Shown in pieces: positions 1-30,610 of a stretch of DNA of 30,610 nucleotides. How positions within the stretch are numbered: the first letter of the stretch is position 1; each line of letters starts with the position of its first letter. The notes beneath the pieces were generated by a model that ran no database searches, was not told the origin of the DNA, and was given only the letters and a program-made list of their open reading frames with translations. The position numbers were made by a program, and so were the translations under genes. The stretch comes from Bacteroidota bacterium (lineage in GTDB: Bacteria; Bacteroidota; Bacteroidia; Cytophagales; ES-bin-26). Where the stretch lies: assembly GCA_040385915.1 (NCBI GenBank), contig JAZKGK010000153.1, positions 12,466 to 43,075 on the forward strand, given 5' to 3'.

Positions 1-4
1 GGCA

Positions 5-910
5 TTAGCAGCCATTCACCAATAGTTTTTCATCCAGGAATTGCTTGGCACGCGGAATGTCCGCTTCGTCCAGGTGCTCAATGATGATGGGGATGTTGGG
101 ATAATTCTTGCTCAAGCGTTGCAGGTACAGATCGTAATTGAGCGAGCCCAAACCCGGCGCTGGCAATTCGATGGAACCTACTCCCCGCAGGGCGTGGGCT
201 TCTGTGGCGTCAATATTGGCCATTTGCACCCCTTGCGCCCCTTTCGCCCGCTTCACGTCCTTGGCATGTGAAATTTTGACTTTGTGCGACAAGGCGTTAA
301 AAATGTCATTCAACGTCTTGTCCATCTGATCAATGTTATGCTCTTCAAAATAATTGGTCGGGTCCATTAGCAAGCCCAGGTGCGGGTCGTTCACATCGGC
401 GAAGAGGCGCAAGGTTTCTTCAATCGAACCAATCACATTGTTTACGTAGGTCTCTACCAGGAAAGTAACGCCGTGTTCGCGGGAAAAATCCACCAGTTCC
501 GTAATGACGTTCCGGCAATCTTCGTAGCCTGCTTCCGTCTTGTTGGCGGGATGGTGCACCCAATCGCTGTCGGGATCAAATGTGCCAGATTCGCTGATGA
601 CATAGGGAGAACCCAAGTCGTGTGCAAACCGGATGATCTGTTTGAGGTGATCCAGGTTGGCCTTTCGCTTGGCTGCATGAGGATGCACTAGGTTGGTATA
701 GCCTGAAATGCAGCAAATGGGTAGGTTATGACGGCGGAAAGTATCCCGAATCTGATTACATTTTTGTTTGGTAATACCCTCCGTTGACAGATCGAGGTCT
801 TTGAACATCACATCCAATTGAACGGTATTAAATCCGAGAGAGCGGATGCGTTTGGCGGTTTCTTCTAATGAGTAAGGAAAATATCCAGTAAAAATACCTA
901 CTTGAATCAT
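5..910 (-). CDS. Sugar phosphate isomerase/epimerase (xylose isomerase-like TIM barrel). The ORF appears complete, with its stop near the window edge.
   Basis: 301-aa ORF. The sequence has the conserved acidic/His metal-ligand pattern of the AP endonuclease 2 / xylose isomerase-like TIM-barrel fold. It is co-oriented with the Gfo/Idh/MocA and PhyH genes, 23 bp downstream of the former. Confidence 0.7.
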   Translation of the reverse strand: MIQVGIFTGYFPYSLEETAKRIRSLGFNTVQLDVMFKDLDLSTEGITKQKCNQIRDTFRRHNLPICCISGYTNLVHPHAAKRKANLDHLKQIIRFAHDLGSPYVISESGTFDPDSDWVHHPANKTEAGYEDCRNVITELVDFSREHGVTFLVETYVNNVIGSIEETLRLFADVNDPHLGLLMDPTNYFEEHNIDQMDKTLNDIFNALSHKVKISHAKDVKRAKGAQGVQMANIDATEAHALRGVGSIELPAPGLGSLNYDLYLQRLSKNYPNIPIIIEHLDEADIPRAKQFLDEKLLVNGC

Positions 911-933
911 GGGTAGTGGATGAGTGAATGAGT

Positions 934-2046
934 TTAAGTCAAAAGTTCCTGAATCCGCACGGCCCGGTGTTCGCGGTAGGAAAGGTGGCAGGCTTCCACC
1001 AGCGCCATAGTCTTGAGGTTATCCCGACCACTGATTTCGGGCTCCCGGCCTTCCTCCATCGCACACATTAATTGCGCCATAGGTCCGGCAAAGGCATCGG
1101 GAAACCATACTTCGTCCCAACGGGGCTGGAACCACTGATTAGGCTGTTGAATGGTCGTAAAATCCAGGGTGCTGGGCGTTGGGGTAGGATAGTGGAGCCA
1201 GCCAATGGTTCCTTTCGCCATCCCTTCCGTACCTTCCACCCGCCAGTGGATATAATTATCGCTTGCGGCACCTTCGCGGGCTGGCCCCGTCCAGACGTCA
1301 TCCCAGGCGGAAGCCCGAAAACCGTTGGCATACTCCAGAATGTACAGGGCAATGCCATCCTCATGCGCAAATTTCTGGGCCGTTCGCGGGTCTTCGCTCA
1401 CGCTGGCAAACACTCTTTCCGGATCGCCGAACAAAAATCGGAAGGCATCCAGGTGGTGAATGCTCATGGTGCGCAACGTTACCCAACCCAAGGCTTCCTG
1501 CCAGGGCATCCAATGCGGAATAGCACGCATGTCAATGGAGGCGAACACGGGTCGGCCCAGCAAACCTTGATCTAACAGCGATTTACAGGCGCGAATGGAC
1601 TGATCGTAGCGCATATTCTGATTGACACCCAGCGTAATGCCCGCGTCTTCGCATAACCGAACAATTTCTTTGGCCTCCGCATAATTAACGCCCATGGGCT
1701 TTTGTGCCAGAATGCCCTTGATGTGGTCATTGTGCTTCACTGCTTCGCGGATCACCTCGATTTGAATGTCGGGCGGAACGGCAATGTCCACAATTTCTAC
1801 AGCCGGGTCTTTCAGCAGTTGCTGGTAGGTATCGTACACCCGCCTGATTCCGTGACGGTCGGCCACGACCTGGCTGTGGGAACGGTTGCGGGAGGCAATT
1901 GCCACGGGGTTAAAACCAGCCTGCCGGTAAGCAACTAACTGGCAATCGGCCATAATGAAGCCAGAACCGATGCAGCCAATGCCCATCTGCCGGTTCTGGG
2001 GCAGCTTAGGCAGGTAATCTAATTGAATATCTAGCGTTGGAGTCAT
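934..2046 (-). CDS. Gfo/Idh/MocA family NAD(P)-dependent oxidoreductase
   Basis: The Rossmann motif [11 protein letters not shown] sits near the N-terminus, and a C-terminal alpha/beta domain is typical of the Gfo/Idh/MocA family. The ORF-track frame extends to 2190, but that upstream extension would place ~70 non-conserved residues ahead of the Rossmann motif. Start chosen at Met 'MTPTLDIQ' (2046); Met at 1986 is an alternative. Confidence 0.75.
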
Positions 2047-2069
2047 GTGGGTGAAGTGGGAGGGAGGTG

Positions 2070-2900
2070 CTATTTCACCTTCAACGTAATTTCGTTTTCT
2101 TTCCTCAGGAAGTCGGTTTGCTCCGACAATCCTGCGGGTGCGGAGGCAAGGATGGCATGGTCGGGTACTACCTTTACTGGTGTAATGCAAGCTTTGTTTT
2201 TCTCACGGAAGGGCACGTTATAACTCAGGTTATAGGCTGAAATGAGCGACCAGCGCGCTTTATTCGACAAGTTGGCCTCCGACATGTGCAGCAGATTGCT
2301 ATGGAAGAAAAGGGTATCACCGGGTTTTAATTCCACATATATTTTCTCACAATGCTTCAATGCTTCTTCAACAAAGGGCATATCGGCACCTTGCTGCTCA
2401 CCAGCGAACAGGTGTTCAAAACGCCCCATTTTGTGCGACCCCTTCAGTACTTGCAAACAGCCGTTTTGCTTGGTTGCATCCGTTAAAGCCACCATCACGC
2501 TGATCATTGCCTCAGGATACAGGAAGCCGTTCTTGTACCAATAACCATAATCCTGGTGCCATTCCCAAGCGCCGCCCACCTGTGGCTCCTTCTGCATCAG
2601 TTTGGAGTGAAAATGGCAGACCTCGCCTTCGCCCAGCAAGTGTTGAACCGCGTTTACCAGGCGTTCACTGCGGATCAGCAGACCATATGTATCGTCGCCC
2701 GGCGTGAACCATAGCGTCAGTTTCGTTCGTTTGCCGGCTTGATCGCTCAAATCAAACGCGTGGCTACGCATAGCCGAATCTCCTGTAGCCAACCCGTAGA
2801 GCAAATCAACTTCTTTCGGAAGTAAAAAACCTTGGACAATCAAGTAACCATCCCGGTCGTATTGTAATTTTTGTTCGGATGTTAATGTGGTGTAAGCCAT
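2070..2900 (-). CDS. Phytanoyl-CoA dioxygenase (PhyH) family Fe(II)/2-oxoglutarate-dependent oxygenase
   Basis: The 'WHQDYGYW' segment and a downstream His (in [11 protein letters not shown]) resemble the PhyH facial-triad region. Start taken at the internal Met '[20 protein letters not shown]', which is the typical PhyH N-terminus. The ORF-track start at 2942 adds 14 residues with no homology feel. Confidence 0.7.
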
Positions 2901-3056
2901 GATCGTACTATTTTGAGTAGACCCAAATCTGGTAATTATCACCTACTTTAACTACCACTATTTTGCCAAAAATATATACTTTTTTGACTCAATATGGAAA
3001 GAGAGGGAGAATAATGGTAAGTTTAGGTTATAAAAGTCATTTTTATACAGAGCAAC

Positions 3057-3902
3057 GTGAAACCGCTGATTCAAAAATTACCGCTTTCTGAGCAGTCGTC
3101 CTTTGTGGCTGATACGTTTATAACACCCGCTTTTGAAACGCCCTGGCATTACCACGAGGAATACGAATTAGTCTTGATTCTCCAAAGCCATGGGAAGCGT
3201 TTCGTGGGCAATCACGTATCCGACTATGCCGTGGGCGAACTTGATTTTCTGGGCTCTAACCTACCGCATTGGTACCGGAAAGAAGACACGCAAGCGACAG
3301 GAGGCTCACTGGTCATTCACTTCCGGAAAGAATTTCTAGGAAAGGATTTTTTGGCGATTCCTGAAATGCAAAAAATTGGCTTTCTGTTCGAAAAGGCGCG
3401 GATGGGGCTGCACATAGGCGGGGAAACCCGGAGGGTCATGTGCGAGAAAATGCACGAAATGCTGGAATTAACAGGCATGAATCGGCTGACCGGATTGTTG
3501 GCTATCCTCGCCATCCTGGCCGACTCCGACGAATACGAATTGCTTTCTGGCCCCGAGATGAACGAACAAAACCCCCGCGACAGCGATCGGCTGAACAAGG
3601 TGTTCGACTACGTGATGGAGCATTTCAAGGAAGAAATCCGGGTGGAGGAGGTCGCCGACCTGGCGATGATGAGTTATTCGGGCTTCTGCCGGTATTTTAA
3701 GAATCGGACGAAAAAAAACTTTTCCCATTTTGTCAACGAAATCAGGATTGGTTACGCCTGTAAACGCCTGATGGAAAGAGACAGCAGGGTGACGAGCATT
3801 TGTTACGAAAGTGGTTTTCATAACCTAGCCAACTTTTCCAAACAATTCAAAAACATTGTCAAATGTACACCCCGGCAGTTTCAATCGCGACAGAATCGAT
3901 AA
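3057..3902 (+). CDS. AraC family transcriptional regulator (cupin-like N-terminal domain plus C-terminal AraC-type HTH)
   Basis: The C-terminal 100 aa carry the two-HTH AraC signature (…EEVADLAMMSYSGFCRYFKNRTKKNFSHFVNEIRIGYACKRL…GFHNLANFSKQFKNIVKCTPRQF). The N-terminal region has a His-rich cupin-like 'PWHYHEEYELVLI'. Apparent GTG start at 3057. It is divergent from the PhyH/Gfo/TIM operon. Confidence 0.85.
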   Translation: MKPLIQKLPLSEQSSFVADTFITPAFETPWHYHEEYELVLILQSHGKRFVGNHVSDYAVGELDFLGSNLPHWYRKEDTQATGGSLVIHFRKEFLGKDFLAIPEMQKIGFLFEKARMGLHIGGETRRVMCEKMHEMLELTGMNRLTGLLAILAILADSDEYELLSGPEMNEQNPRDSDRLNKVFDYVMEHFKEEIRVEEVADLAMMSYSGFCRYFKNRTKKNFSHFVNEIRIGYACKRLMERDSRVTSICYESGFHNLANFSKQFKNIVKCTPRQFQSRQNR

Positions 3903-3996
3903 AGAGGAGTAGGTAAATTATGTCAGACTAGGATTGATAGGATGAAAGGATTATAGGAGGCTGGTTGTTTGCGTTGAGCCCATTTGTCTGCCATCG

Positions 3997-4109
3997 CTGA
4001 GCGGACGCTCAGACCCACTTTTAGTCAAGCGACCGCTTGGCTTCCCTATACATTATTCCGTAAACGCCAATCAACCATCCTACCTTCGCCTCACTTATCT
4101 GCTCCACTG
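3997..4109 (+). repeat. Copy A of a ~112-bp repeat element (palindrome-1 ctgagcg-ga-cgctcag, palindrome-2 caagcg-ac-cgcttg, then a ~60-bp tail)
   Basis: Aligns at ~85% identity over ~112 bp with 5642..5752 (same orientation), and in inverted orientation with 30461..30549. Confidence 0.8.
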
Positions 4110-4121
4110 ATTCACGCTTAA

Positions 4122-4598
4122 TCATTTTACTTTTTTATTTGGAAGATAATCTTTATAAACCGACATTCCATTGCGAGGATTCCAGCCAAGAAGATAGATT
4201 TCACCAGAAGTTTGATTCTGAACAAAAGCTTTTTGAGATAGACTATCAATTGCAGTCAATTCTGATACAAATTTGCAATTCTTATTCTGTAGAATAGCGG
4301 CAATTTTTATGCTATCAAGCTGCTTGTGGTCGATAGAATATATCGCTCTAATAAAAACAGAATTATCATTGGCTATATGCTCATAGTGAACAAAGGTGTG
4401 ACCTTCCTGCTTGATATAGTAATTAGGCCATTTAAGCAATACGAAATCGTCATCCAGCAGTTTTTCACCAGAAAGACAGGAAACACTATTGTAGAAACCA
4501 AAACTGTCTTTGGAACAACATACATCACTAAATTGGCAAGAGAAAACTATCAATAGTAAGAAAATGCAAATGGAGAATAAATTAAGGGTTTTAGACAT
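4122..4598 (-). CDS. Hypothetical lipoprotein (ORFan, AT-rich)
   Basis: 158-aa ORF. N-terminal signal peptide with a lipobox-like LIVFSC. GC content is far below the surrounding genes. No recognisable domain. Confidence 0.5.
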   Translation of the reverse strand: MSKTLNLFSICIFLLLIVFSCQFSDVCCSKDSFGFYNSVSCLSGEKLLDDDFVLLKWPNYYIKQEGHTFVHYEHIANDNSVFIRAIYSIDHKQLDSIKIAAILQNKNCKFVSELTAIDSLSQKAFVQNQTSGEIYLLGWNPRNGMSVYKDYLPNKKVK

Positions 4599-4661
4599 TA
4601 GTGTTTGATAAAATCTGGTTTTGGTTCTTTATAATGCGAATTTATTAAAGCTCACCTCTTA

Positions 4662-4688
4662 GTCTTAGCGGACGCTCAATGCTGTCAA
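4662..4688 (+). repeat. Solo terminal-repeat-like copy (gtcttagcggacgctcaatgctgtcaa) of the MITE-like element's inverted repeat
   Basis: 27/27 match to the reverse complement of the right TIR at 5625..5659. Contains the agcg-ga-cgct palindrome core. Confidence 0.7.
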
Positions 4689-4730
4689 ATGCCAAAAGAA
4701 GGGCTGGGACTAGAAGGAGAAAGCAACTAA

Positions 4731-5414
4731 TTAGTCCCATTGAAGGAGAGTAAGTTTTAGGGGTATAGCTTCGGAAGTCTTAAGCTTAATAGCCCGAACC
4801 GACATAAGTCTTAGGTCAATAGACAATGTATCCAAATCCTCTGAATCATAAATTTGTTCACTTACATAAAGTTTTTGATTTTTATTATCTAAGATGTAGT
4901 ATTCTATGTATCCTACAGGTGAGGAATAATAGCTAAATATTGACAAGCCATTATGATTGTATTTATAAATGAAATCATCTTCATTTATACTATCAATAGC
5001 TTTCACTTTCCCTATACTATCACCATTACAAATAATTAAGCAATTTGTAATTGATGAATCTTTATATTTTATATTTTCATCATAGTCAATTTTAATCAAT
5101 AAAAGATGATTGTCTTGCGCAAAATAGTCCTTGTAAAACAAAAGCTTATTTATTGGAAATTTAGAATTAATAATACCCGTCTTTAATAACACCTGATAAG
5201 CCCATAATAAACTATCCTTATTTAGTGCCATTACAGTATTAGTTTTCTTCGGTTGTTCTATCTGGGCTGTTTTTTCAACTCTCTGAATAGAGATTATCTC
5301 CGACTTTTGCATCTTTTTTGTTGTATCAGAACTACAATCAAAAGCCAATAAGATTAAGAAAAAAAGCATAATCTTCACGATTAAATTTTGCAAGATTTTA
5401 GTTAGCATCGTCAT
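4731..5414 (-). CDS. Hypothetical lipoprotein (ORFan, very AT-rich)
   Basis: 227-aa ORF. Hydrophobic N-terminus ending in the lipobox-like LLAFDCSS. About 30% GC. Asn/Lys/Ile/Tyr-rich. No recognisable domain. Start could be an internal Met (5366). Confidence 0.5.
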   Translation of the reverse strand: MTMLTKILQNLIVKIMLFFLILLAFDCSSDTTKKMQKSEIISIQRVEKTAQIEQPKKTNTVMALNKDSLLWAYQVLLKTGIINSKFPINKLLFYKDYFAQDNHLLLIKIDYDENIKYKDSSITNCLIICNGDSIGKVKAIDSINEDDFIYKYNHNGLSIFSYYSSPVGYIEYYILDNKNQKLYVSEQIYDSEDLDTLSIDLRLMSVRAIKLKTSEAIPLKLTLLQWD

Positions 5415-5448
5415 TTTTATTAATGCAAAAGTCTCAGATCAATTCTGC

Positions 5449-5659
5449 CTGGTCTTAGCGTCCGCTCAATGCTGTCAACTTAAGGATAAAAAGGTGTTTT
5501 CTTCTTCTCTGTTGTCATCCTGAGCGGAGCGAAGGACCTTGTTATGGAGTTACCACTAAACAAATAATAAGGTCCTTCGCTCCGCTCAGGATGACAATCG
5601 CCTGTATAAAGTGGTGGCCATGTTCCTTAAGTTGACAGCATTGAGCGTCCGCTAAGACC
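5449..5659. mobile_element. MITE-like nested palindromic element: 35-bp terminal inverted repeats (5451..5485 and 5625..5659; 33/35 complementary) around a 28-bp perfect inner stem (5513..5540 / 5569..5596) with a 28-nt loop
   Basis: Direct inspection. The left TIR ggtcttagcgtccgctcaatgctgtcaacttaagg is the reverse complement of the right TIR except for the central dinucleotide. The inner IR tgtcatcctgagcggagcgaaggacctt / aaggtccttcgctccgctcaggatgaca is perfect. No ORF inside. Confidence 0.65.
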
Positions 5660-5752
5660 CACCCTTAGCCAAGCGTCCGCTTGGATTGCTTTACATTATC
5701 CAGTAAACGCCAATCAACCATGCTACCCTCGCCTCACTCATCTGCTCACTGC
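5642..5752 (+). repeat. Copy B of the ~112-bp repeat element (direct repeat of 3997..4109); its 5' end coincides with the right TIR of the MITE-like element
   Basis: tgagcgtccgctaagacccacccttagccaagcgtccgcttgg…ccagtaaacgccaatcaaccatgctaccctcgcctcactcatctgctcactg aligns with copy A at ~85% identity. Confidence 0.8.
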
Positions 5753-5994
5753 TAGGATTAGTGGGAGGTAATTTGAGTACCACACCCTTTCTAATAATGG
5801 CCTAGCGTATAAACAATAGCACCTTATTTCATTGGTATGTCTACGCCACAAAAATAGCTTTAACATTTGGAAAAAAACCGCATTTTATATTGTTATTTAG
5901 GGTTTCAGGGTATGAATCTTGCGGCGATATATTTTACTTTAATAGCTCTTTCAGGGGTTGGCAGGAGTAGAGACATGCAATACTTTTTCAATTG

Positions 5995-8900
5995 ATGAAA
6001 TCACTGGTACTATTCTCTTTGTGTTTGTCCATGCTTGCCTTGAAGTTGTATGGACAGACGGATAATGTGCATTTTGAACAACTTTCTACCAAGGAGGGGT
6101 TGTCCCATAGTATCGTTACTTGCACCTTGCAGGACAAGGAGGGCTTTATGTGGATTGGTACCCAGGATGGGCTCAACCGCTTTGACGGCTACAACTTTTT
6201 GCTCTTCGAGCACGACCCTCACGACAATACCAGCATCAGCAATAACGCTATCACGTGTCTCTACGAAGATCTAGAAGGACACCTGTGGATTGGTACCGAA
6301 AGTGGATTAAATAAATTTGATAAAAAAACCAATACCTTCCAGGTCTATCGACACGACCCTGCCAACCCTCAGTCCATTAGCCACGATCTGATAAGAACCA
6401 TTTATGCAGACCGAGCCAATATTTTATGGATTGGCAATTATGCGGGGCTGAATAAATTCAATAAGCAAACCAATACGTGTATCCTCTACGAGCACGCTCC
6501 CCAACATCCCAACAAATGGGCCTATAATCAGATTAATAAAATTTATGAAGACCGGCAAGGAAATTTTTGGTTGGGCACTAACCAAGGCATCAGCCATTTT
6601 GATCGAAAATCATTTCAGTTTACCCGCTATACACTGCCAACCGTATCCAGCCATGACATTGACCCTCGACATGCAGTTAGAGATATGATGGAAGATCGAA
6701 CGGGCGTTTTGTGGGTAGCGACTACGGGTGATGGCTTGGCTGCATTTGATCGGAAGACCACCCAGTTTAAAGTCTATGTACCCCAACCCAAAGACTCCCA
6801 TAGTATAAGGAGCAGCCATATTATGGCGCTCTTGGAAGACTCTTTCGGCACGCTTTGGATAGGCACACAAGACAAAGGCTTATGTCGGTTTGACCGAAGC
6901 AAAAATACTTTCATCCATAATAAACCCAAGCCTGCTTTACTAAAGGCTACTGGCCGTGATGCGGTTACATCCATTTATGAAGACCGCTCCAAAGTATTAT
7001 GGGTAGGTACTTATGAAGCAGGCTTGAAGAAAATAGACTTGTTAAGAAAGCAGTTCGCCCATCTATTCCACGAGCCGGGAAATGACAATAGCATCCGCCA
7101 GAATGATGTAACGGCCTTGTATGAAGACCACCTGGGCGCTATTTGGATTGGCAATGGAGCAGGCTTAGATAAGTTGGATAGAAGCAACGGCCAATATATC
7201 CACTATGATTATCCCGCTCCGGCACCAAAAAATCTTTGGGAAAATAATACCACTTGTATCTACGAAGACCAGGCGGGGCATTTATGGATAGGACTGCTTG
7301 GTGGCGGCTTGAAAAAGTTCGACCGGGCAACGCACCGCTTTACCAGCTATTTACACAATCCGTCCGATTCTACTAGTTTACCGCACGCGCTTGTCAATAC
7401 GATTTATCAAGACAAACAAGGCACCCTTTGGTTGGGCACTCGTTTTGGCTTAGCCCGCTTGGAAGAAGGAAAAGGGAGATTCATCAATTATAAGCCTCCT
7501 TTTCTCAAAACCCAGGCATTTGAAATCACTAAAATCATAGAAGATTCCCAGGGCGAATTGTGGCTGGCTGCTGACCAATATGGCCTCATGAAATTCAACC
7601 CTTCAACCGGGCATTTTACCCCATATGCTTATAAGGAGGCCACCTTTCGCAGTAAGGCGACGGCGATTCACAACCTCTATGAAGATCGGACGGGGTTGTT
7701 GTGGTTATGTCTGCAAGAGGGTGGATTGCTGTGCCTGAATAGTAAAACGGGAAGCTGTCGGGCGATTATGGAACCCAAAGCCTTAACCAAGACAGTTATC
7801 AATGGCATTCTGGCAGATGGGAAAGGAGATTTATGGCTGAGCACCAGCAAAAATGGCTTGTATCACTTTAATCCGGCCACGGCAGCCCTAACCATCTACG
7901 ATGCCTTGGATGGCTTGCAGGCCAATGAGTTTAGTGGGGCTTGCTTCAAAAGCATCACTGGCGAGATGTACTTTGGAGGCAAAAATGGCTTCAATATTTT
8001 TCATCCCGATAGCATTCAGCACAATCCGTATGCGCCTCCGGTAGCCATTAGCAGCTTCAAGGTATTTGACAAGCCCCGCAACTTATCCCAAGTGATTACC
8101 CTGCCCTACTATGATAATTTCCTCTCCTTCGATTTTGTTGCCCTCAGCTATGCTTTCCCTTCCAAAAACCAATATGCGTATCAGCTCGAAGGCTTTGATC
8201 AAGAATGGGTGCAGGCAGGTACGCGCCGCTATGCTTCTTTTACCAATCTACAGCCTGGCGAGTATGTCTTCCGCGTAAAAGCGGCTAACCACGACGGGGC
8301 CTGGAATGAGAAGGGCGCTTCGGTCAAAATCATTATTTCTCCGCCCCTGTGGAGGACAGTCGGTGCCTATATACTGTATGTAGCTTTGTTTATTGCCATG
8401 ATGGATGGTTTACGTCGCTATATCATCAGTCAGGAACGGTTAAAGAATAATTTATTATTAAGTAGTTTGGAGTCGGAAAAATTGATGGAGCTAGACCAGT
8501 TGAAGTCTCGGTTTTTTACCAGCATTTCTCACGAACTTCGGACACCCTTAACGCTCATTTTAAGTCCGTTAGAAAAGAATCTTGCTTCAGCAGACAAAGG
8601 TCGTTTCTTTGAGCAGGAAGTCCGGTTAATGCACCGCAACGCCAAGCGATTGTTAGAACTGATTAACCAACTTTTAGATATTTCTAAGCTGGAAGCCAAA
8701 AAGATGCAGTGGGAGGCAACGCCAGGAGACATGATGCCTCTCCTGAAAGCAACCGTGTTTTCCTTCCTGTCTTTGGCTGAAAGCAAGCAAATCAAACTGA
8801 CGTTTGAAAGCAATCTGGAATCACTGATAACCTTGTTTGACAAAGACAAGTTGGAAAAGATTATAACCAATCTGCTGGCCAACGCTTTGAAGTTTACGCC

Positions 8901-10110
8901 TAAGGGCGAAGTAAAAGTGACTGTATCGATAAAGAGGACGAATGAAAAGCAATGGATTGTCATAGCAGTGGAGGATACGGGCATTGGTATACCTTCGGAT
9001 AGAATCAATAAAATCTTTGACCGTTTCTATCAGGTAGACAGCTCGCACACCCGCGAGTTTGAAGGCACCGGCATTGGTTTGACCTTGACCAAAGAACTCG
9101 TAGAGTTGCAGCAAGGCACGATTGGCGTAACCAGTACCGTAGGCGAAGGCACCTGCTTTACCGTAGAACTCCCCCTGCTGGAAGTAGCCCATGAATTACT
9201 ACTGCCCCAGCCGGAGCAACCACCAAGCGAATTGCAGCAAGTCCAGCAGTTAATTCTCGAAGAAAAGATTTTTTTGGAAGAACATCTACCAAGCCCAGCA
9301 GATGAGCACGCGCCCCTGCTGTTGGTGGTGGAGGACAATGCCGACTTGCGTACCTACATTCGTAATATTTTCCAAGACCGCTACCGGATAATAGAGGCCT
9401 CCAATGGCGAGGAAGGGCTACAAATGGCCCTGGAAACCATTCCTGACCTGATCGTAAGTGATTGGATGATGCCCAAGATGGATGGCGTACAACTGTGCCA
9501 CCAACTCAAGACGGATGAGCGCACCAGCCATATCCCGATGATTTTATTGACCGCCAAAGCTACTGTGCAAAGCAAAATTGAGGGCTTAGAAACGGGAGCC
9601 GATGACTATATTACCAAGCCTTTTCATACCGAGGAGCTTTTCGTCCGGGCGAAAAATTTGATTGCCCAACGCAAAAGCTTACGAGAACGCTGGAATAAAG
9701 AATTTACTGTGGCTCCTCCAGTAGCAATCACCTCTCCTAAACCGATGTCTGCGCTTACGGTAAATGTGTTGGACGAGAAATTTTTGCAGCGGGTAATCCG
9801 TGTAATCGAAGCGAATATCGAGAATCCAGACTTTACTATCGAATCGATGGAAAAAGAAGTGGGCATGAGCCATACCAACTTAAACCGCAAGGTAAAAGCA
9901 CTCACCAATCAAGCGCCCAGTGAATTTATGCGACACTATCGGTTGCAGAAAGCCGCTCACTTACTGTCTCAACACACCAACAATGTATCAGAAGTAGCTT
10001 ACCAGGTAGGATTTGCCAACTTATCTTATTTCACCAAATGTTTCCGGCAAATGTACGGCACTACGCCTTCCGAATATACTGGCCAGCAGCCTCCTATCGA
10101 ACGGCCTTAA
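5995..10110 (+). CDS. Hybrid two-component system sensor histidine kinase/response regulator with AraC-type output (HTCS)
   Basis: 1372 aa, domains in order:
- Signal peptide.
- About 14 repeats of the two-component-regulator beta-propeller motif (…LWIGT..GL..FD…).
- Y_Y_Y-like region, then a TM segment (AYILYVALFIAMM).
- HisKA (FFTSISHELRTPLTLI).
- HATPase_c (NLLANALKFTP…VEDTGIGIP…GTGIGLTLTKELV).
- REC (LLLVVEDNADLR…DLIVSDWMMPKMDG…ILLTAKA).
- AraC HTH (…MRHYRLQKAAHLL…GFANLSYFTKCFRQMYGTTPSEY).
ATG at 5995; the track's 5992 is a TTG. Confidence 0.9.
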   Translation: MKSLVLFSLCLSMLALKLYGQTDNVHFEQLSTKEGLSHSIVTCTLQDKEGFMWIGTQDGLNRFDGYNFLLFEHDPHDNTSISNNAITCLYEDLEGHLWIGTESGLNKFDKKTNTFQVYRHDPANPQSISHDLIRTIYADRANILWIGNYAGLNKFNKQTNTCILYEHAPQHPNKWAYNQINKIYEDRQGNFWLGTNQGISHFDRKSFQFTRYTLPTVSSHDIDPRHAVRDMMEDRTGVLWVATTGDGLAAFDRKTTQFKVYVPQPKDSHSIRSSHIMALLEDSFGTLWIGTQDKGLCRFDRSKNTFIHNKPKPALLKATGRDAVTSIYEDRSKVLWVGTYEAGLKKIDLLRKQFAHLFHEPGNDNSIRQNDVTALYEDHLGAIWIGNGAGLDKLDRSNGQYIHYDYPAPAPKNLWENNTTCIYEDQAGHLWIGLLGGGLKKFDRATHRFTSYLHNPSDSTSLPHALVNTIYQDKQGTLWLGTRFGLARLEEGKGRFINYKPPFLKTQAFEITKIIEDSQGELWLAADQYGLMKFNPSTGHFTPYAYKEATFRSKATAIHNLYEDRTGLLWLCLQEGGLLCLNSKTGSCRAIMEPKALTKTVINGILADGKGDLWLSTSKNGLYHFNPATAALTIYDALDGLQANEFSGACFKSITGEMYFGGKNGFNIFHPDSIQHNPYAPPVAISSFKVFDKPRNLSQVITLPYYDNFLSFDFVALSYAFPSKNQYAYQLEGFDQEWVQAGTRRYASFTNLQPGEYVFRVKAANHDGAWNEKGASVKIIISPPLWRTVGAYILYVALFIAMMDGLRRYIISQERLKNNLLLSSLESEKLMELDQLKSRFFTSISHELRTPLTLILSPLEKNLASADKGRFFEQEVRLMHRNAKRLLELINQLLDISKLEAKKMQWEATPGDMMPLLKATVFSFLSLAESKQIKLTFESNLESLITLFDKDKLEKIITNLLANALKFTPKGEVKVTVSIKRTNEKQWIVIAVEDTGIGIPSDRINKIFDRFYQVDSSHTREFEGTGIGLTLTKELVELQQGTIGVTSTVGEGTCFTVELPLLEVAHELLLPQPEQPPSELQQVQQLILEEKIFLEEHLPSPADEHAPLLLVVEDNADLRTYIRNIFQDRYRIIEASNGEEGLQMALETIPDLIVSDWMMPKMDGVQLCHQLKTDERTSHIPMILLTAKATVQSKIEGLETGADDYITKPFHTEELFVRAKNLIAQRKSLRERWNKEFTVAPPVAITSPKPMSALTVNVLDEKFLQRVIRVIEANIENPDFTIESMEKEVGMSHTNLNRKVKALTNQAPSEFMRHYRLQKAAHLLSQHTNNVSEVAYQVGFANLSYFTKCFRQMYGTTPSEYTGQQPPIERP

Positions 10111-10185
10111 GCTTTACCGCTATTCCACCCGAAACAATCACTAAGTTATACGTATAAGCTAAAGTTCACCAATTGTTAGCTGCGT

Positions 10186-11367
10186 ATGAATCAGTTGTCA
10201 AGTGTAAACTCCCTTTTTCGCTCTTTCTGGCAAGCCGGTTTTGAGTGTGCCGATCACCTCAATTACCATGGCGATCGAGTAGATTTACTGAAGGAAACCG
10301 CCCACGATGTCTTAATAGACGAAGATTATGCTGCCCTGGCTCCCTTCCAAATTCAAACCGTGCGCGAAGGCATTCGTTGGAATCGGGTAGAAAAGAAGCC
10401 CGGCCTCTATGATTGGACGGACGTAATAGAAAGAATAGAAGCGGGGCAAAGAAATGGCATTCAACAGCTTTGGGACATTTGTCACTTTGGTTTTCCCGAC
10501 GATTTGTCTCCTCTGCAGCCACACTTTTCTGAGCGCCTCGCTTCTGTAAGTCAGGCGTTTGTCCAGCTCTGGCATTCGCTTTCCGACGAGCCCCTGATTG
10601 TAACACCTATCAATGAAATAAGCTTTTTGTCGTGGCTGGGTGGAGAAGTGAAAGGCACGGTTCCTTATACCACCGAACGAGGATTTGAGCTCAAGTACGA
10701 ACTGGTAAAAGCGGCCATTGCATCCATAGAAGCCATTTGGCAGGTGGATCCCCAGGTAAGGATTTTGCATACCGAGCCCTTGGTCTATATTCTTCCGGTG
10801 GGTGACGAGCCAGAAATGATAGCACAAGCAGCGCAAGCCAATGAAATACAGTTTCAAACCCTGGATATGCTGTCAGGCAGCATGTGCCCAGAGCTAGGAG
10901 GGCGCAAGGAATACCTCGACCTGATTGGCCTGAACTACTATTTTGATAATCAATGGGAACACGAACGTACCCGCATTCGATGGGAAGAGCCCCGCGATCG
11001 GCGCTGGAAACCTTTATCGGTGCTTTTGCAGGAAGTATATAGCCGATATAACCGCCCGATGACTATTTCTGAAACCAGCCATTTGGGCGTTGGGCGCGGA
11101 GATTGGATTTTGGAAATAGCCAGGGAATGCTGCCAAGCAATCGAAAATGGAGTCGATCTCCAAGGCATTTGCCTATATCCTATCCTCGACCGACCCGATT
11201 GGGATAACCTTAACCTGTACCATAACTCCGGCCTGTGGGATTTGGAACACCATCCAAATAAGCCTCCCAAGCGGGTTTTGTGTGAACACTATGCCAAAGA
11301 TCTACTCAAGGCCCAGCAAACACTAAACACCCACATGCCCCTCAAAGCCAGGTGGATCTATGCTTGA
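10186..11367 (+). CDS. Glycoside hydrolase family 1-like (clan GH-A) protein, cytoplasmic; paralog a
   Basis: 393 aa. GH1-like signatures: acid/base-like 'IVTPINEISF' (T-x-NEP analogue), nucleophile-like 'MTISETSHLG' (ITENG analogue), and 'DICHFGFPDDL' resembling GH1 'HWDLPQ.L'. No signal peptide. About 55% identical to the next gene. Confidence 0.6.
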   Translation: MNQLSSVNSLFRSFWQAGFECADHLNYHGDRVDLLKETAHDVLIDEDYAALAPFQIQTVREGIRWNRVEKKPGLYDWTDVIERIEAGQRNGIQQLWDICHFGFPDDLSPLQPHFSERLASVSQAFVQLWHSLSDEPLIVTPINEISFLSWLGGEVKGTVPYTTERGFELKYELVKAAIASIEAIWQVDPQVRILHTEPLVYILPVGDEPEMIAQAAQANEIQFQTLDMLSGSMCPELGGRKEYLDLIGLNYYFDNQWEHERTRIRWEEPRDRRWKPLSVLLQEVYSRYNRPMTISETSHLGVGRGDWILEIARECCQAIENGVDLQGICLYPILDRPDWDNLNLYHNSGLWDLEHHPNKPPKRVLCEHYAKDLLKAQQTLNTHMPLKARWIYA

Positions 11368-11629
11368 CAGTCATCAACTATGTACTCTCATTTCGTATAG
11401 AATGGCTGACTGAGATAAATTCTTGTCATTTATGGGTAAATACTAAATAAACCATTTGCCAGCAAAACATGTCTGTCATAGCATAGTCGTTCTTTTTCAG
11501 TATTTTATTTAAACCAATTGAATTATATATACAAACATTTTAGACAAAACTTACTTGATCTAAACCAACCAAATAACGTCCGATTTAGAATGATCTATAA
11601 GGGTATTTTTGTTGCACTATTTTTATCAC

Positions 11630-12826
11630 ATGAACACAGAAACTATTTTTAAAACGAATCCTTTGTTTCGTTCTTTTTGGCAGGCTGGTTTTGAGTGCGC
11701 CGATCATTTAAACTGCCACGGTGATCGGGTTAATATTTTGAAAGAAACATTTCACGATGTATTGGCCGAAGAGGATTATGCTCGTTTAATTCCACTAAAT
11801 CTGCTCACTGTTCGAGAGGGAATTTGCTGGAATACAGTAGAGAAAATACCAGGACAATACGATTGGAGCGAAGTAATTAACCGGATTGAGGCTGGCAAAG
11901 AAGCTGGTATACAACAAATCTGGGACATCTGTCATTTTGGGTATCCCGACGATTTATCGCCTTTCCAGCCCCGCTTTGCGGAACGCTTTGCCAATATATG
12001 CCGGGCTTTTGCCGTACTGTGGCGTTCGCTCAGTGATGAAACGCTGATTGTGACCCCCATTAATGAAATCAGCTTTATTTCCTGGCTCGGCGGTGAGATC
12101 AAGCAGACTGTACCCTATACACAAGGCCTGGGTTTTGAAGTTAAACGCGCGTTGGTTAAAGCCTGCATCGCGGGCATGGAAGCCATATGGGAAGTAGACC
12201 CGGAAGCCCGATTTTTGCATACCGAGCCCTTGATATACGTGTTGCCGGGCGACGACCAGCCCCAAACCCTGGCCGAAGTAGCAGCCATTAATGAAGACCG
12301 TTTCCAGGCGCTCGACATGCTAGCCGGAAAACTGCATCCAGAACTGGGCGGCAAGCCTGAATACCTGGATATTATTGGCCTCGATTTTTACTACAATAAT
12401 CAGTGGATACATTTTGGCTCGCGCGTGCAATGGGAAGCCCCCCAAGATCCCCGCTGGATACCGTTATCGCAGTTGCTGAAGCAAGTCTACGATCGGTATA
12501 ACCGTCCTTTGGTGTTGGCGGAAACCAGCCATCTGGGCATTGGCCGGGGAGAATGGGTGAGGGAAATAGGGCAGGAATGTCAGCAAGCCCTGGCAGAAGG
12601 AGTGGATTTATGGGGTGTTTGTCTGTATCCCATCATCGACCGTCCCGACTGGGATAACCTGAGCCACTACCACAATTCAGGTCTGTGGGACGTAATCCTT
12701 AAGCCTGGGTTTCCTTCGGAGCGGGTTTTATGTGAACATTACGCCAAAGATTTGCTGATGGCTCAACTCCAATTGAGTCCATACATACCTCATAGACAGT
12801 CTATTGAAGTTTCGAAATTAGCATAG
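11630..12826 (+). CDS. Glycoside hydrolase family 1-like (clan GH-A) protein, cytoplasmic; paralog b (tandem duplicate of 10186..11367)
   Basis: Same motif set as paralog a (FRSFWQAGFECADHLN, TPINEISF, LAETSHLG). Start taken at ATG 11630 (MNTETIF…), which aligns with the paralog-a N-terminus. The track's 11609 is a TTG. A TATTTTTG motif (11604..11611) just upstream resembles the Bacteroidetes -7 promoter element. Confidence 0.6.
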   Translation: MNTETIFKTNPLFRSFWQAGFECADHLNCHGDRVNILKETFHDVLAEEDYARLIPLNLLTVREGICWNTVEKIPGQYDWSEVINRIEAGKEAGIQQIWDICHFGYPDDLSPFQPRFAERFANICRAFAVLWRSLSDETLIVTPINEISFISWLGGEIKQTVPYTQGLGFEVKRALVKACIAGMEAIWEVDPEARFLHTEPLIYVLPGDDQPQTLAEVAAINEDRFQALDMLAGKLHPELGGKPEYLDIIGLDFYYNNQWIHFGSRVQWEAPQDPRWIPLSQLLKQVYDRYNRPLVLAETSHLGIGRGEWVREIGQECQQALAEGVDLWGVCLYPIIDRPDWDNLSHYHNSGLWDVILKPGFPSERVLCEHYAKDLLMAQLQLSPYIPHRQSIEVSKLA

Positions 12827-14288
12827 CAGCATCTCCCGCTATTGCTGGAATATCTATTGTCAGGGTTTCTGACGTGAGCAGTGAGAAAGGCTCCAAGGTA
12901 TGGCGTTCGCCGGTCAGCGTATTCCAGACCACCACCGAGTACAGTCCCGCTTCCATGGCTGAAACCCTGATTTTTGCCTTTTGGGGCAATAGGTTAGGGT
13001 GAAGCAAGCCTTCGGCAGTAAGGTCTTTTGTTTGAAGAAACCAAAGAATGACCTGCTTTTCGTTTCCGCAAGCAAATCCCTTAAAAAAGCTAGGAGAAAT
13101 TTTCACCTGCGCATCCAGATTTGTTCTTGAAAAAAATTGCCAATCCACGTCTTGAATAAATGCAGCCAATACCTTTTGGGCTTGACGCATACCCTGCGTC
13201 AGTACGTGTGGATGGCGATAAGGCCAGCGAAAGCCTCCACCCGCGCCACCTGCGGCCAGATGCGCCCATTGCATATGTCGGAAATACTGATCGTCAAAAC
13301 ACGCTGGCAAAGTGCCCTGTTTTCGTCGGAAACTGCGGTCGGGGCCGTGCTCGCTGTCCAGAAATGGCCGGCCGTCCCGAATGTGGCGCAAGGCCTCTCG
13401 CGTGAGTACGCCCGTTTGCAAAGCTGGCTTTACCGTATTGGAAGGCAGCCGAATGGAGGCATCATAGAAGTGGACACTGGCAAAGTCCAGGAGTGGATGC
13501 CGAAAAATGACTTCGCTTAGGTCGGGGTGCTTCTTTAATACGGGACTGTATACCGATACCGTTTGCAAGTGCGCCCGTCCGTGGATATCCATTTCCAGTT
13601 CGCGCAGATAGCGGCTCATCTCGCTCACCCAGGCATGCAAAGTCTGGCTATCGTGACCCGCATGTGCCGGGTCGATTTCATTCCACAAGTCCCAGGCAAA
13701 AAGCGCCCCGCTACTGCCCCAGCGCCGCGTGGCAAAAGCAAGCCGGGCTTTGATCGCCGATAAAGTTGCCGGACAAGTAAGCCATTGGGAAGGACGTTGG
13801 CAAAAACCGCCATTCGCCCGGTTGTATGGATGTTTAGCCCAGCGTTTCCGCATCCAGAAGGTGTCATACGGCGTAAGCAGGATACGCAAGCCGTGCTTGG
13901 CACAAAGCGCGAATACATCGTCCCACAGCATAATAATATTCGGCTGAAAAACACCTGCCGGACGTTCTAAATAGCGGTTTTCGGTATGGCAGTACTCCAA
14001 CATCAGCCGTAAACAAGTAACGCCGTGAGAGACCAGCGTTGAAAAATACTGATCGACACTGTTGACATCTTTCCGGCGAAAAAGCCCCGCCAAGTCCGGC
14101 CAGGTAATGGCATCGTTCTGGCCAATGGGCGTCCAATTCTCTCCTTGGTCCGTCAAAAAGTAAGGCGCATGCGGGGCTACCTGTATCCAGGGCAAGGAAA
14201 AGGGATGAATAGGTACTGCTTGACTCTTGGATTGATTGGAAGGAAATAGGCGATTAGGGAACGTTACTCTATCACTGCTGTCTGCCAT
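12801..14288 (-). CDS. Glycoside hydrolase family 5-like (clan GH-A) hydrolase, cytoplasmic
   Basis: 'AWDLWNEID' matches the GH5 acid/base NEP strand and 'FLDSEHGP' is a candidate nucleophile strand. About 495 aa, no signal peptide. ATG start at 14288 (MADSSDRV) is preferred over the TTG at 14318. The 3' end overlaps the convergent paralog-b gene by 26 bp. Confidence 0.55.
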   Translation of the reverse strand: MADSSDRVTFPNRLFPSNQSKSQAVPIHPFSLPWIQVAPHAPYFLTDQGENWTPIGQNDAITWPDLAGLFRRKDVNSVDQYFSTLVSHGVTCLRLMLEYCHTENRYLERPAGVFQPNIIMLWDDVFALCAKHGLRILLTPYDTFWMRKRWAKHPYNRANGGFCQRPSQWLTCPATLSAIKARLAFATRRWGSSGALFAWDLWNEIDPAHAGHDSQTLHAWVSEMSRYLRELEMDIHGRAHLQTVSVYSPVLKKHPDLSEVIFRHPLLDFASVHFYDASIRLPSNTVKPALQTGVLTREALRHIRDGRPFLDSEHGPDRSFRRKQGTLPACFDDQYFRHMQWAHLAAGGAGGGFRWPYRHPHVLTQGMRQAQKVLAAFIQDVDWQFFSRTNLDAQVKISPSFFKGFACGNEKQVILWFLQTKDLTAEGLLHPNLLPQKAKIRVSAMEAGLYSVVVWNTLTGERHTLEPFSLLTSETLTIDIPAIAGDAAMLISKLQ

Positions 14289-14315
14289 GGCTCGTTCGAT
14301 TGCCGGATTGTTAAA

Positions 14316-14376
14316 CAAAAGAAAGGAAAAAGCCCCAATACTACCTTACAGTAGGGAGGCTTTTTCCTTTCTTTTG
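14316..14376 (-). promoter_or_regulatory. Hairpin between the third GH1-like gene and the GH5-like gene (19-bp perfect stem, 23-nt loop)
   Basis: caaaagaaaggaaaaagcc (14316..14334) pairs with ggctttttcctttcttttg (14358..14376). Lies 28 bp upstream of the preferred GH5 start codon and between two co-directional genes. Confidence 0.4.
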
Positions 14377-14386
14377 TCAAATTTGC

Positions 14387-15613
14387 TTATACGAACGTGG
14401 GTTTTGGCAGATGATTAATCGAAAATACATGGCCAGCCTCTTTCATTTCAGCCGTATATTGAGCTATAATGTTGTGATAAGCTTCTCCTACCGGTCTTAT
14501 TTTACGGTCAATGTCGTATAGTCCAAACGCATTGACGTTTCCATTGTCTTCCCGCAAAGCCGTATCCCAATCTATCTGGTCAATAAGGCTGTACCAAGTG
14601 AAACCAACCACGGGTATACCCTCTTGTTTGAGCCGCAACAATTCATTCCATTGTTGATGTAGCCAAGCCACCGCTTTTTCAGCACCAATATTGGTTTCCG
14701 TATACATCACCGGAACGCGGTAACGATCGTAGTATTGGCGCGCTACCTGGTAAAATCCCAGGCCGTTAAAAAAGTCGCTGGTGCGTCCGTCTGGGTGCAC
14801 CATGTGTTCATTATGGGCATAGTAATCGGCTCCAATGACCCATTTACCCCGGCAAGGATGGTTACGAAACCAAGCATATTCATCTTTGGTCATTCCGTGG
14901 TGCAGCAAATAATCCTGCATCAGTTGACTGGAAGGATAACCGCAGGTCAGATCATAGGGCAAGAACCGCTTTTGGTTGAGGAAATCGGCTTTTTCATGGC
15001 AGGCGTCAGTCTCGGTATGGAAATATTCCCAGCCTTCACTTTGGATAAATACGGCCTCTGGTTGTATACTCAAAATGGCGTCCATCGCCAGCAAATTGGC
15101 TTTGCACATGTGCTTTAGGGCTGTAACAAAGCCATGTTCATCGGCAAGTCGCTCGTTCCACCAGCCGAACTGTGCCGAAAAAATGGCACAAATATTTATT
15201 TCATTCACAGGTGTATACAAGCGTAAATCTGGGAATCGTTTGGCAAAGGCCAGTGCATATTCCGCGAAATGAGCCGGGAAGTCGGGGTTCTGAAAATTGC
15301 CTAACCAATCAGGGACACCGAAATGGCATAAGTCGACAATGGGCGTAATTCCCATGGCTTTCATGGCAGCAAAAGTTTCATCAGTAAAGTGCCAGTCATA
15401 TTGGCCAGGTGCTAAGTGGGTAGCATAATAAGGCGGCCCGTAGCGTAAAAATTGCATCCCACTTTCCCGAACCAAACGAAAGTCTTCGCGCCAGCGCTGA
15501 TAATGCCCAGCCTTTTCCATTTCGTCTACGCGCTTGGTGGTACCATTCGGCAGCACAATGGTAGGGTAACTATTTTCAATGCCAGTGGCAAACATAAAAG
15601 GTAATTGATTCAT
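14387..15613 (-). CDS. Glycoside hydrolase family 1-like (clan GH-A) protein, cytoplasmic; divergent third paralog
   Basis: 408 aa. N-terminal 'FMFATGIENSYP'. 'GITPIVDLCHFGVPDWL' resembles GH1 'GIEPfVTLyHWDlPqaL'. Acid/base-like 'YTPVNEIN' and nucleophile-like 'MYTETNIG' (ITENG-like). No signal peptide. Confidence 0.6.
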   Translation of the reverse strand: MNQLPFMFATGIENSYPTIVLPNGTTKRVDEMEKAGHYQRWREDFRLVRESGMQFLRYGPPYYATHLAPGQYDWHFTDETFAAMKAMGITPIVDLCHFGVPDWLGNFQNPDFPAHFAEYALAFAKRFPDLRLYTPVNEINICAIFSAQFGWWNERLADEHGFVTALKHMCKANLLAMDAILSIQPEAVFIQSEGWEYFHTETDACHEKADFLNQKRFLPYDLTCGYPSSQLMQDYLLHHGMTKDEYAWFRNHPCRGKWVIGADYYAHNEHMVHPDGRTSDFFNGLGFYQVARQYYDRYRVPVMYTETNIGAEKAVAWLHQQWNELLRLKQEGIPVVGFTWYSLIDQIDWDTALREDNGNVNAFGLYDIDRKIRPVGEAYHNIIAQYTAEMKEAGHVFSINHLPKPTFV

Positions 15614-15861
15614 AGCTGATAGGTAGTTGATGGACTAATCAATGGGTTGGCCGAGCCTGCTTTCCAACAGTGGGGCAAGCATAAAAATCAATGGATAATA
15701 ATTATGGAAAACAAGACTACATACAAGAAAATCAATGTGTTAGCTATTTGTTTTTGCTTTAACAAAGTAAATACTTGCCTCCTTACTTAACCATACATTA
15801 TTACAAATTATCCTACACCAATAAAACTTTCCTGAGGCATCAACGGAAGAAAATCAGCCCA

Positions 15862-15903
15862 TAAAAAAGCCCTTTGTAAATGATTCATTTACAAAGGGCT
15901 TTT
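15862..15903 (-). terminator. Rho-independent terminator (bidirectional-capable) downstream of cvpA
   Basis: aagccctttgtaaatg / catttacaaagggctt forms a 16-bp stem with a 3-nt loop. It is flanked by AAAAA on the plus strand (U-tract for the minus-strand transcript) and TTT on the other side. Confidence 0.75.
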
Positions 15904-15942
15904 CATATAAGTGAAGTGGTTATTCAGTGCTTACGCTTCGGT

Positions 15943-16473
15943 CTATTTGCTGTGACCGTTGCCTTGCAGCAGCTTTTTGAGGGAGTCGAGCAGGTCGCTA
16001 CCCATGGGGAATAAGGCTAGCGCTTTGTTAATAATGGTGGGGGCAAAGGGCTTAATGTAGGGATATAAATAGCTTTTACTAGTCACTTCTGCCGGAAGCA
16101 CAACGCCCACCGCATTGACCAGCCACAGAAACACGCTGATACCAAATGCCCAGGTAAATATGCCTATAAACGCGCCAGCCATACTGTCGAATTTGCCCAA
16201 CAGCGTATAACGAAGGCTTTTCCGTAAAAGAAAACCTAGTTTATTGACCAGAAAAATAATGGGGAAAAAGATAATGGAGAAGCCAAAATACGGGAGGAAG
16301 CGGTTATTGTTACCCACGTAAGGCGTCAGGAATGACAGGCTTACGTTCAGCAGTTTGAAGCCGATAACTACCGCTAGGATAAAGGCCACGATTGCCACAA
16401 TCTCTAGTAATAACCCTTTCCGGTAGCCCTGATACGCGCCCCAGAACAAAAAAAGACCGATAAATAAATCCAA
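15943..16473 (-). CDS. cvpA: CvpA family membrane protein (colicin V production protein-like)
   Basis: 176 aa with four hydrophobic helices. The N-terminus MDLFIGLFLFWGAYQGYRKGLL is typical of CvpA. Confidence 0.75.
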   Translation of the reverse strand: MDLFIGLFLFWGAYQGYRKGLLLEIVAIVAFILAVVIGFKLLNVSLSFLTPYVGNNNRFLPYFGFSIIFFPIIFLVNKLGFLLRKSLRYTLLGKFDSMAGAFIGIFTWAFGISVFLWLVNAVGVVLPAEVTSKSYLYPYIKPFAPTIINKALALFPMGSDLLDSLKKLLQGNGHSK

Positions 16474-16497
16474 AGTAAAAGACAGATGTGTAAATTA

Positions 16498-16549
16498 GTA
16501 GAGGTGCAGATGAGTAGCTAAAAGCCTATCTACTCATCTGCACCTCTAC
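16498..16549 (-). terminator. 20-bp perfect inverted repeat with 12-nt loop between ilvC and cvpA (candidate terminator or partial terminator)
   Basis: gtagaggtgcagatgagtag … ctactcatctgcacctctac, located 15 bp past the ilvC stop. The U-tract is weak, so function is uncertain. Confidence 0.45.
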
Positions 16550-16563
16550 ACATCTACTTATTG

Positions 16564-17607
16564 TTATTGTTTCGGTCTCAACTCGCGCACTTTGGCGCCA
16601 GTCTGCCACATTTCTGAATCGTGGATTTCCTGCAATTCGGCTTCCAACTTCACCCGGTAATCAGGCTGGCTGTTGGTAGCGATAGAACGAGCAGCTTCCT
16701 GACCGGTAGCTACTTTTTCGTACAGTTCTTCAAATACAGGCAAGGTAGCCTCGCGGAACTTGTGTCTCCAATCTAAGGCGCCACGTTGCGCAGTAGTAGA
16801 GCAGTTGGCGTACATCCAATCCATGCCGTTTTCAGATACCAGTCTGATCAAGCTTTCTGTCAATTCTTCTACGGTTTCGTTGAAAGCCTCGCTTGGCGAA
16901 TGGCCTTTTCTACGCAAAGTATCGTATTGCGCTTCCATTACACCAGCCAAAGCACCCATCAAGATACCCCGTTCGCCAGTCAAGTCGCTGTATACTTCTT
17001 TTTCAAAAGTAGTTTCAAACAAATAGCCAGAACCTACGCCAATACCCAGCGCCGTTACTGTGTCTAAAGCCTTGCCAGAAGCATCTTGGAAAATAGCAAA
17101 GCTGGAGTTCAATCCCTTGCCTTGCAAGAACAAGCGACGAAGGCTAGTTCCTGAACCTTTAGGAGCAACCAATACTACATCCACATCAGCGGGTGGAACG
17201 ATGCCGGTTTGGTCTTTATAAGTAATGCCGAAGCCGTGAGAGAAATAAAGCGTTTTGCCTTTGGTAAGGTATTTCTTTACGGTAGGCCACAGAGCAATTT
17301 GTGCTGCATCGGAAAGTAAAAAGCAAATGATCGTGCCTTTTTCTAACGCTTCTTCGATAGAAAGAAGTGTTTTTCCTTCTACAAAGCCATCAGCTTTAGC
17401 CTTATCCCAAGATTTGGAAGGTTGGCGTTGTCCTACAATCACATTAAAACCGTTGTCTTTCAGGTTTAGCGCTTGTCCAGGACCTTGCACCCCGTAGCCG
17501 ATAACGGCAATGACTTCATCTTTTAATGTTTGTCTCGCTTTTTCTAAGGGAAATTCTTCCCGCGTCACTACATTCTCTTCGACTCCGCCGAAATTAATTG
17601 TTGCCAT
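16564..17607 (-). CDS. ilvC: Ketol-acid reductoisomerase (class I, NADP+)
   Basis: 347 aa. Begins MATINFGG…, with the GxGxQG dinucleotide motif (VIGYGVQGPGQALNL) and KARI catalytic-domain conservation. Confidence 0.95.
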   Translation of the reverse strand: MATINFGGVEENVVTREEFPLEKARQTLKDEVIAVIGYGVQGPGQALNLKDNGFNVIVGQRQPSKSWDKAKADGFVEGKTLLSIEEALEKGTIICFLLSDAAQIALWPTVKKYLTKGKTLYFSHGFGITYKDQTGIVPPADVDVVLVAPKGSGTSLRRLFLQGKGLNSSFAIFQDASGKALDTVTALGIGVGSGYLFETTFEKEVYSDLTGERGILMGALAGVMEAQYDTLRRKGHSPSEAFNETVEELTESLIRLVSENGMDWMYANCSTTAQRGALDWRHKFREATLPVFEELYEKVATGQEAARSIATNSQPDYRVKLEAELQEIHDSEMWQTGAKVRELRPKQ

Positions 17608-17678
17608 GATAATAGTTAAACTGTTGGATTATAAAAAGTTGTATGATAAAATACTGAATCAGATGCAAAAGTAAAGAA

Positions 17679-17912
17679 TTATGCTTTGGTTACGGTAGTG
17701 ATGTCCAAAGTACGCATCATATTTTTAAACACTTGCTCGGCAATCAGCGGCTCCTCTTCGAAAGCAACGGTACAAACAGCCGTGGTTTCTGTCTCGCGCT
17801 GGTAGCTCAAACTTGTGACCCGCATACCCCTTTTGCGAATGGGCATTAAGATTCGGTCAATCATTTCGGGCGTATGGTGGCAGGCAATGTGCCAGGTATG
17901 TAATTCTTTCAT
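17679..17912 (-). CDS. ilvM: Acetolactate synthase small (regulatory) subunit, short IlvM-type, single ACT domain
   Basis: 77 aa. 'HTPEMIDRILMPIRKRGMRVTSLSY' parallels E. coli IlvM 'FNPETLERVLRVVRHRGFHVCSMNM'. Sits 3 bp downstream of the large-subunit gene. Confidence 0.7.
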   Translation of the reverse strand: MKELHTWHIACHHTPEMIDRILMPIRKRGMRVTSLSYQRETETTAVCTVAFEEEPLIAEQVFKNMMRTLDITTVTKA

Positions 17913-17915
17913 GGC

Positions 17916-19658
17916 TTATCTGGTAATCAGCTGCGTTTTTTGTTTGGCGTGTAATTCTTCGCCTTCGGGATAATAAATGGTATCGCTTAGGGTAGTTCCT
18001 GGTGCAATCATAGGCAATACGTTGTCTTCTTTCACCACCTTGGCATGAATCAGGAATGGCCCTTTGGCATTGCTTGCCAGGTGCAGCGCTTCTTTATATT
18101 CTTCTACGGTAGAAGCACAAACAGCATCAATACCGTATGCTTTAGCCAGCATCACAAAGTCCGGATTCATCAGATTCACTCCTGAGTAGTTACCAGCCCA
18201 GAATTGCTCCTGCCACTGGCGTACCATTCCCAGATAATTATTGTCCAGAATAAGAACCCGTATGGGATAATTTTCCTGCACGCAAGTCATCAACTCCTGG
18301 ATGTTCATCTGAATGGAACCATCGCCGGAAATGCACCACACCTGATTACCAGGAGCTGCCGCTTGAGCGCCCATGGCCGCAGGTAGGCCAAAGCCCATCG
18401 TACCCAAACCAGCCGAAGTAAGGAAGCGGTTAGGATTCATGCGGGTAACGTACTGTGCTGCCCACATCTGGTGCTGGCCTACATCAGTCGATACAATCGC
18501 ATCTTCGTCCATCACTTCGTTGAGTACATCCAGTGCCGTAATCATGTTGAAAACATCATGGTTGGCTTCTTTGAACGGGTACTTGGCGCGCTGCTGGTCT
18601 AAATGCTCTACCCACTGACGACGAACGCGCAGATTTTCGCGGGTACGGGTGTCTGGTATTGCTTGCAAAGCCCGTTTTACATCCGCGTGTAAAAATACGT
18701 TTGCCCGTACGTTTTTGCTGTTTTCGCTCTTGTCAATATCTATGTGAACAACTTTGGCATTTGGCGCAAACTTGTCGAGCTTCCCCGTAATACGATCATC
18801 AAAGCGCATCCCTACCGCAATCAGTAAATCTGCCTGCTGCACGGCATCATTGGCGTATTTGGTTCCGTGCATTCCCAACCAAGAGAAGTACAGCGGATCA
18901 TTGTGTTTCAGTACTCCAATCCCCAAAATGGTAGAAATGGTCGGAAGGTGTTCACGTTTGATAAAATCGCGGAACTCCTGGCAAGCATCAGAAAGTATAA
19001 TTCCGTGTCCGGCCAAAATCAAAGGCTTCTTGGCTTCCGATATCAGCTTAACCGCTTGGGCGATCTGCTCGTCATCGGTATTGAATAACCGCTCTCTTTG
19101 GGGAATGGTATAGTGTTGTTCCCAATCGGCATCTAACTCAATTGTAGCTACTTGTACATCGCGGGGAATATCTACCAATACCGGACCAGGTCTGCCACTA
19201 ATGGCTGTCAGGTAAGCATCCTGCAAAATGCCAGGTACTTCGCTCAGGTGACGCGCGATATAGGTACGCTTGGTAATAGGCATGCAAATACCCGTGATGT
19301 CCGTTTCCTGAAAAGCATCGGAGCCAATCAAAGGGCCGGCTACCTGCCCGGTAATGGCAATCATCGGAATAGAGTCGGCAAAGGCATCGGCAATACCCGT
19401 AACCATATTAGTAGCCCCAGGGCCAGAAGTAGACAGGCAAAAGCCTGGCTTACCTTTTACCCGCGCATAACCATTGGCGGCTAGTGCTCCGCCCTGTTCG
19501 TGGCGTACCAGAATGTTTTTTACTTTGCTGAAGGCGAGTGCATCATAAATGGGTAGGATGGCACCACCAGGATAAGCGAATAGATTATCCGCTCCTAAAC
19601 ATTCCAGCAACTTAACGATGTAATCGGCGCCTCTGAGTTTGATCTTGTCGTTTTCCAT
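17916..19658 (-). CDS. ilvB: Acetolactate synthase large (catalytic) subunit, biosynthetic type (ThDP/FAD)
   Basis: 580 aa. N-terminal ThDP-pyrimidine domain (GYARVKGKPGFCLSTSGPGATNMVTGIADA) and ThDP-binding motif (ISGDGSIQMNIQEL…). Confidence 0.95.
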   Translation of the reverse strand: MENDKIKLRGADYIVKLLECLGADNLFAYPGGAILPIYDALAFSKVKNILVRHEQGGALAANGYARVKGKPGFCLSTSGPGATNMVTGIADAFADSIPMIAITGQVAGPLIGSDAFQETDITGICMPITKRTYIARHLSEVPGILQDAYLTAISGRPGPVLVDIPRDVQVATIELDADWEQHYTIPQRERLFNTDDEQIAQAVKLISEAKKPLILAGHGIILSDACQEFRDFIKREHLPTISTILGIGVLKHNDPLYFSWLGMHGTKYANDAVQQADLLIAVGMRFDDRITGKLDKFAPNAKVVHIDIDKSENSKNVRANVFLHADVKRALQAIPDTRTRENLRVRRQWVEHLDQQRAKYPFKEANHDVFNMITALDVLNEVMDEDAIVSTDVGQHQMWAAQYVTRMNPNRFLTSAGLGTMGFGLPAAMGAQAAAPGNQVWCISGDGSIQMNIQELMTCVQENYPIRVLILDNNYLGMVRQWQEQFWAGNYSGVNLMNPDFVMLAKAYGIDAVCASTVEEYKEALHLASNAKGPFLIHAKVVKEDNVLPMIAPGTTLSDTIYYPEGEELHAKQKTQLITR

Positions 19659-19731
19659 TGTTTCTCGGTTGAATGATCTTGCGTATCTAACTGATTGACA
19701 CGTATGTAAGCGAATAATCGATGGTTTTTAT

Positions 19732-21429
19732 TTATTCGTCCGTGACACAACCTTCCGAGGCCGATGAAACGGATCTGATATATTTCTTCAGAATACCAAT
19801 CGTAGCTTTTAGCGGAGGAGCCACCCATTCCGAACGACGATGCGCTAGTTCTGCATCGCTCACCGCTACGTCTATCGTATTATTTACGGCATCTACTGTA
19901 ATGATATCACCATCGCGAACCAGCGCAATGTTTCCGCCATCCTGGGCTTCCGGCGCGATGTGTCCTACCACAAAACCGTGCGTACCACCAGAAAAACGGC
20001 CATCCGTAATCAGGGCTACGGCATTACCCAAACCTGCGCCAATCAAAGCGGAAGTAGGTTTAAGCATTTCGGGCATTCCGGGGCCACCTTTTGGGCCTAC
20101 GTAGCGAATCACGACTACTTCGCCTGGTTTCACTCCACCAGCCTCAATAATTTCCAGCACTTCCGTTTCCGAATCCGCCACGCGGGCAGGTCCGGTAAAT
20201 TTCTCTCCCTCTTTACCCGTAATCTTGGCTACAGATCCTTCGGTGGCGAGGTTGCCGTACAAAATCTGTATATGGCCGGTTGGTTTAATCGGCTTATTCA
20301 AAGGATAGATCACTTGTTGTCCTTCTAAAAGATCAGGAAAGGCTTCCAGGTTTTCGCTGAGGGTTTTTCCGGTGACAGTCAGGCAATGACCGTGCAGGAA
20401 ACCCTCGCGTAGCAATAGCTTCAAGACGGCTGCCGTACCACCCACCTTAAACAAATCTTCCATCAGGTATTTGCCACTTGGCTTCAAATCGGCCAGGAAA
20501 GGCGTTTTATCGCTGATGCGTTGGAAATCGGCTAATGTAAATGAAATGCCAACGGCTTTCGCCATCGCTATCAGGTGGAGTACTGCATTGGTAGAGCCAC
20601 CCAGGGCAATCGTTAATGTGAAAGCATTTTCAAACGCTTCGAAAGTCATAATGTCTTTCGGGCAAATGTTATTTTCTAATAAATAACGAACCGCTTTCCC
20701 TGCTTGCCGACATTCCGCTTTTTTCTCTGGACTAGTCGCCGGAAAAGAGGAGCTATTAGGTAAACTCATGCCCAATGCTTCAATGGCCGCAGCCATCGTA
20801 TTGGCCGTATACATACCGCCACAAGCACCAGCGCCTGGGCAGGCATTTTTGATAACGCCTTTGTAATCTTCCTCACTAATAGTACCTGCTATCTTTTGCC
20901 CTAAAGCTTCGAAAGCGGAGACAACATTAAGGTTTTCGTTTTTATATACCCCAGGCCGAATAGTCCCTCCATATACCAGCACTGCTGGGCGGTTGAGTCT
21001 TCCGAGGGCGATCATCGCACCGGGCATGTTTTTATCGCAACCAACAATGGGCACGATGGCATCGTACCATTGGGCACTGGCTACCGTTTCGATAGAGTCG
21101 GCAATAATGTCGCGAGAAGGCAAGGAAAAAGACATCCCGGTGGTTCCCATCGACATCCCGTCGCTTACCCCAATGGTATGAAAAATCAGCCCCAGCATTT
21201 CAGATTCCTGGATTCCCAATTTAATTTGAGCTGCCAAGGCATTGAGGTGCATATTGCAAGGATTGCCTTCCCAGCCGGTGCTGGCAATACCCACTTGCGC
21301 TTTTTTGAAGTCTTCATCCTTTAACCCAATGGCATATAGCATGGCTTGGGCAGCAGGTTGCGTAGGGTCTTGCGTGATGCGTCGACTATAGCTATTGATG
21401 GCTTTTTCTTCGAGAGTAGTCTTACTCAT
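19732..21429 (-). CDS. ilvD: Dihydroxy-acid dehydratase
   Basis: 565 aa. ILVD/EDD signature ([15 protein letters not shown]…) and Fe-S ligands. Confidence 0.95.
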
Positions 21430-21475
21430 GGGATAATTGAAACGGTTAAAAATGGCTATTTAATGACTAGCCTGA

Positions 21476-21513
21476 ATACCAAAAGAGCCTTTCTCTTAGG
21501 GAGACAGGCTCTT
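21476..21513 (-). terminator. Attenuator terminator hairpin in the ilv leader (minus strand: AAGAGCCUgucucccuaagagaaAGGCUCUUUUGG)
   Basis: 8-bp GC-rich stem, extendable through an inner ucuc/gaga pairing, followed by a UUUU tract. Located 47 nt upstream of the ilvD ATG and 28 nt downstream of the leader ORF stop. Confidence 0.55.
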
Positions 21514-21541
21514 AATAAATTATGGTGAAGCCTTCCCCCTG

Positions 21542-21607
21542 TCAGGTAATCAGGAAAATGACCACAATGAGCAAAAGCTCAAAACTATGGAAAGGCGTAA
21601 ACTTCAT
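21542..21607 (-). CDS. Candidate ilv leader peptide (21 aa: MKFTPFHSFELLLIVVIFLIT)
   Basis: Small ORF on the ilv strand. Its run LLLIVVIFLI is 9 of 10 Leu/Ile/Val codons. It is followed by the terminator hairpin. An upstream AGGCU (in GGAAGGCUUC) can pair with the terminator's left arm AGCCU, a possible antiterminator alternative. Confidence 0.5.
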   Translation of the reverse strand: MKFTPFHSFELLLIVVIFLIT

Positions 21608-21960
21608 TAGTTAGGTATTTGTGCAAAGATTCGGCATATTTTTCAGAATAGCAATATAAATATTGAAAATTAATGATTGTGTAAAATTAAAAAGATGTCA
21701 TTGGCACTATTGTCCAATCTTTTCGTTTAAAATTTAAAAATTTATTCACACATATTTGTGAAAATTAAACTTTCCAGATCTTATATTAGCTGCTTGTCTT
21801 ACTTGCTTTTTCTCTGCTGCTCATCCATTCCAGCCCTATCATCCCCTGGTTTTGCTATTTAATTTAGCTTGAATCTTACCGACTATCAAAAGTTGAATTT
21901 TCACTCCTTGTAATCTACCCCAAAATTGCTAGTATTGAACATTGTTTCAAAACAAGATCC

Positions 21961-22629
21961 ATGAAAGAATTACTCGATTGGGCATTTATTTCCATTAATT
22001 TTCCGCTCACCCTCCTATTACTGGTTATTCTGTTGTACTGGCTTACCGTAATTGTCGGCCTGATCGATTTCAGCTTTCTTCATTTCGACATAGATGCGGA
22101 CATTCATATAGATGGTCATGCGCATGTGCATCTGGAGAAAAACATCCATGTAGATGTAAAAGCGAAACAAAGTCTCTTCACTTCTCTGCTTAATTTTTTC
22201 AATTTGGGAAAAGTGCCTTTCATGATTTTCCTTAGCTTCATGGTTTTATTTATGTGGAGCGGTAGTATTCTAGGGAATTATTACCTCCATAATCAATCGG
22301 TCGGTTTTGCCCTGTTGCTGCTCATTCCCAACTTTATTAGCAGCCTGTTTCTGACCAAGTTTCTTACGTTTCCCCTCATTCACGTTTTTTCTGATGGCAA
22401 AAATGAATTTGAAGCCAATAGTGATTTGATTGGCAAGCCTTGTACACTCCTGCTCTCGGCCACGGAACAGAAAGTGGGTCAGGCAGAAGTGCTATCCGCT
22501 ACGGGTGCGCCGCTGTTACTGACAGTGAAAACCACCACCGGACACCAACTCAAACGAGGCGAAAGAGGGCTGGTGATTGATTATGACCCAGTCACGCACA
22601 CCTACTTAATAGAACCATTTGACCAATAA
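21961..22629 (+). CDS. NfeD/YqiJ-like membrane protein (N-terminal TM helices plus C-terminal NfeD-type OB-fold)
   Basis: 222 aa with three or four hydrophobic segments. The C-terminus 'GKPCTLLLSATEQKVGQAEVLSATGAPLLLTVKTTTGHQLKRGERGLVIDYDP' has the NfeD short-form beta-barrel pattern. It is immediately upstream of a flotillin gene, as in yqiJ-yqiK and nfeD-floT pairs. A His-rich stretch (HIDGHAHVHLEKNIHVD) is present. Confidence 0.65.
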   Translation: MKELLDWAFISINFPLTLLLLVILLYWLTVIVGLIDFSFLHFDIDADIHIDGHAHVHLEKNIHVDVKAKQSLFTSLLNFFNLGKVPFMIFLSFMVLFMWSGSILGNYYLHNQSVGFALLLLIPNFISSLFLTKFLTFPLIHVFSDGKNEFEANSDLIGKPCTLLLSATEQKVGQAEVLSATGAPLLLTVKTTTGHQLKRGERGLVIDYDPVTHTYLIEPFDQ

Positions 22630-22630
22630 A

Positions 22631-22687
22631 GTAAAGAGTTGAAAGTTGAGAGTAAAAAGCTTGAACTCTCAACTTTCAACTCTTTAC
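22631..22687 (+). promoter_or_regulatory. 23-bp perfect hairpin (11-nt loop) between the nfeD-like and flotillin genes
   Basis: gtaaagagttgaaagttgagagt (22631..22653) pairs with actctcaactttcaactctttac (22665..22687). Starts 2 nt after the upstream stop codon and ends 20 nt before the flotillin ATG. Followed by the U-rich tttcaacttaattt. Confidence 0.6.
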
Positions 22688-22707
22688 TTTCAACTTAATT
22701 TAAAACT

Positions 22708-24861
22708 ATGTTTGCAAATTTTATCATTGTAGTGGGCGTTATCGCTGCCGTTTTTTTATTAGGTTTTGTAGCCCTTATTGTCAGTTGCTATAAAAAGGTA
22801 AGCCAGGGAAAGGCTTTGGTCCGCACCGGTTTTGGTGATCTCACCGTTCGCTTCAATGCCATGTTCGTTTTTCCGGTACTTCACCAGCTGGAAATTATGG
22901 ACATCTCGCTCAAAACAGTGGAAATCAGCCGGACAGGGAAAGATGGTCTGATCTGTAAAGACAATATGCGGGCGGATATTAAAGTCGCCTTTTTTGTGCG
23001 GGTAAACAAAACGAAGGAAGATGTCGAGAAAGTAGCCCAGGCCATTGGTTGTGCCCGCGCTTCCGATTACGCCTTGCTACGCGAACTGTTTGAAGCCAAG
23101 TTTTCGGAAGGCTTGAAAACCATCGGCAAGCGGTTTGACTTCGTAGACTTATACGATTCGCGCGAAAAATTTAAGCTGGAAATTTTGGAAGCCATTGGAC
23201 GCGACCTCAATGGCTATGTACTAGACGATTGTGCCATCGATTACTTGGAACAAACGCCCATCACTTTCCTGAGCGAAGATAATATCCTGGATTCGGAAGG
23301 TATCAAGAAGATTGCCGACCTTACTGCCCAACAGAAGATCAAAGCCAACCAAATCCGGCGCGACGAGCAAAAGGTGATTACCAAGCAAAATGTGGAAGCC
23401 CGCGAAGCCATTCTGGAACTGGAACGCCAATTAGCTGAAAAAGAAGAAAAGCAGAAACGCGAAGTATTAGCCATCAAGTCCCGCGAAGAAGCTGAAACGA
23501 AGAAGATTGCTTCAGAAGAATTTATGAAGTCGGAACAGGCGCGCATCCGCACGGAAGAAGAATTGCAGGTGGCTGAGCAAAACAAGCAGCGGCAGGTAAT
23601 TGTGGCGACCAAGGCCAAGGAAAAAACCGAAGCGGTGGAAATTGAACGCGTGCAAAAGGAGCGTCAGTTGGAGGTAAATGAGCGCGAACGAATCGTAGAA
23701 CTGGCCCGGATTGAGAAAGACAAAGCCATTGAAGAAGAGAAAAAGAATATCCAGGATGTAATTAGAGAACGGGTAATTGTAGAAAAGGCCGTAGTAGTTG
23801 AAGAAGAAAAGATAAAAGACACGCGTGCCTTTGCCCTGGCCGAACGCGACAAGGCGGTCGCAATTAAGAATGCAGAAAAAGTAGCGGAAGAAGCGCTGGT
23901 ACAGCAAATCAAATCAGCAGAAGCCAGCAAACGCTCGGCTGAACTATACGCAGAGCAGTCAATTATGCAAGCGAATGCCGACCGCCAGGTGGCGGAGAAA
24001 TCTTCGGAAGCCAAAAAGATTATGGCGGCAGCCAAGACAATCGAAGAAGCGGCTACTGGTCTGGCCGAAGCACAAGTGATGGAAGCCAAGTCGCTTGCCC
24101 ACGAAAAACAGGGAACGGTTGAAGCCAATATTATTGAGAAGAAGGCCATTGCCGATGCCAAGGGAATCGAAGCCAAAGCATCTGCCCTCGAAAAGCAGGG
24201 ATTGACCGAAGCCAATGTACTGGAACAAAAGGGAAGCGCCGAAGCAAGAGTCATTTCTATAAAGGCTGCTTCTGTAAAAGAGCAAGGTCTGGCTGAAGCA
24301 GATGTTATGGAGAAAAAGGGTCTGGCCGAAGCCTTGCGTATCGAAGCTAGAGCCAACGCCACCAAACAGCTCGATGGCGTAGGCAAAGAGCACGAAGAGT
24401 TCAAGCTCCGTCTACAACAAGTTACGGACATCGAACTGGCCAAAATTAATATCCAGAAAGACATTGCCAATGCCCAAGCCAGTGTAATTAGCGAAGCTCT
24501 CAAAGCCTCTAACATCAACATTGTGGGTGGCGAAACGATGTTCTACGAAAATATTATGGGAGCCATCACCAAGGGCAAATCCATTGATAGCTTCGTGAGC
24601 AATAGCCAGGTAATCCAAGGCGTACAACACGCCCTGATGAATGGTAACGGCACCGACGGCTCTATGGGTGATAAAATCAAAAGGCTGGTGAATCAATTCG
24701 GGATCTCTTCCGAAGACGTGAAGAACCTGACGATCTCTGCCCTGCTCTTCAAAATGCTCAACCTGACTTCAGACGATGGCGTAAAAGGCCTGTTGAATGA
24801 CTTGATGCATACAGCTAAGAAGGATGGCCTTGGAGATAAAAAGGCTGGGACGGTGTTGTAG
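22708..24861 (+). CDS. Flotillin-like SPFH/Band-7 domain protein (YqiK/FloT type) with long coiled-coil and C-terminal EA-type 11-residue repeats
   Basis: 717 aa. N-terminal TM helix (IIVVGVIAAVFLLGFVALIV) followed by an SPFH domain. A long Glu/Lys/Ala-rich coiled coil follows. Repeated units (…EKKGLAEA…/…EQKGSAEA…/…EKQGLTEA…) are typical of flotillin. Confidence 0.85.
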   Translation: MFANFIIVVGVIAAVFLLGFVALIVSCYKKVSQGKALVRTGFGDLTVRFNAMFVFPVLHQLEIMDISLKTVEISRTGKDGLICKDNMRADIKVAFFVRVNKTKEDVEKVAQAIGCARASDYALLRELFEAKFSEGLKTIGKRFDFVDLYDSREKFKLEILEAIGRDLNGYVLDDCAIDYLEQTPITFLSEDNILDSEGIKKIADLTAQQKIKANQIRRDEQKVITKQNVEAREAILELERQLAEKEEKQKREVLAIKSREEAETKKIASEEFMKSEQARIRTEEELQVAEQNKQRQVIVATKAKEKTEAVEIERVQKERQLEVNERERIVELARIEKDKAIEEEKKNIQDVIRERVIVEKAVVVEEEKIKDTRAFALAERDKAVAIKNAEKVAEEALVQQIKSAEASKRSAELYAEQSIMQANADRQVAEKSSEAKKIMAAAKTIEEAATGLAEAQVMEAKSLAHEKQGTVEANIIEKKAIADAKGIEAKASALEKQGLTEANVLEQKGSAEARVISIKAASVKEQGLAEADVMEKKGLAEALRIEARANATKQLDGVGKEHEEFKLRLQQVTDIELAKINIQKDIANAQASVISEALKASNINIVGGETMFYENIMGAITKGKSIDSFVSNSQVIQGVQHALMNGNGTDGSMGDKIKRLVNQFGISSEDVKNLTISALLFKMLNLTSDDGVKGLLNDLMHTAKKDGLGDKKAGTVL

Positions 24862-24884
24862 ATCCATTCGTCAATCGTATTTAC

Positions 24885-24964
24885 GTAGGGGCAGGCAGAC
24901 GGCGATCCGGCTTGCCCCTGCCCTAAACAACCTGCATAAGGGCAGGGGCAAGCCCTGCCCCTAC
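24885..24964. repeat. GC-rich nested palindromic element between the flotillin and giant-ATPase genes
   Basis: ggcttgcccctgccct (24909..24924) pairs with agggcaggggcaagcc (24939..24954), a 16-bp perfect stem. An outer pair gtaggggcagg (24885..24895) / cctgcccctac (24954..24964) is also present. The motif gggcagggg occurs three times. Confidence 0.6.
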
Positions 24965-24972
24965 CTAATGTA

Positions 24973-27900
24973 TTGCATCTCCTCCCCAACATGACTGAAA
25001 CCACTCCCAATACACCCCAGCTCGAAGCGGGCACGTACGAAATCATTCGGAAGCGGCTCGACAACCACGGCAAAGACCTGCGCGAACGGCTGGACAATCT
25101 GAACCACGCCCGGAAAGACGTGTTCGGTGCCATTGATACCCAGCTGATTGCGAACAATCGCATTGCTACCGAAAATAATTGCATTCCCCGCGATATGATT
25201 CCAGTGGGGAGCCAGTTCATTTTCGGCTACAACGTGCATTTGGGACTAAAATCGGAAGTGGAATTATCGGACGTGTTCAGCGTGTACGAATACGATTCCC
25301 GCGATCATTCCTTCCATCAAAAGCCGCTGGATCTGATCAAAAATGCCGAATTCGAGACGCTGATCAAAGAACTGTACAAATATTATAAATACGCTGCTTT
25401 CCTCAAATTCACTATTATGGGGCCGCACTTGTTTATGGTATTCCAGATTGGCAAGAGCGCAAAAGATATTAAGACGTTCAAATGGCTGATTAAAGAAGAT
25501 AAAAATGCAGCGGCAGGGCAACCTTCCGATAGCTTGCATTACCTCGATAACCGCAGCGACCAGGAATTTAAATTTCCGCCTCAGCACGAGTTTGAGTGGA
25601 AACGAACCCGGCGCGATTACCAACGCACCGGCAAGCACCCCCACATTTCCATTGAAGACAAGATTTTCGTCGAAACCATTGGCGGTGACCTCACCATCAA
25701 AATAGAAGACAATACCGATACGGGCGAAGGGATTTATGCCGAAAAAGTGGAGCAGGCGGAGCAAACGCTCGACGATGCCGAATTTCACTACGCCAATCTC
25801 GGTCATCTTATTTTACTCAAAGTCAGGCCGTATCAGGAGAACAAGAATCGCTACATTATTTATAACGACAAGCTCAAGAAGGCCGTCCGTGTAGATGCGA
25901 TCAAAGATGCCTGCGTATTATTGCCTGACAGCCAGGGCTTGATCTTCTCGAATGGCTACTACCTGCAATCGGGCGAGTTGAAACAGTTTGATGGACTGAC
26001 CAGCGGCACCACGGCATCGACCGCACCACTGGAAAATATGCTGTTTGAAAAGCGCATTATTTCGCCCAATGGAGAGGATTTCCTATACGTGTTTTACAAT
26101 GAAGAAGCGGGCATTTATGTCCTGCTGTCTTATAACCTGATTGAGCAAAAAGTAGAAACGCCCATCGTTTGTAATGGCTTTTCTTTATTTGATAGTGGCG
26201 AACTGGTGTATTTCAAAAGCTCCAACGAGCCGACCAAAAACCACGCCCTGCAAATCTGGCAAACGCCTTACGTTAGTGCTGATTATCAGTCGCCCGTAGA
26301 GCAAAAAAGCTACCTGTACAAGGTTGGCAACAAGGATATTGTACGCGCGATGGCCGAGTGTACAGAAATGGTGAACCTCATTCAGCGTGAAGACGTGTAC
26401 AGCACGCTTTACATGGATCTGGTCAAGAAAACCAATAACATTCTTGATGCTTATTACTGGCTAAACCAAAGCGAAGCCTTCCAGCTCAACCTGCCATTGG
26501 GCGAAATCCGGGCAGCGGCTACCGGCGCTATTGACGAATTTGAGAAGGTAACGAAGGTCAGAAAGAATACCCAGCAGCAAACGGACATCACCGCCAAGAA
26601 GGTGAAGGATTTGCGGGAAAGCGCCAAGAAGGCAGTATTTGAGAATGTTGATCAATACGTTCATTTGCTGGCTAACCTTCGTAGCATGCGCGGCGAAACG
26701 ATCTCGCTCAAAGACCTGCGCTACGCAGATGTACCATTCATTGAAGCGCTCGAAAAATCGTTGGAAGAACAAAGCCAGCTTACTTCCGAAGCTTGCGTCA
26801 GCTATCTGTTGCAGGAAAACTCGCTGGATTTTTACCGCAACAAAGTAGAAACCCAACGGCAGGCAATTGAGACAGTACAAAAAGTGGCCGATGCCACCAT
26901 CATCGAAAAGGACACAGATGCGGCAGGCAAAGAACTGGATTTGCTGATTGAGATTGTCAGCAACCTAAAAATTGCCGATTCCACCCAAACTACGCGCATC
27001 ATCGACAATATTTCGGTTGTGTATGCCAGCCTGAATCAGGTGAAAGCGGGTTTAAAAACGAGGAAAAAGGAACTGTCGAGTGTAGAAGCGGTGGCTGAGT
27101 TTAATGCCCAGGTAAAACTGCTGAGCCAGGCTTTAATCAACTACCTCGACGTATGCGAAACGCCACAAACCTGCGACGAATACCTGACCAAACTAATGGT
27201 TCAGGTAGAAGAACTGGAGGGCAAGTTTGTTGATTTTGATGAATTTACCGAAAAGCTGGCCGATAAACGCGAGGAAATCTACAGCGCTTTCGAAGCCAAA
27301 AAGCTGGCGCTGACCGAAGCCCGCAATAAAAAAGCGACGGGTTTAATGTCGGCTGCCGAACGTATCCTGAAAGGCATTCAGAACCGAGTAGCCAACTTCA
27401 AGACCATCAACGAGATCAATGGCTATTTTGCTGCGGATATGATGATCGAGAAGATTCGCGACTTGGTCAGCCAGCTCGTGGCCATGGATGATACTGTGAA
27501 GGCTGACGATATCCAGAGCCGACTGAAAACCATTCGGGAAGACACCGTGCGGCAGTTAAAAGACCGCCAGGAGTTGTTTGTAGATGGGCAAAACATCATC
27601 CGCCTGGGCAAGCATGCCTTCACAGTCAACGTCCAAAACCTGGATTTGACTATTGTAAATAAGGAAAAGGAGATGTTTTACCACCTCACTGGCACCAATT
27701 TTTTCGAAGTCATTTCCGATCCCGCTTTCCTGGCTACCCGCGAGGTTTGGACCCAGGAACTGGTTTCTGAAAATGGCCAGGTGTACCGCGCCGAATATTT
27801 GGCCTACAAAATTTACCAGGAAACACAAACCCAGCTCCTGGCTCCGGGCATTGTGCATACAGATTTGTTGGCCCACGTACAGCAATTTATGGCCTCGCGC

Positions 27901-29943
27901 TATACTGAAGGCTATGTGAAGGGAATTCACGACCACGACGCCTCCCAGATTCTGCAAGCATTACTCGAACTGCACCAGCAAATCGACTTATTACGCTACG
28001 AGCCAACGGTTCGAACCTGCGCTGCTCTTTATTGGAATCACATCATTGGAGCGGAAGCCAAGGAAAATTTACACCATCGATTGAAAGGCATTGGCATTAT
28101 CCGACAGGCATTTCCCGATACCAAAAGCTTTAGCGATGTATTAGCCGATATCCGCGCTGGCATCGACAATTTTTTGAAAAATACGACACTATTTGATTCA
28201 GCTCTGGCCTCGTATGCCAGCACTTACCTTTTCGAAGAACTGACCAGAGGCGATATTTTCGTCATTAGTCGCTCGGCTGAAACCATTTACCAAGCTTTTC
28301 TGGACTATCTGAAGCAGAATAAACTTCGTGATTTATTCGATTCTTCGCTGGATAAACTGAAGGAAAAACCGCTGGAACGTTTTGAAATGACCCGTCATTG
28401 GGTGAAAGCATTTATCAATCAATCAAAGCAAGACGGAGAAGCCACGTACATACATGAAGCGGCCTTGCTGCTTTTTGAAGGCAATTTCACTCCTCAACGC
28501 GTGGTACAAGCCACTACCCACCGCGAACTGAGCGTCATGTACGGCAGCCACTCAGTCATCGAAAACAAAACCTATCGGTTGGATTACAATGCTTTTGTAC
28601 GGAAAATGGATAGCTTCGATCAAACGGTTGTACCTCGCTATGAGCAATACGTAGCCCTGAAAAAGAGTCTGGCCGAAGCCTTCCGTATTCAGCTCCGCCT
28701 CGACGAATTCAAGCCCCGCGTATTGACTTCGTTCGTTCGTAATAAACTGGTAGACCAACTGTACTTGCCGCTGGTGGGCGATAACCTAGCCAAGCAAATT
28801 GGCGTGGCTGGCGAAGGGAAACGCACCGATTTGATGGGAATGCTGTTGCTGGTTTCGCCGCCGGGTTATGGTAAAACGACCTTGATGGAATACGTAGCCA
28901 ATCGCCTGGGCCTTATTTTCATGAAGATCAATGGCCCGGCCATCGGTCACCGCGTCACTTCGCTCGACCCGGCAGAAGCACCTAATGCCAGCGCTCGAGA
29001 AGAGCTGAACAAACTGAATCTAGCCTTCGAAATGGGCGACAACGTAATGATTTACGTGGATGATATTCAGCACTGTAACCCGGAATTTTTGCAAAAATTC
29101 ATCTCCCTCTGCGATGGGCAACGCAAGATCGAAGGCGTTTATCAGGGCAAAAGCAAGACGTACGACTTACGAGGCAAGAAAGTCTGCGTGGTCATGGCCG
29201 GAAATCCTTATACCGAAAGCGGCGACAAATTCCAGATTCCCGACATGCTCGCCAACCGGGCCGACACGTATAACTTAGGCGATATCATTGGCGACACGGA
29301 AGAAATCTTCAAACTGAGCTACGTGGAGAACTGCCTGACAGCCAACCCGACCTTGAACACGCTGGCAACCCGAAGCCAAAAAGATGTGTATGCACTCGTT
29401 CATCTCGCCGAAAATGGTAGCCGCGAAGGGCTGGAATTTGAGGCCAATTATTCGGCGGAAGAACTCAACGAATACGTCACTGTGTTGAAAAAGCTCATGG
29501 TCGTCCGCGATGTGATTCTGCGCAACAACCTGGAATACATCCGTTCGGCTGCCCAAAGCGACGAATTCCGAACCGAACCGCCTTTCAAGTTGCAAGGCTC
29601 TTACCGCAACATGAATAAGATTGCCGCCCGCGTGGTGCCCATTATGAACGACGCTGAACTGCAAACGCTCATGGTATCGCATTACGAAAACGAAGCCCAA
29701 ACACTAACAACCGGCGCAGAAGCCAACCTGCTCAAATTCAAGGATATTCAGACCCTGCTATCGGAGCCGGAACGCCAACGCTGGGATGAAATCAAAGCTA
29801 CTTTCCGCAAAAACCAGCGCTTCAAAGGCCTCGGCAGTACCGACCAGATGGGACAAATCCTCATGCAGCTCTCCTCCTTCGGCGACGGCCTGAATTCAAT
29901 CAAGGACGTTATTGCGGAGGGACTGAAGAATGGGAAGAAGTAG
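24973..29943 (+). CDS. Giant (1656-aa) protein with C-terminal MoxR/AAA_5-type AAA+ ATPase domain and ~1200-aa helical/coiled-coil N-terminal region of unknown function
   Basis: - Walker A: LLLVSPPGYGKTTLMEY (nt 28858..28881 encode PPGYGKTT).
- Walker B: NVMIYVDDIQH.
- Sensor/Arg-finger region: VVMAGNPYTESGDKFQIPDMLANRADTYNL, resembling MoxR 'ATQNP…LPEAQLDRF'.
- Upstream ~1200 aa: no recognisable domain, many predicted coiled-coil stretches.
- Start may be the internal Met at 24991 (MTETTPNT). Confidence 0.7.
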   Translation: MHLLPNMTETTPNTPQLEAGTYEIIRKRLDNHGKDLRERLDNLNHARKDVFGAIDTQLIANNRIATENNCIPRDMIPVGSQFIFGYNVHLGLKSEVELSDVFSVYEYDSRDHSFHQKPLDLIKNAEFETLIKELYKYYKYAAFLKFTIMGPHLFMVFQIGKSAKDIKTFKWLIKEDKNAAAGQPSDSLHYLDNRSDQEFKFPPQHEFEWKRTRRDYQRTGKHPHISIEDKIFVETIGGDLTIKIEDNTDTGEGIYAEKVEQAEQTLDDAEFHYANLGHLILLKVRPYQENKNRYIIYNDKLKKAVRVDAIKDACVLLPDSQGLIFSNGYYLQSGELKQFDGLTSGTTASTAPLENMLFEKRIISPNGEDFLYVFYNEEAGIYVLLSYNLIEQKVETPIVCNGFSLFDSGELVYFKSSNEPTKNHALQIWQTPYVSADYQSPVEQKSYLYKVGNKDIVRAMAECTEMVNLIQREDVYSTLYMDLVKKTNNILDAYYWLNQSEAFQLNLPLGEIRAAATGAIDEFEKVTKVRKNTQQQTDITAKKVKDLRESAKKAVFENVDQYVHLLANLRSMRGETISLKDLRYADVPFIEALEKSLEEQSQLTSEACVSYLLQENSLDFYRNKVETQRQAIETVQKVADATIIEKDTDAAGKELDLLIEIVSNLKIADSTQTTRIIDNISVVYASLNQVKAGLKTRKKELSSVEAVAEFNAQVKLLSQALINYLDVCETPQTCDEYLTKLMVQVEELEGKFVDFDEFTEKLADKREEIYSAFEAKKLALTEARNKKATGLMSAAERILKGIQNRVANFKTINEINGYFAADMMIEKIRDLVSQLVAMDDTVKADDIQSRLKTIREDTVRQLKDRQELFVDGQNIIRLGKHAFTVNVQNLDLTIVNKEKEMFYHLTGTNFFEVISDPAFLATREVWTQELVSENGQVYRAEYLAYKIYQETQTQLLAPGIVHTDLLAHVQQFMASRYTEGYVKGIHDHDASQILQALLELHQQIDLLRYEPTVRTCAALYWNHIIGAEAKENLHHRLKGIGIIRQAFPDTKSFSDVLADIRAGIDNFLKNTTLFDSALASYASTYLFEELTRGDIFVISRSAETIYQAFLDYLKQNKLRDLFDSSLDKLKEKPLERFEMTRHWVKAFINQSKQDGEATYIHEAALLLFEGNFTPQRVVQATTHRELSVMYGSHSVIENKTYRLDYNAFVRKMDSFDQTVVPRYEQYVALKKSLAEAFRIQLRLDEFKPRVLTSFVRNKLVDQLYLPLVGDNLAKQIGVAGEGKRTDLMGMLLLVSPPGYGKTTLMEYVANRLGLIFMKINGPAIGHRVTSLDPAEAPNASAREELNKLNLAFEMGDNVMIYVDDIQHCNPEFLQKFISLCDGQRKIEGVYQGKSKTYDLRGKKVCVVMAGNPYTESGDKFQIPDMLANRADTYNLGDIIGDTEEIFKLSYVENCLTANPTLNTLATRSQKDVYALVHLAENGSREGLEFEANYSAEELNEYVTVLKKLMVVRDVILRNNLEYIRSAAQSDEFRTEPPFKLQGSYRNMNKIAARVVPIMNDAELQTLMVSHYENEAQTLTTGAEANLLKFKDIQTLLSEPERQRWDEIKATFRKNQRFKGLGSTDQMGQILMQLSSFGDGLNSIKDVIAEGLKNGKK

Positions 29944-29996
29944 GTTGATGGGGTGATATGCTGATGCGATAATGTGCTGATGAGAAAGCCGTGCAA

Positions 29997-30024
29997 GCCG
30001 TTGTTGGTGGAAAACAACAACGGC
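29997..30024 (+). terminator. Hairpin downstream of the giant gene (10-bp perfect stem gccgttgttg / caacaacggc, 8-nt loop)
   Basis: Located 54 nt after the stop codon. Followed by tggaagaataaaaatt, which is not a clean U-tract. Preceded by the direct repeat atgctgatg…gtgctgatg. Confidence 0.4.
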
Positions 30025-30064
30025 TGGAAGAATAAAAATTACTCTGTCTAAACGGCCTATAAAA

Positions 30065-30355
30065 TTGACTCGTCGTAGATTACTTACTGAGTTATTATAC
30101 TCAACTCTGTTATCAATTGTTATTTTTAGCTTGATCAGCTTTTTAAGCTACATATTTACCTTAGAAATCTGGACTACTCCACCTGGCCACTCATTTAAAA
30201 TTGGCTTTCCTTGGCCTTTTTATTATCAAATGTTAGTAGAGAAAGATGTACAACATGGGTCTAACATATTAAATTTCCTCTTGGACATTGTACTTACTTG
30301 GGCAACAACAGTAATAAGTTGGCTTATTATAAAAAGGACCAAGGGCAGGAAATAA
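30065..30355 (+). CDS. Small hypothetical membrane protein (AT-rich ORFan, 2 TM)
   Basis: 96 aa with two strongly hydrophobic segments (LLSIVIFSLISFLSYIF; LLDIVLTWATTVISWLII). Low GC. Immediately followed by copies of the palindromic repeat family. Confidence 0.4.
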   Translation: MTRRRLLTELLYSTLLSIVIFSLISFLSYIFTLEIWTTPPGHSFKIGFPWPFYYQMLVEKDVQHGSNILNFLLDIVLTWATTVISWLIIKRTKGRK

Positions 30356-30360
30356 AGTCC

Positions 30361-30560
30361 CTGGCTGGTATTAGCGTCCGCTAATACCCTAAACTATTGA
30401 GCATCCGCTCAAATTACTACCAACCAATTATAGACATGCAGCCGATTATCCAGATGTCCAAAATAGGATGGTTGATGGGTATTTATCGGGTACATTCAGG
30501 CATTCAAGCGGATGCTTGATTAATCTTGGGTCTTAGCGGACGCTAAGACCAGACAGAGGC
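30361..30560. repeat. Cluster of palindromic repeat-family units, including an inverted, diverged copy (30461..30549) of the ~112-bp element seen at 3997..4109 and 5642..5752
   Basis: - ggtattagcg-tc-cgctaatacc (30367..30388).
- ttgagc-atcc-gctcaa (30397..30412).
- caagc-ggat-gcttg (30505..30518).
- ggtcttagcg-ga-cgctaagacc (30529..30550).
- taggatggttgat… aligns with the reverse complement of …atcaaccatcctac… in copies A and B. Confidence 0.7.
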
Positions 30561-30610
30561 TTACCGAAACGAAAAACTGGCCACAGGGCTACAGTTGTCT
30601 TTTACATATG

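Follow-up and report, generated by a model that had tools for sequence, protein, structure and literature searches.

A low-GC pair of lipoprotein genes, one of them a putative orphan immunity gene, at a repeat-rich intergenic site in a Bacteroidota genome

The window analysed in this study (the whole stretch of 30,610 nt) contains a low-GC islet of two small lipoprotein-type genes, ORF1 and ORF2, lying between copies of a repeat element (Table 1). With moderate confidence, we interpret the islet as a horizontally acquired lipoprotein gene pair at an insertion-prone intergenic site, with ORF2 being an orphan immunity gene and the repeats marking the site rather than being a demonstrated vehicle of the pair.

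Table 1. Features of the islet and of the distal repeat locus in the window
Feature	Position	Strand	Description
Repeat copy A	3987..4110	+	Left part of type-2 element, from alignment with B and C; right-truncated beside the 3' end of ORF1
ORF1	4122..4598	-	158 aa; annotated as hypothetical protein V4714_11740 (MES2732419.1)
T-type palindrome half	4662..4675		GTCTTAGCGGACGC; target half-site of a second IS4-type insertion
IS4-type element end	4676..4688	+	First 13 nt (TCAATGCTGTCAA), remainder lost; between ORF1 and ORF2
ORF2	4731..5369	-	212 aa from the annotated start; V4714_11745 (MES2732420.1)
Copy B, left terminus	5444..5466	+	TCTGCCTGGTCTT + AGCGTCCGCT; reconstructed empty site colinear with the termini of C and A
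MITE	5467..5643		177 nt, IS4-family-derived; interior hairpin with 34-bp stem at 5512-5597
Copy B, remainder	5644..5778	+	Target-duplication copy 2 (5644-5653), rest of the terminal palindrome, CCAAGCGTCCGCTTGG, tail
96-aa ORF	30065..30355	+	33.7% GC; two predicted hydrophobic helices; TTG start; abuts copy C
Repeat copy C	30355..30562	-	Complete type-2 element, about 205 nt; two hairpins per end, in inverted orientation

The islet is compositionally foreign. The GC content of the 1.3-kb segment at 4110-5440 is 29-33%, compared with 48.1 ± 2.7% for 16 neighbouring genes, and the sliding GC fraction stays at 0.25-0.37 from about 4050 to 5550, with values of 0.45-0.55 on either side. Measured against the 16 other genes of the window (mean GC 48.1%, sd 2.7; mean GC3 52.7%, sd 5.0), ORF1 deviates with z-scores of -5.6 for GC (33.3%) and -4.5 for GC3 (30.2%), and ORF2 with z-scores of -7.1 for GC (29.3%) and -5.1 for GC3 (27.2%). 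The sharp fall in GC noted in the preliminary description is real by both the sliding and the per-gene measure. On the 5' side of ORF2, there are repeats alone, followed by a divergently oriented hybrid sensor gene. The position of the islet coincides with a break in synteny: in the nearest available relatives of this MAG contig, in which AraC homologues are 74-75% identical (77% for the nearest relative), the AP_endonuc_2-GFO-PhyH-AraC block is kept, and the genes after AraC differ or are unrelated, so that these relatives have no orthologous junction. Exact protein matches to window genes were confined to two short Logan contigs of run SRR26324626. In this run, a second strain (97.9% identical) is represented by a contig that stops 30 nt short of copy A. 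No RNA family match was obtained in an Rfam search, and scans for promoters and terminators were uninformative, with no enrichment of the Bacteroidota -7 motif.

Both genes, which lie on the minus strand as initially described, encode small proteins with a hydrophobic leader ending in Cys. The leader of ORF1 ends in ...LIVFSC, including a lipobox-like VFSC, whereas that of ORF2 ends in ...LLAFDC, an atypical lipobox with D at position -1, the Cys column of which is common to its family. The longest frame of ORF2 (4731..5414) encodes 227 aa; the annotated start is M16 of this frame (5369), and alternative starts are present at 5408 and 5414. Neither protein has a match in Pfam or NCBIfam, in agreement with the earlier view that they carry no recognisable domains. 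The designation of both genes as ORFans holds for ORF1, for which no homologue was detected, but not for ORF2, which has about 30 distant homologues and a clear association with M23 toxins in the genome context. ORF1 is unrelated to the ORF2 family and was not matched by PADLOC, and its single-sequence AF2 model is poor and uninformative (pLDDT 49). It is a lineage-specific lipoprotein gene that shares the composition and orientation of ORF2, and may represent a second immunity-type gene.

A full HMMER scan identified 30 homologues of ORF2 (E-values 1e-13 to 1e-3, about 28% identity). All of them are about 200 aa long and share a lipoprotein leader as well as the DDF and FEYYSSPVGY motifs, and the family core motifs, DDF...(F/Y)SSPVGY, are kept in ORF2. 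Judged by these shared features, ORF2 is a member of an undescribed family of lipoproteins of about 200 aa, which does not match any Pfam or NCBIfam immunity family. The AF2 model of ORF2 is confident (pLDDT 86.7, and >95 in the folded part). A Foldseek search of this model against the PDB yielded no significant match, the structural matches being weak.

The genomic neighbourhoods of the homologues suggest what the family may do. In Flagellimonas algicola, Aquimarina sp., two Logan contigs and two JGI contigs, a protein ending in an M23 domain is encoded 1-29 nt upstream of the homologue and on the same strand, and such a toxin is located directly in front of the lipoprotein gene in all four of the independent family lineages having enough upstream sequence. 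The toxins are Rhs/DUF6443 proteins with a C-terminal M23 (LytM-type) peptidase domain. In three loci, the M23 module begins straight after the Rhs core boundary (YYPFGL...DPxGE), and the four M23 modules form one subfamily. Toxin and lipoprotein diverge in step (75% for the toxin versus 48% for the lipoprotein, and 34-46% versus 18-23%). The homologues of four lineages therefore occupy the position expected of immunity proteins, immediately 3' of the toxin C-terminal module and co-oriented with it; the window copy does not. Because the genes in these toxin loci are 6-14 GC points below their flanks, low GC is a trait of the family.

ORF2 itself has no toxin partner within 30 kb. A tblastn search of the window for an Rhs/M23 remnant found none, which rules out a degraded toxin locus, and the window copy is termed orphan because a toxin partner is absent nearby. 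On the strength of gene order in four lineages, whose homologues are just 20-30% identical to ORF2, the gene is most likely an orphan immunity gene; an M23 Rhs toxin residing elsewhere in the MAG would make it a displaced rather than an orphan one. An unlikely alternative is that the two genes are ordinary lineage-specific lipoprotein genes with no role in interbacterial conflict, beside which repeats have gathered since insertions are harmless there. The lack of a detectable homologue for ORF1, the low identity of ORF2 to the toxin-linked members, the presence of a stand-alone homologue in two other genomes and the lack of a significant match to a solved structure are all compatible with this alternative. 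It is, however, difficult to reconcile with the consistent placement of the M23 toxin in the four lineages, with the retention of the family core motifs in ORF2 and with the extremely low GC, which is typical of toxin/immunity modules.

If ORF2 is an immunity gene, its product would be exported, lipid-anchored and exposed to the periplasm, where it could bind and block the incoming M23 toxin domain of a competing Bacteroidota cell; a copy without its own toxin would thereby guard against the toxin of other cells. A periplasmic location would match the cell-wall target, as it does for the M23 peptidoglycan hydrolase effectors of the T6SS (Acinetobacter Tpe groups, PMC6833914). The homologue loci, which consist of an Rhs core, a toxin module and a small gene on the same strand, resemble the known Rhs/polymorphic toxin-immunity pairs (Zhang et al. 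2012, PMC3482391), but differ from them in that the lipoprotein family has no Pfam or NCBIfam immunity match and that the window copy has no toxin nearby. If the family truly neutralises Rhs-delivered M23 peptidases, it would be a new family of Bacteroidota immunity proteins, as yet unannotated, against a class of cell-wall toxins, and orphan immunity genes, which are well documented in gut Bacteroidales, would also be present in environmental Cytophagales-like bacteria. The findings on the islet do not overturn current understanding.

The DNA between and beside the two genes has demonstrably received transposition, with one insertion showing a clean target duplication and another being truncated. 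The former is a MITE of the IS4 family. Its termini are perfect inverted repeats of 21 nt, TCAATGCTGTCAACTTAAGGA, located at 5466-5486 and 5624-5644, although the outermost base could equally belong to the duplication. The element has no coding capacity, is structured (DNA fold z = -18.6) and contains in its interior a copy of a very widespread palindrome. It is flanked by a perfect 10-nt direct repeat, AGCGTCCGCT, corresponding to a target duplication of 9-10 bp, the first copy of which is formed by the last 10 nt of the left terminus of copy B (5457-5466). Chondrinema litorale carries an IS4-family IS (DDE_Tnp_1), an end of which is matched by the sequence at 5449-5503. A second Chondrinema copy of this IS fixes the true ends (TCAATGCCGTCAACTTAAG) and shows a 9-bp duplication, and the ends of the MITE are identical to the Chondrinema ends at 18 of 19 positions. 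When 5467-5643 and one copy of AGCGTCCGCT are deleted, the palindrome GGTCTTAGCGTCCGCTAAGACC is restored, which is colinear with copies C and A. These data define a 177-nt MITE whose target was the terminal palindrome of copy B; one Chondrinema copy of the IS likewise lies inside such a palindrome. A MITE-like element had been described at 5449..5659, and its presence was confirmed, but its limits were revised: what seemed to be a 36-nt inverted repeat is, in its outer part, made up of the split target palindrome and the duplication. In its size, perfect inverted repeats, target duplication and non-coding nature, this MITE is similar to other IS4-derived MITEs, from which it differs in that an autonomous relative was detected solely outside its own family, in Chondrinema (Flammeovirgaceae).

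The second insertion lies between the two genes. The sequence at 4662-4688, previously regarded as a solo terminal inverted repeat, is indeed a perfect reverse complement of 5632-5658. It is, in fact, a truncated second IS4-type insertion together with half of its target palindrome, and the 13 nt that remain of the element are identical to the ends of the MITE and of the Chondrinema IS4-family elements. The arrangement of the two insertions raises the possibility that 4676-5644 is a single mobile insertion cassette with inverted IS4-type ends and ORF2 as a passenger, moved in trans by an IS4-family transposase. ORF2 is enclosed by the perfect 27-nt inverted repeat formed by the two sequences, and the ends are homologous to those of a real IS4-family IS. 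We nevertheless consider such a cassette extremely improbable. The 9-mers flanking 4676-5644 differ at two positions (GCGGACGC versus GCGTCCGC), so that both IS ends within one shared target duplication were not found. In addition, the left end resembles the IS over 13 nt only, and 14 of the 27 identical bases belong to the target palindrome and not to the element. The right end is that of the small MITE, because this inner element has its own perfect 10-nt duplication.

The repeats that flank the islet belong, together with copy C, to a dispersed family of small non-autonomous elements. Two direct repeats of about 112 bp had been described, and two copies in the same orientation are indeed present (4006-4104 versus 5650-5747: 85.9% identity over 99 nt with one gap, E-value 1e-18). 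However, the limits given were too narrow: copy A extends from 3987 to about 4110, and copy B comprises 5444-5466 and 5654-5778, being interrupted by the MITE. Moreover, the 112-bp sequence is not a whole unit, but the left part of an element of about 205 nt that has REP-like double hairpins at its boundaries. Copy A consists, in this order, of the terminal palindrome CTGAGCGGACGCTCAG, a second palindrome CAAGCGACCGCTTG and an internal 'tail'. In copy B, the second palindrome is CCAAGCGTCCGCTTGG, and the right truncation lies inside the next hairpin (..GGTAATTTGAG). Copies A and B have diverged by 14-22%, and each has been right-truncated independently, at a different point. The third, inverted copy that had been described was confirmed as the complete copy C, which lies about 25 kb away, is 64-70% identical to A and B, and has a DNA fold z-score of -8.3. 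The site carries two layers of non-autonomous elements, the double-hairpin elements of about 205 nt and the IS4-family derivatives inserted into their terminal palindromes.

The double-hairpin elements resemble REP/BIME sequences, which are short extragenic palindromes occurring alone, in pairs and in inverted pairs that enclose a spacer, and which serve as targets for insertions (Tobes & Pareja 2006, PMC1525189). The resemblance extends to insertion at the palindrome centre, observed for an IS and the corresponding MITE across two genera. The neisserial NIME/dRS3 mosaics, in which palindromes act as insertion targets, are also comparable. The IS elements that target REPs are usually described as members of the IS3, IS110 and related families, whereas the inserting IS in this case belongs to the IS4 family, and no RAYT-type transposase is known for the double-hairpin elements. 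The anatomy of these repeats illustrates clearly how a MITE of the IS4 family targets REP-like palindromes at their centre, as seen in two genera, which helps the annotation of such genomes and explains why such intergenic sites turn into nests of repeats and foreign genes.

The preliminary description had suggested that the islet is cargo mobilised by the repeat family. We obtained no positive evidence for this suggestion: the sole element with a target duplication is the gene-less 177-nt MITE, and copies A and B are diverged and truncated. A related reading, which we regard as quite unlikely, is that the palindromes of the double-hairpin elements are sites that integrate circular low-GC cassettes in an integron- or rAID-like manner with the enzyme encoded elsewhere, or that a single crossover occurred between an incoming and a chromosomal repeat, leaving A and B. 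The islet is bracketed by direct repeats, the two genes are co-directional and low in GC as in rAID-1 arrays, and a hairpin-containing repeat is present between them, the same 27-nt sequence being found 37 and 63 nt 5' of the two start codons. This 27-nt repeat is, however, accounted for by half of the target palindrome and the IS4-type end. At their present divergence and with their different truncations, A and B are not hybrid sites, and only two cassettes are available (n = 2), too few for statistics. A Pfam scan of the 19 window ORFs taken as genes, with the listed ORFs of at least 100 aa that overlap these genes set aside, detected no integrase, recombinase or transposase domain. An integron was rejected on the basis of the same scan, which found no integrase in the window, and of the sequences 3' of the two genes, which are mutually unrelated.

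Elsewhere, a 4.4-kb segment with three small lipoprotein-like ORFs in Cytophagales bacterium Alg240-R148 is enclosed by two inverted copies of the palindrome doublet, which would favour repeat-mediated capture, but this segment also contains an IS3 remnant and resembles a generic variable region. A more specific and very improbable version is that the REP-like double hairpins of Cytophagales (GGTCTTAGCGnnCGCTAAGACC plus a second palindrome) act as sites of recombination where an enzyme encoded elsewhere captures low-GC lipoprotein genes of the immunity type. The islet, the ORF beside copy C and the Alg240-R148 segment would then be three instances of an integron-like orphan-immunity system outside Bacteroidales. 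Under our preferred reading, the repeats mark a permissive, insertion-prone site and could have provided homology for the integration or loss of the islet.

The closest known parallel to the gene content of the islet is found in the AID/rAID-1 systems of Bacteroidales. [quoted passage not shown] 2019, bioRxiv 10.1101/471110). ORF2 (29.3% GC) and ORF1 (33.3% GC), which share the minus strand, agree with the second of these features. In contrast, the 5' end of the islet has no XerD-like recombinase gene, being occupied by the repeats and the sensor gene. The islet further differs in consisting of only two genes, in belonging to a Cytophagales-like environmental MAG and in its presumed toxin, which would be an M23 peptidase carried by an Rhs protein and not a T6SS effector of Bacteroidales. 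A possible counterpart of the rAID-1 intergenic repeats would be the composite 27-nt sequence located 5' of both genes, here in two genes only, but the intergenic repeats of the islet are accounted for as debris of IS/MITE and REP-like elements.

Each of the two low-GC gene loci in the window lies next to repeat copies. The AT-rich small membrane ORF that had been described beside the third copy was confirmed as a 96-aa frame directly abutting copy C; it is absent from the protein collection and has no family match. This adjacency fits equally well a causal link between repeats and low-GC genes and a common preference of the two for permissive sites. A scan of 185,579 species genomes for AGCGKMCGCTMAGACCCANNNTTA returned one exact match, which is confined to the palindrome, and a scan of JGI metagenomes for the whole unit gave no match. 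A plasmid search for the type-2 ends as the ends of a known IS returned weak palindrome matches in Persicobacter with no adjacent transposase. Similar palindrome doublets are present in Persicobacter as well as in Alg240-R148. Within the window, the hairpin core AGCG[GT][AC]CGCT (at most one mismatch) occurs 11 times compared with 2.3 expected, and 10 of the 11 sites, all of them extragenic, lie in two clusters at the two repeat locations.

The GC content drops as sharply at the islet as the preliminary description had stated, with sliding values down to 0.25-0.37 at ~4050-5550 of the window. No other low-GC stretch in the window is as long or as low as the islet; the remaining ones are short and mostly intergenic, and one of them (21476-22350) extends ~390 nt into the YqiJ-like gene. 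Both ORF1 and ORF2 lie far below the mean of 16 neighbouring genes in GC and GC3 (see the table). They are genuine genes by ordinary criteria, because their frames are long in stop-codon-rich DNA, GC1 is higher than GC2 and GC3, and both are annotated by NCBI. A rough estimate from base composition puts the chance of 158 stop-free codons at a few in a million. ORF2 is further supported by its homologues and by a confident predicted fold.

Features of the window and of the sequences compared with it
Feature	Location	GC (%)	GC3 (%)	z (GC)	Details
AraC-type gene	3057..3902				MES2732418.1
Copy A	3987 to ~4110
ORF1	4122..4598 (-)	33.3	30.2	-5.6	MES2732419.1; V4714_11740
Solo TIR	4662-4688
ORF2	4731..5369 (-)	29.3	27.2	-7.1	MES2732420.1; V4714_11745; annotated start M16, 212 aa
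Copy B	5444-5778 minus nested MITE
Direct repeat AGCGTCCGCT	5457-5466 and 5644-5653				flanks MITE
MITE, mobile unit	5467-5643				177 nt; perfect 21-nt inverted repeats TCAATGCTGTCAACTTAAGGA
MITE interior hairpin	5512-5597				34-bp stem; fold z = -18.6
Tandem paralogous genes	10186-11367 and 11609-12826				393 and 405 aa
Hairpin I8	14315-14377				terminator-like 28-nt stem
Hairpin I6	16490-16557				31-nt stem with CTCATCTGC
Three co-directional genes	21961-29943
Hairpin I7	22628-22690				perfect 26-nt stem
96-aa ORF	30065..30355 (+)	33.7	33.0	-5.5	close to window end
Copy C	30355-30562				inverted
16 other window genes, mean ± sd		48.1 ± 2.7	52.7 ± 5.0
Chondrinema litorale IS4-family IS	L015, plasmid NZ_CP111047.1, 4003-5428				also L016
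Alg240-R148 palindrome GGTCTTAGCGnnCGCTAAGACC	L002, LS999832.1, 2447-2468 and 6831-6854				two inverted copies, each with second hairpin
Persicobacter double hairpins	L018 (P. psychrovividus pPPrrn), 1150-1202; L019, 2480-2530				short spacers, e.g. bioD/bioC

The two islet genes had been described as ORFans without recognisable domains. The absence of domains was borne out for both, as neither matched Pfam or NCBIfam, whereas ORFan status applies to ORF1 only. In a word-indexed search covering 5.8 billion proteins, ORF1 retrieved itself and nothing else; it did not match the ORF2-family profile, and its single-sequence model was poor (pLDDT 49). For ORF2, HMMER run exhaustively over 1.84 billion representatives yielded 30 homologues (E 1e-13 to 1e-3, ~28% identity), nearly all of 180-230 aa with a lipoprotein-type leader. 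One Tyr is invariant in the family alignment, and D, S and G are near-invariant within the motifs 'DDF' and 'FEYYSSPVGY'; none of the 27 aligned members is covered by a Pfam family. With this alignment, AlphaFold2 gave a confident ORF2 model (pLDDT 86.7, >95 from residue 51), predicting a single helix packed against an 11-strand beta structure. One homologue, P0139, stands alone as a gene in two genomes.

Other homologues lie next to toxin-like genes. In Flagellimonas algicola (L005), a gap of 29 nt separates the lipoprotein gene from that of an upstream 1812-aa protein with Ig_7, DUF6443 and Peptidase_M23; in an Aquimarina sp. (L006), the gap is 24 nt and the upstream protein (1436 aa) carries DUF6443, RHS_repeat (a sub-threshold match, E 4e-4) and Peptidase_M23. 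The upstream protein in Logan contigs L007/L008 (gap 28 nt) has at least 734 aa, with Peptidase_M23 as its C-terminal end, and the upstream ORF in JGI contigs L010/L012 (gap 1 nt) has the M23 motifs HAGHD and HLHFE. In L010, a 309-aa ORF comes after the toxin-lipoprotein pair. The M23 modules of four loci align as a single subfamily (IRxNRASNLGxG...HAGxD...YAHL...GDxEHLHFE) and, in three loci, start directly after the Rhs core boundary (YYPFGL...DPxGE), where polymorphic toxins are established to carry their exchangeable toxin module (PMC3482391). M23-containing peptidoglycan hydrolases are also found among T6SS effectors (PMC6833914). Toxin and lipoprotein divergence is correlated: the toxin pair at 75% identity has lipoproteins at 48%, and the remaining toxin pairs (34-46%) have lipoproteins at 18-23%. 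In these Rhs-M23 loci of Flavobacteriaceae and metagenomes (L005, L006, L007, L010, L012), the lipoprotein genes are 6-14 GC points lower than their surroundings. The window contains no trace of Rhs or M23 sequence. Judged by gene order and location, ORF2 is a probable immunity gene, and the islet would act like an orphan immunity locus. The linkage of an unannotated lipoprotein family to Rhs-M23 toxins is a new, modest finding.

Copies A and B do surround the islet as direct repeats, with 86% identity over 99 nt, and a further, inverted copy (C) is also present. However, the supposed 112-bp unit corresponds to the left part of a longer element that is complete in copy C, where a terminal and a second palindrome are found at both ends, in inverted orientation, around ~85 nt. 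Copy B ends within the first right-hand hairpin, and copy A ends earlier, beside the ORF1 stop codon. A and B are 78% identical over 141 aligned columns, an alignment that includes some sequence outside their ends, and copy C shares 64-70% identity with each of them. The ten-base hairpin core AGCG[GT][AC]CGCT occurs 11 times in the window at ≤1 mismatch, versus 2.3 expected, and 10 of these occurrences are inside the two repeat regions. Similar double hairpins are intergenic in Persicobacter, where they take the form xAGCG..CGCTx then GGTC..AGCG..GCT..GACC, and in Cytophagales bacterium Alg240-R148. Among 185,579 species genomes the longer hairpin pattern had one exact match; JGI metagenomes contained no match to the whole unit. 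Because double hairpins recur elsewhere but the longer pattern and whole unit are nearly absent from these collections, the palindrome type appears to be old and scattered across Cytophagales, and the element family of the window lineage-specific. Judged by the window copies, the double hairpins are candidate REP/BIME-type elements.

The MITE-like element nested in copy B was also confirmed, with revised ends. A plasmid-database search with window 5440-5790 matched a single site, at the left terminus of an annotated Chondrinema litorale IS4-family IS encoding a 434-aa DDE_Tnp_1 transposase. A second, identical copy elsewhere gives the true IS ends, TCAATGCCGTCAACTTAAG ... CTTAAGTTGACGGCATTGA, with a 9-bp target duplication CTTACACAC. 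The first copy duplicates GTGTCTCAC and lies right in the middle of a 23-nt palindrome (AGTCTTAGTG-TCT-CACTAAGACT), so that its inverted repeats appear 35 nt long and hairpin-containing. The MITE inverted repeats are identical to the IS ends at 18 of 19 positions, and removing the MITE in silico restores TCTGCCTGGTCTTAGCGTCCGCTAAGACCCACCC, which is colinear with the ends of C and A. The hairpin 'loops' on the two sides of the MITE read identically on one strand, instead of being inverted, because they are the target duplication. By its structure, the 177-nt element is an IS4-derived MITE. Its interior hairpin motif TCATCCTGAGCGNAGCGAAGGA is found exactly in 85 IMG/VR contigs, several times in some (far below one chance match is expected for 21 specified bases, by a rough estimate); thus, the interior reproduces a very widespread palindrome. 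The previously noted solo TIR consists of half a palindrome (14 nt) joined to the 13 outermost nt of an IS4-type end, and is a second insertion of the MITE/IS4 kind that was truncated later. IS targeting of REP-type palindromes is already known (PMC1525189); that an IS4-family element inserts at palindrome centres in two genera is a modest addition.

A link between the repeats and the islet genes is favoured by the bracketing direct copies, by the repeat fragment separating ORF1 from ORF2, and by the window's other low-GC ORF, which adjoins copy C. However, copies A and B have diverged and are each truncated differently, the sole unit with a target duplication (the MITE) is gene-free, and the flanks of a larger inverted-repeat pair enclosing ORF2 do not match. 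Also in favour of a link is Alg240-R148, in which two inverted palindrome doublets bound 4.4 kb carrying small lipoprotein-like ORFs (three, of 196, 131 and 290 aa), a membrane ORF of 182 aa and the remnant of an IS3-family transposase. The layout is also reminiscent of Bacteroidales rAID-1 arrays, whose orphan immunity genes are low in GC, run in one direction and are separated by repetitive sequence (bioRxiv 10.1101/471110), but lack of the defining recombinase places the islet outside rAID-1. No recombinase or transposase turned up among the 19 ORFs of the window counted as genes. Moreover, synteny with the nearest relatives stops at the islet anyway. Weighing these points, we rank above the repeat vehicle the explanation that a permissive, insertion-prone junction accumulated foreign genes as well as small mobile elements. 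Recombination between repeat copies may have integrated or deleted the islet.

The genome sequence examined comprises ~30 kb, taken from a 43,075-nt contig of a metagenome-assembled genome that NCBI labels 'Bacteroidota bacterium'. The nearest homologues of its AraC-type gene show 77% (a Logan contig) and 73-71% identity (Adhaeribacter, Botryobacter, Pontibacter); on this basis, the source organism is Cytophagales/Hymenobacteraceae-like, without a close sequenced relative. Two short Logan contigs of run SRR26324626 match the window, at 100% (4080-4995) and 97.9% DNA identity (2425-3959). The latter contig (L020) points to a second strain in the sample; it stops 30 nt short of copy A.

Elsewhere in the window, the DNA segments of two tandem paralogues are 74-79% identical at 1450-nt spacing; neither protein matched a Pfam family, and a very weak GH1-like match was seen for the first. 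The three co-directional genes encode a membrane protein resembling YqiJ_N, a protein of 717 aa without a family match, and a 1656-aa protein that is recognisable only by the P-loop region of an AAA-type ATPase, close to residue 1290; PADLOC matched no system to the set. The strong intergenic hairpins I6, I7 and I8 are unrelated to the repeat family, and I8 lies in the spacer of two minus-strand genes (12801..14318 and 14387..15613).

Follow-up and report, generated by a model that had tools for sequence, protein, structure and literature searches.

The 211-bp palindromic element that an initial annotation had placed next to a lipoprotein gene and a sensor gene is genuine yet ordinary selfish DNA, an IS4-family MITE inside a small palindromic repeat. 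In the window, which is the whole stretch of 30,610 nucleotides that was analysed, the locus very probably consists of three nested small repeats: a target palindrome of the REP type, a 177-bp MITE of the IS4 type and, inside the MITE, a TGTC-tagged REP-like pair. This reading is based on the anatomy of the repeats, the target-site duplication (TSD), the empty sites and the ends that the MITE has in common with transposase-bearing elements, and further on the REP-type palindromes beside RAYT genes in relatives and on the inner unit, which is distributed independently of the MITE and shows covariation. Nothing in the data points to a new mechanism, and both IS4-type MITEs and REP-targeting insertion sequences are already known.

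Two inverted repeats were found at the locus. The arms of the outer repeat comprise 36 nt each (5451-5486 and 5624-5659), lie 137 nt apart and are complementary at 34 of 36 positions (94%). The outer repeat had therefore been recognised properly, with a start at 5451 and not at 5449. The inner repeat has arms of 34 nt (33/34 complementary, 97%) and an 18-nt loop. Its perfect portion measures 29 nt with a loop of 28 nt, close to the 28-bp stem and 28-nt loop described before. For both repeat-arm sequences 0 matches were expected by chance in 100 shuffles, and the 231-nt stretch folded as DNA at -79.3 kcal/mol versus -22.4 +/- 3.6 for the shuffles (z = -16). Since neither the arms nor such a fold were obtained from shuffled DNA, a chance origin is excluded and the inverted repeats are real. 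No open reading frame of at least 50 amino acids was found within 5415-5987, as the initial annotation had stated.

The mobile part is shorter than the outer repeat. It is bounded by perfect terminal inverted repeats (TIRs) of 20 bp, and a 10-bp direct repeat follows on either side. The TSDs that had been proposed as a check are thus present, inside the claimed TIRs. The '35-bp TIR' is a composite of the 20-bp TIR, the 10-bp TSD and 6 bp of the palindromic target. Because the target itself is palindromic (GGTCTTAGCG-TC-CGCTAAGACC, 22 bp), the TIR, the TSD and the outer arms read together as a 36-nt inverted repeat. The only two mismatches of this repeat had correctly been located to the centre of an agcg-NN-cgct palindrome; they are the asymmetric centre of the TSD, the TC of AGCG-TC-CGCT, on both sides. 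With its size below about 500 bp, its non-coding sequence and its TIRs complementary at 20/20 positions, the element shows these features of a MITE, and the proposed non-autonomous nature is supported. The left TIR matches the end consensus of the IS4 subgroup, -AATR--------WTW (PMC2266710, Table 1 therein). The window contains one full MITE and one truncated copy; the latter is complementary to 5632-5658 at 27/27 positions and diverges after CAATGCTGTCAA. The features are collected in the table.

Table. Coordinates of the MITE, its target and related repeats in the window
Feature	Position	Strand	Details
Left outer arm of the 22-bp target palindrome	5451-5456	.	GGTCTT; outside the mobile element
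TSD, left copy	5457-5466	.	AGCGTCCGCT, core of the REP-type palindrome; 10/10 direct repeat with 5644-5653
MITE proper	5467-5643	.	177 bp, non-coding, perfect 20-bp TIRs at both ends
Left TIR	5467-5486	+	CAATGCTGTCAACTTAAGGA; 20/20 complementary to 5624-5643
Inner hairpin	5512-5597	.	Arms 5512-5545 and 5564-5597, 18-nt spacer; head-to-head TGTC-tagged REP-like pair
Right TIR	5624-5643	-	Reverse complement of the left TIR CAATGCTGTCAACTTAAGGA
TSD, right copy	5644-5653	.	AGCGTCCGCT; 10/10 direct repeat with 5457-5466
Right outer arm of the target palindrome	5654-5659	.	AAGACC; outside the mobile element
Second REP-type palindrome of the host repeat unit	5669-5684	.	CCAAGCGTCCGCTTGG; followed by a conserved tail of ~60 nt, 5692-5747
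Unoccupied copy of the host REP-type unit	3997-4039	.	CTGAGCGGACGCTCAG at 3997-4012, CAAGCGACCGCTTG at 4026-4039
Truncated second copy	4662-4688	+	REP-type half with core, 4662-4676; of the TIR, the initial 12 nt alone (4677-4688)
Intact target palindrome, paralogue	30367-30388		GGTATTAGCGTCCGCTAATACC
Intact unoccupied target paralogue (empty site)	30529-30550	.	GGTCTTAGCGGACGCTAAGACC; within a REPIN/BIME-like composite, 30355-30562

Deletion of 5467-5653 from the sequence yields TCTGCCTGGTCTTAGCGTCCGCTAAGACCCA, and 30 of its 31 positions agree with 30526-30556 read as the reverse complement. All empty sites available for comparison are paralogues. The lipoprotein gene beside the MITE is an orphan, for which a search for relatives in the database returned only the gene itself, and no orthologous empty site was obtained by this route; such a site would be expected to read ...CTGGTCTTAGCGTCCGCTAAGACCCA....

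Identical flanks were found both filled and empty in a Cytophagales MAG. This genome has contigs of up to 867 kb, which we assume may come from a long-read assembly, and some of the 10-mer differences in it may be sequencing errors. The empty form with a single 10-mer, CATAGCGCA-AGCGTCCGCT-TGTGCCGAA, was observed at five loci (L007, L012, L035, L046 and L053), and L027:1013 is the empty version of the filled site at L048. Back-to-back elements had exactly one 10-mer in common, so that the abutted ends were 10 nt apart (L017 and L042). Among the 18 complete elements with perfect 10-mers, the flanking 10-mers were direct in 14. In the other four, as well as in the insertion sequence at L175/L177, the centre of the flanking 10-mer was inverted and not direct, which is not predicted by a simple TSD. 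The pattern used for the genome scan demanded AGCGNNCGCT on one side, so that this sample is biased toward REP-core targets.

Related insertion sequences have unambiguous TSDs that directly abut CAATG. One of 10 bp, GGCTAAATAC, is non-palindromic (L183-186). Two copies in Chondrinema litorale have 11-bp TSDs, one of them non-palindromic; these are AGCATCTCGCT, within GGTATT...AATACC (NZ_CP111047.1), and ACTTACACACT (NZ_CP111044.1). When an empty REP site was sought in the C. litorale plasmids, just another end of an insertion sequence turned up. Taken together, the MITE has a length of 177 bp and not of 211 bp, because the flanks outside AGCG differ between copies (more than 50 related copies were compared), because the paralogous empty sites hold exactly one 10-mer and because the non-palindromic TSDs of the relatives, 10-11 bp long, directly abut CAATG.

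The MITE belongs to a multi-copy family: the end motif was found at 54 loci, of which 32 are in the Cytophagales MAG and Xanthocytophaga flavus contributes 17. The X. flavus loci lie mostly 100-200 nt from a contig end. About 25 complete short elements in the MAG, 130-211 bp in length, have the same ends and differing interiors. At the P0035 loci, a 12-mer test showed no inverted repeat.

The autonomous relatives, all in other genomes, are Cytophagales insertion sequences of 1.39-1.50 kb that encode IS4-family transposases. The ends of the 1399-bp insertion sequence at L025 are identical to the TIR of the window over 18-20 nt, and related ends were also found on the elements at L017 and L175 and in C. 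litorale. The L025 gene matches Pfam DDE_Tnp_1 and NCBIfam transpos_IS4_1. Because it is frameshifted, its two halves reach 81.9 and 59.8 bits on NF033592 transpos_IS4_1 and stay below the cut-off of 115. The element at L017 encodes an intact transposase of 436 amino acids, which scored 173.5 bits on the same model and 53.5 bits on DDE_Tnp_1. The Y(2)R(3)E(6)K motif, as defined in PMC2266710, was read as YFQRWGVEVFFDLLK in L017, YSLRWGVETYYDYLK in L025 and YGMRWGIETYYDYLK in C. litorale, where the copy is annotated as 'IS4 family transposase'. The TSDs of 10 and 11 bp and the CAATG ends of the relatives agree with the traits of the IS4 family, a TSD of about 10 bp (8-13 bp) and 5'-CA ends, and with those of the IS4 subgroup, ends of -AATR--------WTW and direct repeats of 10-13 bp (PMC2266710). 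The MITE is a non-autonomous relative of these 1.39-1.50-kb insertion sequences with the same ends. The cognate transposase, called unknown before, can now be named at the level of the family as an IS4-family DDE transposase. A tblastn search of the window showed neither an IS4 transposase nor a RAYT, and the matching genes for both are presumably present in the source genome.

The palindrome that was struck by the MITE is most likely a REP, because palindromes of this kind lie beside RAYT genes of Pontibacter, Fulvivirga and Cyclobacteriaceae. In the window, palindromes of 14-22 nt with the AGCG-NN-CGCT core are located at 3997, 4026, 5451/5654, 5669, 30367, 30397, 30504 and 30529. All of them lie between open reading frames, as expected for a REP, which is a short imperfect palindrome (20-40 nt), repeated and extragenic. 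The target is the first of the two palindromes of a host repeat unit, of which the window contains three or more copies; the order of REP1, ~9 nt, REP2 and tail is repeated at 3997-4104 and, inverted, at 30464-30550. The palindrome type of 5669-5684 was also found flanking the RAYT gene of Pontibacter akesuensis. At L175, a palindrome interrupted by an insertion sequence is adjoined by a gene that reached 93.9 bits on the model of the REP-associated tyrosine transposase (NF047646, cut-off 80). Homologous RAYT genes have palindromes of the GGCGCAAGCGTCCGCTTGTG type alongside in Pontibacter and of the GGTCTTAGCGTCTCGCTGAGACC type in Fulvivirga and Cyclobacteriaceae. In total, RAYT genes flanked by the palindromes were observed in relatives at four separate loci (L175, L187, L189/L191 and L192).

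The inner stem is not unique to the MITE. It consists of two copies of a repeat unit that is unrelated to the target REP and is found widely outside the MITE. The 24-nt inner arm was found in at least 120 metagenome contigs, in none of them adjoining a MITE TIR, and the unit is widespread in soil metagenomes. It occurs both as single arms and as pairs of 70-115 bp (32 such pairs in 120 contigs). Each arm folds on its own, with covariation at 5 of the 7 Watson-Crick pairs. The stem has 9 positions and is interrupted by two internal G.A mismatches. Its first pairs are A-T and T-A in the consensus of the family, but the first pair of the window copy is A.C. The loop has 3 nt and the tail reads CCT/CTT. 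The tag is unpaired and reads TGTC in the window and TGTC or CGTC in the metagenome copies. In the window pair, the tags are on the outside and the spacer is 18-28 nt. The inner arm was absent from the 54 Cytophagales loci of the MITE family and is therefore no general part of this family. Searched as text in the literature, the inner-arm sequence produced a chance match only, BLAST against plasmids gave no match, and the supplements of PMC3733652 contained no matching sequence.

The pair could be cargo and not a late chance insertion, such that IS4-type MITEs would pick up and move orphan CGTC/TGTC-tagged dimers, for which no dedicated transposase is known (PMC3733652). We regard this as very improbable. 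If it were true, it would provide a route for the spread of REP dimers within and between genomes and could help to explain how a Bacteroidota MAG with 45% GC and many soil contigs of 55-68% GC come to have an identical 24-nt arm.

Two genes start in the spacer that bears the MITE and diverge from it, that of the lipoprotein on the minus strand and that of the sensor on the plus strand. Since the genes diverge and no T-run adjoins the inner hairpin on either side, the earlier proposal of a bidirectional terminator or insulator is unlikely. A terminator scan made no call at 5512-5597 and flagged only the small palindrome at 5669-5684. With permissive and gathering thresholds, Rfam returned no family at the gathering score, and the sub-threshold matches were only to eukaryotic miRNA-precursor models on the inner hairpin. 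ARAGORN found no tRNA, so the alternative of a tRNA or a known RNA was not corroborated by either program. A scan for sigma-70 promoters gave no more matches than the shuffles and a search for TAnnTTTG gave matches not above chance; both are uninformative on promoters. The insertion is probably without a dedicated cellular function.

Other explanations of the locus were weighed against a 177-bp MITE in a REP-type target. A single 211-bp MITE, with TIRs of 35-36 bp including GGTCTTAGCG..CGCT and a TSD outside 5451/5659, would account for the 94% complementarity of the 36-nt arms and for the recurrence of the junction GTCTTAGCGGACGCTCAATGCTGTCAA at 4662-4688, but this recurrence is also explicable by a second insertion in the same kind of REP. 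No direct repeat exists beyond 5451/5659, and the 10-mers inside are direct and not inverted copies. Together with the variable bases beyond AGCG, the empty sites that keep one 10-mer with the same outer arms and the TSDs of the relatives at CAATG, this makes the longer element highly improbable. A functional signal at the RNA or DNA level (a terminator, insulator, attenuator or sRNA) whose hairpins are under selection, with no transposon insertion at all, would be compatible with the very stable predicted fold and the intergenic position, and REP-type elements are discussed in the literature as possible terminators or mRNA stabilisers (PMC3733652). We consider it very improbable, as neither of the divergent transcripts needs terminating here, the T-run, the terminator call and an Rfam family are all missing at the inner hairpin, and all three layers are accounted for as copies of dispersed repeats.

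The remaining alternatives invoke other enzymes. Site-specific recombination of the palindromic site of a circular element with the REP, catalysed by a tyrosine, serine or IS110-type recombinase, would make the 10 bp an att core, and the site of the circular element would then read ..GCATTG-AGCG-TC-CGCT-CAATGC... The attL/attR-like hybrid palindromes with their conserved asymmetric centre and the distance of exactly 10 nt between abutted ends (L017 and L042) speak for such a reaction, and REP-specific IS110 elements exist (PMC1525189). However, the autonomous relatives encode only IS4-family DDE transposases and duplicate unrelated non-palindromic sequences of 10-11 bp, unlike a core-dependent recombinase. 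On account of these non-palindromic TSDs the recombination model was rejected, with a very low residual probability. We give equally little credence to the whole composite as a RAYT-mobilised REPIN/BIME cluster, in which the repeats starting with CAATG would be further REP-like arms and not ends of an insertion sequence. REP palindromes and REPIN-like doublets are abundant in the window and the relatives have RAYT genes with such REPs, but IS4-family elements that bear a transposase have ends identical to the 20-bp arms, these arms are bordered by the 10-bp duplications typical of this family, and the window is devoid of a RAYT.

For the insertion of the 177-bp MITE we propose the following course. 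An IS4-family DDE transposase, supplied in trans, would bind both TIRs and excise the MITE, presumably by cut-and-paste. The REP would be cut with a stagger of 10 bp that has the AGCG-NN-CGCT core at its centre, and the excised MITE would be joined to the cut target. Repair of the stagger would result in the two direct copies of AGCGTCCGCT. A second insertion of this type would also account for the junction at 4662-4688.

For annotation, the locus teaches that a transposon whose TIRs are short can mimic a long, 36-nt 'TIR' when it inserts at the middle of a palindromic repeat, and that the direct orientation of the asymmetric centre gives the composite away. The results define a Cytophagales family of IS4-type elements, comprising insertion sequences and MITEs, with a preference for the AGCG-NN-CGCT core of REP palindromes. 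The targeting of REPs by IS4-family elements, as by ISRm22, is thereby extended to the Bacteroidota, and the REP palindromes of these bacteria are linked to RAYT genes. The elements disrupt short-read assemblies, as seen at the X. flavus contig ends, which matters for assembly and strain typing. They are located in promoter regions and are possibly relevant to gene expression.

The inner unit resembles the CGTC-tagged REPs. These end on one side in an unpaired tag, CGTC (or TGTC/CCTC), and form mostly dimers, with the tags outside and a spacer of 20-100 bp; the stem has 8-9 bp with A-T pairs first, and there are a loop of 4-5 nt and a 3-nt CCA tail (Di Nocera et al. 2013, PMC3733652). The inner unit has likewise an unpaired TGTC/CGTC tag, a stem of ~9 bp that begins with A-T and T-A in the family consensus and a short tail, is mostly paired with the tags outside and 20-100 bp apart, and occurs across phyla with no transposase nearby. 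In contrast, its loop has 3 nt (GAA/GGA) and not 4-5, its stem holds two tandem G.A mismatches and its tail is CCT/CTT instead of CCA. The unit is a putative member of the CGTC-tagged REPs.

The target palindrome is similar to the REPs and REPINs associated with RAYTs (Nunvar 2010, PMC2817692; Bertels & Rainey 2011, PMC3116915) in being a short, repeated, extragenic palindrome. Like REPINs, the target palindromes are arranged in inverted doublets (30355-30562), and palindromes of their type border RAYT genes in relatives. The MITE itself is not a REPIN, since it has TIRs of the insertion-sequence type and a TSD. REP palindromes also serve as insertion sites for IS1397/ISKpn1 of the IS3 family and for IS621, ISPpu9, ISPpu10 and ISPa11 of the IS110 family (PMC1525189). 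These elements differ from the MITE in their transposase families and their chemistry, and the IS110 elements are without TIRs.

The IS231 transposase mobilises MIC231 in trans, and the target consensus of IS231 is symmetric. MIC231 elements are transposase-less cassettes with IS231 ends in the Bacillus cereus group and belong to the IS4 family (cited in PMC2266710). The MITE is comparable in being non-autonomous and in having IS4-family TIRs and a TSD of 10-12 bp, but the cassettes are larger, carry genes and reside in another host phylum. The MITE ends follow the IS231 consensus CAT-------AA--TAA (PMC2266710) with AA at positions 11-12 and TAA at 15-17, and deviate from it with A instead of T at position 3. 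The REP target is a feature of the MITE and not of IS231.

ISRm22 of Sinorhizobium meliloti belongs to the IS4Sa subgroup of the IS4 family, and 10 of its 10 copies are inserted in REPs (Tobes & Pareja 2006, PMC1525189; PMC2266710). ISRm22 is a full-length insertion sequence of an alphaproteobacterium, whereas the element described here is a non-autonomous derivative of 177 bp in a Bacteroidota MAG, with ends that fit the consensus of the IS4/IS231 subgroup and not that of IS4Sa. In both cases, an element of the IS4-family DDE type is inserted in a REP with conserved palindromic target arms.

The initial annotation had described a 211-bp MITE-like element at 5449-5659 with 35-bp TIRs and a perfect 28-bp internal stem. 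Its inverted repeats proved to be real: the arms of the outer repeat are 36 nt long and complementary at 34/36 positions, and those of the inner repeat are 34 nt long (33/34) around a loop of 18 nt, with a perfect part of 29 nt and a loop of 28 nt. The two mismatches of the outer repeat lie at the centre of AGCG-NN-CGCT, as had been noted. By chance, the window would be expected to contain neither the outer nor the inner arm sequence. A 231-nt stretch folded as single-stranded DNA gave -79.3 kcal/mol, against -22.4 +/- 3.6 kcal/mol for shuffled sequences (z = -16). Between 5414 and 5988 there was no open reading frame of 50 or more amino acids. The alternative of a tRNA or a known non-coding RNA was also checked; over the element region no tRNA was found and no Rfam family reached its gathering score.

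The MITE is flanked by a direct target-site duplication (TSD) of the 10-mer AGCGTCCGCT, identical at 10/10 positions. The interpretation as a MITE was upheld and its anatomy corrected, from 211 bp with 35-bp TIRs to 177 bp with perfect 20-bp TIRs and a 10-bp TSD. Intact palindromes with the same AGCG-NN-CGCT core are present elsewhere in the window. They belong to a host repeat unit consisting of palindrome 1, a gap of about 9 nt, palindrome 2 and a tail of about 60 nt, in that order; the copy at 5644 has a split palindrome 1. When 5467-5653 was deleted in silico, TCTGCCTGGTCTTAGCGTCCGCTAAGACCCA was obtained, which is identical at 30/31 positions to the reverse complement of 30526-30556, a paralogous empty site like the others used for comparison. 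This shows that an existing palindrome gained 177 bp and one extra 10-mer. Because both the TIRs and the TSD are perfect, the sequence suggests a recent insertion.

Coordinates of the features (in the window unless prefixed with a locus)
Feature	Position	Strand	Remarks
MITE	5467-5643		non-coding
TIRs of the MITE	5467-5486 / 5624-5643
Outer inverted repeat	5451-5486 / 5624-5659
Inner inverted repeat	5512-5545 / 5564-5597
Target-site duplication	5457-5466 / 5644-5653
Intact palindrome GGTCTTAGCGGACGCTAAGACC	30529-30550		same core as split palindrome
Intact palindrome GGTATTAGCGTCCGCTAATACC	30367-30388		same core as split palindrome
CAAGCG..CGCTTG-type palindromes	4026; 5669; 30504		same core
Host repeat unit	3997-4104; 5644-5747; 30464-30550		last copy inverted
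Remnant of a second MITE insertion	4662-4688		in same kind of palindrome; REP half, 10-mer and first 12 nt of TIR left
Mirrored palindromes	30355-30562		30367-30388 + 30397-30412 mirrored by 30504-30519 + 30529-30550; arms 42 nt, 81% complementary
AT-rich segment	4105-5643		1.6 kb; GC ~0.35 vs ~0.47 elsewhere
Orphan gene	4122-4598	minus	no Pfam/NCBIfam match
Orphan gene (lipoprotein)	4731-5414	minus	no Pfam/NCBIfam match; 100% identical to V4714_11745 ('Bacteroidota bacterium' NCBI MAG protein)
Hybrid two-component sensor gene	5992-10110	plus
Other long intergenic hairpins	22628-22690; 15865-15903; 14315-14377; 16490-16557		sequence unrelated to MITE
Inverted arm pairs in metagenome contigs (examples)	L063:2529-2610; L102:3842-3916

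The mirrored palindromes, which include the intact paralogue of the MITE target, form a REPIN/BIME-like doublet. The AT-rich segment with the two orphan genes is flanked by direct copies of the host repeat unit, 90% identical over 59 nt in addition to the palindromes, and may be an insertion or a rearrangement via the repeats.

Relatives were searched with the pattern AGCGNNCGCTCAATGCTGTCAA in one genome per species, a set outside which the window's own genome falls; the pattern needed the 10-mer on one side, which biased the target spectrum. Of the 54 loci found, 32 came from one uncultured Cytophagales MAG and 17 from Xanthocytophaga flavus NT2B1, the latter mostly close to contig ends (100-200 nt), the position expected of a repeat that breaks short-read assembly. 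A few were in Cyclobacteriaceae, Cytophagaceae and Fulvivirga MAGs, and one, in a Nevskia MAG and without the rest of the TIR, is probably a chance match. The bases outside AGCG vary between the copies (CTT, GCA, ACA, CCC, TGA, CGC and others), so the conservation begins at the 10-mer or the TIR rather than at GGTCTT. Around 25 complete elements, 130-211 bp long, have the common ends CAATGC(T/C)GT(C/T)AACTTA and differ in their interiors. Perfect 10-mers on both sides were seen in 18 complete elements, direct in 14 and with an inverted centre (TC on one side, GA on the other) in 4 (L023, L025, L029, L033). Back-to-back elements have exactly one 10-mer in common. In the Cytophagales MAG identical flanks were found both with and without an insertion; the unoccupied sites contain the 10-mer once, as CATAGCGCA-AGCGTCCGCT-TGTGCCGAA (5 loci), and L027:1013 is the unoccupied form of the filled L048 site.

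Transposase genes were found between the same ends. In L025 (Fulvivirga MAG), a 1399-bp element matches the window's TIR over 18-20 nt at its ends and contains a frameshifted gene matching Pfam DDE_Tnp_1 and NCBIfam transpos_IS4_1. L017:2759-5772 (Cytophagales MAG, CAVSOI010000022.1) holds two tandem 1502-bp IS copies, 99% identical, each with the TIR CAATGCCATTAAGTTAAG and an intact 436-aa transposase that scored 173.5 bits on NF033592 (cut-off 115) and 53.5 bits on DDE_Tnp_1 and has the motif YFQRWGVEVFFDLLK. On its outer sides the pair is flanked by AGCGTCCGCT in direct orientation. The two copies are exactly 10 nt apart, and the spacer TGGGGACGCC differs from the outer 10-mers, which is not predicted by a simple double insertion. 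Homologues of this transposase are common in Bacteroidota under the NCBI name 'IS4 family transposase'. The element around P0067, a relative at L183-186, has the ends CAATGTCATTAAGTTA and lies between copies of the non-palindromic 10-mer GGCTAAATAC. Chondrinema litorale WSW3-B12, whose genome is complete, has a 1392-bp copy that reads GGTATT-AGCATCTCGCT-[IS]-AGCATCTCGCT-AATACC, where the 11-bp AGCATCTCGCT is directly duplicated within a palindrome resembling the window's; a second copy has the non-palindromic 11-bp duplication ACTTACACACT. The clean TSDs of these relatives establish CAATG as the element ends and give a TSD of 10-11 bp for the family; they also show that palindromes are a preferred, not an obligatory, target.

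The IS4 family is defined by DDE together with the Y(2)R(3)E(6)K motif, by 5'-CA ends and by a TSD close to one helical turn in length, with the ends -AATR--------WTW and direct repeats of 10-13 bp in the IS4 subgroup and CAT-------AA--TAA and 10-12 bp in the IS231 subgroup (PMC2266710). The ends, TSDs and transposases of the relatives agree with this definition. In C. litorale NZ_CP111047.1, an IS end fragment (L194:1055-1140) lies 1.4 kb from a complete IS and adjoins the same REP half (CTCTGGTATTAGCATCTCGCT) in opposite orientation, which suggests a rearrangement between copies.

The gene-less 177-bp element is thus bounded by TIRs and a 10-bp TSD, and its ends are those of IS4-family insertion sequences. 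Binding, excision and staggered integration are known from the IS4-family members IS10 and IS50. By analogy, a transposase dimer supplied in trans would bind both TIRs, excise the element and insert it at staggered cuts about one helical turn apart; the two-fold symmetry of this complex would account for the symmetric target preference.

The inner hairpin has a different distribution. Its arm was absent from the 54 Cytophagales loci. When metagenomes were scanned with GTCATCCTGAGCGNAGCGAAGGAC, the 24-nt arm was found without any change in at least 120 contigs from soil and peat (L055-L174); among the matches listed, almost all had 55-68% G+C, none had the arm next to a MITE TIR and no transposase was seen nearby. 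The arms form at least 32 inverted pairs of 70-115 bp and at least about 92 single arms. A single arm is predicted to fold alone, as A-TCCT-GA-GC-(GAA)-GC-GA-AGGA-T, where tandem G.A mismatches enclose a GCGAAGC core. In 34 variant arms, changes occurred on both sides in 5/7 Watson-Crick pairs; this covariation (21 cells) was matched by 0/500 shuffles, and slid controls were far lower. In design, the arm resembles the CGTC-tagged REPs of Di Nocera et al. 2013 (PMC3733652), with a tag (TGTC or CGTC), a stem of about 9 bp whose first pairs are A-T and T-A, a short tail, paired units with the tags outside and no transposase nearby; its loop of 3 nt and its tail differ from theirs. As the arm is spread elsewhere, folds by itself and has the tagged-REP design, the perfect internal stem consists of two head-to-head units of another dispersed repeat within the MITE.

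The genes on either side of the MITE are real and divergent. The lipoprotein gene product has an N-terminus resembling a lipoprotein signal, and V4714_11745 is annotated 15 codons shorter than the open reading frame. The MITE is upstream of both, at 43-88 nt from the lipoprotein start codon and about 330 nt from the sensor ORF, hence in the promoter space of the two genes. A role of the inner hairpin as a bidirectional terminator, proposed initially, is unlikely, since the two genes point away from each other, the hairpin has no T-run after it and the terminator scan made no call there. Promoter scans of the spacer were uninformative. We regard the MITE as a selfish insertion whose effect on expression is possibly nil. 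The four other long intergenic hairpins are probably terminators; one has perfect arms of 26 nt and an 11-nt loop, one perfect arms of 19 nt and a 1-nt loop, and in the remaining two the arms measure 28-31 nt, with a complementarity of 87-89%.

The nature of the target was indicated by L175, where an IS of this family, with a transposase 84% identical to that of L017, lies in a palindrome adjoining a 183-aa gene. This gene scored 93.9 bits on NF047646, the REP-associated tyrosine transposase (RAYT; cut-off 80), and the palindrome arm is also present on its far side. The 10-mers flanking the L175/L177 IS are not a matching direct repeat (AGCGGACGCT vs ATCATCCGCT; centre inverted), and the flanks of this IS are the two arms of a longer palindrome beside the RAYT gene. 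Inverted centres, here and in the 4/18 elements, could come from template switching within the palindrome or from recombination between copies whose REPs have opposite orientations. RAYT homologues are bordered by related palindromes in Pontibacter akesuensis (GGCGCAAGCGTCCGCTTGTG-type, the target type in the Cytophagales MAG), Fulvivirga (GGTCTTAGCGTCTCGCTGAGACC) and a Cyclobacteriaceae MAG (GGTCTTAGCGTCTCGCTAGGACC). The window's palindromes are therefore most likely REPs. In Fulvivirga sp. JAVKEL010000038.1 (L189:276-3552), a RAYT gene and its flanking REPs immediately follow a CBASS-like defence operon (NUDIX, SMODS/DncV-like nucleotidyltransferase, E2-CBASS).

Taken together, the family prefers the AGCG-NN-CGCT core of REPs, and the 177-bp MITE is a member of this IS4-type family, nested in a putative REP and carrying a pair of a second REP-like unit. 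Insertion sequences that target REPs are known from five families, and 10/10 copies of the IS4-family ISRm22 lie in REPs (PMC1525189). An IS4-type MITE in a putative REP is a further case of a known kind of element, of modest significance.

Follow-up and report, generated by a model that had tools for sequence, protein, structure and literature searches.

A block of four predicted cytoplasmic GH1- and GH5-like enzymes beside a hybrid two-component sensor in a Bacteroidota bacterium and its possible role on an endogenous glycan

Four genes encoding glycoside hydrolase-like proteins, referred to here as A, B, C and D, lie next to an intact hybrid two-component sensor/regulator (HTCS) in the genome of a soil Bacteroidota bacterium, and they most plausibly form a self-contained block of cytoplasmic enzymes that acts on an endogenous, possibly galactofuranose-containing glycan and not in import through a polysaccharide utilisation locus (PUL), a reading to which we give a probability of about one half. 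A, B and D are relatives of family GH1 and C of family GH5. The three lineages that they represent (A/B, C and D) have thousands of homologues in the databases (A has 3,569, C has 2,358 and D has at least 8,000), among which no characterised member was found, and one of them is misnamed across NCBI. If the reading is true, GH1 and GH5 would each gain a new specificity or subfamily, and common soil bacteria would have an additional intracellular glycan pathway; the case is also a caution that the adjacency of regulator and hydrolase genes in Bacteroidota is not always a PUL.

The features of the window, meaning the whole stretch of 30,610 nucleotides that was analysed, are listed in Table 1. 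D and C are convergent to A and B, and the 3' ends of C and B overlap by 26 bp. D precedes C on the same strand by about 70–100 bp, which makes a D–C operon likely. From the start chosen by NCBI at 14288, C is 495 residues long. Neither a hydrophobic segment nor a signal peptide was found in the longest possible open reading frames (ORFs) of A–D, which leave no room for signal peptides, and a cytoplasmic location is predicted for all four. SusC/SusD or other sugar transporters are absent from the window, as judged by a SusC-like search and by the lack of an ORF of suitable size or family. The first-pass annotation had described an HTCS adjacent to four clan GH-A-like genes without signal peptides, in a window without SusC/SusD, and this description is borne out by the intact HTCS, by Pfam, profile and fold evidence for A–D and by these searches.

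Table 1. Features of the sensor gene, the four-gene block and their surroundings (window coordinates).
Feature	Coordinates	Strand	Remarks
HTCS, hybrid two-component sensor/regulator	5992..10110	+	1372 aa, ATG at 5995; Pfam domains
Four-gene block A, B, C, D	10124..15627	.	blastn against nearest relative (L004)
A, GH1-like (β/α)8 protein	10186..11367	+	393 aa, no signal peptide
TATTTTTG, match to Bacteroidota −7 promoter consensus TAnnTTTG	11604..11611	+	19 bp upstream of the ATG of B
B, paralog of A	11630..12826	+	398 aa; alternative ORF start TTG 11609; NCBI model also 398 aa
C, GH5-like, β-mannanase-like TIM barrel with C-terminal β-sandwich	12801..14318	-	505 aa maximum, no signal peptide
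D, short GH1 family protein	14387..15613	-	408 aa, no signal peptide
Hairpin followed by T-run (aaagccctttgtaaa-tgaatca-tttacaaagggctttttt)	15862..15903	-	after cvpA stop codon, read directly from the sequence

The HTCS contains in a single polypeptide an N-terminal signal peptide, a periplasmic sensor (eight Reg_prop repeats and Y_Y_Y), a membrane segment, HisKA, HATPase_c, a receiver (Response_reg) and an AraC-type helix-turn-helix (HTH_18), which is the complete set of a hybrid two-component system. All of the domains score above their Pfam thresholds, whilst the hydrophobic signal and the membrane segment near residue 789 were located by a hydrophobicity scan. A follows this gene directly on the same strand, and terminator and motif scans of the 76-bp gap (10110–10186) gave no predicted terminator and no TAnnTTTG motif; HTCS and A may thus be co-transcribed in the source genome.

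HTCS regulators commonly adjoin glycan-degrading genes under their control, and cytoplasmic GH1 enzymes classically complete the catabolism of imported β-glycosides. Together with the intact HTCS and the short gap upstream of A, in which no terminator is predicted, this favours a scheme in which an oligosaccharide or glycoside in the periplasm is the signal for the HTCS to activate A–D, which would then finish the breakdown of the imported compound, with the transporter encoded outside the window. The first-pass annotation had inclined to this scheme, which is rather unlikely in view of how the block behaves in other genomes. In the nearest relative (L004), orthologues 78–89% identical to those of the window occur in the order D-C/B-A with no HTCS, flanked by LexA-like and MOSC genes on one side and by a gene for a 745-residue protein and sulfatase genes on the other. 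Blastn alignment of the window to this relative gave 79–84% identity over 10124–11363, 11490–14192 and 14383–15627 and nothing outside these segments, so that DNA similarity begins 14 bp past the HTCS stop codon and takes in the 62-bp upstream region of A itself. The 5.5-kb block therefore moves as a unit without the sensor, and the HTCS is a neighbour of the four genes and not a conserved member.

For the A family 80 loci at species level, and for the C family 80 loci from metagenomes, were further compared for their neighbours within 10 kb. Of these 160 loci only 4 contain an HTCS and 8 a SusC-like gene, rarely adjacent, and in one locus (L122) the HTCS is paired with its own divergent SusC/SusD. 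The sole indication that the HTCS controls the hydrolases is its adjacency in one genome, and the proximity of the two is most likely lineage-specific, with the HTCS an independent regulator. The window shares with HTCS-controlled PULs of Bacteroidota an intact HTCS with Reg_prop/Y_Y_Y sensor and AraC output beside GH-like genes, but it has no adjacent SusC/SusD-like pair, none of A–D is an exported, surface or lipoprotein enzyme, and its HTCS is not conserved with the block; the true HTCS–SusC/SusD arrangement is the one found in L122.

A match to the promoter consensus lies upstream of B (TATTTTTG), and a promoter of its own for B is weakly indicated at this position; the match is only suggestive because TAnnTTTG occurs no more often in the window than chance predicts (18 occurrences against 24.5 expected). 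On the other side of the block, the hairpin and T-run after cvpA form a likely terminator that would separate cvpA from D. This hairpin does not appear in the list produced by the terminator consensus scan.

The identity of A and B is 66% over 380 residues, higher than the approximately 55% given in the first-pass annotation, and the duplication is not recent as had been supposed there: both copies are present in the nearest relative and each has its own orthologue clade, which makes the duplication old. A is more distant from D, with 23% identity (E 3e-20), and the profiles of their families match at 99.7% probability. Against the Pfam GH1 model (PF00232), D scores 46.7 bits (threshold 22.6), A scores 17.2 bits, below the threshold, and B has no match at E≤0.1; all three are far below the NCBIfam BGL cut-off. 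The structural model of A (pLDDT 89.8) has GH1 proteins as all of its top 50 PDB matches (Foldseek E about 1e-17, TM 0.65–0.76), the best of them at TM 0.71–0.76 and E 1e-17. The A-family profile matches the GH1 structure 6z1h at E 5e-8, with its NE aligned to NEP and SETS to ITENG, and the D-family profile reaches GH1 entries of the PDB down to 1.4e-16.

The motifs noticed at first reading (CHFG.PD, TP(I/V)NEI and ETS/ETN) are shared as described. TPINEI of A and B and TPVNEI of D align to NEP of 6z1h and 1np2 and contain the candidate acid/base (N143-E144 in A, N137-E138 in D), whilst the candidate nucleophile is E296 of A (ISETS) and E306 of D (YTETN); in A it aligns to the Glu of ITENG, although the local motif is SETS/AETS/TETN and not TENG. 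Conservation in the A family was assessed on 150 sequences (148 diverse representatives clustered at 50% identity, plus A and B) and is 136/142 for N143, 137/141 for E144 and 127/132 for E296. The Glu pair is thus more than 96% conserved across the 148 representatives, and the Glu pairs are invariant in alignments of the A, C and D families, as the first-pass annotation had required.

Compared with GH1 β-glycosidases such as Thermotoga maritima BglA (1OD0) and a reconstructed ancestral enzyme (6Z1H), A shares the (β/α)8 fold and, in aligned positions, both catalytic Glu residues, the acid/base within an N-E motif that follows strand 4 and the nucleophile behind strand 7. On the glycone site the comparison is by profile alignment only; there the His of H-W-D-L-P (His100), the Tyr of N-Y-Y (Tyr252) and the C-terminal Trp (Trp339) are kept, whereas the N-terminal Gln, a Trp and the Glu of F-E-W read Glu20, Tyr331 and Asp338 respectively, which makes the specificity of a simple β-glucosidase improbable. 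A, B and D have only 14–19% identity to these enzymes, are 393–408 residues long compared to about 440–480, and carry SETS/AETS (A, B) or TETN (D) in place of ITENG. On these profile and fold comparisons A/B and D are distinct, short and divergent GH1-related lineages, as the first reading had suspected for the short proteins with ETS.

C has no Pfam match (including Cellulase, PF00150) and no NCBIfam match at E≤0.1, and among the C homologues listed only 3 of 120 carry a precomputed PF00150 match. Its best match in both sequence and fold is ManDH5 of Dictyoglomus thermophilum, a GH5 β-mannanase (PDB 9GMJ, 9GPA and 9GPG, deposited as 'DUF5060 domain-containing protein'; a literature search found no paper on it), at 2.4e-8 and 20–21% identity by sequence and at E 3e-25 and TM 0.71 by Foldseek; fungal and plant GH5 mannanases follow at 4e-4 to 3e-3. 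The candidate acid/base N213-E214 (WNEID) and candidate nucleophile E323 (DSEHG) are invariant in 24 sequences of the C family and align with the catalytic N-E and nucleophile Glu of ManDH5, E214 falling on E303, which is changed to Gln in the E303Q complexes on deposit. Both proteins have a C-terminal β-sandwich, but C lacks the N-terminal DUF5060 domain and has no signal peptide. A, B, C and D are accordingly predicted to be catalytically competent, retaining-type glycosidases or transglycosylases.

The partners of the families in other genomes point away from sugar uptake. Of the 80 A-type loci, 17 have a glycosyltransferase within 10 kb, mostly directly adjacent, and 10 have a mutase, in loci that span Cytophagales, Sphingobacteriales and Chitinophagales; the mutase is a UDP-galactopyranose mutase that passes TIGR00031 at 401 bits. 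In 4 Segetibacter-type loci an amine-oxidase-family flavoprotein is directly upstream of the A-type gene. For the C family, a glycosyltransferase–mutase–C operon is found in two loci (L108 and L115), C occurs together with an A-like gene and a glycosyltransferase in two others (L153 and L162), and a GH1::RmlD fusion is upstream of C in a further two (L151 and L165), whilst in L167 and L169 a glycosyltransferase–mutase–GH1::RmlD fusion set is no more than two genes away from D. The recurrent direct neighbour of all three families is thus a GT4-like glycosyltransferase, alone or together with UDP-galactopyranose mutase, an association that is frequent but not universal because the families stand alone in most loci. 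These partners contrast with the PTS, ABC or PUL uptake genes of classical GH1 enzymes. They are seen beside or fused to the GH-like gene in homologues of all three families, and a search of the window itself found no glycosyltransferase or mutase gene. The combination of GT4-like glycosyltransferase, UDP-galactopyranose mutase and GH-like enzyme is concrete and testable, and gives specific candidate substrates.

The partners are also found in natural fusions. About a quarter of the A-family representatives (40/148) are long, multi-domain proteins of at least 640 residues, including at least 26 with the same TuaH-like glycosyltransferase and about 9 with another GT4 type; 5 representatives have an added mutase-like flavoprotein, and a triple fusion is present in an isolate genome (Polaromonas glacialis WP_232229858.1). 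The NCBI label 'amine oxidase' on the A/B family is a misnomer that probably arose because some relatives are fused to this flavoprotein. In a known cytoplasmic enzyme a GH-like domain is linked to the glycosyltransferase that supplies its substrate and performs a cyclisation step, and at least 26–35 of 148 representatives likewise join the A-type domain to a GT-B glycosyltransferase; however, the folds and families are unrelated (GH1-like and GT4-like in the A family) and the GH-like genes of the window stand alone, making this an analogy of architecture and not homology.

The recurrent neighbours and fusions are biosynthetic, which argues both against HTCS control and against the earlier proposal that an imported oligosaccharide is processed in the cytoplasm, for which the window has no transporter, and points to an endogenous, biosynthesis-linked substrate. 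As families found beside or fused to sugar-adding and galactofuranose-making enzymes, A–D probably remodel a self-made sugar polymer. The glycosyltransferase would build a glycan or glycoside in the cytoplasm, possibly containing galactofuranose, and A–D would trim, recycle, set the chain length of or transglycosylate this product, with imported PUL oligosaccharides presumably not being their substrate. GT4 enzymes are retaining and GH1 and GH5 enzymes normally cleave β-linkages, so it is not guaranteed that each hydrolase cuts what its glycosyltransferase makes.

The product could instead be a small molecule or lipid that carries sugar, for example a carotenoid, a polyprenol or a membrane glycolipid, from which the GH-like enzymes would remove or exchange the sugar head group. 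Glycolipids and small-molecule glycosides are common products of GT-B/GT4 enzymes, and the partner flavoproteins are members of the amine-oxidase/CrtI-like superfamily. Where neighbours were annotated, the loci showed no genes for polymer export, and C-type genes also adjoin a TIGR04290 methyltransferase cluster and a cassette of GT2, NodS-like methyltransferase, PIG-L deacetylase and acyl-CoA dehydrogenase. We consider this quite improbable, since the flavoprotein beside the glycosyltransferase is in most cases a genuine UDP-galactopyranose mutase, which works on nucleotide sugars, the fused flavoprotein matches PRK07208 far better than carotenoid desaturases (the mutase gene gives secondary PRK07208 matches), and a polymeric substrate is suggested by the long cleft of the endo-acting mannanase that is closest to C in structure.

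It is more improbable still that A–D are unrelated housekeeping glycosidases adjacent by chance, or non-catalytic sugar-binding proteins. A-, C- and D-type genes are indeed unlinked to one another in most genomes, but the arrangement is kept between different flanks in the nearest relative and partly on two short contigs (D, C and B-clade genes on one, C and B-clade genes on the other), A- and D-type genes are adjacent in three Spirosoma species, and a glycosyltransferase/mutase partner is common to all three families; the conservation of the catalytic residues further argues against pseudo-enzymes.

For the preferred reading, an endogenous glycan, galactofuranose is suggested by the mutase. 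Known β-D-galactofuranosidases belong to GH2, GH5_13 (including the Mycobacterium tuberculosis enzyme), GH43 subfamilies, GH117 and GH159, and no GH1 enzyme is listed in the review concerned (PMC12290620). Clan GH-A and GH5-type enzymes can thus have this activity, and GH5-like and GH1-like genes are placed directly downstream of UDP-galactopyranose mutase in the loci compared; galactofuranoside activity of the A–D families is nevertheless purely hypothetical. A broader proposal, tentative and somewhat doubtful, is that these families belong to a widespread, undescribed cytoplasmic glycan system in which a GT-B glycosyltransferase, a UDP-galactopyranose mutase or mutase-like flavoenzyme and interchangeable GH1- or GH5-like enzymes would synthesise and remodel a galactofuranose-containing intracellular glycan or glycoside. 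Its natural fusions to the glycosyltransferase suggest that the GH1-like domain would here serve in transglycosylation, chain-length control or turnover, and A/B would form a GH1-related family in its own right with a new specificity, perhaps the first furanosidase of the GH1 type. The range of the proposed system takes in soil Bacteroidota, and also Chloroflexota and Pseudomonadota.

The four genes A–D, which stand beside the hybrid two-component sensor/regulator gene (HTCS), encode cytoplasmic proteins with a GH1-type or GH5-type fold and conserved pairs of glutamates. The ORF map, domain scans and structure models agree with the first-pass annotation that all four are clan GH-A-like and lack signal peptides; even their longest possible ORFs have neither a hydrophobic N-terminus nor a membrane-like segment. 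D exceeds the threshold of the Pfam GH1 model (46.7 bits) and is a divergent member of that family, A scores below it (17.2 bits), and B and C have no Pfam match in the domain scan. Fold and catalytic residues make A and B GH1-like, although both lie under the family-model thresholds, and make C GH5-like, although it fails its Pfam model.

The AlphaFold model of A (pLDDT 89.8) has only GH1 enzymes as its top matches in the PDB (E about 1e-17, TM 0.71–0.76, 14–19% identity), and the A-family profile matches the GH1 structure 6z1h (E 5e-8) with TPINE aligned to NEP, SETS to ITENG and DRPDW to DNFEW. A and D are 23% identical (E 3e-20), and their family profiles match each other at 99.7% probability. 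The model of C (pLDDT 83.3) is nearest to ManDH5, a GH5 β-mannanase from Dictyoglomus thermophilum (E 3e-25, TM 0.71, 21% identity), which is also its top sequence match (2.4e-8). N213-E214 of C align to N302-E303 of ManDH5, E303 being mutated in the deposited E303Q complexes, and E323 of C aligns to the Glu of GEFG.

Coordinates of the features discussed, in the window unless a locus (L number, a fetched locus or contig carrying homologues) is named
Feature	Location	Strand	Description
HTCS	5992-10110	+	Reg_prop x8, Y_Y_Y, HisKA, HATPase_c, Response_reg, AraC-type HTH (domain scan)
A	10186-11367	+	393 aa; 76 bp downstream of HTCS
B	11630-12826	+	398 aa; separated from A by a 263-bp AT-rich spacer
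C	14318-12801	-	505 aa maximum; downstream of D, convergent to A/B
D	15613-14387	-	408 aa; convergent to A/B
Window–L004 DNA similarity	10124-15627
745-aa protein gene	L004:8016-10253	-	in the place held by HTCS in the window
Region labelled 'amine oxidase'	10186-12826		A/B-type proteins
GH1::RmlD fusions	L167:11572-13731	-	719-732 aa (all fusions)
	L169:5323-7521	+
	also L068, L151, L165
C-type loci with the TIGR04290 or GT2/NodS-like clusters	L086-L090, L094; L118, L122, L127, L133, L134
Xylose-isomerase-like group	5-3902		divergent from stand-alone AraC regulator
Low-GC island	4001-6000		35-36% GC vs ~47% elsewhere
Hypothetical ORFs in the island	4122-4598 and 4731-5414	-	hydrophobic N-termini; no family matches
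ilvC	16564-17607
77-aa ORF	17679-17912	-	between ilvB and ilvC
ilvB	17916-19658
Three-gene group	21961-29943	+

Conservation of the catalytic glutamates, on which the first-pass annotation had made its assignment depend, holds in the family alignments, where the candidate residues N143/E144/E296 of A, N137/E138/E306 of D and N213/E214/E323 of C are invariant. Across 148 A-family representatives clustered at 50% identity, together with A and B, the catalytic positions are kept in 136/142 (N143), 137/141 (E144) and 127/132 (E296) sequences, as are His100 (131/138), Tyr252 (138/144) and Trp339 (121/126). These glutamate pairs argue for two-Glu (retaining-type) catalysis in the A, C and D families, and the idea that the four proteins are pseudo-enzymes, or that their genes are adjacent to one another by chance, is unlikely. 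By alignment, several residues of the GH1 glycone site are replaced in A (Gln by Glu20, Trp by Tyr331 and Glu by Asp338), suggesting a sugar specificity unlike that of a classical β-glucosidase.

A–D form a mobile four-gene unit. The nearest relative with enough sequence, the 14.5-kb JGI contig L004, carries the same D-C/B-A arrangement, with proteins 89% (A), 78% (C) and 88% (D) identical to those of the window. DNA similarity covers exactly window 10124-15627, running from 14 bp past the HTCS stop codon, through the 62-bp region that precedes A, to 14 bp past the start codon of D. In L004 the block is flanked by LexA-like and MOSC genes on one side and, on the other, by a 745-aa gene with a weak Prok-RING_4 match and sulfatase genes, with no HTCS beside the block. 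Neither the window nor any of the 170 fetched loci contains a homologue of the 745-aa protein. Two short contigs carry D, C and B-clade genes and C and B-clade genes respectively and, with the different flanks of L004, indicate that the four genes are a discrete unit of which HTCS is a context-specific neighbour. A itself was found solely on a 2.7-kb Logan contig. A and B, previously put at about 55% identity and called a recent duplicate, are 66% identical over 380 residues, and the duplication is old; both copies are present in L004, each heading its own clade of orthologues from other contigs.

These data bear on the proposal that HTCS controls the four hydrolases in the catabolism of an imported glycoside in this genome, the one basis for which is the adjacency of HTCS and block. 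The A family is carried by at least 552 GTDB species, and a sample of 80 species-level A-family loci and 80 metagenome C-family loci has an HTCS within 10 kb in just three and one cases, respectively. SusC-like genes occur within 10 kb of A-family members in 6/80 loci and of C-family members in 2/80, seldom adjacent, a frequency that looks no higher than background as judged from a rough estimate of SusC numbers in Bacteroidota. The sole full-length HTCS near a C-type gene among the loci examined, which lies upstream of that gene in L122, was considered as support and rejected, as it pairs with its own divergent SusC/SusD. The window was rightly described as lacking SusC-like genes, and with no SusC/SusD and no exported enzymes at the block the locus is not a PUL (polysaccharide utilisation locus). 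The 76-bp gap between HTCS and A contains no predicted terminator and no TAnnTTTG motif; such a motif lies 19 bp upstream of B and is not enriched in the window. Co-transcription of HTCS and A in this genome is possible, the gap and motif evidence being weak in both directions. A sigma-70 promoter and terminator scan of the window performed no better than on shuffled sequence, and the sigma-70 consensus does not apply to Bacteroidota promoters. HTCS-controlled catabolism of an imported glycoside is, on balance, a possible but less likely reading for this genome.

In genomes, the families of A, C and D are coupled to a GT-B glycosyltransferase and a UDP-galactopyranose (UDP-Galp) mutase or mutase-like flavoenzyme, with which the A family also forms physical fusions. 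In neighbour clustering, a GT4-like glycosyltransferase (Pfam Glyco_trans_1_4, TuaH-like) lies within 10 kb of A in 17/80 loci, mostly directly adjacent, and a bona fide mutase (TIGR00031, 401 bits vs a 304 cut-off) in 10/80. Loci with these partners belong to Pontibacter, Larkinella, Dyadobacter, Mucilaginibacter, Ilyomonas and several MAG lineages; four Segetibacter-type loci have an amine-oxidase-family flavoprotein directly upstream of A, and two Chloroflexota loci have a GT2 and an NAD-dependent epimerase/dehydratase after A. Neighbours of the AA_permease and cation-efflux types also occur beside A but were rejected as functional links, being confined mainly to Hymenobacter synteny. For D, two of three independent long contexts (L167, L169) contain a glycosyltransferase, a mutase and a GH1::RmlD-like fusion at most two genes away, and D adjoins A in three Spirosoma species. 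The GH1 part of the fusions is nearest to D (26% identity), the other part is dTDP-4-dehydrorhamnose-reductase-like (RmlD_sub_bind), and the fusion follows glycosyltransferase and mutase in L167, L169 and L068.

C shares these partners: L108 and L115 have the order glycosyltransferase, mutase, C on one strand, with a mutase 82% identical to that of Pontibacter amylolyticus, whose third gene is A, not C. The occurrence of A, C or the GH1::RmlD fusion in the same slot after glycosyltransferase and mutase suggests that their roles are related or interchangeable. C occurs together with an A-like gene and the glycosyltransferase in L153 and L162, and in L151 and L165 the GH1::RmlD fusion lies upstream of it. 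In ten loci C is the last gene of a cluster with a TIGR04290 methyltransferase and several glycosyltransferases, and in five its immediate neighbour is a cassette encoding a GT2, a NodS-like methyltransferase, a PIG-L deacetylase and an acyl-CoA dehydrogenase; cluster and cassette alike have the look of uncharacterised pathways for sugar modification. The conserved TIGR04290 cluster comprises an NAD-dependent epimerase, Zn-dependent alcohol dehydrogenase, Gfo/Idh/MocA oxidoreductase, GT4, an unannotated GT-like protein in 2–3 copies and the methyltransferase. The majority of family members stand alone, without these partners, and no glycosyltransferase or mutase gene was found in the window.

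A profile search of 1.84 billion cluster representatives returned 400 A-family members at E<=1e-30, and 40 of the best 148 reach a length of 640 aa or more. Of these 40, at least 26 contain the same domain, a TuaH-like glycosyltransferase, as is found beside A, C and D in Bacteroidota, about nine contain another GT4 type, and five have an added NAD_binding_8/Amino_oxidase flavoprotein domain whose top match is PRK07208, a family to which the mutase gene also has secondary matches. A triple fusion occurs in the isolate genome of Polaromonas glacialis (WP_232229858.1, 1287 aa). These fusions lend independent support to a working partnership between the GH1-like domain and the glycosyltransferase. 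NCBI labels A/B-type proteins family-wide as 'amine oxidase', though they are GH1-like TIM barrels, and the label of the single-domain types has probably spread from the GH1-like/GT4/flavoprotein relatives.

We propose that A–D would hydrolyse or transglycosylate an endogenous product of the glycosyltransferase, which may be an oligosaccharide, polysaccharide or glycoside that contains galactofuranose; their role would lie in turnover, trimming or the control of chain length. An improbable variant of this proposal has a small-molecule or lipid glycoside as substrate. GT4 enzymes are retaining and GH1 and GH5 enzymes normally act on β-linkages, a weak point in linking hydrolase to glycosyltransferase product. 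A furanosidase role for A, B or D is speculation and would be new, as known galactofuranosidases belong to GH2, GH5_13, GH43, GH117 and GH159 and none to GH1 (PMC12290620). The literature search found no characterised member of the A/B, C or D lineages and no paper on them, and nothing relevant on ManDH5, DUF5060, TIGR04290, mutase-with-GH1 clusters or GH1-RmlD fusions. The lineages are divergent members of clan GH-A and stand in an unusual cytoplasmic setting with links to biosynthesis; the HTCS angle is weak, and the coupling of glycosyltransferase, mutase and GH-like protein, with natural fusions, is a testable lead to an undescribed intracellular glycan pathway.

Within the window, B and C share 26 bp at their 3' ends, and HTCS has a signal-like segment at the N-terminus and, near residue 789, a membrane segment. 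Rfam and tRNA scans of the window gave no matches, nor did A–D match defence-system models. Directly upstream of HTCS, two hypothetical exported proteins are encoded in a stretch of 35% GC, which may be a recent acquisition, and beyond this stretch lies an AraC/PhyH/Gfo-Idh-MocA/xylose-isomerase-like group. This group is a separate small catabolic unit, comprising a xylose-isomerase-like TIM barrel, a Gfo/Idh/MocA oxidoreductase and a PhyH-family dioxygenase; the oxidoreductase ORF in its listed form shares ~120 bp with the dioxygenase gene, so that translation probably begins further downstream. The other flank of the block holds cvpA and ilvC/B/D, where the 77-aa ORF probably encodes the small subunit of acetolactate synthase in an unusually short form. 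The three-gene group encodes a YqiJ_N-like membrane protein of 222 aa; a coiled-coil protein of 717 aa, rich in Lys, Glu and Ala, which has a membrane segment at its N-terminus and no Pfam match and whose gene accounts for the strong AT skew at 23–25 kb; and a 1656-aa protein with DUF3686, DUF7902 and AAA ATPase domains.

Follow-up and report, generated by a model that had tools for sequence, protein, structure and literature searches.

The window, the whole 30,610-nt stretch of DNA that was analysed, is part of a MAG deposited at NCBI for an uncultured Bacteroidota bacterium, and carries on its minus strand an ilv operon whose IlvD is deposited as MES2732430.1. The genes are as follows.

21429-16564, minus strand: the putatively regulated operon ilvD-ilvB-small subunit-ilvC, assigned by NCBIfam and Pfam ACT_5
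21429-19732, minus strand: ilvD (NCBIfam, above the curated cut-off)
19658-17916, minus strand: ilvB (NCBIfam, above the curated cut-off)
17912-17679, minus strand: 77-aa small subunit, "ilvM" (Pfam ACT_5, E = 3e-4, below cut-off)
17607-16564, minus strand: ilvC (NCBIfam, above the curated cut-off)

A preliminary description had named the operon ilvD-ilvB-ilvM-ilvC. NCBIfam supported ilvD, ilvB and ilvC, and "ilvM" gave only a sub-threshold ACT-domain match. In keeping with this, the 77-aa ORF between ilvB and ilvC could encode a short small subunit of acetolactate synthase. The neighbouring gene upstream (21961-22629) is divergent to the ilv operon, and the 530-bp intergenic region that appears "empty" is accounted for by the leader described below. 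Elsewhere on the same contig, a canonical intrinsic terminator, AAAAGCCCUUUGUAAAUGAAUCAUUUACAAAGGGCUUUUUU, is located at ~15903-15862.

The leader contains a small ORF with a run of codons for branched-chain amino acids.

21607-21542, minus strand: leader peptide ORF including TGA, 21 codons, with ATG at 21607 and TGA at 21544-21542, product MKFTPFHSFELLLIVVIFLIT
21577-21548, minus strand: regulatory codon run LLLIVVIFLI, codons 11-20 (CUU UUG CUC AUU GUG GUC AUU UUC CUG AUU)

The coordinates and translation of this 21-codon ORF on the ilv strand agreed with the preliminary description, and Leu, Ile or Val (ILV) is specified at 9 of the 10 codons 11-20. The four Leu codons of the run are each different (CUU, UUG, CUC, CUG). 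When ATG-initiated ORFs of 8-45 codons were counted in all six frames of the 30.6-kb window, the leader ORF was the only one of 301 small ORFs with at least 7/8 or 9/10 ILV codons. Given a six-frame ILV codon share of 0.21, the chance of at least 9 ILV codons in 10 is 6e-6 per position. The distance from the leader stop codon to the ilvD ATG (21429), first estimated as ~110 nt, is 112 nt. The ORF start is not preceded by a Shine-Dalgarno sequence, and the ORF is presumably translated. It is a small ORF of the type that gene callers overlook or mis-extend.

A search with IlvD yielded only five clusters at 80-85% identity (contigs L081-L088), giving six sequences with the window, referred to below as the six relatives. 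The order of the operon genes is the same in the five contigs, which also keep the leader peptide, the promoter boxes, the terminator and the antiterminator helix 2:3 described below. At the position of the window's ORF they encode the peptides MKFTPSHNFELLLIVVVILGT, MKFTPSHTFELLLIVVIVLGT, MKFTPHHSFELLLVVIIRIT, MTFTPHHSFVLLLAVILSIA and MRYTPFYSFEILLIVVNT. The expected conservation of an ILV-rich ORF in orthologous leaders was thus observed in the five closest relatives available and, as enrichment before ilv operons, across the phylum.

Upstream of the leader ORF are two putative promoter elements.

21655-21652, minus strand: putative Bacteroidota-type -33 element ATTG, 20 nt 5' of the -7 box
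21631-21624, minus strand: putative -7 element AATCTTTG, which would set the transcription start ~10-15 nt before the leader ATG

The promoter consensus of Bacteroidota is TTTG at -33 and TAnnTTTG at -7. The TTG of the putative -33 element was unchanged across the six relatives (alignment A1), and ATGCCRAATMTTTG of the putative -7 element was kept in 6/6. In the MAFFT alignment of the six, the 3' end of this near-invariant TTG...ATGCCRAATMTTTG block falls ~17 nt before the leader ATG. Read against the -33/-7 consensus, we take the block to be the promoter. A sigma-70 promoter scan was discarded, as its counts equalled background and the method is unfit for Bacteroidota promoters.

Between the leader ORF and ilvD are a terminator-like hairpin and a second, smaller hairpin.

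21513-21483, minus strand: terminator hairpin formed by regions 3 and 4, AAGAGCCUGUCUC-CCUAA-GAGAAAGGCUCUU, -16.6 kcal/mol, 97% paired in the six relatives
21484-21475, minus strand: U tract UUUUGGUAUU; among the relatives, CUCUUUUG is invariant in 5/6 and the sixth has UUUUUUA
21472-21454, minus strand: second small hairpin GGCUA-N9-UAGCC, then AUUUUUAA, in the 5' UTR of ilvD

The GC-rich stem and U tract reported in the preliminary description were recovered, with the stem starting 28 nt past the leader stop as reported. The stem has 13 positions including one G.A mismatch, which is absent from the relatives, and the window's U tract is on the short side, with UUUU followed by GG. A strict intrinsic-terminator scan of the window did not call the leader hairpin because of the stem mismatch. 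The pairing of the terminator was scored on a structure-blind MAFFT alignment of the six relatives, which also contained one compensatory change from G-C to A-U. At the site of the second hairpin the relatives have GGCCGGC/GCCGGCC and GGCCGAC/GUCGGCC, and 57% of the cells pair in the MAFFT alignment. The ilvD start lies 51 nt past the end of the U tract, and outside every alternative leader helix. We infer that transcription terminates at the U tract.

The terminator competes with an alternative pairing, which involves the following regions.

21596-21589, minus strand: region 1, GCCUUUCC, codons 4-7; partner of region 2 in untranslated RNA and candidate anti-antiterminator or pause hairpin, from the MFE structure and the RNAalifold consensus
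21558-21551, minus strand: region 1', UUUUCCUG, which falls within the ILV codons; in the window it can replace region 1 as partner of region 2, though more weakly (-6.3 kcal/mol)
21540-21528, minus strand: region 2, AGGGGGAAGGCUU, 5' arm of the antiterminator, beginning 2 nt past the stop codon
21512-21498, minus strand: region 3, AGAGCCUGUCUCCCU, which pairs with region 2 in the antiterminator and with region 4 in the terminator

An upstream AGGCU had been noted as able to pair with the left arm of the terminator, and proved to belong to a longer, 13-bp pairing of 21540-21528 with 21512-21498. The resulting 2:3 helix has one bulged G and an energy of -17.5 kcal/mol, compared with -16.6 kcal/mol for the terminator. 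Region 2 pairs there with the 5' arm and loop of the terminator. The mutually exclusive antiterminator anticipated in the preliminary description does exist, and it is as stable as the terminator. The 2:3 duplex energy in the window was -20.4, compared with -9.3 ± 2.9 in shuffles, and the 196-nt leader as a whole folded better than its dinucleotide shuffles (z = -3.0).

The MFE structure of the free leader RNA combines 1:2 with 3:4, and the RNAalifold consensus of the six sequences independently gave the same structure. The 1:2 pairing had 78.7% of cells paired and no double changes in the six relatives. In nascent leader RNA lacking region 4, 2:3 is preferred at equilibrium even without a ribosome, so that termination by default would require 1:2 to form before it. 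Region 2 starts 2 nt downstream of the stop codon, where a terminating ribosome would mask it, a geometry in keeping with ribosome-mediated attenuation.

The effect of a ribosome was sketched at equilibrium, codon by codon, by masking all mRNA up to and including the 12 nt that follow the A-site codon and refolding the remainder. The antiterminator was the MFE structure solely when the A site was at codons 14-18 (IVVIF). With the A site at codons 19-21 or at the stop codon, region 2 was covered and the terminator was the MFE structure. At codons 1-13, upstream sequence including UUUUCCUG held region 2, and the terminator formed. The equilibrium switch was narrow in L081 (codon 17 only) and L085 (codons 16-17), and was not seen in L087 or L088; the model therefore relies on kinetic, co-transcriptional folding.

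Comparison of the 2:3 pairing among the six sequences showed 82.7% of it paired, with four pairs altered on both sides. The pairing is GGGGGAAGGCU:AGCCUGUCUCCC in the window, GGGGAAAGGCU:AGCCUUUCUCC in L081, GUGGGGAGGGGC:GCCUUUUCCCAC in L086 and CUGGGAAGGGU:GCCUUUCUCAG in L088. The covariation score exceeded that of every slid register and was reached by 19/500 shuffles, statistics that are modest because only six distinct close sequences are available. The helix has an energy of -16 to -22 kcal/mol in five of the six sequences. L087 combines a weak antiterminator (z = -0.9) with the least ILV-rich peptide. Region 2 begins 0-2 nt past the stop codon in all six sequences.

To investigate the occurrence of such leaders in Bacteroidota, genomes were scanned with IlvD, giving 80 loci (GTDB) at 66-71% identity, of which 63 entered the ORF count. 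ATG-initiated ORFs of 8-45 codons were considered if no more than 400 nt separated them from the first ilv gene, with ilvE, wherever it occurred upstream, included in the operon. An ORF with at least 7/8 ILV codons was found upstream of the ilv operon at 24/63 loci, compared with 1/63 on the reverse complement. An ORF with 8/8 was found at 10 of the 63 loci, compared with none on the reverse complement, and at least 6/8 at 29, compared with ~6 expected from shuffles. In 37 leaders pooled, Ile made up 25%, Val 16% and Leu 10% of residues, together 51% of all residues and 79% of the hydrophobic ones.

These figures bear on another reading, in which the product of the ORF is a small hydrophobic membrane peptide with a role of its own, or the ORF is untranslated, and the hairpin is a plain terminator or insulator that has nothing to do with ILV sensing. 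LLLIVVIFLI is plausible as a membrane segment, and AT-rich intergenic DNA often contains small ORFs of hydrophobic composition. The 79% share of ILV among hydrophobic residues nevertheless makes a codon sensor likelier than a generic membrane helix, and the leaders contain few F, A, M, W and G residues. Beyond close relatives the peptide sequence is not conserved; what persists is the bias towards ILV and the location ahead of ilv genes. There is also no same-strand upstream gene for the hairpin to terminate, because the upstream neighbour is divergent, and the antiterminator complementarity would be left unaccounted for. We consider this explanation extremely improbable.

Downstream of the ILV-rich leaders, 24/29 had a hairpin (-10 to -25 kcal/mol) and a U tract starting 20-36 nt past the stop; the same pipeline gave a spacing of 29 nt for the window. 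These hairpins are strong and are followed by 5-8 U. In an alignment of 22 Bacteroidota leaders the terminator was 96% paired with 29 extra pair types, a result matched by 0/1000 shuffles. An alternative in which leader translation controls the operon without intrinsic termination, through Rho-dependent termination on untranslated leader RNA, mRNA stability or ilvD translation via the downstream hairpins, draws on features of the window itself: the short U tract (UUUUGG), the mismatched stem missed by the strict scan, and the second hairpin at 21472-21454 between terminator and ilvD. It fits poorly with a stem and UUUU that are nearly invariant in the relatives, and with strong hairpins and 5-8 U at the same position across the phylum, which are the hallmark of intrinsic terminators. 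The position of the ilvD start, outside all alternative helices and 51 nt past the U tract, argues in the same direction, and such a route seems very unlikely to us.

A fixed-column count of antiterminator pairs in the 22-sequence model alignment was uninformative (60% paired, compared with 57% in shuffles). It was replaced by a per-locus duplex test with swapped partners, because the registers differ between lineages. In 21 leaders, the segment at the stop codon paired with the 5' arm and loop of its own terminator with a mean energy of -14.9 kcal/mol, compared with -10.4 kcal/mol when partners were swapped between loci (Wilcoxon p = 1.5e-4). Relative to shuffles, the mean z was -3.5, with z < -2 in 16/21 leaders. 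In most of these ILV-rich leaders the antiterminator pairing is lineage-specific.

In each of the 21 leaders the antiterminator segment began between -9 and +6 nt relative to the stop codon, a placement that bears on the nature of the signal that sets the switch. T-boxes, riboswitches and TRAP- or PyrR-type proteins also use terminator/antiterminator switches, and region 2, which is purine-rich, or the recurrent CCUUUCUC motif might conceivably serve as a binding site; the hairpin switch might then be real but set by an RNA-binding protein, uncharged tRNA or a metabolite, with the ILV-rich ORF incidental. The constant placement of region 2 at the stop codon, by contrast, makes sense only if a ribosome reads the ORF, and the ILV enrichment is strand-specific (24/63 compared with 1/63) and recurs in dissimilar peptides. 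Neither did the Rfam searches, covering the window at E ≤ 10 and 20 related loci, return a family, T-box or riboswitch match. With Rfam 15 there was no gathering-score match in the window or the 20 related leader loci (Leu_leader, Thr_leader, His_leader, Trp_leader, Bacteroid-trp and others). Matches in the window at E ≤ 10 were chance matches only (AbsR25 and similar), driven by the terminator, and the T-box model (RF00230) had no match in the window at that threshold. A switch set by something other than the ribosome appears very unlikely.

Homology was also probed with a covariance model, R1, built from the six close leaders. It matched many of the distant ilv loci, and its full-length matches start on the ATG of the ILV-rich ORF in at least nine inspected ilv loci. 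R1 also gave "full-length" matches of 20-34 bits in 100 unrelated loci that share the terminator sequence and have no ILV ORF; the scores are therefore driven by the terminator, and no homology is claimed from R1. A pattern for relatives in metagenomes (AAAARAGCCT-N-AGGCTYT-N-GGYGTRWA) was rejected as too loose, since it picked up at least 120 ordinary terminators; among these listed matches, none had an ILV-rich ORF in the expected frame beside it. What we claim for the phylum is a common architecture, not common descent.

The E. coli ilvGMEDA leader (ilvL) and ilvBN leader (ivbL) are multivalent branched-chain attenuators. Like these, the window element has a short Leu/Ile/Val-rich leader ORF before common-pathway genes, four predicted pairing regions (1:2, 2:3, 3:4) with the stop near region 2, and an apparent intrinsic terminator before the first gene. 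It has no detectable sequence or covariance-model similarity to them, and its peptide is 21 aa long, compared with 32 in the E. coli leader. In the window, region 1 precedes the regulatory codons, unlike in trpL and E. coli ilvL/ivbL. The Bacteroidota-type promoter, the absence of a Shine-Dalgarno sequence and the order ilvD-ilvB-small subunit-ilvC also differ from E. coli. On this comparison, the element appears to bear every sequence-level hallmark of the classical ilvL/ivbL/leuL/trpL attenuators.

Within Bacteroidota, the Bacteroid-trp motif is regarded as a leader peptide with Trp codons, together with a terminator, and Vitreschak et al. are said to have proposed candidate attenuators in Bacteroidetes/Chlorobi in 2004. 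The Bacteroid-trp motif (Rfam RF01692) was described by Weinberg et al. 2010 (PMC2864571). It is, like the window element, a cis-regulatory leader of an amino-acid biosynthesis operon in Bacteroidetes; it concerns another amino acid and another operon, and had no cmscan match in the window. For Flavobacterium psychrophilum, Guérin et al. 2021 (PMC9723704, supplementary D9, Table S7) predicted a leader-peptide attenuation element of ilvE, in which an ILV-rich small ORF, MRKFNIIPSIIIAIVIITTAKGML, lies in an extended, structured 5' region. Phylum, pathway, ILV-rich small ORF and structured leader are shared with the window. The first gene is ilvE there and ilvD here, and the F. psychrophilum peptide is dominated by Ile and Val without the Leu run of the window. 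The architectures are alike; sequence similarity is not demonstrable, as the R1 scores are terminator-driven. Flavobacterium loci in our dataset carry peptides of types MQISIIITSVFVVNVIHTSAAGMV and MMQISIIIISVVVVNVIHTSASGML, near-identical to that of F. psychrophilum, and in L049, where the pipeline scored it, the terminator is 23 nt past the leader stop.

The preliminary description had recognized a classical attenuator architecture, which stands; its suggestion of novelty does not, as leader-peptide attenuators for ILV, Trp, Phe and His were already predicted in the phylum (PMC9723704, PMC2864571). Our literature search on ILV attenuation in Bacteroidota found predictions and no experimental test. 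The attenuator class is thus one already predicted in Bacteroidota, of which the window element is, from its sequence, a well-supported further case.

The sequence features, the alternative pairings with their energies, and the conservation and covariation are direct observations. We think it likely, and hold the view with good confidence, that the element is a ribosome-mediated (leader-peptide) ILV transcription attenuator of ilvD-ilvB-(small subunit)-ilvC. Expression of the operon would depend on how much charged Leu-, Ile- and Val-tRNA is available, as an amino-acid response, and the operon is most likely turned on when Leu, Ile or Val runs short.

In the proposed mechanism, transcription would start ~10-15 nt upstream of the leader ATG, with a ribosome following closely behind RNA polymerase and translating the 21-codon leader. 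When amino acids are plentiful, the ribosome would reach the UGA and cover region 2 (21540-21528); region 3 would then pair with region 4, and the hairpin and U tract (21513-21475) would end transcription before ilvD. In scarcity, the ribosome would stall in LLLIVVIFLI, most effectively at codons 14-18 according to the model. Regions 1 and 1' would be masked and region 2 left bare, so that the 13-bp 2:3 helix could form once region 3 is made; the terminator would not form, and the polymerase would read into ilvD. If the leader is not translated, region 1 (21596-21589) would take up region 2, and the terminator would form. The model would depend on transcription-translation coupling, for which we know of no demonstration in Bacteroidota yet.

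This class of attenuator is textbook in Proteobacteria; in Bacteroidota it is represented, as far as we found, by predictions only, and is absent from Rfam. The window offers a cleanly dissectable example, with a putative promoter, a candidate 21-codon sensor and three alternative helices at exact coordinates, alongside more than 20 analogous leaders. The dataset is sufficient to curate a Bacteroidota ilv-leader family, and to design a reporter test of coupling. We put forward tentatively, as a possibility we rate somewhat below even, that the window element belongs to a single, ancient family of ilv-leader RNAs absent from Rfam. Such a family may span Flavobacteriia, Cytophagia, Saprospiria and Chitinophagia, with a core consisting of a CCUUUCUC-like region 3 and purine-rich regions 2 and 4, whose evolution would have been slowed because one strand pairs with two partners. 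If this is true, tight transcription-translation coupling would be ancestral and obligatory in a phylum whose translation initiation does not use Shine-Dalgarno pairing.

The region 3 segment of the attenuator (window 21498-21512), which can pair with region 2, the 5' arm of the antiterminator, or with region 4 in the terminator, contains a G at 21503 on the minus strand, within CCUGUCUC, where the relatives read CCUUUCUC. This U-to-G substitution is accompanied by no compensating change in either partner; it leaves the terminator with a G.A mismatch and the antiterminator with a bulge. It may shift the set-point of the attenuator in the window's genome.

In L081, the ilv locus of a relative, the gene caller's product at 2795-2890 is a 31-aa peptide, MPNICTNTFTMKFTPSHNFELLLIVVVILGT, read from an in-frame ATG further upstream, within the putative -7 promoter box. 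A TAA closes this frame in the window. The annotated product is probably a mis-extended version of the leader peptide.

Other hairpins or inverted repeats lie ahead of ilvD, after ilvC and after the next gene:

Window 21446-21472, minus strand: between the attenuator terminator and the start of ilvD, a small second hairpin (GGCUA-N9-UAGCC) with AUUUUUAA after it.
Window about 16500-16555, minus strand: perfect 20-bp inverted repeat, GTAGAGGTGCAGATGAGTAG...CTACTCATCTGCACCTCTAC, directly 3' of the ilvC stop codon.
Window about 15862-15903: canonical A-tract/stem/U-tract terminator, 3' of the next gene (CvpA-like).

At the position of the second hairpin, the relatives' loci carry arms of GGCCGGC/GCCGGCC (L086) and GGCCGAC/GUCGGCC (L087), and the differences between these arms look compensatory. 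In the window's hairpin, the 5' arm (CAGGCU) also shows complementarity to region 3. The second hairpin could serve as a back-up terminator, an mRNA stabilizer or a translation control element. The 20-bp repeat after ilvC far exceeds the normal length of a terminator stem and has only a weak T tract, in contrast to the canonical terminator after the CvpA-like gene. Separately, a metagenome contig unrelated to ilv (L186) contains a ~120-nt unit in two near-identical copies (304-424 and 492-612), 188 nt apart, each ending in a terminator-like hairpin, AAAAAAGCCUGUCCGC...GCGGAAAGGCUUUUU; this is a putative terminator-bearing element repeated in tandem.

Leaders upstream of ilvE in Chitinophagaceae and other Bacteroidota MAGs (L032, L039, L054, L061, L077 and L079) end in ...IIIVVVIII...(N/Q)GGG(A/W/V). 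The G-rich Gly codons of these six leaders appear to form the antiterminator arm, pairing with the terminator arm CCCGCCUCC, which would therefore place region 2 inside the ORF and not after the stop codon.

No ILV leader was found ahead of ilvD in five Mucilaginibacter loci (L008, L048, L060, L074 and L046). On the L008 MAG contig, Rfam RF00029 (group II intron domain) matches with 48.5 bits at 61-137, ~1.7 kb upstream of ilvD. Common to all five loci, at 150-260 nt upstream of ilvD, is a block of strongly conserved DNA that includes the palindrome TATGCATGCATA and ATACCGAATACC-N-AACTTTGGTAT. This block probably gives rise, as a by-product, to what appears to be a small ORF, MHKxxTEYRFxLWY. 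The block resembles a promoter or the operator of a transcription factor, which would take the place of attenuation in this genus.

Follow-up and report, generated by a model that had tools for sequence, protein, structure and literature searches.

Pairs in which a YqiJ/NfeD-type gene is placed directly 5' of the gene for a flotillin built of an N-terminal transmembrane segment, SPFH domain and coiled coil are represented by yqiJ-yqiK of Escherichia coli and yuaF-floT of Bacillus subtilis. The E. coli pair is not accompanied by an AAA+ gene, and sib/ibs loci are located on its 3' side. In HflK/C-FtsH, an SPFH cage is built around an AAA+ protease, with HflK/C facing the periplasm. MoxR proteins are compact AAA+ proteins with a single domain; they measure ~300-350 aa, and their Walker B motif has the canonical DE.

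An operon with the gene order CesT/Tir, PspA, YqiJ/YuaF, Band-7/flotillin and a protein combining beta-propeller, coiled-coil and AAA+ parts was described by Ravi et al. (mSystems 2024, PMC11237479), with Dokdonia donghaensis as an example, and "abbreviated operons" without PspA were presented in the main text and Table S3 of that paper. The study was computational only and gave no clade assignment for the ATPase. No experimental study of interaction, localisation, ATPase activity or phenotype was found by literature search.

Organization of the locus

The window, a stretch of 30,610 nt of bacterial DNA, contains three ORFs at 21961-22629, 22708-24861 and 24973-29943, all on the + strand, and the three co-oriented genes reported for 21961-29943 in an earlier note on this DNA were confirmed. 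They encode a YqiJ/NfeD-type membrane protein, a YqiK-type flotillin and a cytoplasmic protein of 1656 aa with a C-terminal AAA+ module (hereafter the giant protein), for which 3-4, one (N-terminal) and no transmembrane segments were predicted by TM scan, respectively. The ilv operon lies upstream; ilvD, read in the opposite direction, is separated from the trio by a spacer of 530 nt.

YqiJ-like protein and flotillin

The first protein (222 aa, 21961..22629, + strand) was assigned as a YqiJ/YuaF (NfeD-type) inner-membrane protein by Pfam, hhalign, TM scan and synteny. Its match to Pfam YqiJ_N was above the cutoff (E 3.3e-5, 24.5 bits against a cutoff of 23), and a profile of 24 syntenic orthologues was aligned end to end with E. 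coli YqiJ, including the C-terminus of the latter, with an hhalign probability of 96% (E 2e-9). A His/Asp-rich loop occupies residues 42-66 (nt 22084-22158, + strand). The beta-rich C-terminal region (residues ~150-222) is a putative OB-fold; the profile match of residues 145-203 to the soluble YuaF domain 2K14 was non-significant (E 0.28), and an NfeD-type OB fold is weakly indicated at this end of the protein.

The second protein (717 aa, 22708..24861, + strand) was not matched by Pfam when used as a full-length query, and residues 1-231 alone were matched by SPFH/Band_7 with an E value of 1.4e-12. Its assignment as a YqiK-type flotillin was also based on a BLASTP alignment with YqiK of E. 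coli that spans 450 aa and takes in the coiled coil (29% identity, E 1e-36), on the name "flotillin family protein" of a 100% identical NCBI entry and on the conservation profile of 59 syntenic orthologues. The protein begins with a transmembrane segment (residues 6-24), the SPFH/Band_7 domain (~30-170) and a long coiled coil rich in Glu, Ala and Lys (~200-560). Two conserved parts lie towards the C-terminus: the flotillin C-terminal region (541-630) and an extra segment (661-690). The protein exceeds E. coli YqiK in length by 164 residues and has a conserved C-terminal extension, common to the syntenic flotillins, that did not align with YqiK.

Giant ATPase

The giant protein is encoded at 24973..29943 (+ strand) from a TTG start codon, with an alternative in-frame ATG at 24991, and carries Pfam DUF3686, DUF7902 and AAA/AAA_5 matches. 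At least 4870 homologues were found, with identities of 56-81% in the best 120 of these, and they bear the name "DNA repair ATPase" at NCBI. Conservation extends over the full length, with 56-58% identity between phyla and a mean column identity of 58%.

According to the earlier note, the ~1200 N-terminal residues were helical or coiled-coil and held no recognisable domain. HMM searches and structure prediction corrected this description, as DUF3686 was found over residues 35-495 (nt 25075-26457, E 5e-186) and DUF7902 over residues 617-700 (nt 26821-27072). DUF3686 is essentially confined to the architecture of this giant protein. In the AlphaFold2 model (pLDDT 84), a long N-terminal helix (residues 19-51) is followed by a beta-rich, propeller-like region of ~26 strands inside DUF3686 (residues 57-430, 25141..26262, + strand), which may be a divergent beta-propeller-like domain; the assignment rests on propeller-like Foldseek matches with low TM-scores. 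Residues 447-868 (26311..27576, + strand), which include DUF7902, form a helical-bundle spacer, with ~420 residues of spectrin- or plectin-like helical repeats. The next stretch (27595..28479, + strand; pLDDT 82.5), to which no Pfam model was matched, was modelled as a small beta domain of five strands (residues 875-913) and another helical domain (939-1169).

The single AAA+ module occupies residues ~1250-1530 (28720..29562) and contains, all on the + strand, Walker A SPPGYGKTT (residues 1295-1303, nt 28855-28881), a DD variant of Walker B, MIYVDDIQH (residues 1359-1367, nt 29047-29073), a predicted beta-hairpin before sensor 1 (nt 29116-29181), sensor-1 N1411 (within nt 29191-29208) and the putative Arg finger R1429 (within nt 29245-29265). 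K1301 of Walker A, D1363, D1364, N1411 and R1429 were invariant in the 18 and the 37 homologues compared, so that the Walker motifs noticed earlier are conserved ones. The MoxR-like character proposed at the same time was also upheld, since the MoxR-type CbbQ and NorQ, together with dynein and midasin, were the closest solved folds, and the module was placed in the MoxR/dynein/midasin (AAA_5) branch. PDB sequence searches returned p97, Cdc48 and NSF on top, with matches in the P-loop region only. The classical core, the aromatic pore loop 1 and the N-terminal MIT domain of classical AAA and Vps4-like proteins were not found. An aromatic pore-loop motif is missing from the loop after strand beta2 (INGPAIGHRVTSLDP), a point against substrate threading of the classical kind. 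In most AAA+ proteins Walker B provides a catalytic Glu; the invariant Asp in its place may slow hydrolysis or make the module a switch.

Intergenic hairpins

The three hairpins of the trio stood out against shuffled sequences. An AT-rich, perfect 26-bp stem-loop (22628..22690, + strand, dG -37.6 kcal/mol, z -9.2) lies in the 78-nt spacer between yqiJ and the flotillin gene; it was matched by no Rfam family at gathering score and was absent from all 209 fetched loci. This spacer with its stem-loop is atypical of the related loci, where the two genes usually overlap or are separated by at most 30 nt (median 15 nt).

The spacer between the flotillin and giant genes holds a GC-rich nested palindrome (24886..24965, no strand, dG -57.4 kcal/mol, z -6.8), which is composed of two inverted REP-like units, GTAGGGGCAGG...CTTGCCCCTGCCC and GGGCAGGGGCAAGCCCTGCCCCTAC. 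At least 120 unrelated metagenome contigs carry an exact 22-mer of it, often in several copies. CTAC follows the 22-mer in most of the inspected copies, and related GTAGGGGCGACCCTTGCGGTCGCCC units often stand alongside. RAYT transposases or toxin-antitoxin genes are inserted at the same spacer in related genomes, and a RAYT-type Y1 transposase together with different REP palindromes was found there in two loci (L085 and L209). With a multi-copy palindrome, a CTAC end in most inspected copies (the conserved end of REP elements being GTAG/CTAC), an inverted doublet and, in relatives, an association with RAYT, the element is, judged by its sequence, a REP/REPIN-like mobile repeat and not an operon-specific signal. 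The hairpins seen in the earlier note are real, and their reading as a sign of tight operon organisation is not supported because the GC-rich one is such a repeat. A strong REPIN-like hairpin between the flotillin and giant genes is also a point against the explanation preferred below. The third element, an 11-bp stem-loop without a T-run (29996..30025, + strand, z -3.6, inverted repeat I3), begins 53 nt past the stop codon of the giant gene and possibly marks the end of the transcription unit.

Comparison with the PspA-associated flotillin operon

Sixty-three loci from species representatives with at least 3.5 kb of upstream DNA were compared. The YqiJ-like gene was located 5' of the flotillin gene, and YqiJ, flotillin and giant genes followed each other on one strand, in 57 of the 63, so that the linkage passed the synteny test set for it. 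The trio is spread over ~7 phyla (Bacteroidota, Planctomycetota, Verrucomicrobiota, Kiritimatiellota, Desulfobacterota, Clostridia and Omnitrophota), and the identities of the giant protein and the flotillin co-vary (Spearman 0.50, p 5e-5). The linkage is conserved yet not obligatory: the closest giant homologue among the matches listed (81%) adjoins SusC/SusD and has no flotillin partner, the closest non-identical flotillin (87%) is followed by a terminator and unrelated genes without a giant gene, and in two loci (L021 and L032) the giant gene occurs without the YqiJ-flotillin pair.

In 21 Bacteroidota loci, PspA_IM30 (E 6e-41) and CesT_Tir_1 (E 3e-58) genes immediately precede the trio and are accompanied by a divergent HTH regulator, and a PspA-like gene was also found in one Kiritimatiellota locus. 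The extended operon of Ravi et al. was in this way recovered independently in the 21 loci. When all ORFs of 80 loci were clustered, no further conserved neighbour appeared beyond YqiJ, flotillin, PspA, CesT/Tir and the HTH regulator. A VWA/MIDAS partner was not among the conserved neighbours, and no VWA match was obtained among the scanned window proteins, in agreement with the earlier observation that a VWA gene is lacking.

The window trio shares proteins, order, orientation and domain architectures with the operon of Ravi et al.: the flotillin has its transmembrane segment, Band_7 domain and coiled coil, the neighbouring YqiJ/YuaF protein has several transmembrane segments, and propeller-like, helical and AAA+ parts were recognised in the giant protein by Pfam, AlphaFold2 and Foldseek. 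It differs from the extended form on its upstream side, where the window has the ilv operon and neither a CesT/Tir-PspA dyad nor a divergent cHTH regulator. On these sequence comparisons, its identification as an abbreviated form of the PspA-associated flotillin operon is well supported. The suggestion that the system might be undescribed does not hold, since the neighbourhood, including the abbreviated form, is already contained in PMC11237479.

Proposed function and alternatives

The most likely function, which we infer, is the use of ATP to remodel assemblies of flotillin, PspA or both at the inner membrane, and the probability that the trio is an abbreviated operon working by such lattice remodelling is put at roughly 0.55. 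YqiJ and the flotillin, the genes of which are probably translationally coupled in most genomes, would together form an SPFH scaffold at the inner membrane, on its cytoplasmic side. Docking of the soluble giant protein on this scaffold, or on PspA polymers recruited to it, would take place through the propeller-like domain and the spectrin-like spacer, with the extra C-terminal flotillin segment as a candidate docking site, and the giant protein would oligomerise through its one AAA+ module of MoxR/dynein-like type. Binding of ATP and its slow hydrolysis would then lead to assembly, remodelling or dismantling of the flotillin and/or PspA lattice in envelope stress, a role among those suggested in the earlier note and made plausible by the upstream PspA and CesT/Tir genes. 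Since these two are absent from the window, the module would here act on the flotillin alone, or with a PspA encoded elsewhere in the genome. Points that weigh against this explanation are the Asp in Walker B, the lack of an aromatic pore-loop motif, the non-obligatory linkage, the REPIN-like hairpin, the low TM-scores behind the propeller assignment and the absence of PspA from the window.

Such an action would resemble that of Vps4 on ESCRT-III or of FtsH within HflK/C cages. With the Vps4-ESCRT-III systems of archaea and eukaryotes it would have lattice disassembly in common, and the giant gene is genomically tied to PspA, a member of the ESCRT-III family, in extended operons. With HflK/C-FtsH it would share an SPFH scaffold functionally coupled to an AAA+ machine of the inner membrane; however, FtsH is a membrane-anchored protease of the classical AAA type, whereas the giant protein is soluble, comes from a different AAA+ branch and showed no protease domain in the Pfam scan, and the window flotillin, unlike HflK/C, is cytoplasmic.

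It is unlikely, and the best placed of the alternatives, that the giant protein is a MoxR-style maturation chaperone which inserts, folds or activates another membrane complex on a flotillin/YqiJ workbench, with the propeller in place of a VWA adaptor. The AAA+ module belongs to the MoxR/dynein/midasin branch, but at ~5 times the size of MoxR proteins, with propeller and helical domains and a DD instead of a DE Walker B, the giant protein has an architecture unlike any MoxR subfamily (CbbQ, NorQ and RavA being examples). The VWA or MIDAS partner is missing nearby, no conserved candidate client gene lies near the trio, and the only recurrent extra neighbours, PspA and CesT/Tir, are themselves lattice-forming or chaperone proteins.

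An ATP-regulated membrane skeleton, in which the giant protein would be a spectrin-like strut between flotillin patches and the AAA+ module a nucleotide-dependent oligomerisation switch and not a motor, appears improbable. It would account for the ~420 residues of spectrin- or plectin-like repeats, for the DD Walker B and the missing aromatic pore loop, and for the high conservation along the whole protein (56-58% between phyla, 58% mean column identity). The invariant sensor 1 and putative Arg finger are, however, as expected of an active hydrolase, and a single AAA module is present with no obvious filament-forming domain.

Fusions of large NTPases with propeller or repeat domains are frequent in conflict systems, and PspA was originally discovered as a phage-induced protein; both would suit an anti-phage or abortive-infection system that senses membrane perturbation, as would the toxin-antitoxin or defence-like genes in or near some loci (AbiEii in L022; Uma2 and a STAND NTPase near L032 and L021). 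This defence reading, raised in the earlier note, has nevertheless become more doubtful than the skeleton: PADLOC-DB 2.0 gave no match for YqiJ or the flotillin and only a weak P-loop match for the giant protein (mad8, E 0.0016), no homologue was found in 2.9 million IMG/VR contigs, and no nuclease, protease, TIR or pore-former effector domain was detected by Pfam. The trio genes are well conserved and vertically coherent, neither patchy nor fast-evolving, and have housekeeping flanks, here the ilv operon, while AbiEii and RAYT are spacer insertions and no conserved partners. That the database name is correct, with a DNA-repair ATPase incidentally adjacent to a flotillin, is hardly credible: the Pfam description of DUF3686 as "ATPase involved in DNA repair", the like NCBI name and weak RuvB_N matches (E 6e-5, below cutoff) speak for it, but the RuvB likeness is confined to the P-loop (23 bits against curated cutoffs of 27 and 282), the Pfam scan showed no domain for DNA binding, nuclease or helicase activity, no repair gene is a conserved neighbour, in contrast to the two membrane-protein genes (57 of 63 loci), and no paper supporting the name was found by literature search.

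Within the preferred remodelling reading, it can be proposed tentatively that the giant protein is a dedicated ATP-driven assembly/disassembly factor for flotillin (SPFH) cages and/or PspA (ESCRT-III-type) polymers. According to a 2025 review, a Vps4-like regulator of PspA appears to be absent in bacteria, so that such a role would be vacant. If the proposal is true, the giant protein would be a bacterial functional counterpart of Vps4, with a core of the MoxR/dynein type in place of a classical AAA one.

Gene organization and flanking sequences

The three genes of the module are located on the plus strand and code for a YqiJ-like protein of 222 aa (gene 1, yqiJ; 21961-22629), a flotillin of 717 aa (gene 2; 22708-24861) and a giant ATPase of 1656 aa (gene 3; 24973-29943), respectively, the last ORF having a TTG start and an in-frame ATG at 24991. 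An ilvD-ilvB-ilvC cluster lies upstream of yqiJ on the opposite strand, with an AT-rich spacer of 530 nt between, and the module is followed on its 3' side by a small ORF with two transmembrane segments and by repeat-rich DNA. Scanning of the locus for sigma-70 promoters and terminators gave background level only, and the exact Bacteroidota -7 motif TAnnTTTG was present neither upstream of yqiJ nor in either internal spacer.

Two further features of the window were recorded. An element of about 208 nt (30355-30562), with ends formed by 42-nt imperfect inverted repeats (81% complementary) and a 10-bp palindrome in each arm (GGTATTAGCG/CGCTAATACC and GGTCTTAGCG/CGCTAAGACC), looks like a MITE. 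The region 5992-15613 encodes a hybrid two-component regulator of 1372 aa, built of Reg_prop/Y_Y_Y, HisKA, HATPase, receiver and AraC HTH domains, and then three paralogues of about 400 aa (10186-11367, 11609-12826 and, on the minus strand, 14387-15613); the minus-strand copy is the only one of the three with a Pfam match, a partial one to GH1, which suggests an uncharacterised glycan-utilisation cluster.

Conservation of the three genes as a unit

One genome per GTDB species was scanned for relatives, and at least 565 loci encoding a relative were obtained, of which 80 were fetched. Such loci occur in Bacteroidota, Planctomycetota, Verrucomicrobiota, Kiritimatiellota, Desulfobacterota, Clostridia and Omnitrophota, and giants from different phyla are still 56-58% identical along some 1650 residues. 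A 1711-aa homologue with 56-57% identity (P0114) carries the label of a eukaryotic gene model (EukProt g33011.t1) and may reflect contamination or horizontal transfer.

The proposal that the three genes form a unit was upheld by synteny: the order yqiJ-flotillin-giant on one strand was kept in 57 of the 63 loci with at least 3.5 kb of upstream sequence, and the remaining six had the flotillin only (n = 3) or neither gene (n = 3, including one with a broken gene). The identity of the giant to its counterpart in the window is correlated with that of the flotillin to its own (Spearman 0.50, p 5e-5). The yqiJ and flotillin genes of the relatives usually overlap or are at most 30 nt apart; between flotillin and giant the distance is greater (median 144 nt) and varies. 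When the search was started from the flotillin side, the giant was found downstream in three of five relatives. The closest giant homologue among the matches listed (P0001, 81% identity; locus L083) adjoins SusC/SusD, with no flotillin, and the closest non-identical flotillin among the matches listed (P0272, 87%; locus L208) has yqiJ upstream, and downstream a terminator-like hairpin and unrelated genes, the giant not being adjacent. In the nearest relatives among the matches listed, the module appears to be split between two loci; the linkage is strong but not obligatory. The locus of a 95% identical giant (P0004) is at a contig end and is uninformative on synteny.

Clustering of all ORFs in the 80 loci gave only three further recurrent families, each placed immediately before yqiJ in 17-21 loci of Bacteroidota, namely PspA_IM30 (E 6e-41), CesT_Tir_1 (E 3e-58) and a divergently transcribed HTH_3 regulator; a PspA-like gene also lies upstream of yqiJ in one Kiritimatiellota locus. 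No VWA gene was among these conserved neighbours, in agreement with its reported absence from the window. An operon with these same components has already been described by Ravi et al. (mSystems 2024, PMC11237479), and the module in the window is an abbreviated form of it, so that the earlier note's term 'undescribed' has to be given up. A literature search for an experimental paper on the operon found none.

The YqiJ-like protein and the flotillin

Gene 1 scored above the Pfam cutoff for YqiJ_N and encodes three to four hydrophobic segments. Escherichia coli YqiJ was aligned end to end with a profile of 24 syntenic gene-1 orthologues (hhalign 96%, E 2e-9), and the C-terminal NfeD-type OB fold was weakly indicated (YuaF 2K14, E 0.28). 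The first loop, cytoplasmic or periplasmic (residues 42-66, nt 22084-22158), is rich in His/Asp (FDIDADIHIDGHAHVHLEKNIHVDV), and the matching loop of the orthologues is an acidic D-x-D-x run; these repeats suggest that the loop may bind a metal or another cation.

Full-length flotillin gave no Pfam match, probably because its coiled-coil composition biases the score, and residues 1-231 rescanned alone matched SPFH/Band_7 (E 1.4e-12). The protein has a single N-terminal transmembrane segment and 29% identity to E. coli YqiK over 450 residues (E 1e-36), and the NCBI entry 100% identical to it is named 'MAG: flotillin family protein [Bacteroidota bacterium]'. Among 59 syntenic orthologues, conservation is about 70% in the SPFH domain. 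Also conserved is a stretch at residues 661-690 ('fG..SED.KNL.I.ALL.K'), which lies past the flotillin C-terminal region and is unaligned with E. coli YqiK, a protein 164 residues shorter. This conserved C-terminal extension is a candidate docking site for the giant. PDB sequence searches with the YqiJ-like protein and with the flotillin returned nothing useful.

Domain architecture of the giant ATPase

Pfam assigned DUF3686 (residues 35-495, E 5e-186), DUF7902 (617-700) and AAA/AAA_5 (1291-1414) to the giant. Its structure was modelled with confidence by AlphaFold2 from an alignment of 37 sequences (pLDDT 84 and 82.5). In the models, an N-terminal helix precedes a beta-rich domain (57-430) with about 26 strands; next come helical bundles that extend to near residue 868, a small beta domain at 875-913 and another helical domain at 939-1169, and last the AAA+ module with its C-terminal tail of helices. 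The description of the first 1200 aa as helical/coiled-coil was therefore only partly right. A search of 1.84 billion cluster representatives gave 753 representative relatives of the DUF3686 domain. In nearly all of those that are full-length the domain is N-terminal and the protein is 1600-1900 aa long, which makes the architecture essentially fixed.

In the homologues, the motifs Walker A (GYGKTT) and Walker B (DD in place of DE) and the residues N1411 (sensor 1) and R1429 are invariant. In the ranking of PDB sequences p97, Cdc48 and NSF came top, with matches of only about 40 residues around the P-loop, and NCBIfam gave only RuvB and CDC48 P-loop matches, all sub-threshold. A classical AAA/Vps4 type, as the PDB sequence ranking would indicate, was rejected on the fold ranking and on a predicted beta-hairpin (1385-1398) directly before the sensor-1 strand. 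Such a hairpin is typical of the pre-sensor-1-hairpin superclade, which includes MoxR, dynein and midasin. It supports the earlier note's MoxR/AAA_5 assignment at the fold level, and the AAA+ module is placed here, on the predicted fold, near MoxR, dynein and midasin. An aromatic pore loop is absent; together with the DD Walker B, this sequence feature suggests a remodeller or switch that works slowly, in the manner of MoxR or dynein, and not a threading unfoldase.

Hairpins and insertions in the spacers

All three hairpins of the locus (22628-22690, 24886-24965 and 29996-30025) are real by folding, and Rfam had no family for any of them, giving only sub-threshold miRNA-like matches to a long perfect stem. 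In large part the hairpins are mobile repeats. The GC-rich palindrome (24886-24965) consists of two inverted copies of the unit type GTAGGGGCAGGG-CTTGC-CCCTGCCC, and its exact 22-mer (GGGCAGGGGCAAGCCCTGCCCC) was found in 120 or more metagenome contigs, which come from many samples and habitats and often have several copies; for a REP family, identity across this many different samples is striking. CTAC follows directly in most copies inspected, sister units such as GTAGGGGCGACCCTTGCGGTCGCCC often lie beside them, and sister hairpins of the form GTAGGGGC(G/A)ACCCTTGCGGT(C/T)GCCC are frequently clustered with the 22-mer (loci L088-L167). REP elements are defined as palindromes with a conserved GTAG end, which form inverted doublets (REPINs) and are mobilised by RAYT Y1 transposases; the GC-rich palindrome fits a REP/REPIN-like unit. 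An operon-specific attenuator was rejected on the occurrence of the same 22-mer in these unrelated contigs.

RAYT-type Y1 transposase genes were found within the flotillin-giant spacer of two related loci, intact in L085 (10217-11171) and degraded in L209 (9166-9770), each with several copies of another REP palindrome (GGATAGGGTT..AACCCTATCC and its relatives) on its flanks. In L022 this spacer is occupied by an AbiEii toxin gene, and in L003 by DMP19-like and DUF3997 genes. These insertions identify the spacer as an insertion hotspot, and the palindrome is accordingly no evidence for operon-specific regulation. Unusually good folding was found in 14 of 27 short flotillin-giant spacers, and a stem-loop after the flotillin gene may lower the expression of the ATPase relative to the scaffold. 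The yqiJ-flotillin spacer is filled by an AT-rich perfect 26-bp stem-loop (22628-22690; dG -37.6, z -9.2), which was absent from all 209 fetched loci.

Proposed function and alternative readings

The three-gene module reported earlier is confirmed as an observation, and the interpretation given with it is supported in part: the unit is real and envelope-linked, with a MoxR-like core and no VWA partner. What was shown comprises homology, domain architecture, which proteins are membrane-bound and which soluble, the invariance of the motifs, and the conservation of gene order and of neighbouring genes. In the proposed mechanism, YqiJ and flotillin would form an SPFH scaffold on the cytoplasmic side of the membrane, and the giant would dock on it, or on PspA recruited there, via its beta-propeller-like domain and helical spacer. 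Under envelope stress, the giant would form or take apart the lattice by nucleotide-dependent oligomerisation and hydrolysis. The reading of the giant as a Vps4-like bacterial factor that acts on flotillin or PspA is put forward tentatively, at a probability of roughly 0.3.

The giant could instead be a MoxR-style chaperone for some client; from the MoxR family proper, it differs in its size, its DD Walker B and its missing VWA partner. A structural, spectrin-like skeleton is another rival. A defence system, also raised in the earlier note, was not evident and has little support, since the PADLOC search was negative and the IMG/VR scan contained no giant homologue. The name 'DNA repair ATPase' given in databases is probably an annotation error that has been propagated, as neither it nor the Pfam description of DUF3686 is supported by domain content, neighbourhood or literature, where nothing was found on DUF3686, PF12458 or 'DNA repair ATPase' with flotillin.

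The window is of limited value in itself, being another case of a published operon class with no new component at the locus. What is added is the fold-level placement of the ATPase, its invariant DD Walker B, the flotillin extension as a candidate docking site, the REP/RAYT and toxin-antitoxin insertion hotspot in the flotillin-ATPase spacer, and grounds for regarding the database name 'DNA repair ATPase' as probably wrong. The Vps4-like reading would be of high interest if true. The module bears on the turnover of bacterial flotillin scaffolds and PspA/Vipp1 polymers; according to a 2025 review no Vps4-like ATPase is known for bacterial PspA. With its flotillin and a very strongly conserved ATPase, and its place directly behind PspA in many Bacteroidota, the module is a concrete and testable candidate for this missing activity.

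Follow-up and report, generated by a model that had tools for sequence, protein, structure and literature searches.

The stretch of DNA analyzed here (30,610 nucleotides of a contig from a Bacteroidota bacterium, referred to below as the window) carries four clusters of short palindromes, A to D, all of them extragenic (Table 1). The palindromic core AGCG-(GA/TC)-CGCT (AGCGKMCGCT) occurs seven times, compared with 0.14 ± 0.40 expected from 100 shuffles, and within the window it is confined to these four clusters, which are also the only places in the window where a covariance model of the hairpin scores. All seven palindrome variants that an initial annotation had quoted were found where it had placed them, and its grouping of the units into clusters held; the units themselves, however, turned out to be parts of longer modules and of relics of a REP-associated tyrosine transposase (RAYT) gene, and some are mere half-hairpins made by insertion (the copies at 4662–4688, 5451–5478, and 5632–5659). 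Units occur in both orientations, with clusters B and C upstream of genes, cluster A between convergent gene ends (at 3902 and 4122), and cluster D downstream of a gene. An Rfam 15 scan of the window returned no family at gathering score, and a tRNA scan of the window returned nothing. The repeats stand on either side of two orphan genes.

Table 1. Repeat units and associated features in the window
Feature	Positions	Strand	Palindrome (positions)	Description
Cluster A, H1	3997–4015	−	ctgagcg-ga-cgctcag (3997–4012)	CTGAGCG-GA-CGCTCAG plus ACC; covariance model 15.9 bits, minus strand; CT foot and outer 3 nt of 5′ arm missing; loop flipped relative to collinear copy 5644–5659
Cluster A, H2	4026–4039	.	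caagcg-ac-cgcttg (4026–4039)	CAAGCG-AC-CGCTTG
Cluster A, tail	4040–4104	.		90% identical over 59 nt to 5684–5747
Cluster B, half H1	4662–4676	−		5′ arm plus core, GTCTTAGCG-GA-CGCT
Cluster B, IS4-type end relic	4677–4689	+		13 nt, CAATGCTGTCAAA; abuts REP core
Cluster C, split H1, left part	5449–5466	+		CT foot, 5′ arm GGTCTT, core AGCGTCCGCT; 28.3 bits, E 2e-5
Cluster C, first copy of 10-bp duplication	5457–5466			Core AGCGTCCGCT
Cluster C, MITE	5467–5643	.		177 bp, inside H1 hairpin
MITE, 20-nt terminal inverted repeats	5467–5486; 5624–5643			CAATGCTGTCAACTTAAGGA; TCCTTAAGTTGACAGCATTG
MITE, internal hairpin	5512–5597			34-nt arms
Cluster C, split H1, right part	5644–5659	+		Core AGCGTCCGCT (second duplication copy) plus 3′ arm AAGACC
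Cluster C, H2	5670–5683	+	caagcg-tc-cgcttg (5670–5683)	CAAGCG-TC-CGCTTG; found by covariance model
Cluster C, tail	5684–5747	.		Homologous to 4040–4104
Cluster D, left H1	30365–30388	+	ggtattagcg-tc-cgctaatacc (30367–30388)	CT foot plus GGTATTAGCG-TC-CGCTAATACC, perfect 10-bp stem; 38.2 bits, E 5e-8; −7.1 kcal/mol, z −3.8
Cluster D, left H2	30397–30412	+	ttgagc-atcc-gctcaa (30397–30412)	TTGAGC-ATCC-GCTCAA; −5.4 kcal/mol, z −6.6
Cluster D, interior	30413–30504	+		RAYT 5′ leader remnant, then ~last 20 codons (reads ..AADY..V..MVD..)
Cluster D, right H2, inverted	30505–30518	−	caagc-ggat-gcttg (30505–30518)	CAAGC-GGAT-GCTTG
Cluster D, right H1, inverted	30529–30552	−	ggtcttagcg-ga-cgctaagacc (30529–30550)	GGTCTTAGCG-GA-CGCTAAGACC then AG (CT-foot complement); 37.2 bits, E 9e-8

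The palindromes are not free-standing. They belong to a strand-specific module made up of an unpaired 5′ CT foot, a first hairpin (H1) with a 10-bp stem (GGNNNNAGCG-TC-CGCTNNNNCC), a spacer of about 10 nt, and a second, shorter hairpin with the same core (H2, NAAGCG-TC-CGCTTN). Among the matches listed, instances extend to more than 108 genomic stretches outside the window, nearly all from Bacteroidota; the module is common to more than 100 Bacteroidota stretches, and a single metagenome-assembled genome (MAG) among those matches holds at least several dozen. The core GCGTCCGC (GCG-TC-CGC) is invariant across module copies and the outer stem covaries, with core and loop kept in Cytophagales, Chitinophagales, Bacteroidales, and Balneolales. 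The unpaired CT foot, which the search pattern did not fix, has C in 44 and T in 50 of the 57 copies; it precedes GG, and the 3′ flank opposite it is not AG. A G.T pair occupies one fixed stem position, and T.T mismatches recur in some lineages. The flip of the central dinucleotide between GA and TC that was reported initially is indeed seen, but it mostly reflects the orientation of the element, the loop being TC on the CT-foot strand in 121 of 126 footed H1 copies. True loop inversions in otherwise collinear copies are found in window clusters A and B and at loci L036, L047, L060, and L076. Neither the two-hairpin module with its conserved foot nor the role of orientation in the flip had been recognized by the initial annotation.

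A gene for a 183-amino-acid RAYT (NCBIfam NF047646) lies between inverted modules in about 11 related genomes, with TC copies on its left and GA copies on its right (loci L035, L016, L058, L062, L069, L081, L094, L106, and others). Eleven of the RAYT genes beside modules are complete or nearly so, two of them interrupted by stops, and several more are fragments; L069 has two copies, one of which is decayed. The arms that flank the gene are identical to arms dispersed in the same genome, and the RAYT of L016 is bracketed by exactly the H1 of the window, GGTCTTAGCG-TC-CGCTAAGACC. Gene-less hairpin copies far outnumber RAYT genes among the matches listed, and the window contains no RAYT gene, only a RAYT-deleted shell. 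Two inverted modules around a RAYT gene constitute a REPtron, and the modules also exist as gene-less doublets resembling REPINs or MITEs.

Very probably, the repeats are the REP-type repeats of a Bacteroidota-specific RAYT (TnpA-REP) of subclass 2.6, or group 5. They exemplify cleanly a type of element that is already known, REP hairpins as the non-coding partners of a transposase that acts on single-strand DNA and has been domesticated in Bacteroidota. The original suggestion of REP/BIME-like hairpins recognized by a protein is supported by the extragenic copies, by covariation, and by RAYT flanking in related genomes, where the same hairpins border a gene that passes the NCBIfam model for REP-associated tyrosine transposases.

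The arms were said at the outset to differ and yet to stay mutually complementary, and this is what is seen across 37 distinct copies from other genomes, in which four stem pairs change on both sides. Watson-Crick pairs occupy 129 of 185 positions, against 89.5 ± 5.2 in shuffles, in a set whose copies were ascertained on the 5′ half only; in the same 37 copies, 88% of cells are paired, against 28 to 45% with a slid partner. Cells changed on both sides number 43, against 17.3 ± 3.9, and 0 of 500 shuffles reach the score, a control that overstates independence because the sequences are related, which is mitigated by the slid controls and by the several pair types found per position. The compensatory pairs are significant against both shuffles and slid controls. 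The left and right H1 of cluster D are distinguished by one compensated A-T to C-G change. Single hairpins fold as DNA at −5 to −8 kcal/mol (z −3.8 to −6.6), and cluster D as a whole at −46.4 kcal/mol (z −8.3), its inverted doublet forming a long hairpin. Of 136 H1 copies, 29 (21%) fall within open frames 120 codons or longer, which take up 83% of all bases.

Hairpins so placed might be primarily RNA elements, that is, terminators, mRNA 3′ stabilizers, or attenuators, with the RAYT association being secondary. Enterobacterial REPs do stabilize mRNA, and the positions of cluster A between convergent gene ends and of cluster D downstream of a gene would suit such a role, as would the fixed G.T pair (G.U in RNA) and two H2 hairpins that fit a loose terminator pattern. 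We nevertheless consider this very improbable. No T run follows H1, no H1 qualifies as an intrinsic terminator, and terminator-like matches are about as frequent as in shuffles (1 versus 1.1 and 2 versus 0.5). Copies lie in both orientations and also upstream of genes (clusters B and C), the recurrent T.T mismatches would pair poorly in RNA, and no Rfam family matches; above all, inverted modules bracketing RAYT genes in some 11 genomes would be left unexplained. A sigma-70 promoter scan gave matches at chance level.

Cluster D (30361–30560) aligns to both ends of the L016 RAYT locus. Positions 30354–30430 match the RAYT 5′ flank of L016 (79%, E 4e-10), and positions 30430–30552 match the RAYT 3′ end plus REPs of the same locus (69%, E 1.6e-10). 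Judged from these alignments, cluster D is the shell of a REPtron that has lost its RAYT gene, the deletion starting shortly ahead of the start codon and ending some 20 codons short of the stop; because its spacer is a remnant of the RAYT gene, it is read as a gutted REPtron and not as a typical dispersed REPIN. Its 42-nt inverted ends, 81% complementary around 124 nt, might instead be taken as a sign of ordinary MITEs mobilized by a DDE transposase, both in cluster D and in its relatives, with the palindromes being a mere part of the terminal repeats. Chitinophagaceae loci repeatedly show units of 135 to 200 nt that have both ends, and the region does contain a genuine DDE-type MITE (5467–5643). 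Such an origin is highly improbable, since no target-site duplication was found at cluster D (flanks ...gtccctgg and acagaggc...), its ends align to RAYT 5′ and 3′ flanks, including the last codons, and no DDE transposase was found to have such ends, the Y1/HUH RAYT being the sole transposase that they repeatedly bracket.

Hairpin ends are also a hallmark of IS200/IS605-type elements, and the repeats could be the ends of an autonomous insertion sequence (IS) of that type, not REPs of a domesticated RAYT. The associated protein does belong to the Y1_Tnp fold family (that of L035:1898–2449 matches Pfam Y1_Tnp), and the two RAYT copies of L069 could be read in the same way. This protein passes the RAYT model NF047646 with 106 bits (cutoff, 80), however, and fails the IS200 model with only 28 bits (cutoff, 55). 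IS200/IS605 elements have the hairpins of their two ends on one and the same strand (PMC3333891), whereas the RAYT flanks here are inverted, and gene-less hairpins are far commoner than genes. Motifs and length likewise point to subclass 2.6, described as mostly Bacteroidetes proteins of about 179 amino acids with the motifs NH[LIV]H, WQ, YIH[QN]NP, and SS (PMC6006769): the 11 RAYTs have 182 to 186 amino acids and the motifs (N/S)H[VIA]H, FW(Q/I/M)Q, Y(I/L)H(D/N/Q/R/E)NP, and SSA, the L094 RAYT having THYNP after a stop. By these features, the associated RAYTs appear to fit TnpA-Y1 subclass 2.6, or RAYT group 5, and an IS200/IS605 origin is, in our judgment, highly unlikely. The canonical foot tetranucleotide GT[AG]G is absent, CT before GG taking its place; this fails the canonical definition of a REP yet fits subclass 2.6 because its absence is a stated property in the description of that subclass (PMC6006769). 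A search of solved structures with the RAYT sequence gave no match.

That the symmetry arose by mutation alone, through quasi-palindrome template switching or gene conversion between arms, is barely credible: intrastrand template switching in quasi-palindromes does yield loop inversions like those in the collinear copies, but the invariance of the core, the conservation of an unpaired CT foot, the fixed loop-to-foot orientation, and the RAYT association would go unexplained, and template switching would erase the mismatch that persists at one stem position. Integron attC sites, considered on account of the two bracketed orphan genes, were rejected, as the window has no integrase, the anatomy of the repeats is different, and the RAYT link explains them.

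Returning to the REP system in the window, clusters A (3997–4104) and C (5449–5747) are solo ends. Weak DNA alignments suggest that their tails are probably decayed RAYT 3′ ends, the one at 4040–4104 matching L032 (64% over 90 nt, E 0.004) and the one at 5684–5747 matching the 3′ end of the L106 RAYT (66% over 89 nt, E 0.014); a RAYT C-terminus profile run against six-frame pieces of the window neither ranked these tails nor gave them significance. A conserved peptide on the minus strand of the shared tail (..GWLIGVYGIM..) proved to be a red herring.

The insert at 5467–5643 has the features of a DDE-type MITE, namely, 20-nt terminal repeats, a 10-bp duplication, and a full-length IS4-family relative (L110) found at the same position in another REP. 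Both L110 and the window MITE sit in the REP core with the 10-bp duplication AGCGTCCGCT; the arms of their host REPs differ. These junctions (two full pairs and four single ones only) indicate, without quantifying it, a specificity by which the IS4-family element would target the REP core. The IS end motif CAATGCTGTCAA was absent from the first 109 loci, and a metagenome scan for it yielded one full-length IS; the hairpin inside the MITE had no second copy in the window or the loci. The relic in cluster B is an end fragment of the same IS4-type element as in cluster C. Two things had escaped the initial annotation: cluster D is a RAYT-deleted REPtron, and three of the listed units are halves of a hairpin split by an IS4-derived MITE.

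How such repeats would spread can be proposed by analogy with E. coli TnpA-REP, whose substrate must be a single-stranded folded REP that has a 5′ motif and a mismatch in its stem, and whose cleavage site is C|T (PMC3333891; PMC8266576). Each hairpin would fold where its DNA is single-stranded, as at replication forks; the RAYT would read the folded stem, the core plus loop, and the foot; and its catalytic tyrosine would cut nearby, with rejoining of the strands moving or copying the doublets. An enzyme that needs the stem and reads only part of its sequence would let the outer stem drift by compensatory change, and so diverge among lineages, and keep core and foot fixed. Binding and cleavage of REPs by RAYTs have been shown only for the enzymes of E. 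coli, S. maltophilia, and Marinomonas (PMC3333891, PMC8266576), and it is from such enzymes that we infer binding, cleavage site, and mobility for subclass 2.6. In the window, the system is present as relics only, with D a gutted REPtron, A and C solo ends, C hit by an IS4-type element, and B holding a fragment of that element's end; as the copies are few and partly decayed, they may be inert here.

It is conceivable, at slightly short of an even chance, that these data define the recognition code of subclass 2.6/group 5 RAYTs, together with the core as a specific insertion target of an IS4-family lineage. In such a code, the CT foot, the invariant GCG-TC-CGC, and an obligatory head-to-tail second hairpin would be fixed, and the outer stem would be free to covary. 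Among REP dimers, Di Nocera et al. reportedly found a head-to-tail arrangement seldom or never.

It is from Proteobacteria that REP/RAYT systems are best known; the Bacteroidota subclass figures in the literature only through "atypical secondary structures" found by eye. What is gained here is a sharp consensus (foot, core, and two-hairpin module), statistical covariation, and a covariance model usable for annotation, along with examples from the life cycle of the element: an intact REPtron, a gutted one, solo ends, and a copy captured by an IS that targets REPs. The repeats also have practical consequences, because they break metagenome assemblies (many contigs, probably including this window, end in them) and mark sites of rearrangement. 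The current understanding of REPs is unchanged by these results but is extended in detail to another phylum.

The closest published system is TnpA subclass 2.6 (Quentin et al. 2018, PMC6006769), which is the same as RAYT group 5 (Bertels et al. 2017, PMC5581495). Its genes are described as flanked by atypical hairpins that lack GT[AG]G and have copies elsewhere in the genome, and the published hairpin list, compiled by manual inspection, consists of single hairpins such as GCTGGCGCGGGCGTCCCGCCCGTG (Aequorivita) and GCTGGCGCGAGCATATGCTCGTGCC (Spirosoma) (PMC6006769). The system described here is like it in its Bacteroidota hosts, its RAYT of about 180 amino acids with NH[LIV]H/WQ/YIH[QN]NP/SS motifs, and its GT[AG]G-less hairpins with dispersed copies; published examples such as GCTGGCGCGGGCGTCCCGCCCGTG and CTGGCGCAAGGTTCTACCTTGTGC likewise begin with (G)CTGG and have a G.T pair in the stem. 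It differs in that the core GCGTCCGC with its 2-nt loop is absent from the published table, the head-to-tail H1 plus H2 module was not found in the description given there (PMC6006769), and the window holds relics only, with no gene. A full-text literature search for 12-mers containing GCGTCCGC returned no relevant paper.

With the REP/BIME elements of E. coli and their TnpA-REP (subclass 2.2; Ton-Hoang et al. 2012, PMC3333891; Messing et al. 2012, PMC3479197; Corneloup et al. 2021, PMC8266576), the repeats share extragenic imperfect palindromes in which an unpaired 5′ motif is conserved and the stem often has a mismatch, inverted copies flanking a single Y1 transposase gene, arms that vary by REP type and yet remain complementary, and doublets that can form long hairpins. 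Unlike those of E. coli, the Bacteroidota repeats have a CT foot and not GTAG, a loop of 2 nt that is invariant in sequence together with the inner stem, and a doublet at the gene flank that runs head to tail (H1 then H2, both TC) and not head to head; the enzyme, known here from sequence alone, belongs to another subclass. REPINs (Bertels and Rainey 2011, PMC3116915) likewise consist of two inverted REP units and a spacer, which form one long hairpin thought to be the mobile unit. A REPIN-like form is taken here by cluster D and by the four-hairpin palindromic units of MAG JAYUZN01, although each arm has two hairpins and the spacer of cluster D is a RAYT gene remnant. Finally, REP-targeting insertion sequences are known (IS1397, ISKpn1, IS621, ISPpu9/10, and ISRm22, of the IS4 family; Tobes and Pareja 2006, PMC1525189), and like them L110 and the window MITE insert at a fixed position inside a REP hairpin, here in another host phylum and another REP family.

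All palindrome variants quoted in the initial annotation are present where it had placed them, and every copy in the window is intergenic. Read on the TC-loop strand, they follow a fixed order: an unpaired CT foot, a hairpin (H1), a spacer of ~10 nt, and a shorter second hairpin (H2). H1 in the window lineage has a 10-bp stem, GGTCTTAGCG-TC-CGCTAAGACC, and H2 takes the form CAAGCG-TC-CGCTTG or, with a 4-nt loop, TTGAGC-ATCC-GCTCAA. The short palindromes are real and are components of this longer H1-H2 module; the units at 4662-4688, 5451-5478, and 5632-5659 exist as half-hairpins rather than as whole palindromes. The AGCG-(GA/TC)-CGCT core occurs 7 times in 30.6 kb (0.14 ± 0.40 expected from dinucleotide-preserving shuffles) and the full H1 palindrome 3 times (0 expected). 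When a hairpin covariance model was run over the window with filters off, the four clusters (see table) alone scored, the remainder all having E > 1. Clusters A (3997-4104) and C (5644-5747) contain direct copies of H1-H2 plus a ~60-nt tail that are 90% identical, and the two H1 copies of cluster D differ by a compensated change (GGTATT..AATACC versus GGTCTT..AAGACC). Individual hairpins have folding energies of -5 to -8 kcal/mol (z -3.8 to -6.6), while cluster D as single-stranded DNA folds into a single long hairpin (-46.4 kcal/mol, z = -8.3).

Positions of the repeat clusters, associated genes, and neighboring features (window positions unless a locus is named; L035 and L069 are loci from the genome scan, and L110 is a metagenome contig)
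Feature	Position	Details
Cluster A	3997-4104	
Cluster B	4662-4689	
Cluster C	5449-5747	
Cluster D, inverted modules, one per end	30365-30552	42-nt ends, 81% complementary
177-bp MITE inside REP hairpin	5467-5643	20-nt inverted ends CAATGCTGTCAACTTAAGGA; 10-bp duplication AGCGTCCGCT
Hairpin inside MITE	5512-5597	34-nt arms, 97% complementary, 18-nt loop; GTCATCCTGAGCGGAGCGAAGGAC...
~1.4-kb element with IS4-family transposase	L110:400-1800	NF033592 174 bits (cutoff 115); Pfam DDE_Tnp_1
183-aa ORF after module	L035	NF047646 106 bits (cutoff 80); Pfam Y1_Tnp hit
Intact RAYT	L069 5121-5666	
Decayed RAYT	L069 4234-4776	
Two orphan ORFs	4122-4598 (-), 4731-5414 (-)	N-termini lipoprotein-like; no Pfam match
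Intergenic inverted repeats, probable terminators	22628-22690, 16490-16557, 14315-14377, 15865-15903	26-31-nt arms, perfect or near-perfect
Three-gene block	21961-29943 (+)	YqiJ_N-like membrane protein; 717-aa repeat-rich protein, no Pfam match; third gene, 1656-aa protein with DUF3686, DUF7902, and AAA ATPase domains

Upstream of the stem, where the search pattern left bases free, C was found in 44/57 copies and T in 50/57, and the H1 3' flank is not the complement of CT; the foot is therefore conserved and unpaired. Among H1 copies oriented by this foot, the loop is TC in 121 of 126, the five GA-loop cases having feet on both sides, and AAGCG-NN-CGCTT hairpins have TC or GA as their loop in 320/325 cases. 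The loop is therefore conserved sequence. GA and TC both occur, as first reported, but the flip of the central dinucleotide reflects orientation. A few copies have a truly inverted loop while being collinear in other respects (window clusters A and B; L036, L047, L060, and L076 from the genome scan), for which template switching within the palindrome would be the simplest explanation. A G.T or T.T is kept at one fixed stem position in many lineages, which makes for an imperfect, strand-specific palindrome.

The family extends beyond the window: when 185,579 species-representative genomes were scanned for a pattern in which nothing but the two cores and a CC was fixed, at least 108 stretches matched. 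All but six of the matches listed belong to Bacteroidota sensu lato (Cytophagales, Spirosomataceae, Cyclobacteriaceae, Chitinophagales, Bacteroidales, Sphingobacteriales, and Balneolaceae), and the six outside it (Enterobacteriaceae, Eubacteriales, Saccharibacillus, Clostridiales, Planctomycetaceae, and Agrobacterium) were graded as chance. One fragmented MAG supplied several dozen of the matches listed, many at contig ends. The REP unit on a contig binned as Candidatus Woesebacteria (L054, JBGALL010000072.1) is almost the same as those in Chitinophagaceae MAGs (L009, L091), and the contig is probably mis-binned.

Between lineages the core GCGTCCGC is constant, and the outer stem varies with pairing kept (GGTGCAAGCG/CGCTTGTACC, GGCGCAAGCG/CGCTTGTGCC, GGTTCAAGCG/CGCTTGGACC, GGCTCGAGCG/CGCTCGTGCC, GGTCGAAGCG/CGCTTCGTCC, and GGTCTTAGCG/CGCTAAGACC). 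Because circularity had to be avoided, copies were re-ascertained by the 5' half alone (CTGG + 5 nt + GCGTCCGC) and the 3' arm was read afterwards, which gave 131 hits with 37 distinct arm pairs among them. Watson-Crick pairing was found at 129/185 free positions (89.5 ± 5.2, maximum 110, when arms were shuffled among copies). By pair counting, 88% of cells in the 37 sequences are paired, compared with 28-45% when the partner is slid 1-3 columns, and four pairs have changed on both sides; double-change cells numbered 43 (17.3 ± 3.9 in shuffles) and the covariation score was 0.281 (0.124), either value being reached in 0/500 shuffles. Shuffling is a generous control because the sequences are related, but real constraint is indicated by the slid controls and by the 3-6 pair types found at each variable position, and the original claim that the arms covary while remaining complementary holds.

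The REP-like character first proposed for these palindromes is supported by their bracketing of genes for REP-associated tyrosine transposases (RAYTs) in related genomes. At L035, a 183-aa ORF stands after a module and has the inverted module downstream of it. A tblastn search with this protein recovered eleven genes that are complete or nearly so, two with an interrupting stop, and several fragments, all adjoining module hits; the same search found no RAYT in the window. The proteins are 182-186 aa long and share the motifs (N/S)H[VIA]H, FW(Q/I/M)Q, YIH[QN]NP-type, and SSA. In every case TC-loop copies occupy one flank of the gene and GA-loop copies the opposite flank, and in OZ252261, JBBKVO01, and CALOAV01 the flanking arms are also dispersed within the same genome. 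In a Cytophagales MAG (L016), a slightly decayed RAYT is surrounded by the window's exact H1. An 8-kb region (L069; CALOAV010000030.1, 192001-200000) holds an array of ~170-nt REP units with 8 pattern matches and is a REPtron, a RAYT gene flanked by inverted REP modules, with BIME-like amplification. At L058:3670-5150 (JAAFIH010000017.1, Cytophagales), at least three hairpin subtypes (3-nt loops GCG-TCA/TCT-CGC; GGCGCAAGCG-TC-...; and the window's GGTCTTAGCG-GA-...) stand side by side around a RAYT, so several REP families coexist in one genome; a duplicated RAYT 3' fragment is also found there.

As a secondary role, the hairpins may act as terminators or RNA-stability elements, but no T runs follow H1, terminator scans were at chance level, copies lie in both orientations, and there was no Rfam hit. 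The long inverted repeats elsewhere in the window that are probably terminators have no kinship to the REP family. Units of the cluster D type could instead be taken for a DDE-type MITE, but cluster D has no target duplication and its ends are RAYT gene flanks. Nor do the repeats fit the ends of an autonomous IS200/IS605 element, since the L035 protein scores 28 bits with the IS200 model, under the cutoff of 55, and the flanking copies stand in inverted orientation. A purely mutational origin of the palindromes leaves the foot, core, persistent mismatch, and gene association unexplained.

Within the window, the RAYT association is visible in cluster D. Its left part (30354-30430) aligns to the L016 RAYT locus at the 5' leader and REP doublet (79%, E 4e-10), and its right part (30430-30552) aligns to the last ~20 codons of that RAYT gene and its REP doublet (69%, E 1.6e-10), with a residual RAYT frame (..AADY..V..MVD..). 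Cluster D is a REPtron that has lost its gene, the deletion running from immediately ahead of the start codon to ~60 nt short of the stop. In clusters A and C, the tails resemble RAYT 3' regions weakly (E 0.004-0.014), and a protein-profile test of them as RAYT remnants gave no support; we tentatively regard them as possible RAYT 3' remnants. These direct REP-plus-tail copies bracket the two orphan ORFs, which lie in a low-GC stretch (35% versus ~47%), so this region may be acquired or rearranged DNA. The window's right end (30560-30610) lies 50 nt past cluster D, and many contigs of one MAG (JAYUZN01) stop inside the repeat; the repeats appear to break short-read assemblies, a hint that the source genome has many copies.

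The REP core also receives insertions. H1 of cluster C is interrupted (CTGGTCTT-AGCGTCCGCT / 177-bp insert / AGCGTCCGCT-AAGACC) by an IS4-derived MITE, whose internal hairpin is found nowhere else in the window or in the retrieved loci. Such insertion accounts for the half-hairpin units. A metagenome scan for the insert junction yielded L110, where a full-length element with an IS4-family transposase and the ends seen in the MITE (CAATGCTGTCAACTTAG), flanked by AGCGTGCGCT and AGCGTCCGCT, occupies the same insertion position in a REP with different arms. Cluster B retains 13 nt (4677-4689) of the same IS4-type end beside a half-hairpin, and in another MAG three loci (L036, L067, L080) have a related end, CAATGTAGTCAGTT, directly against the core. 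Together, these cases suggest an IS4-type lineage targeting the REP core. Such targeting is known for some ISs, including IS4-family ISRm22 (PMC1525189).

The observed hairpin potential, covariation, conserved foot, core, and loop, extragenic location, RAYT bracketing, and in-genome dispersal of the arms can be set beside the TnpA-REP systems of E. coli, S. maltophilia, and Marinomonas (PMC3333891, PMC3479197, PMC8266576). By analogy, the RAYT would bind the folded single-stranded hairpin and its 5' motif, cut at a nearby dinucleotide via a phosphotyrosine intermediate, and rejoin the strands, with the lagging-strand template as the likeliest setting. An enzyme that needs the stem yet reads core and foot alone would account for the stem covariation. 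E. coli TnpA-REP cleaves at the dinucleotide C/T, between C and T, and one may speculate that the conserved CT is a guide or cleavage site.

In PMC6006769, TnpA-Y1 subclass 2.6 (RAYT group 5) has a motif signature matching that of the RAYTs found here, and its flanking structures lack GT[AG]G. The subclass 2.6 examples given there, GCTGGCGCGGGCGTCCCGCCCGTG (Aequorivita), GCTGGCGCGAGCATATGCTCGTGCC (Spirosoma linguale), and CTGGCGCAAGGTTCTACCTTGTGC (Flexibacter litoralis), are plainly of the same element type as the window's hairpins, and this kind of element is therefore already known. The 2-nt-loop core of the present repeats is absent from that paper's table, and a full-text literature search with four 12-mers containing the core returned no relevant paper. 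The window repeats are a new, well-resolved member of the Bacteroidota subclass 2.6 REPs, present as relics.
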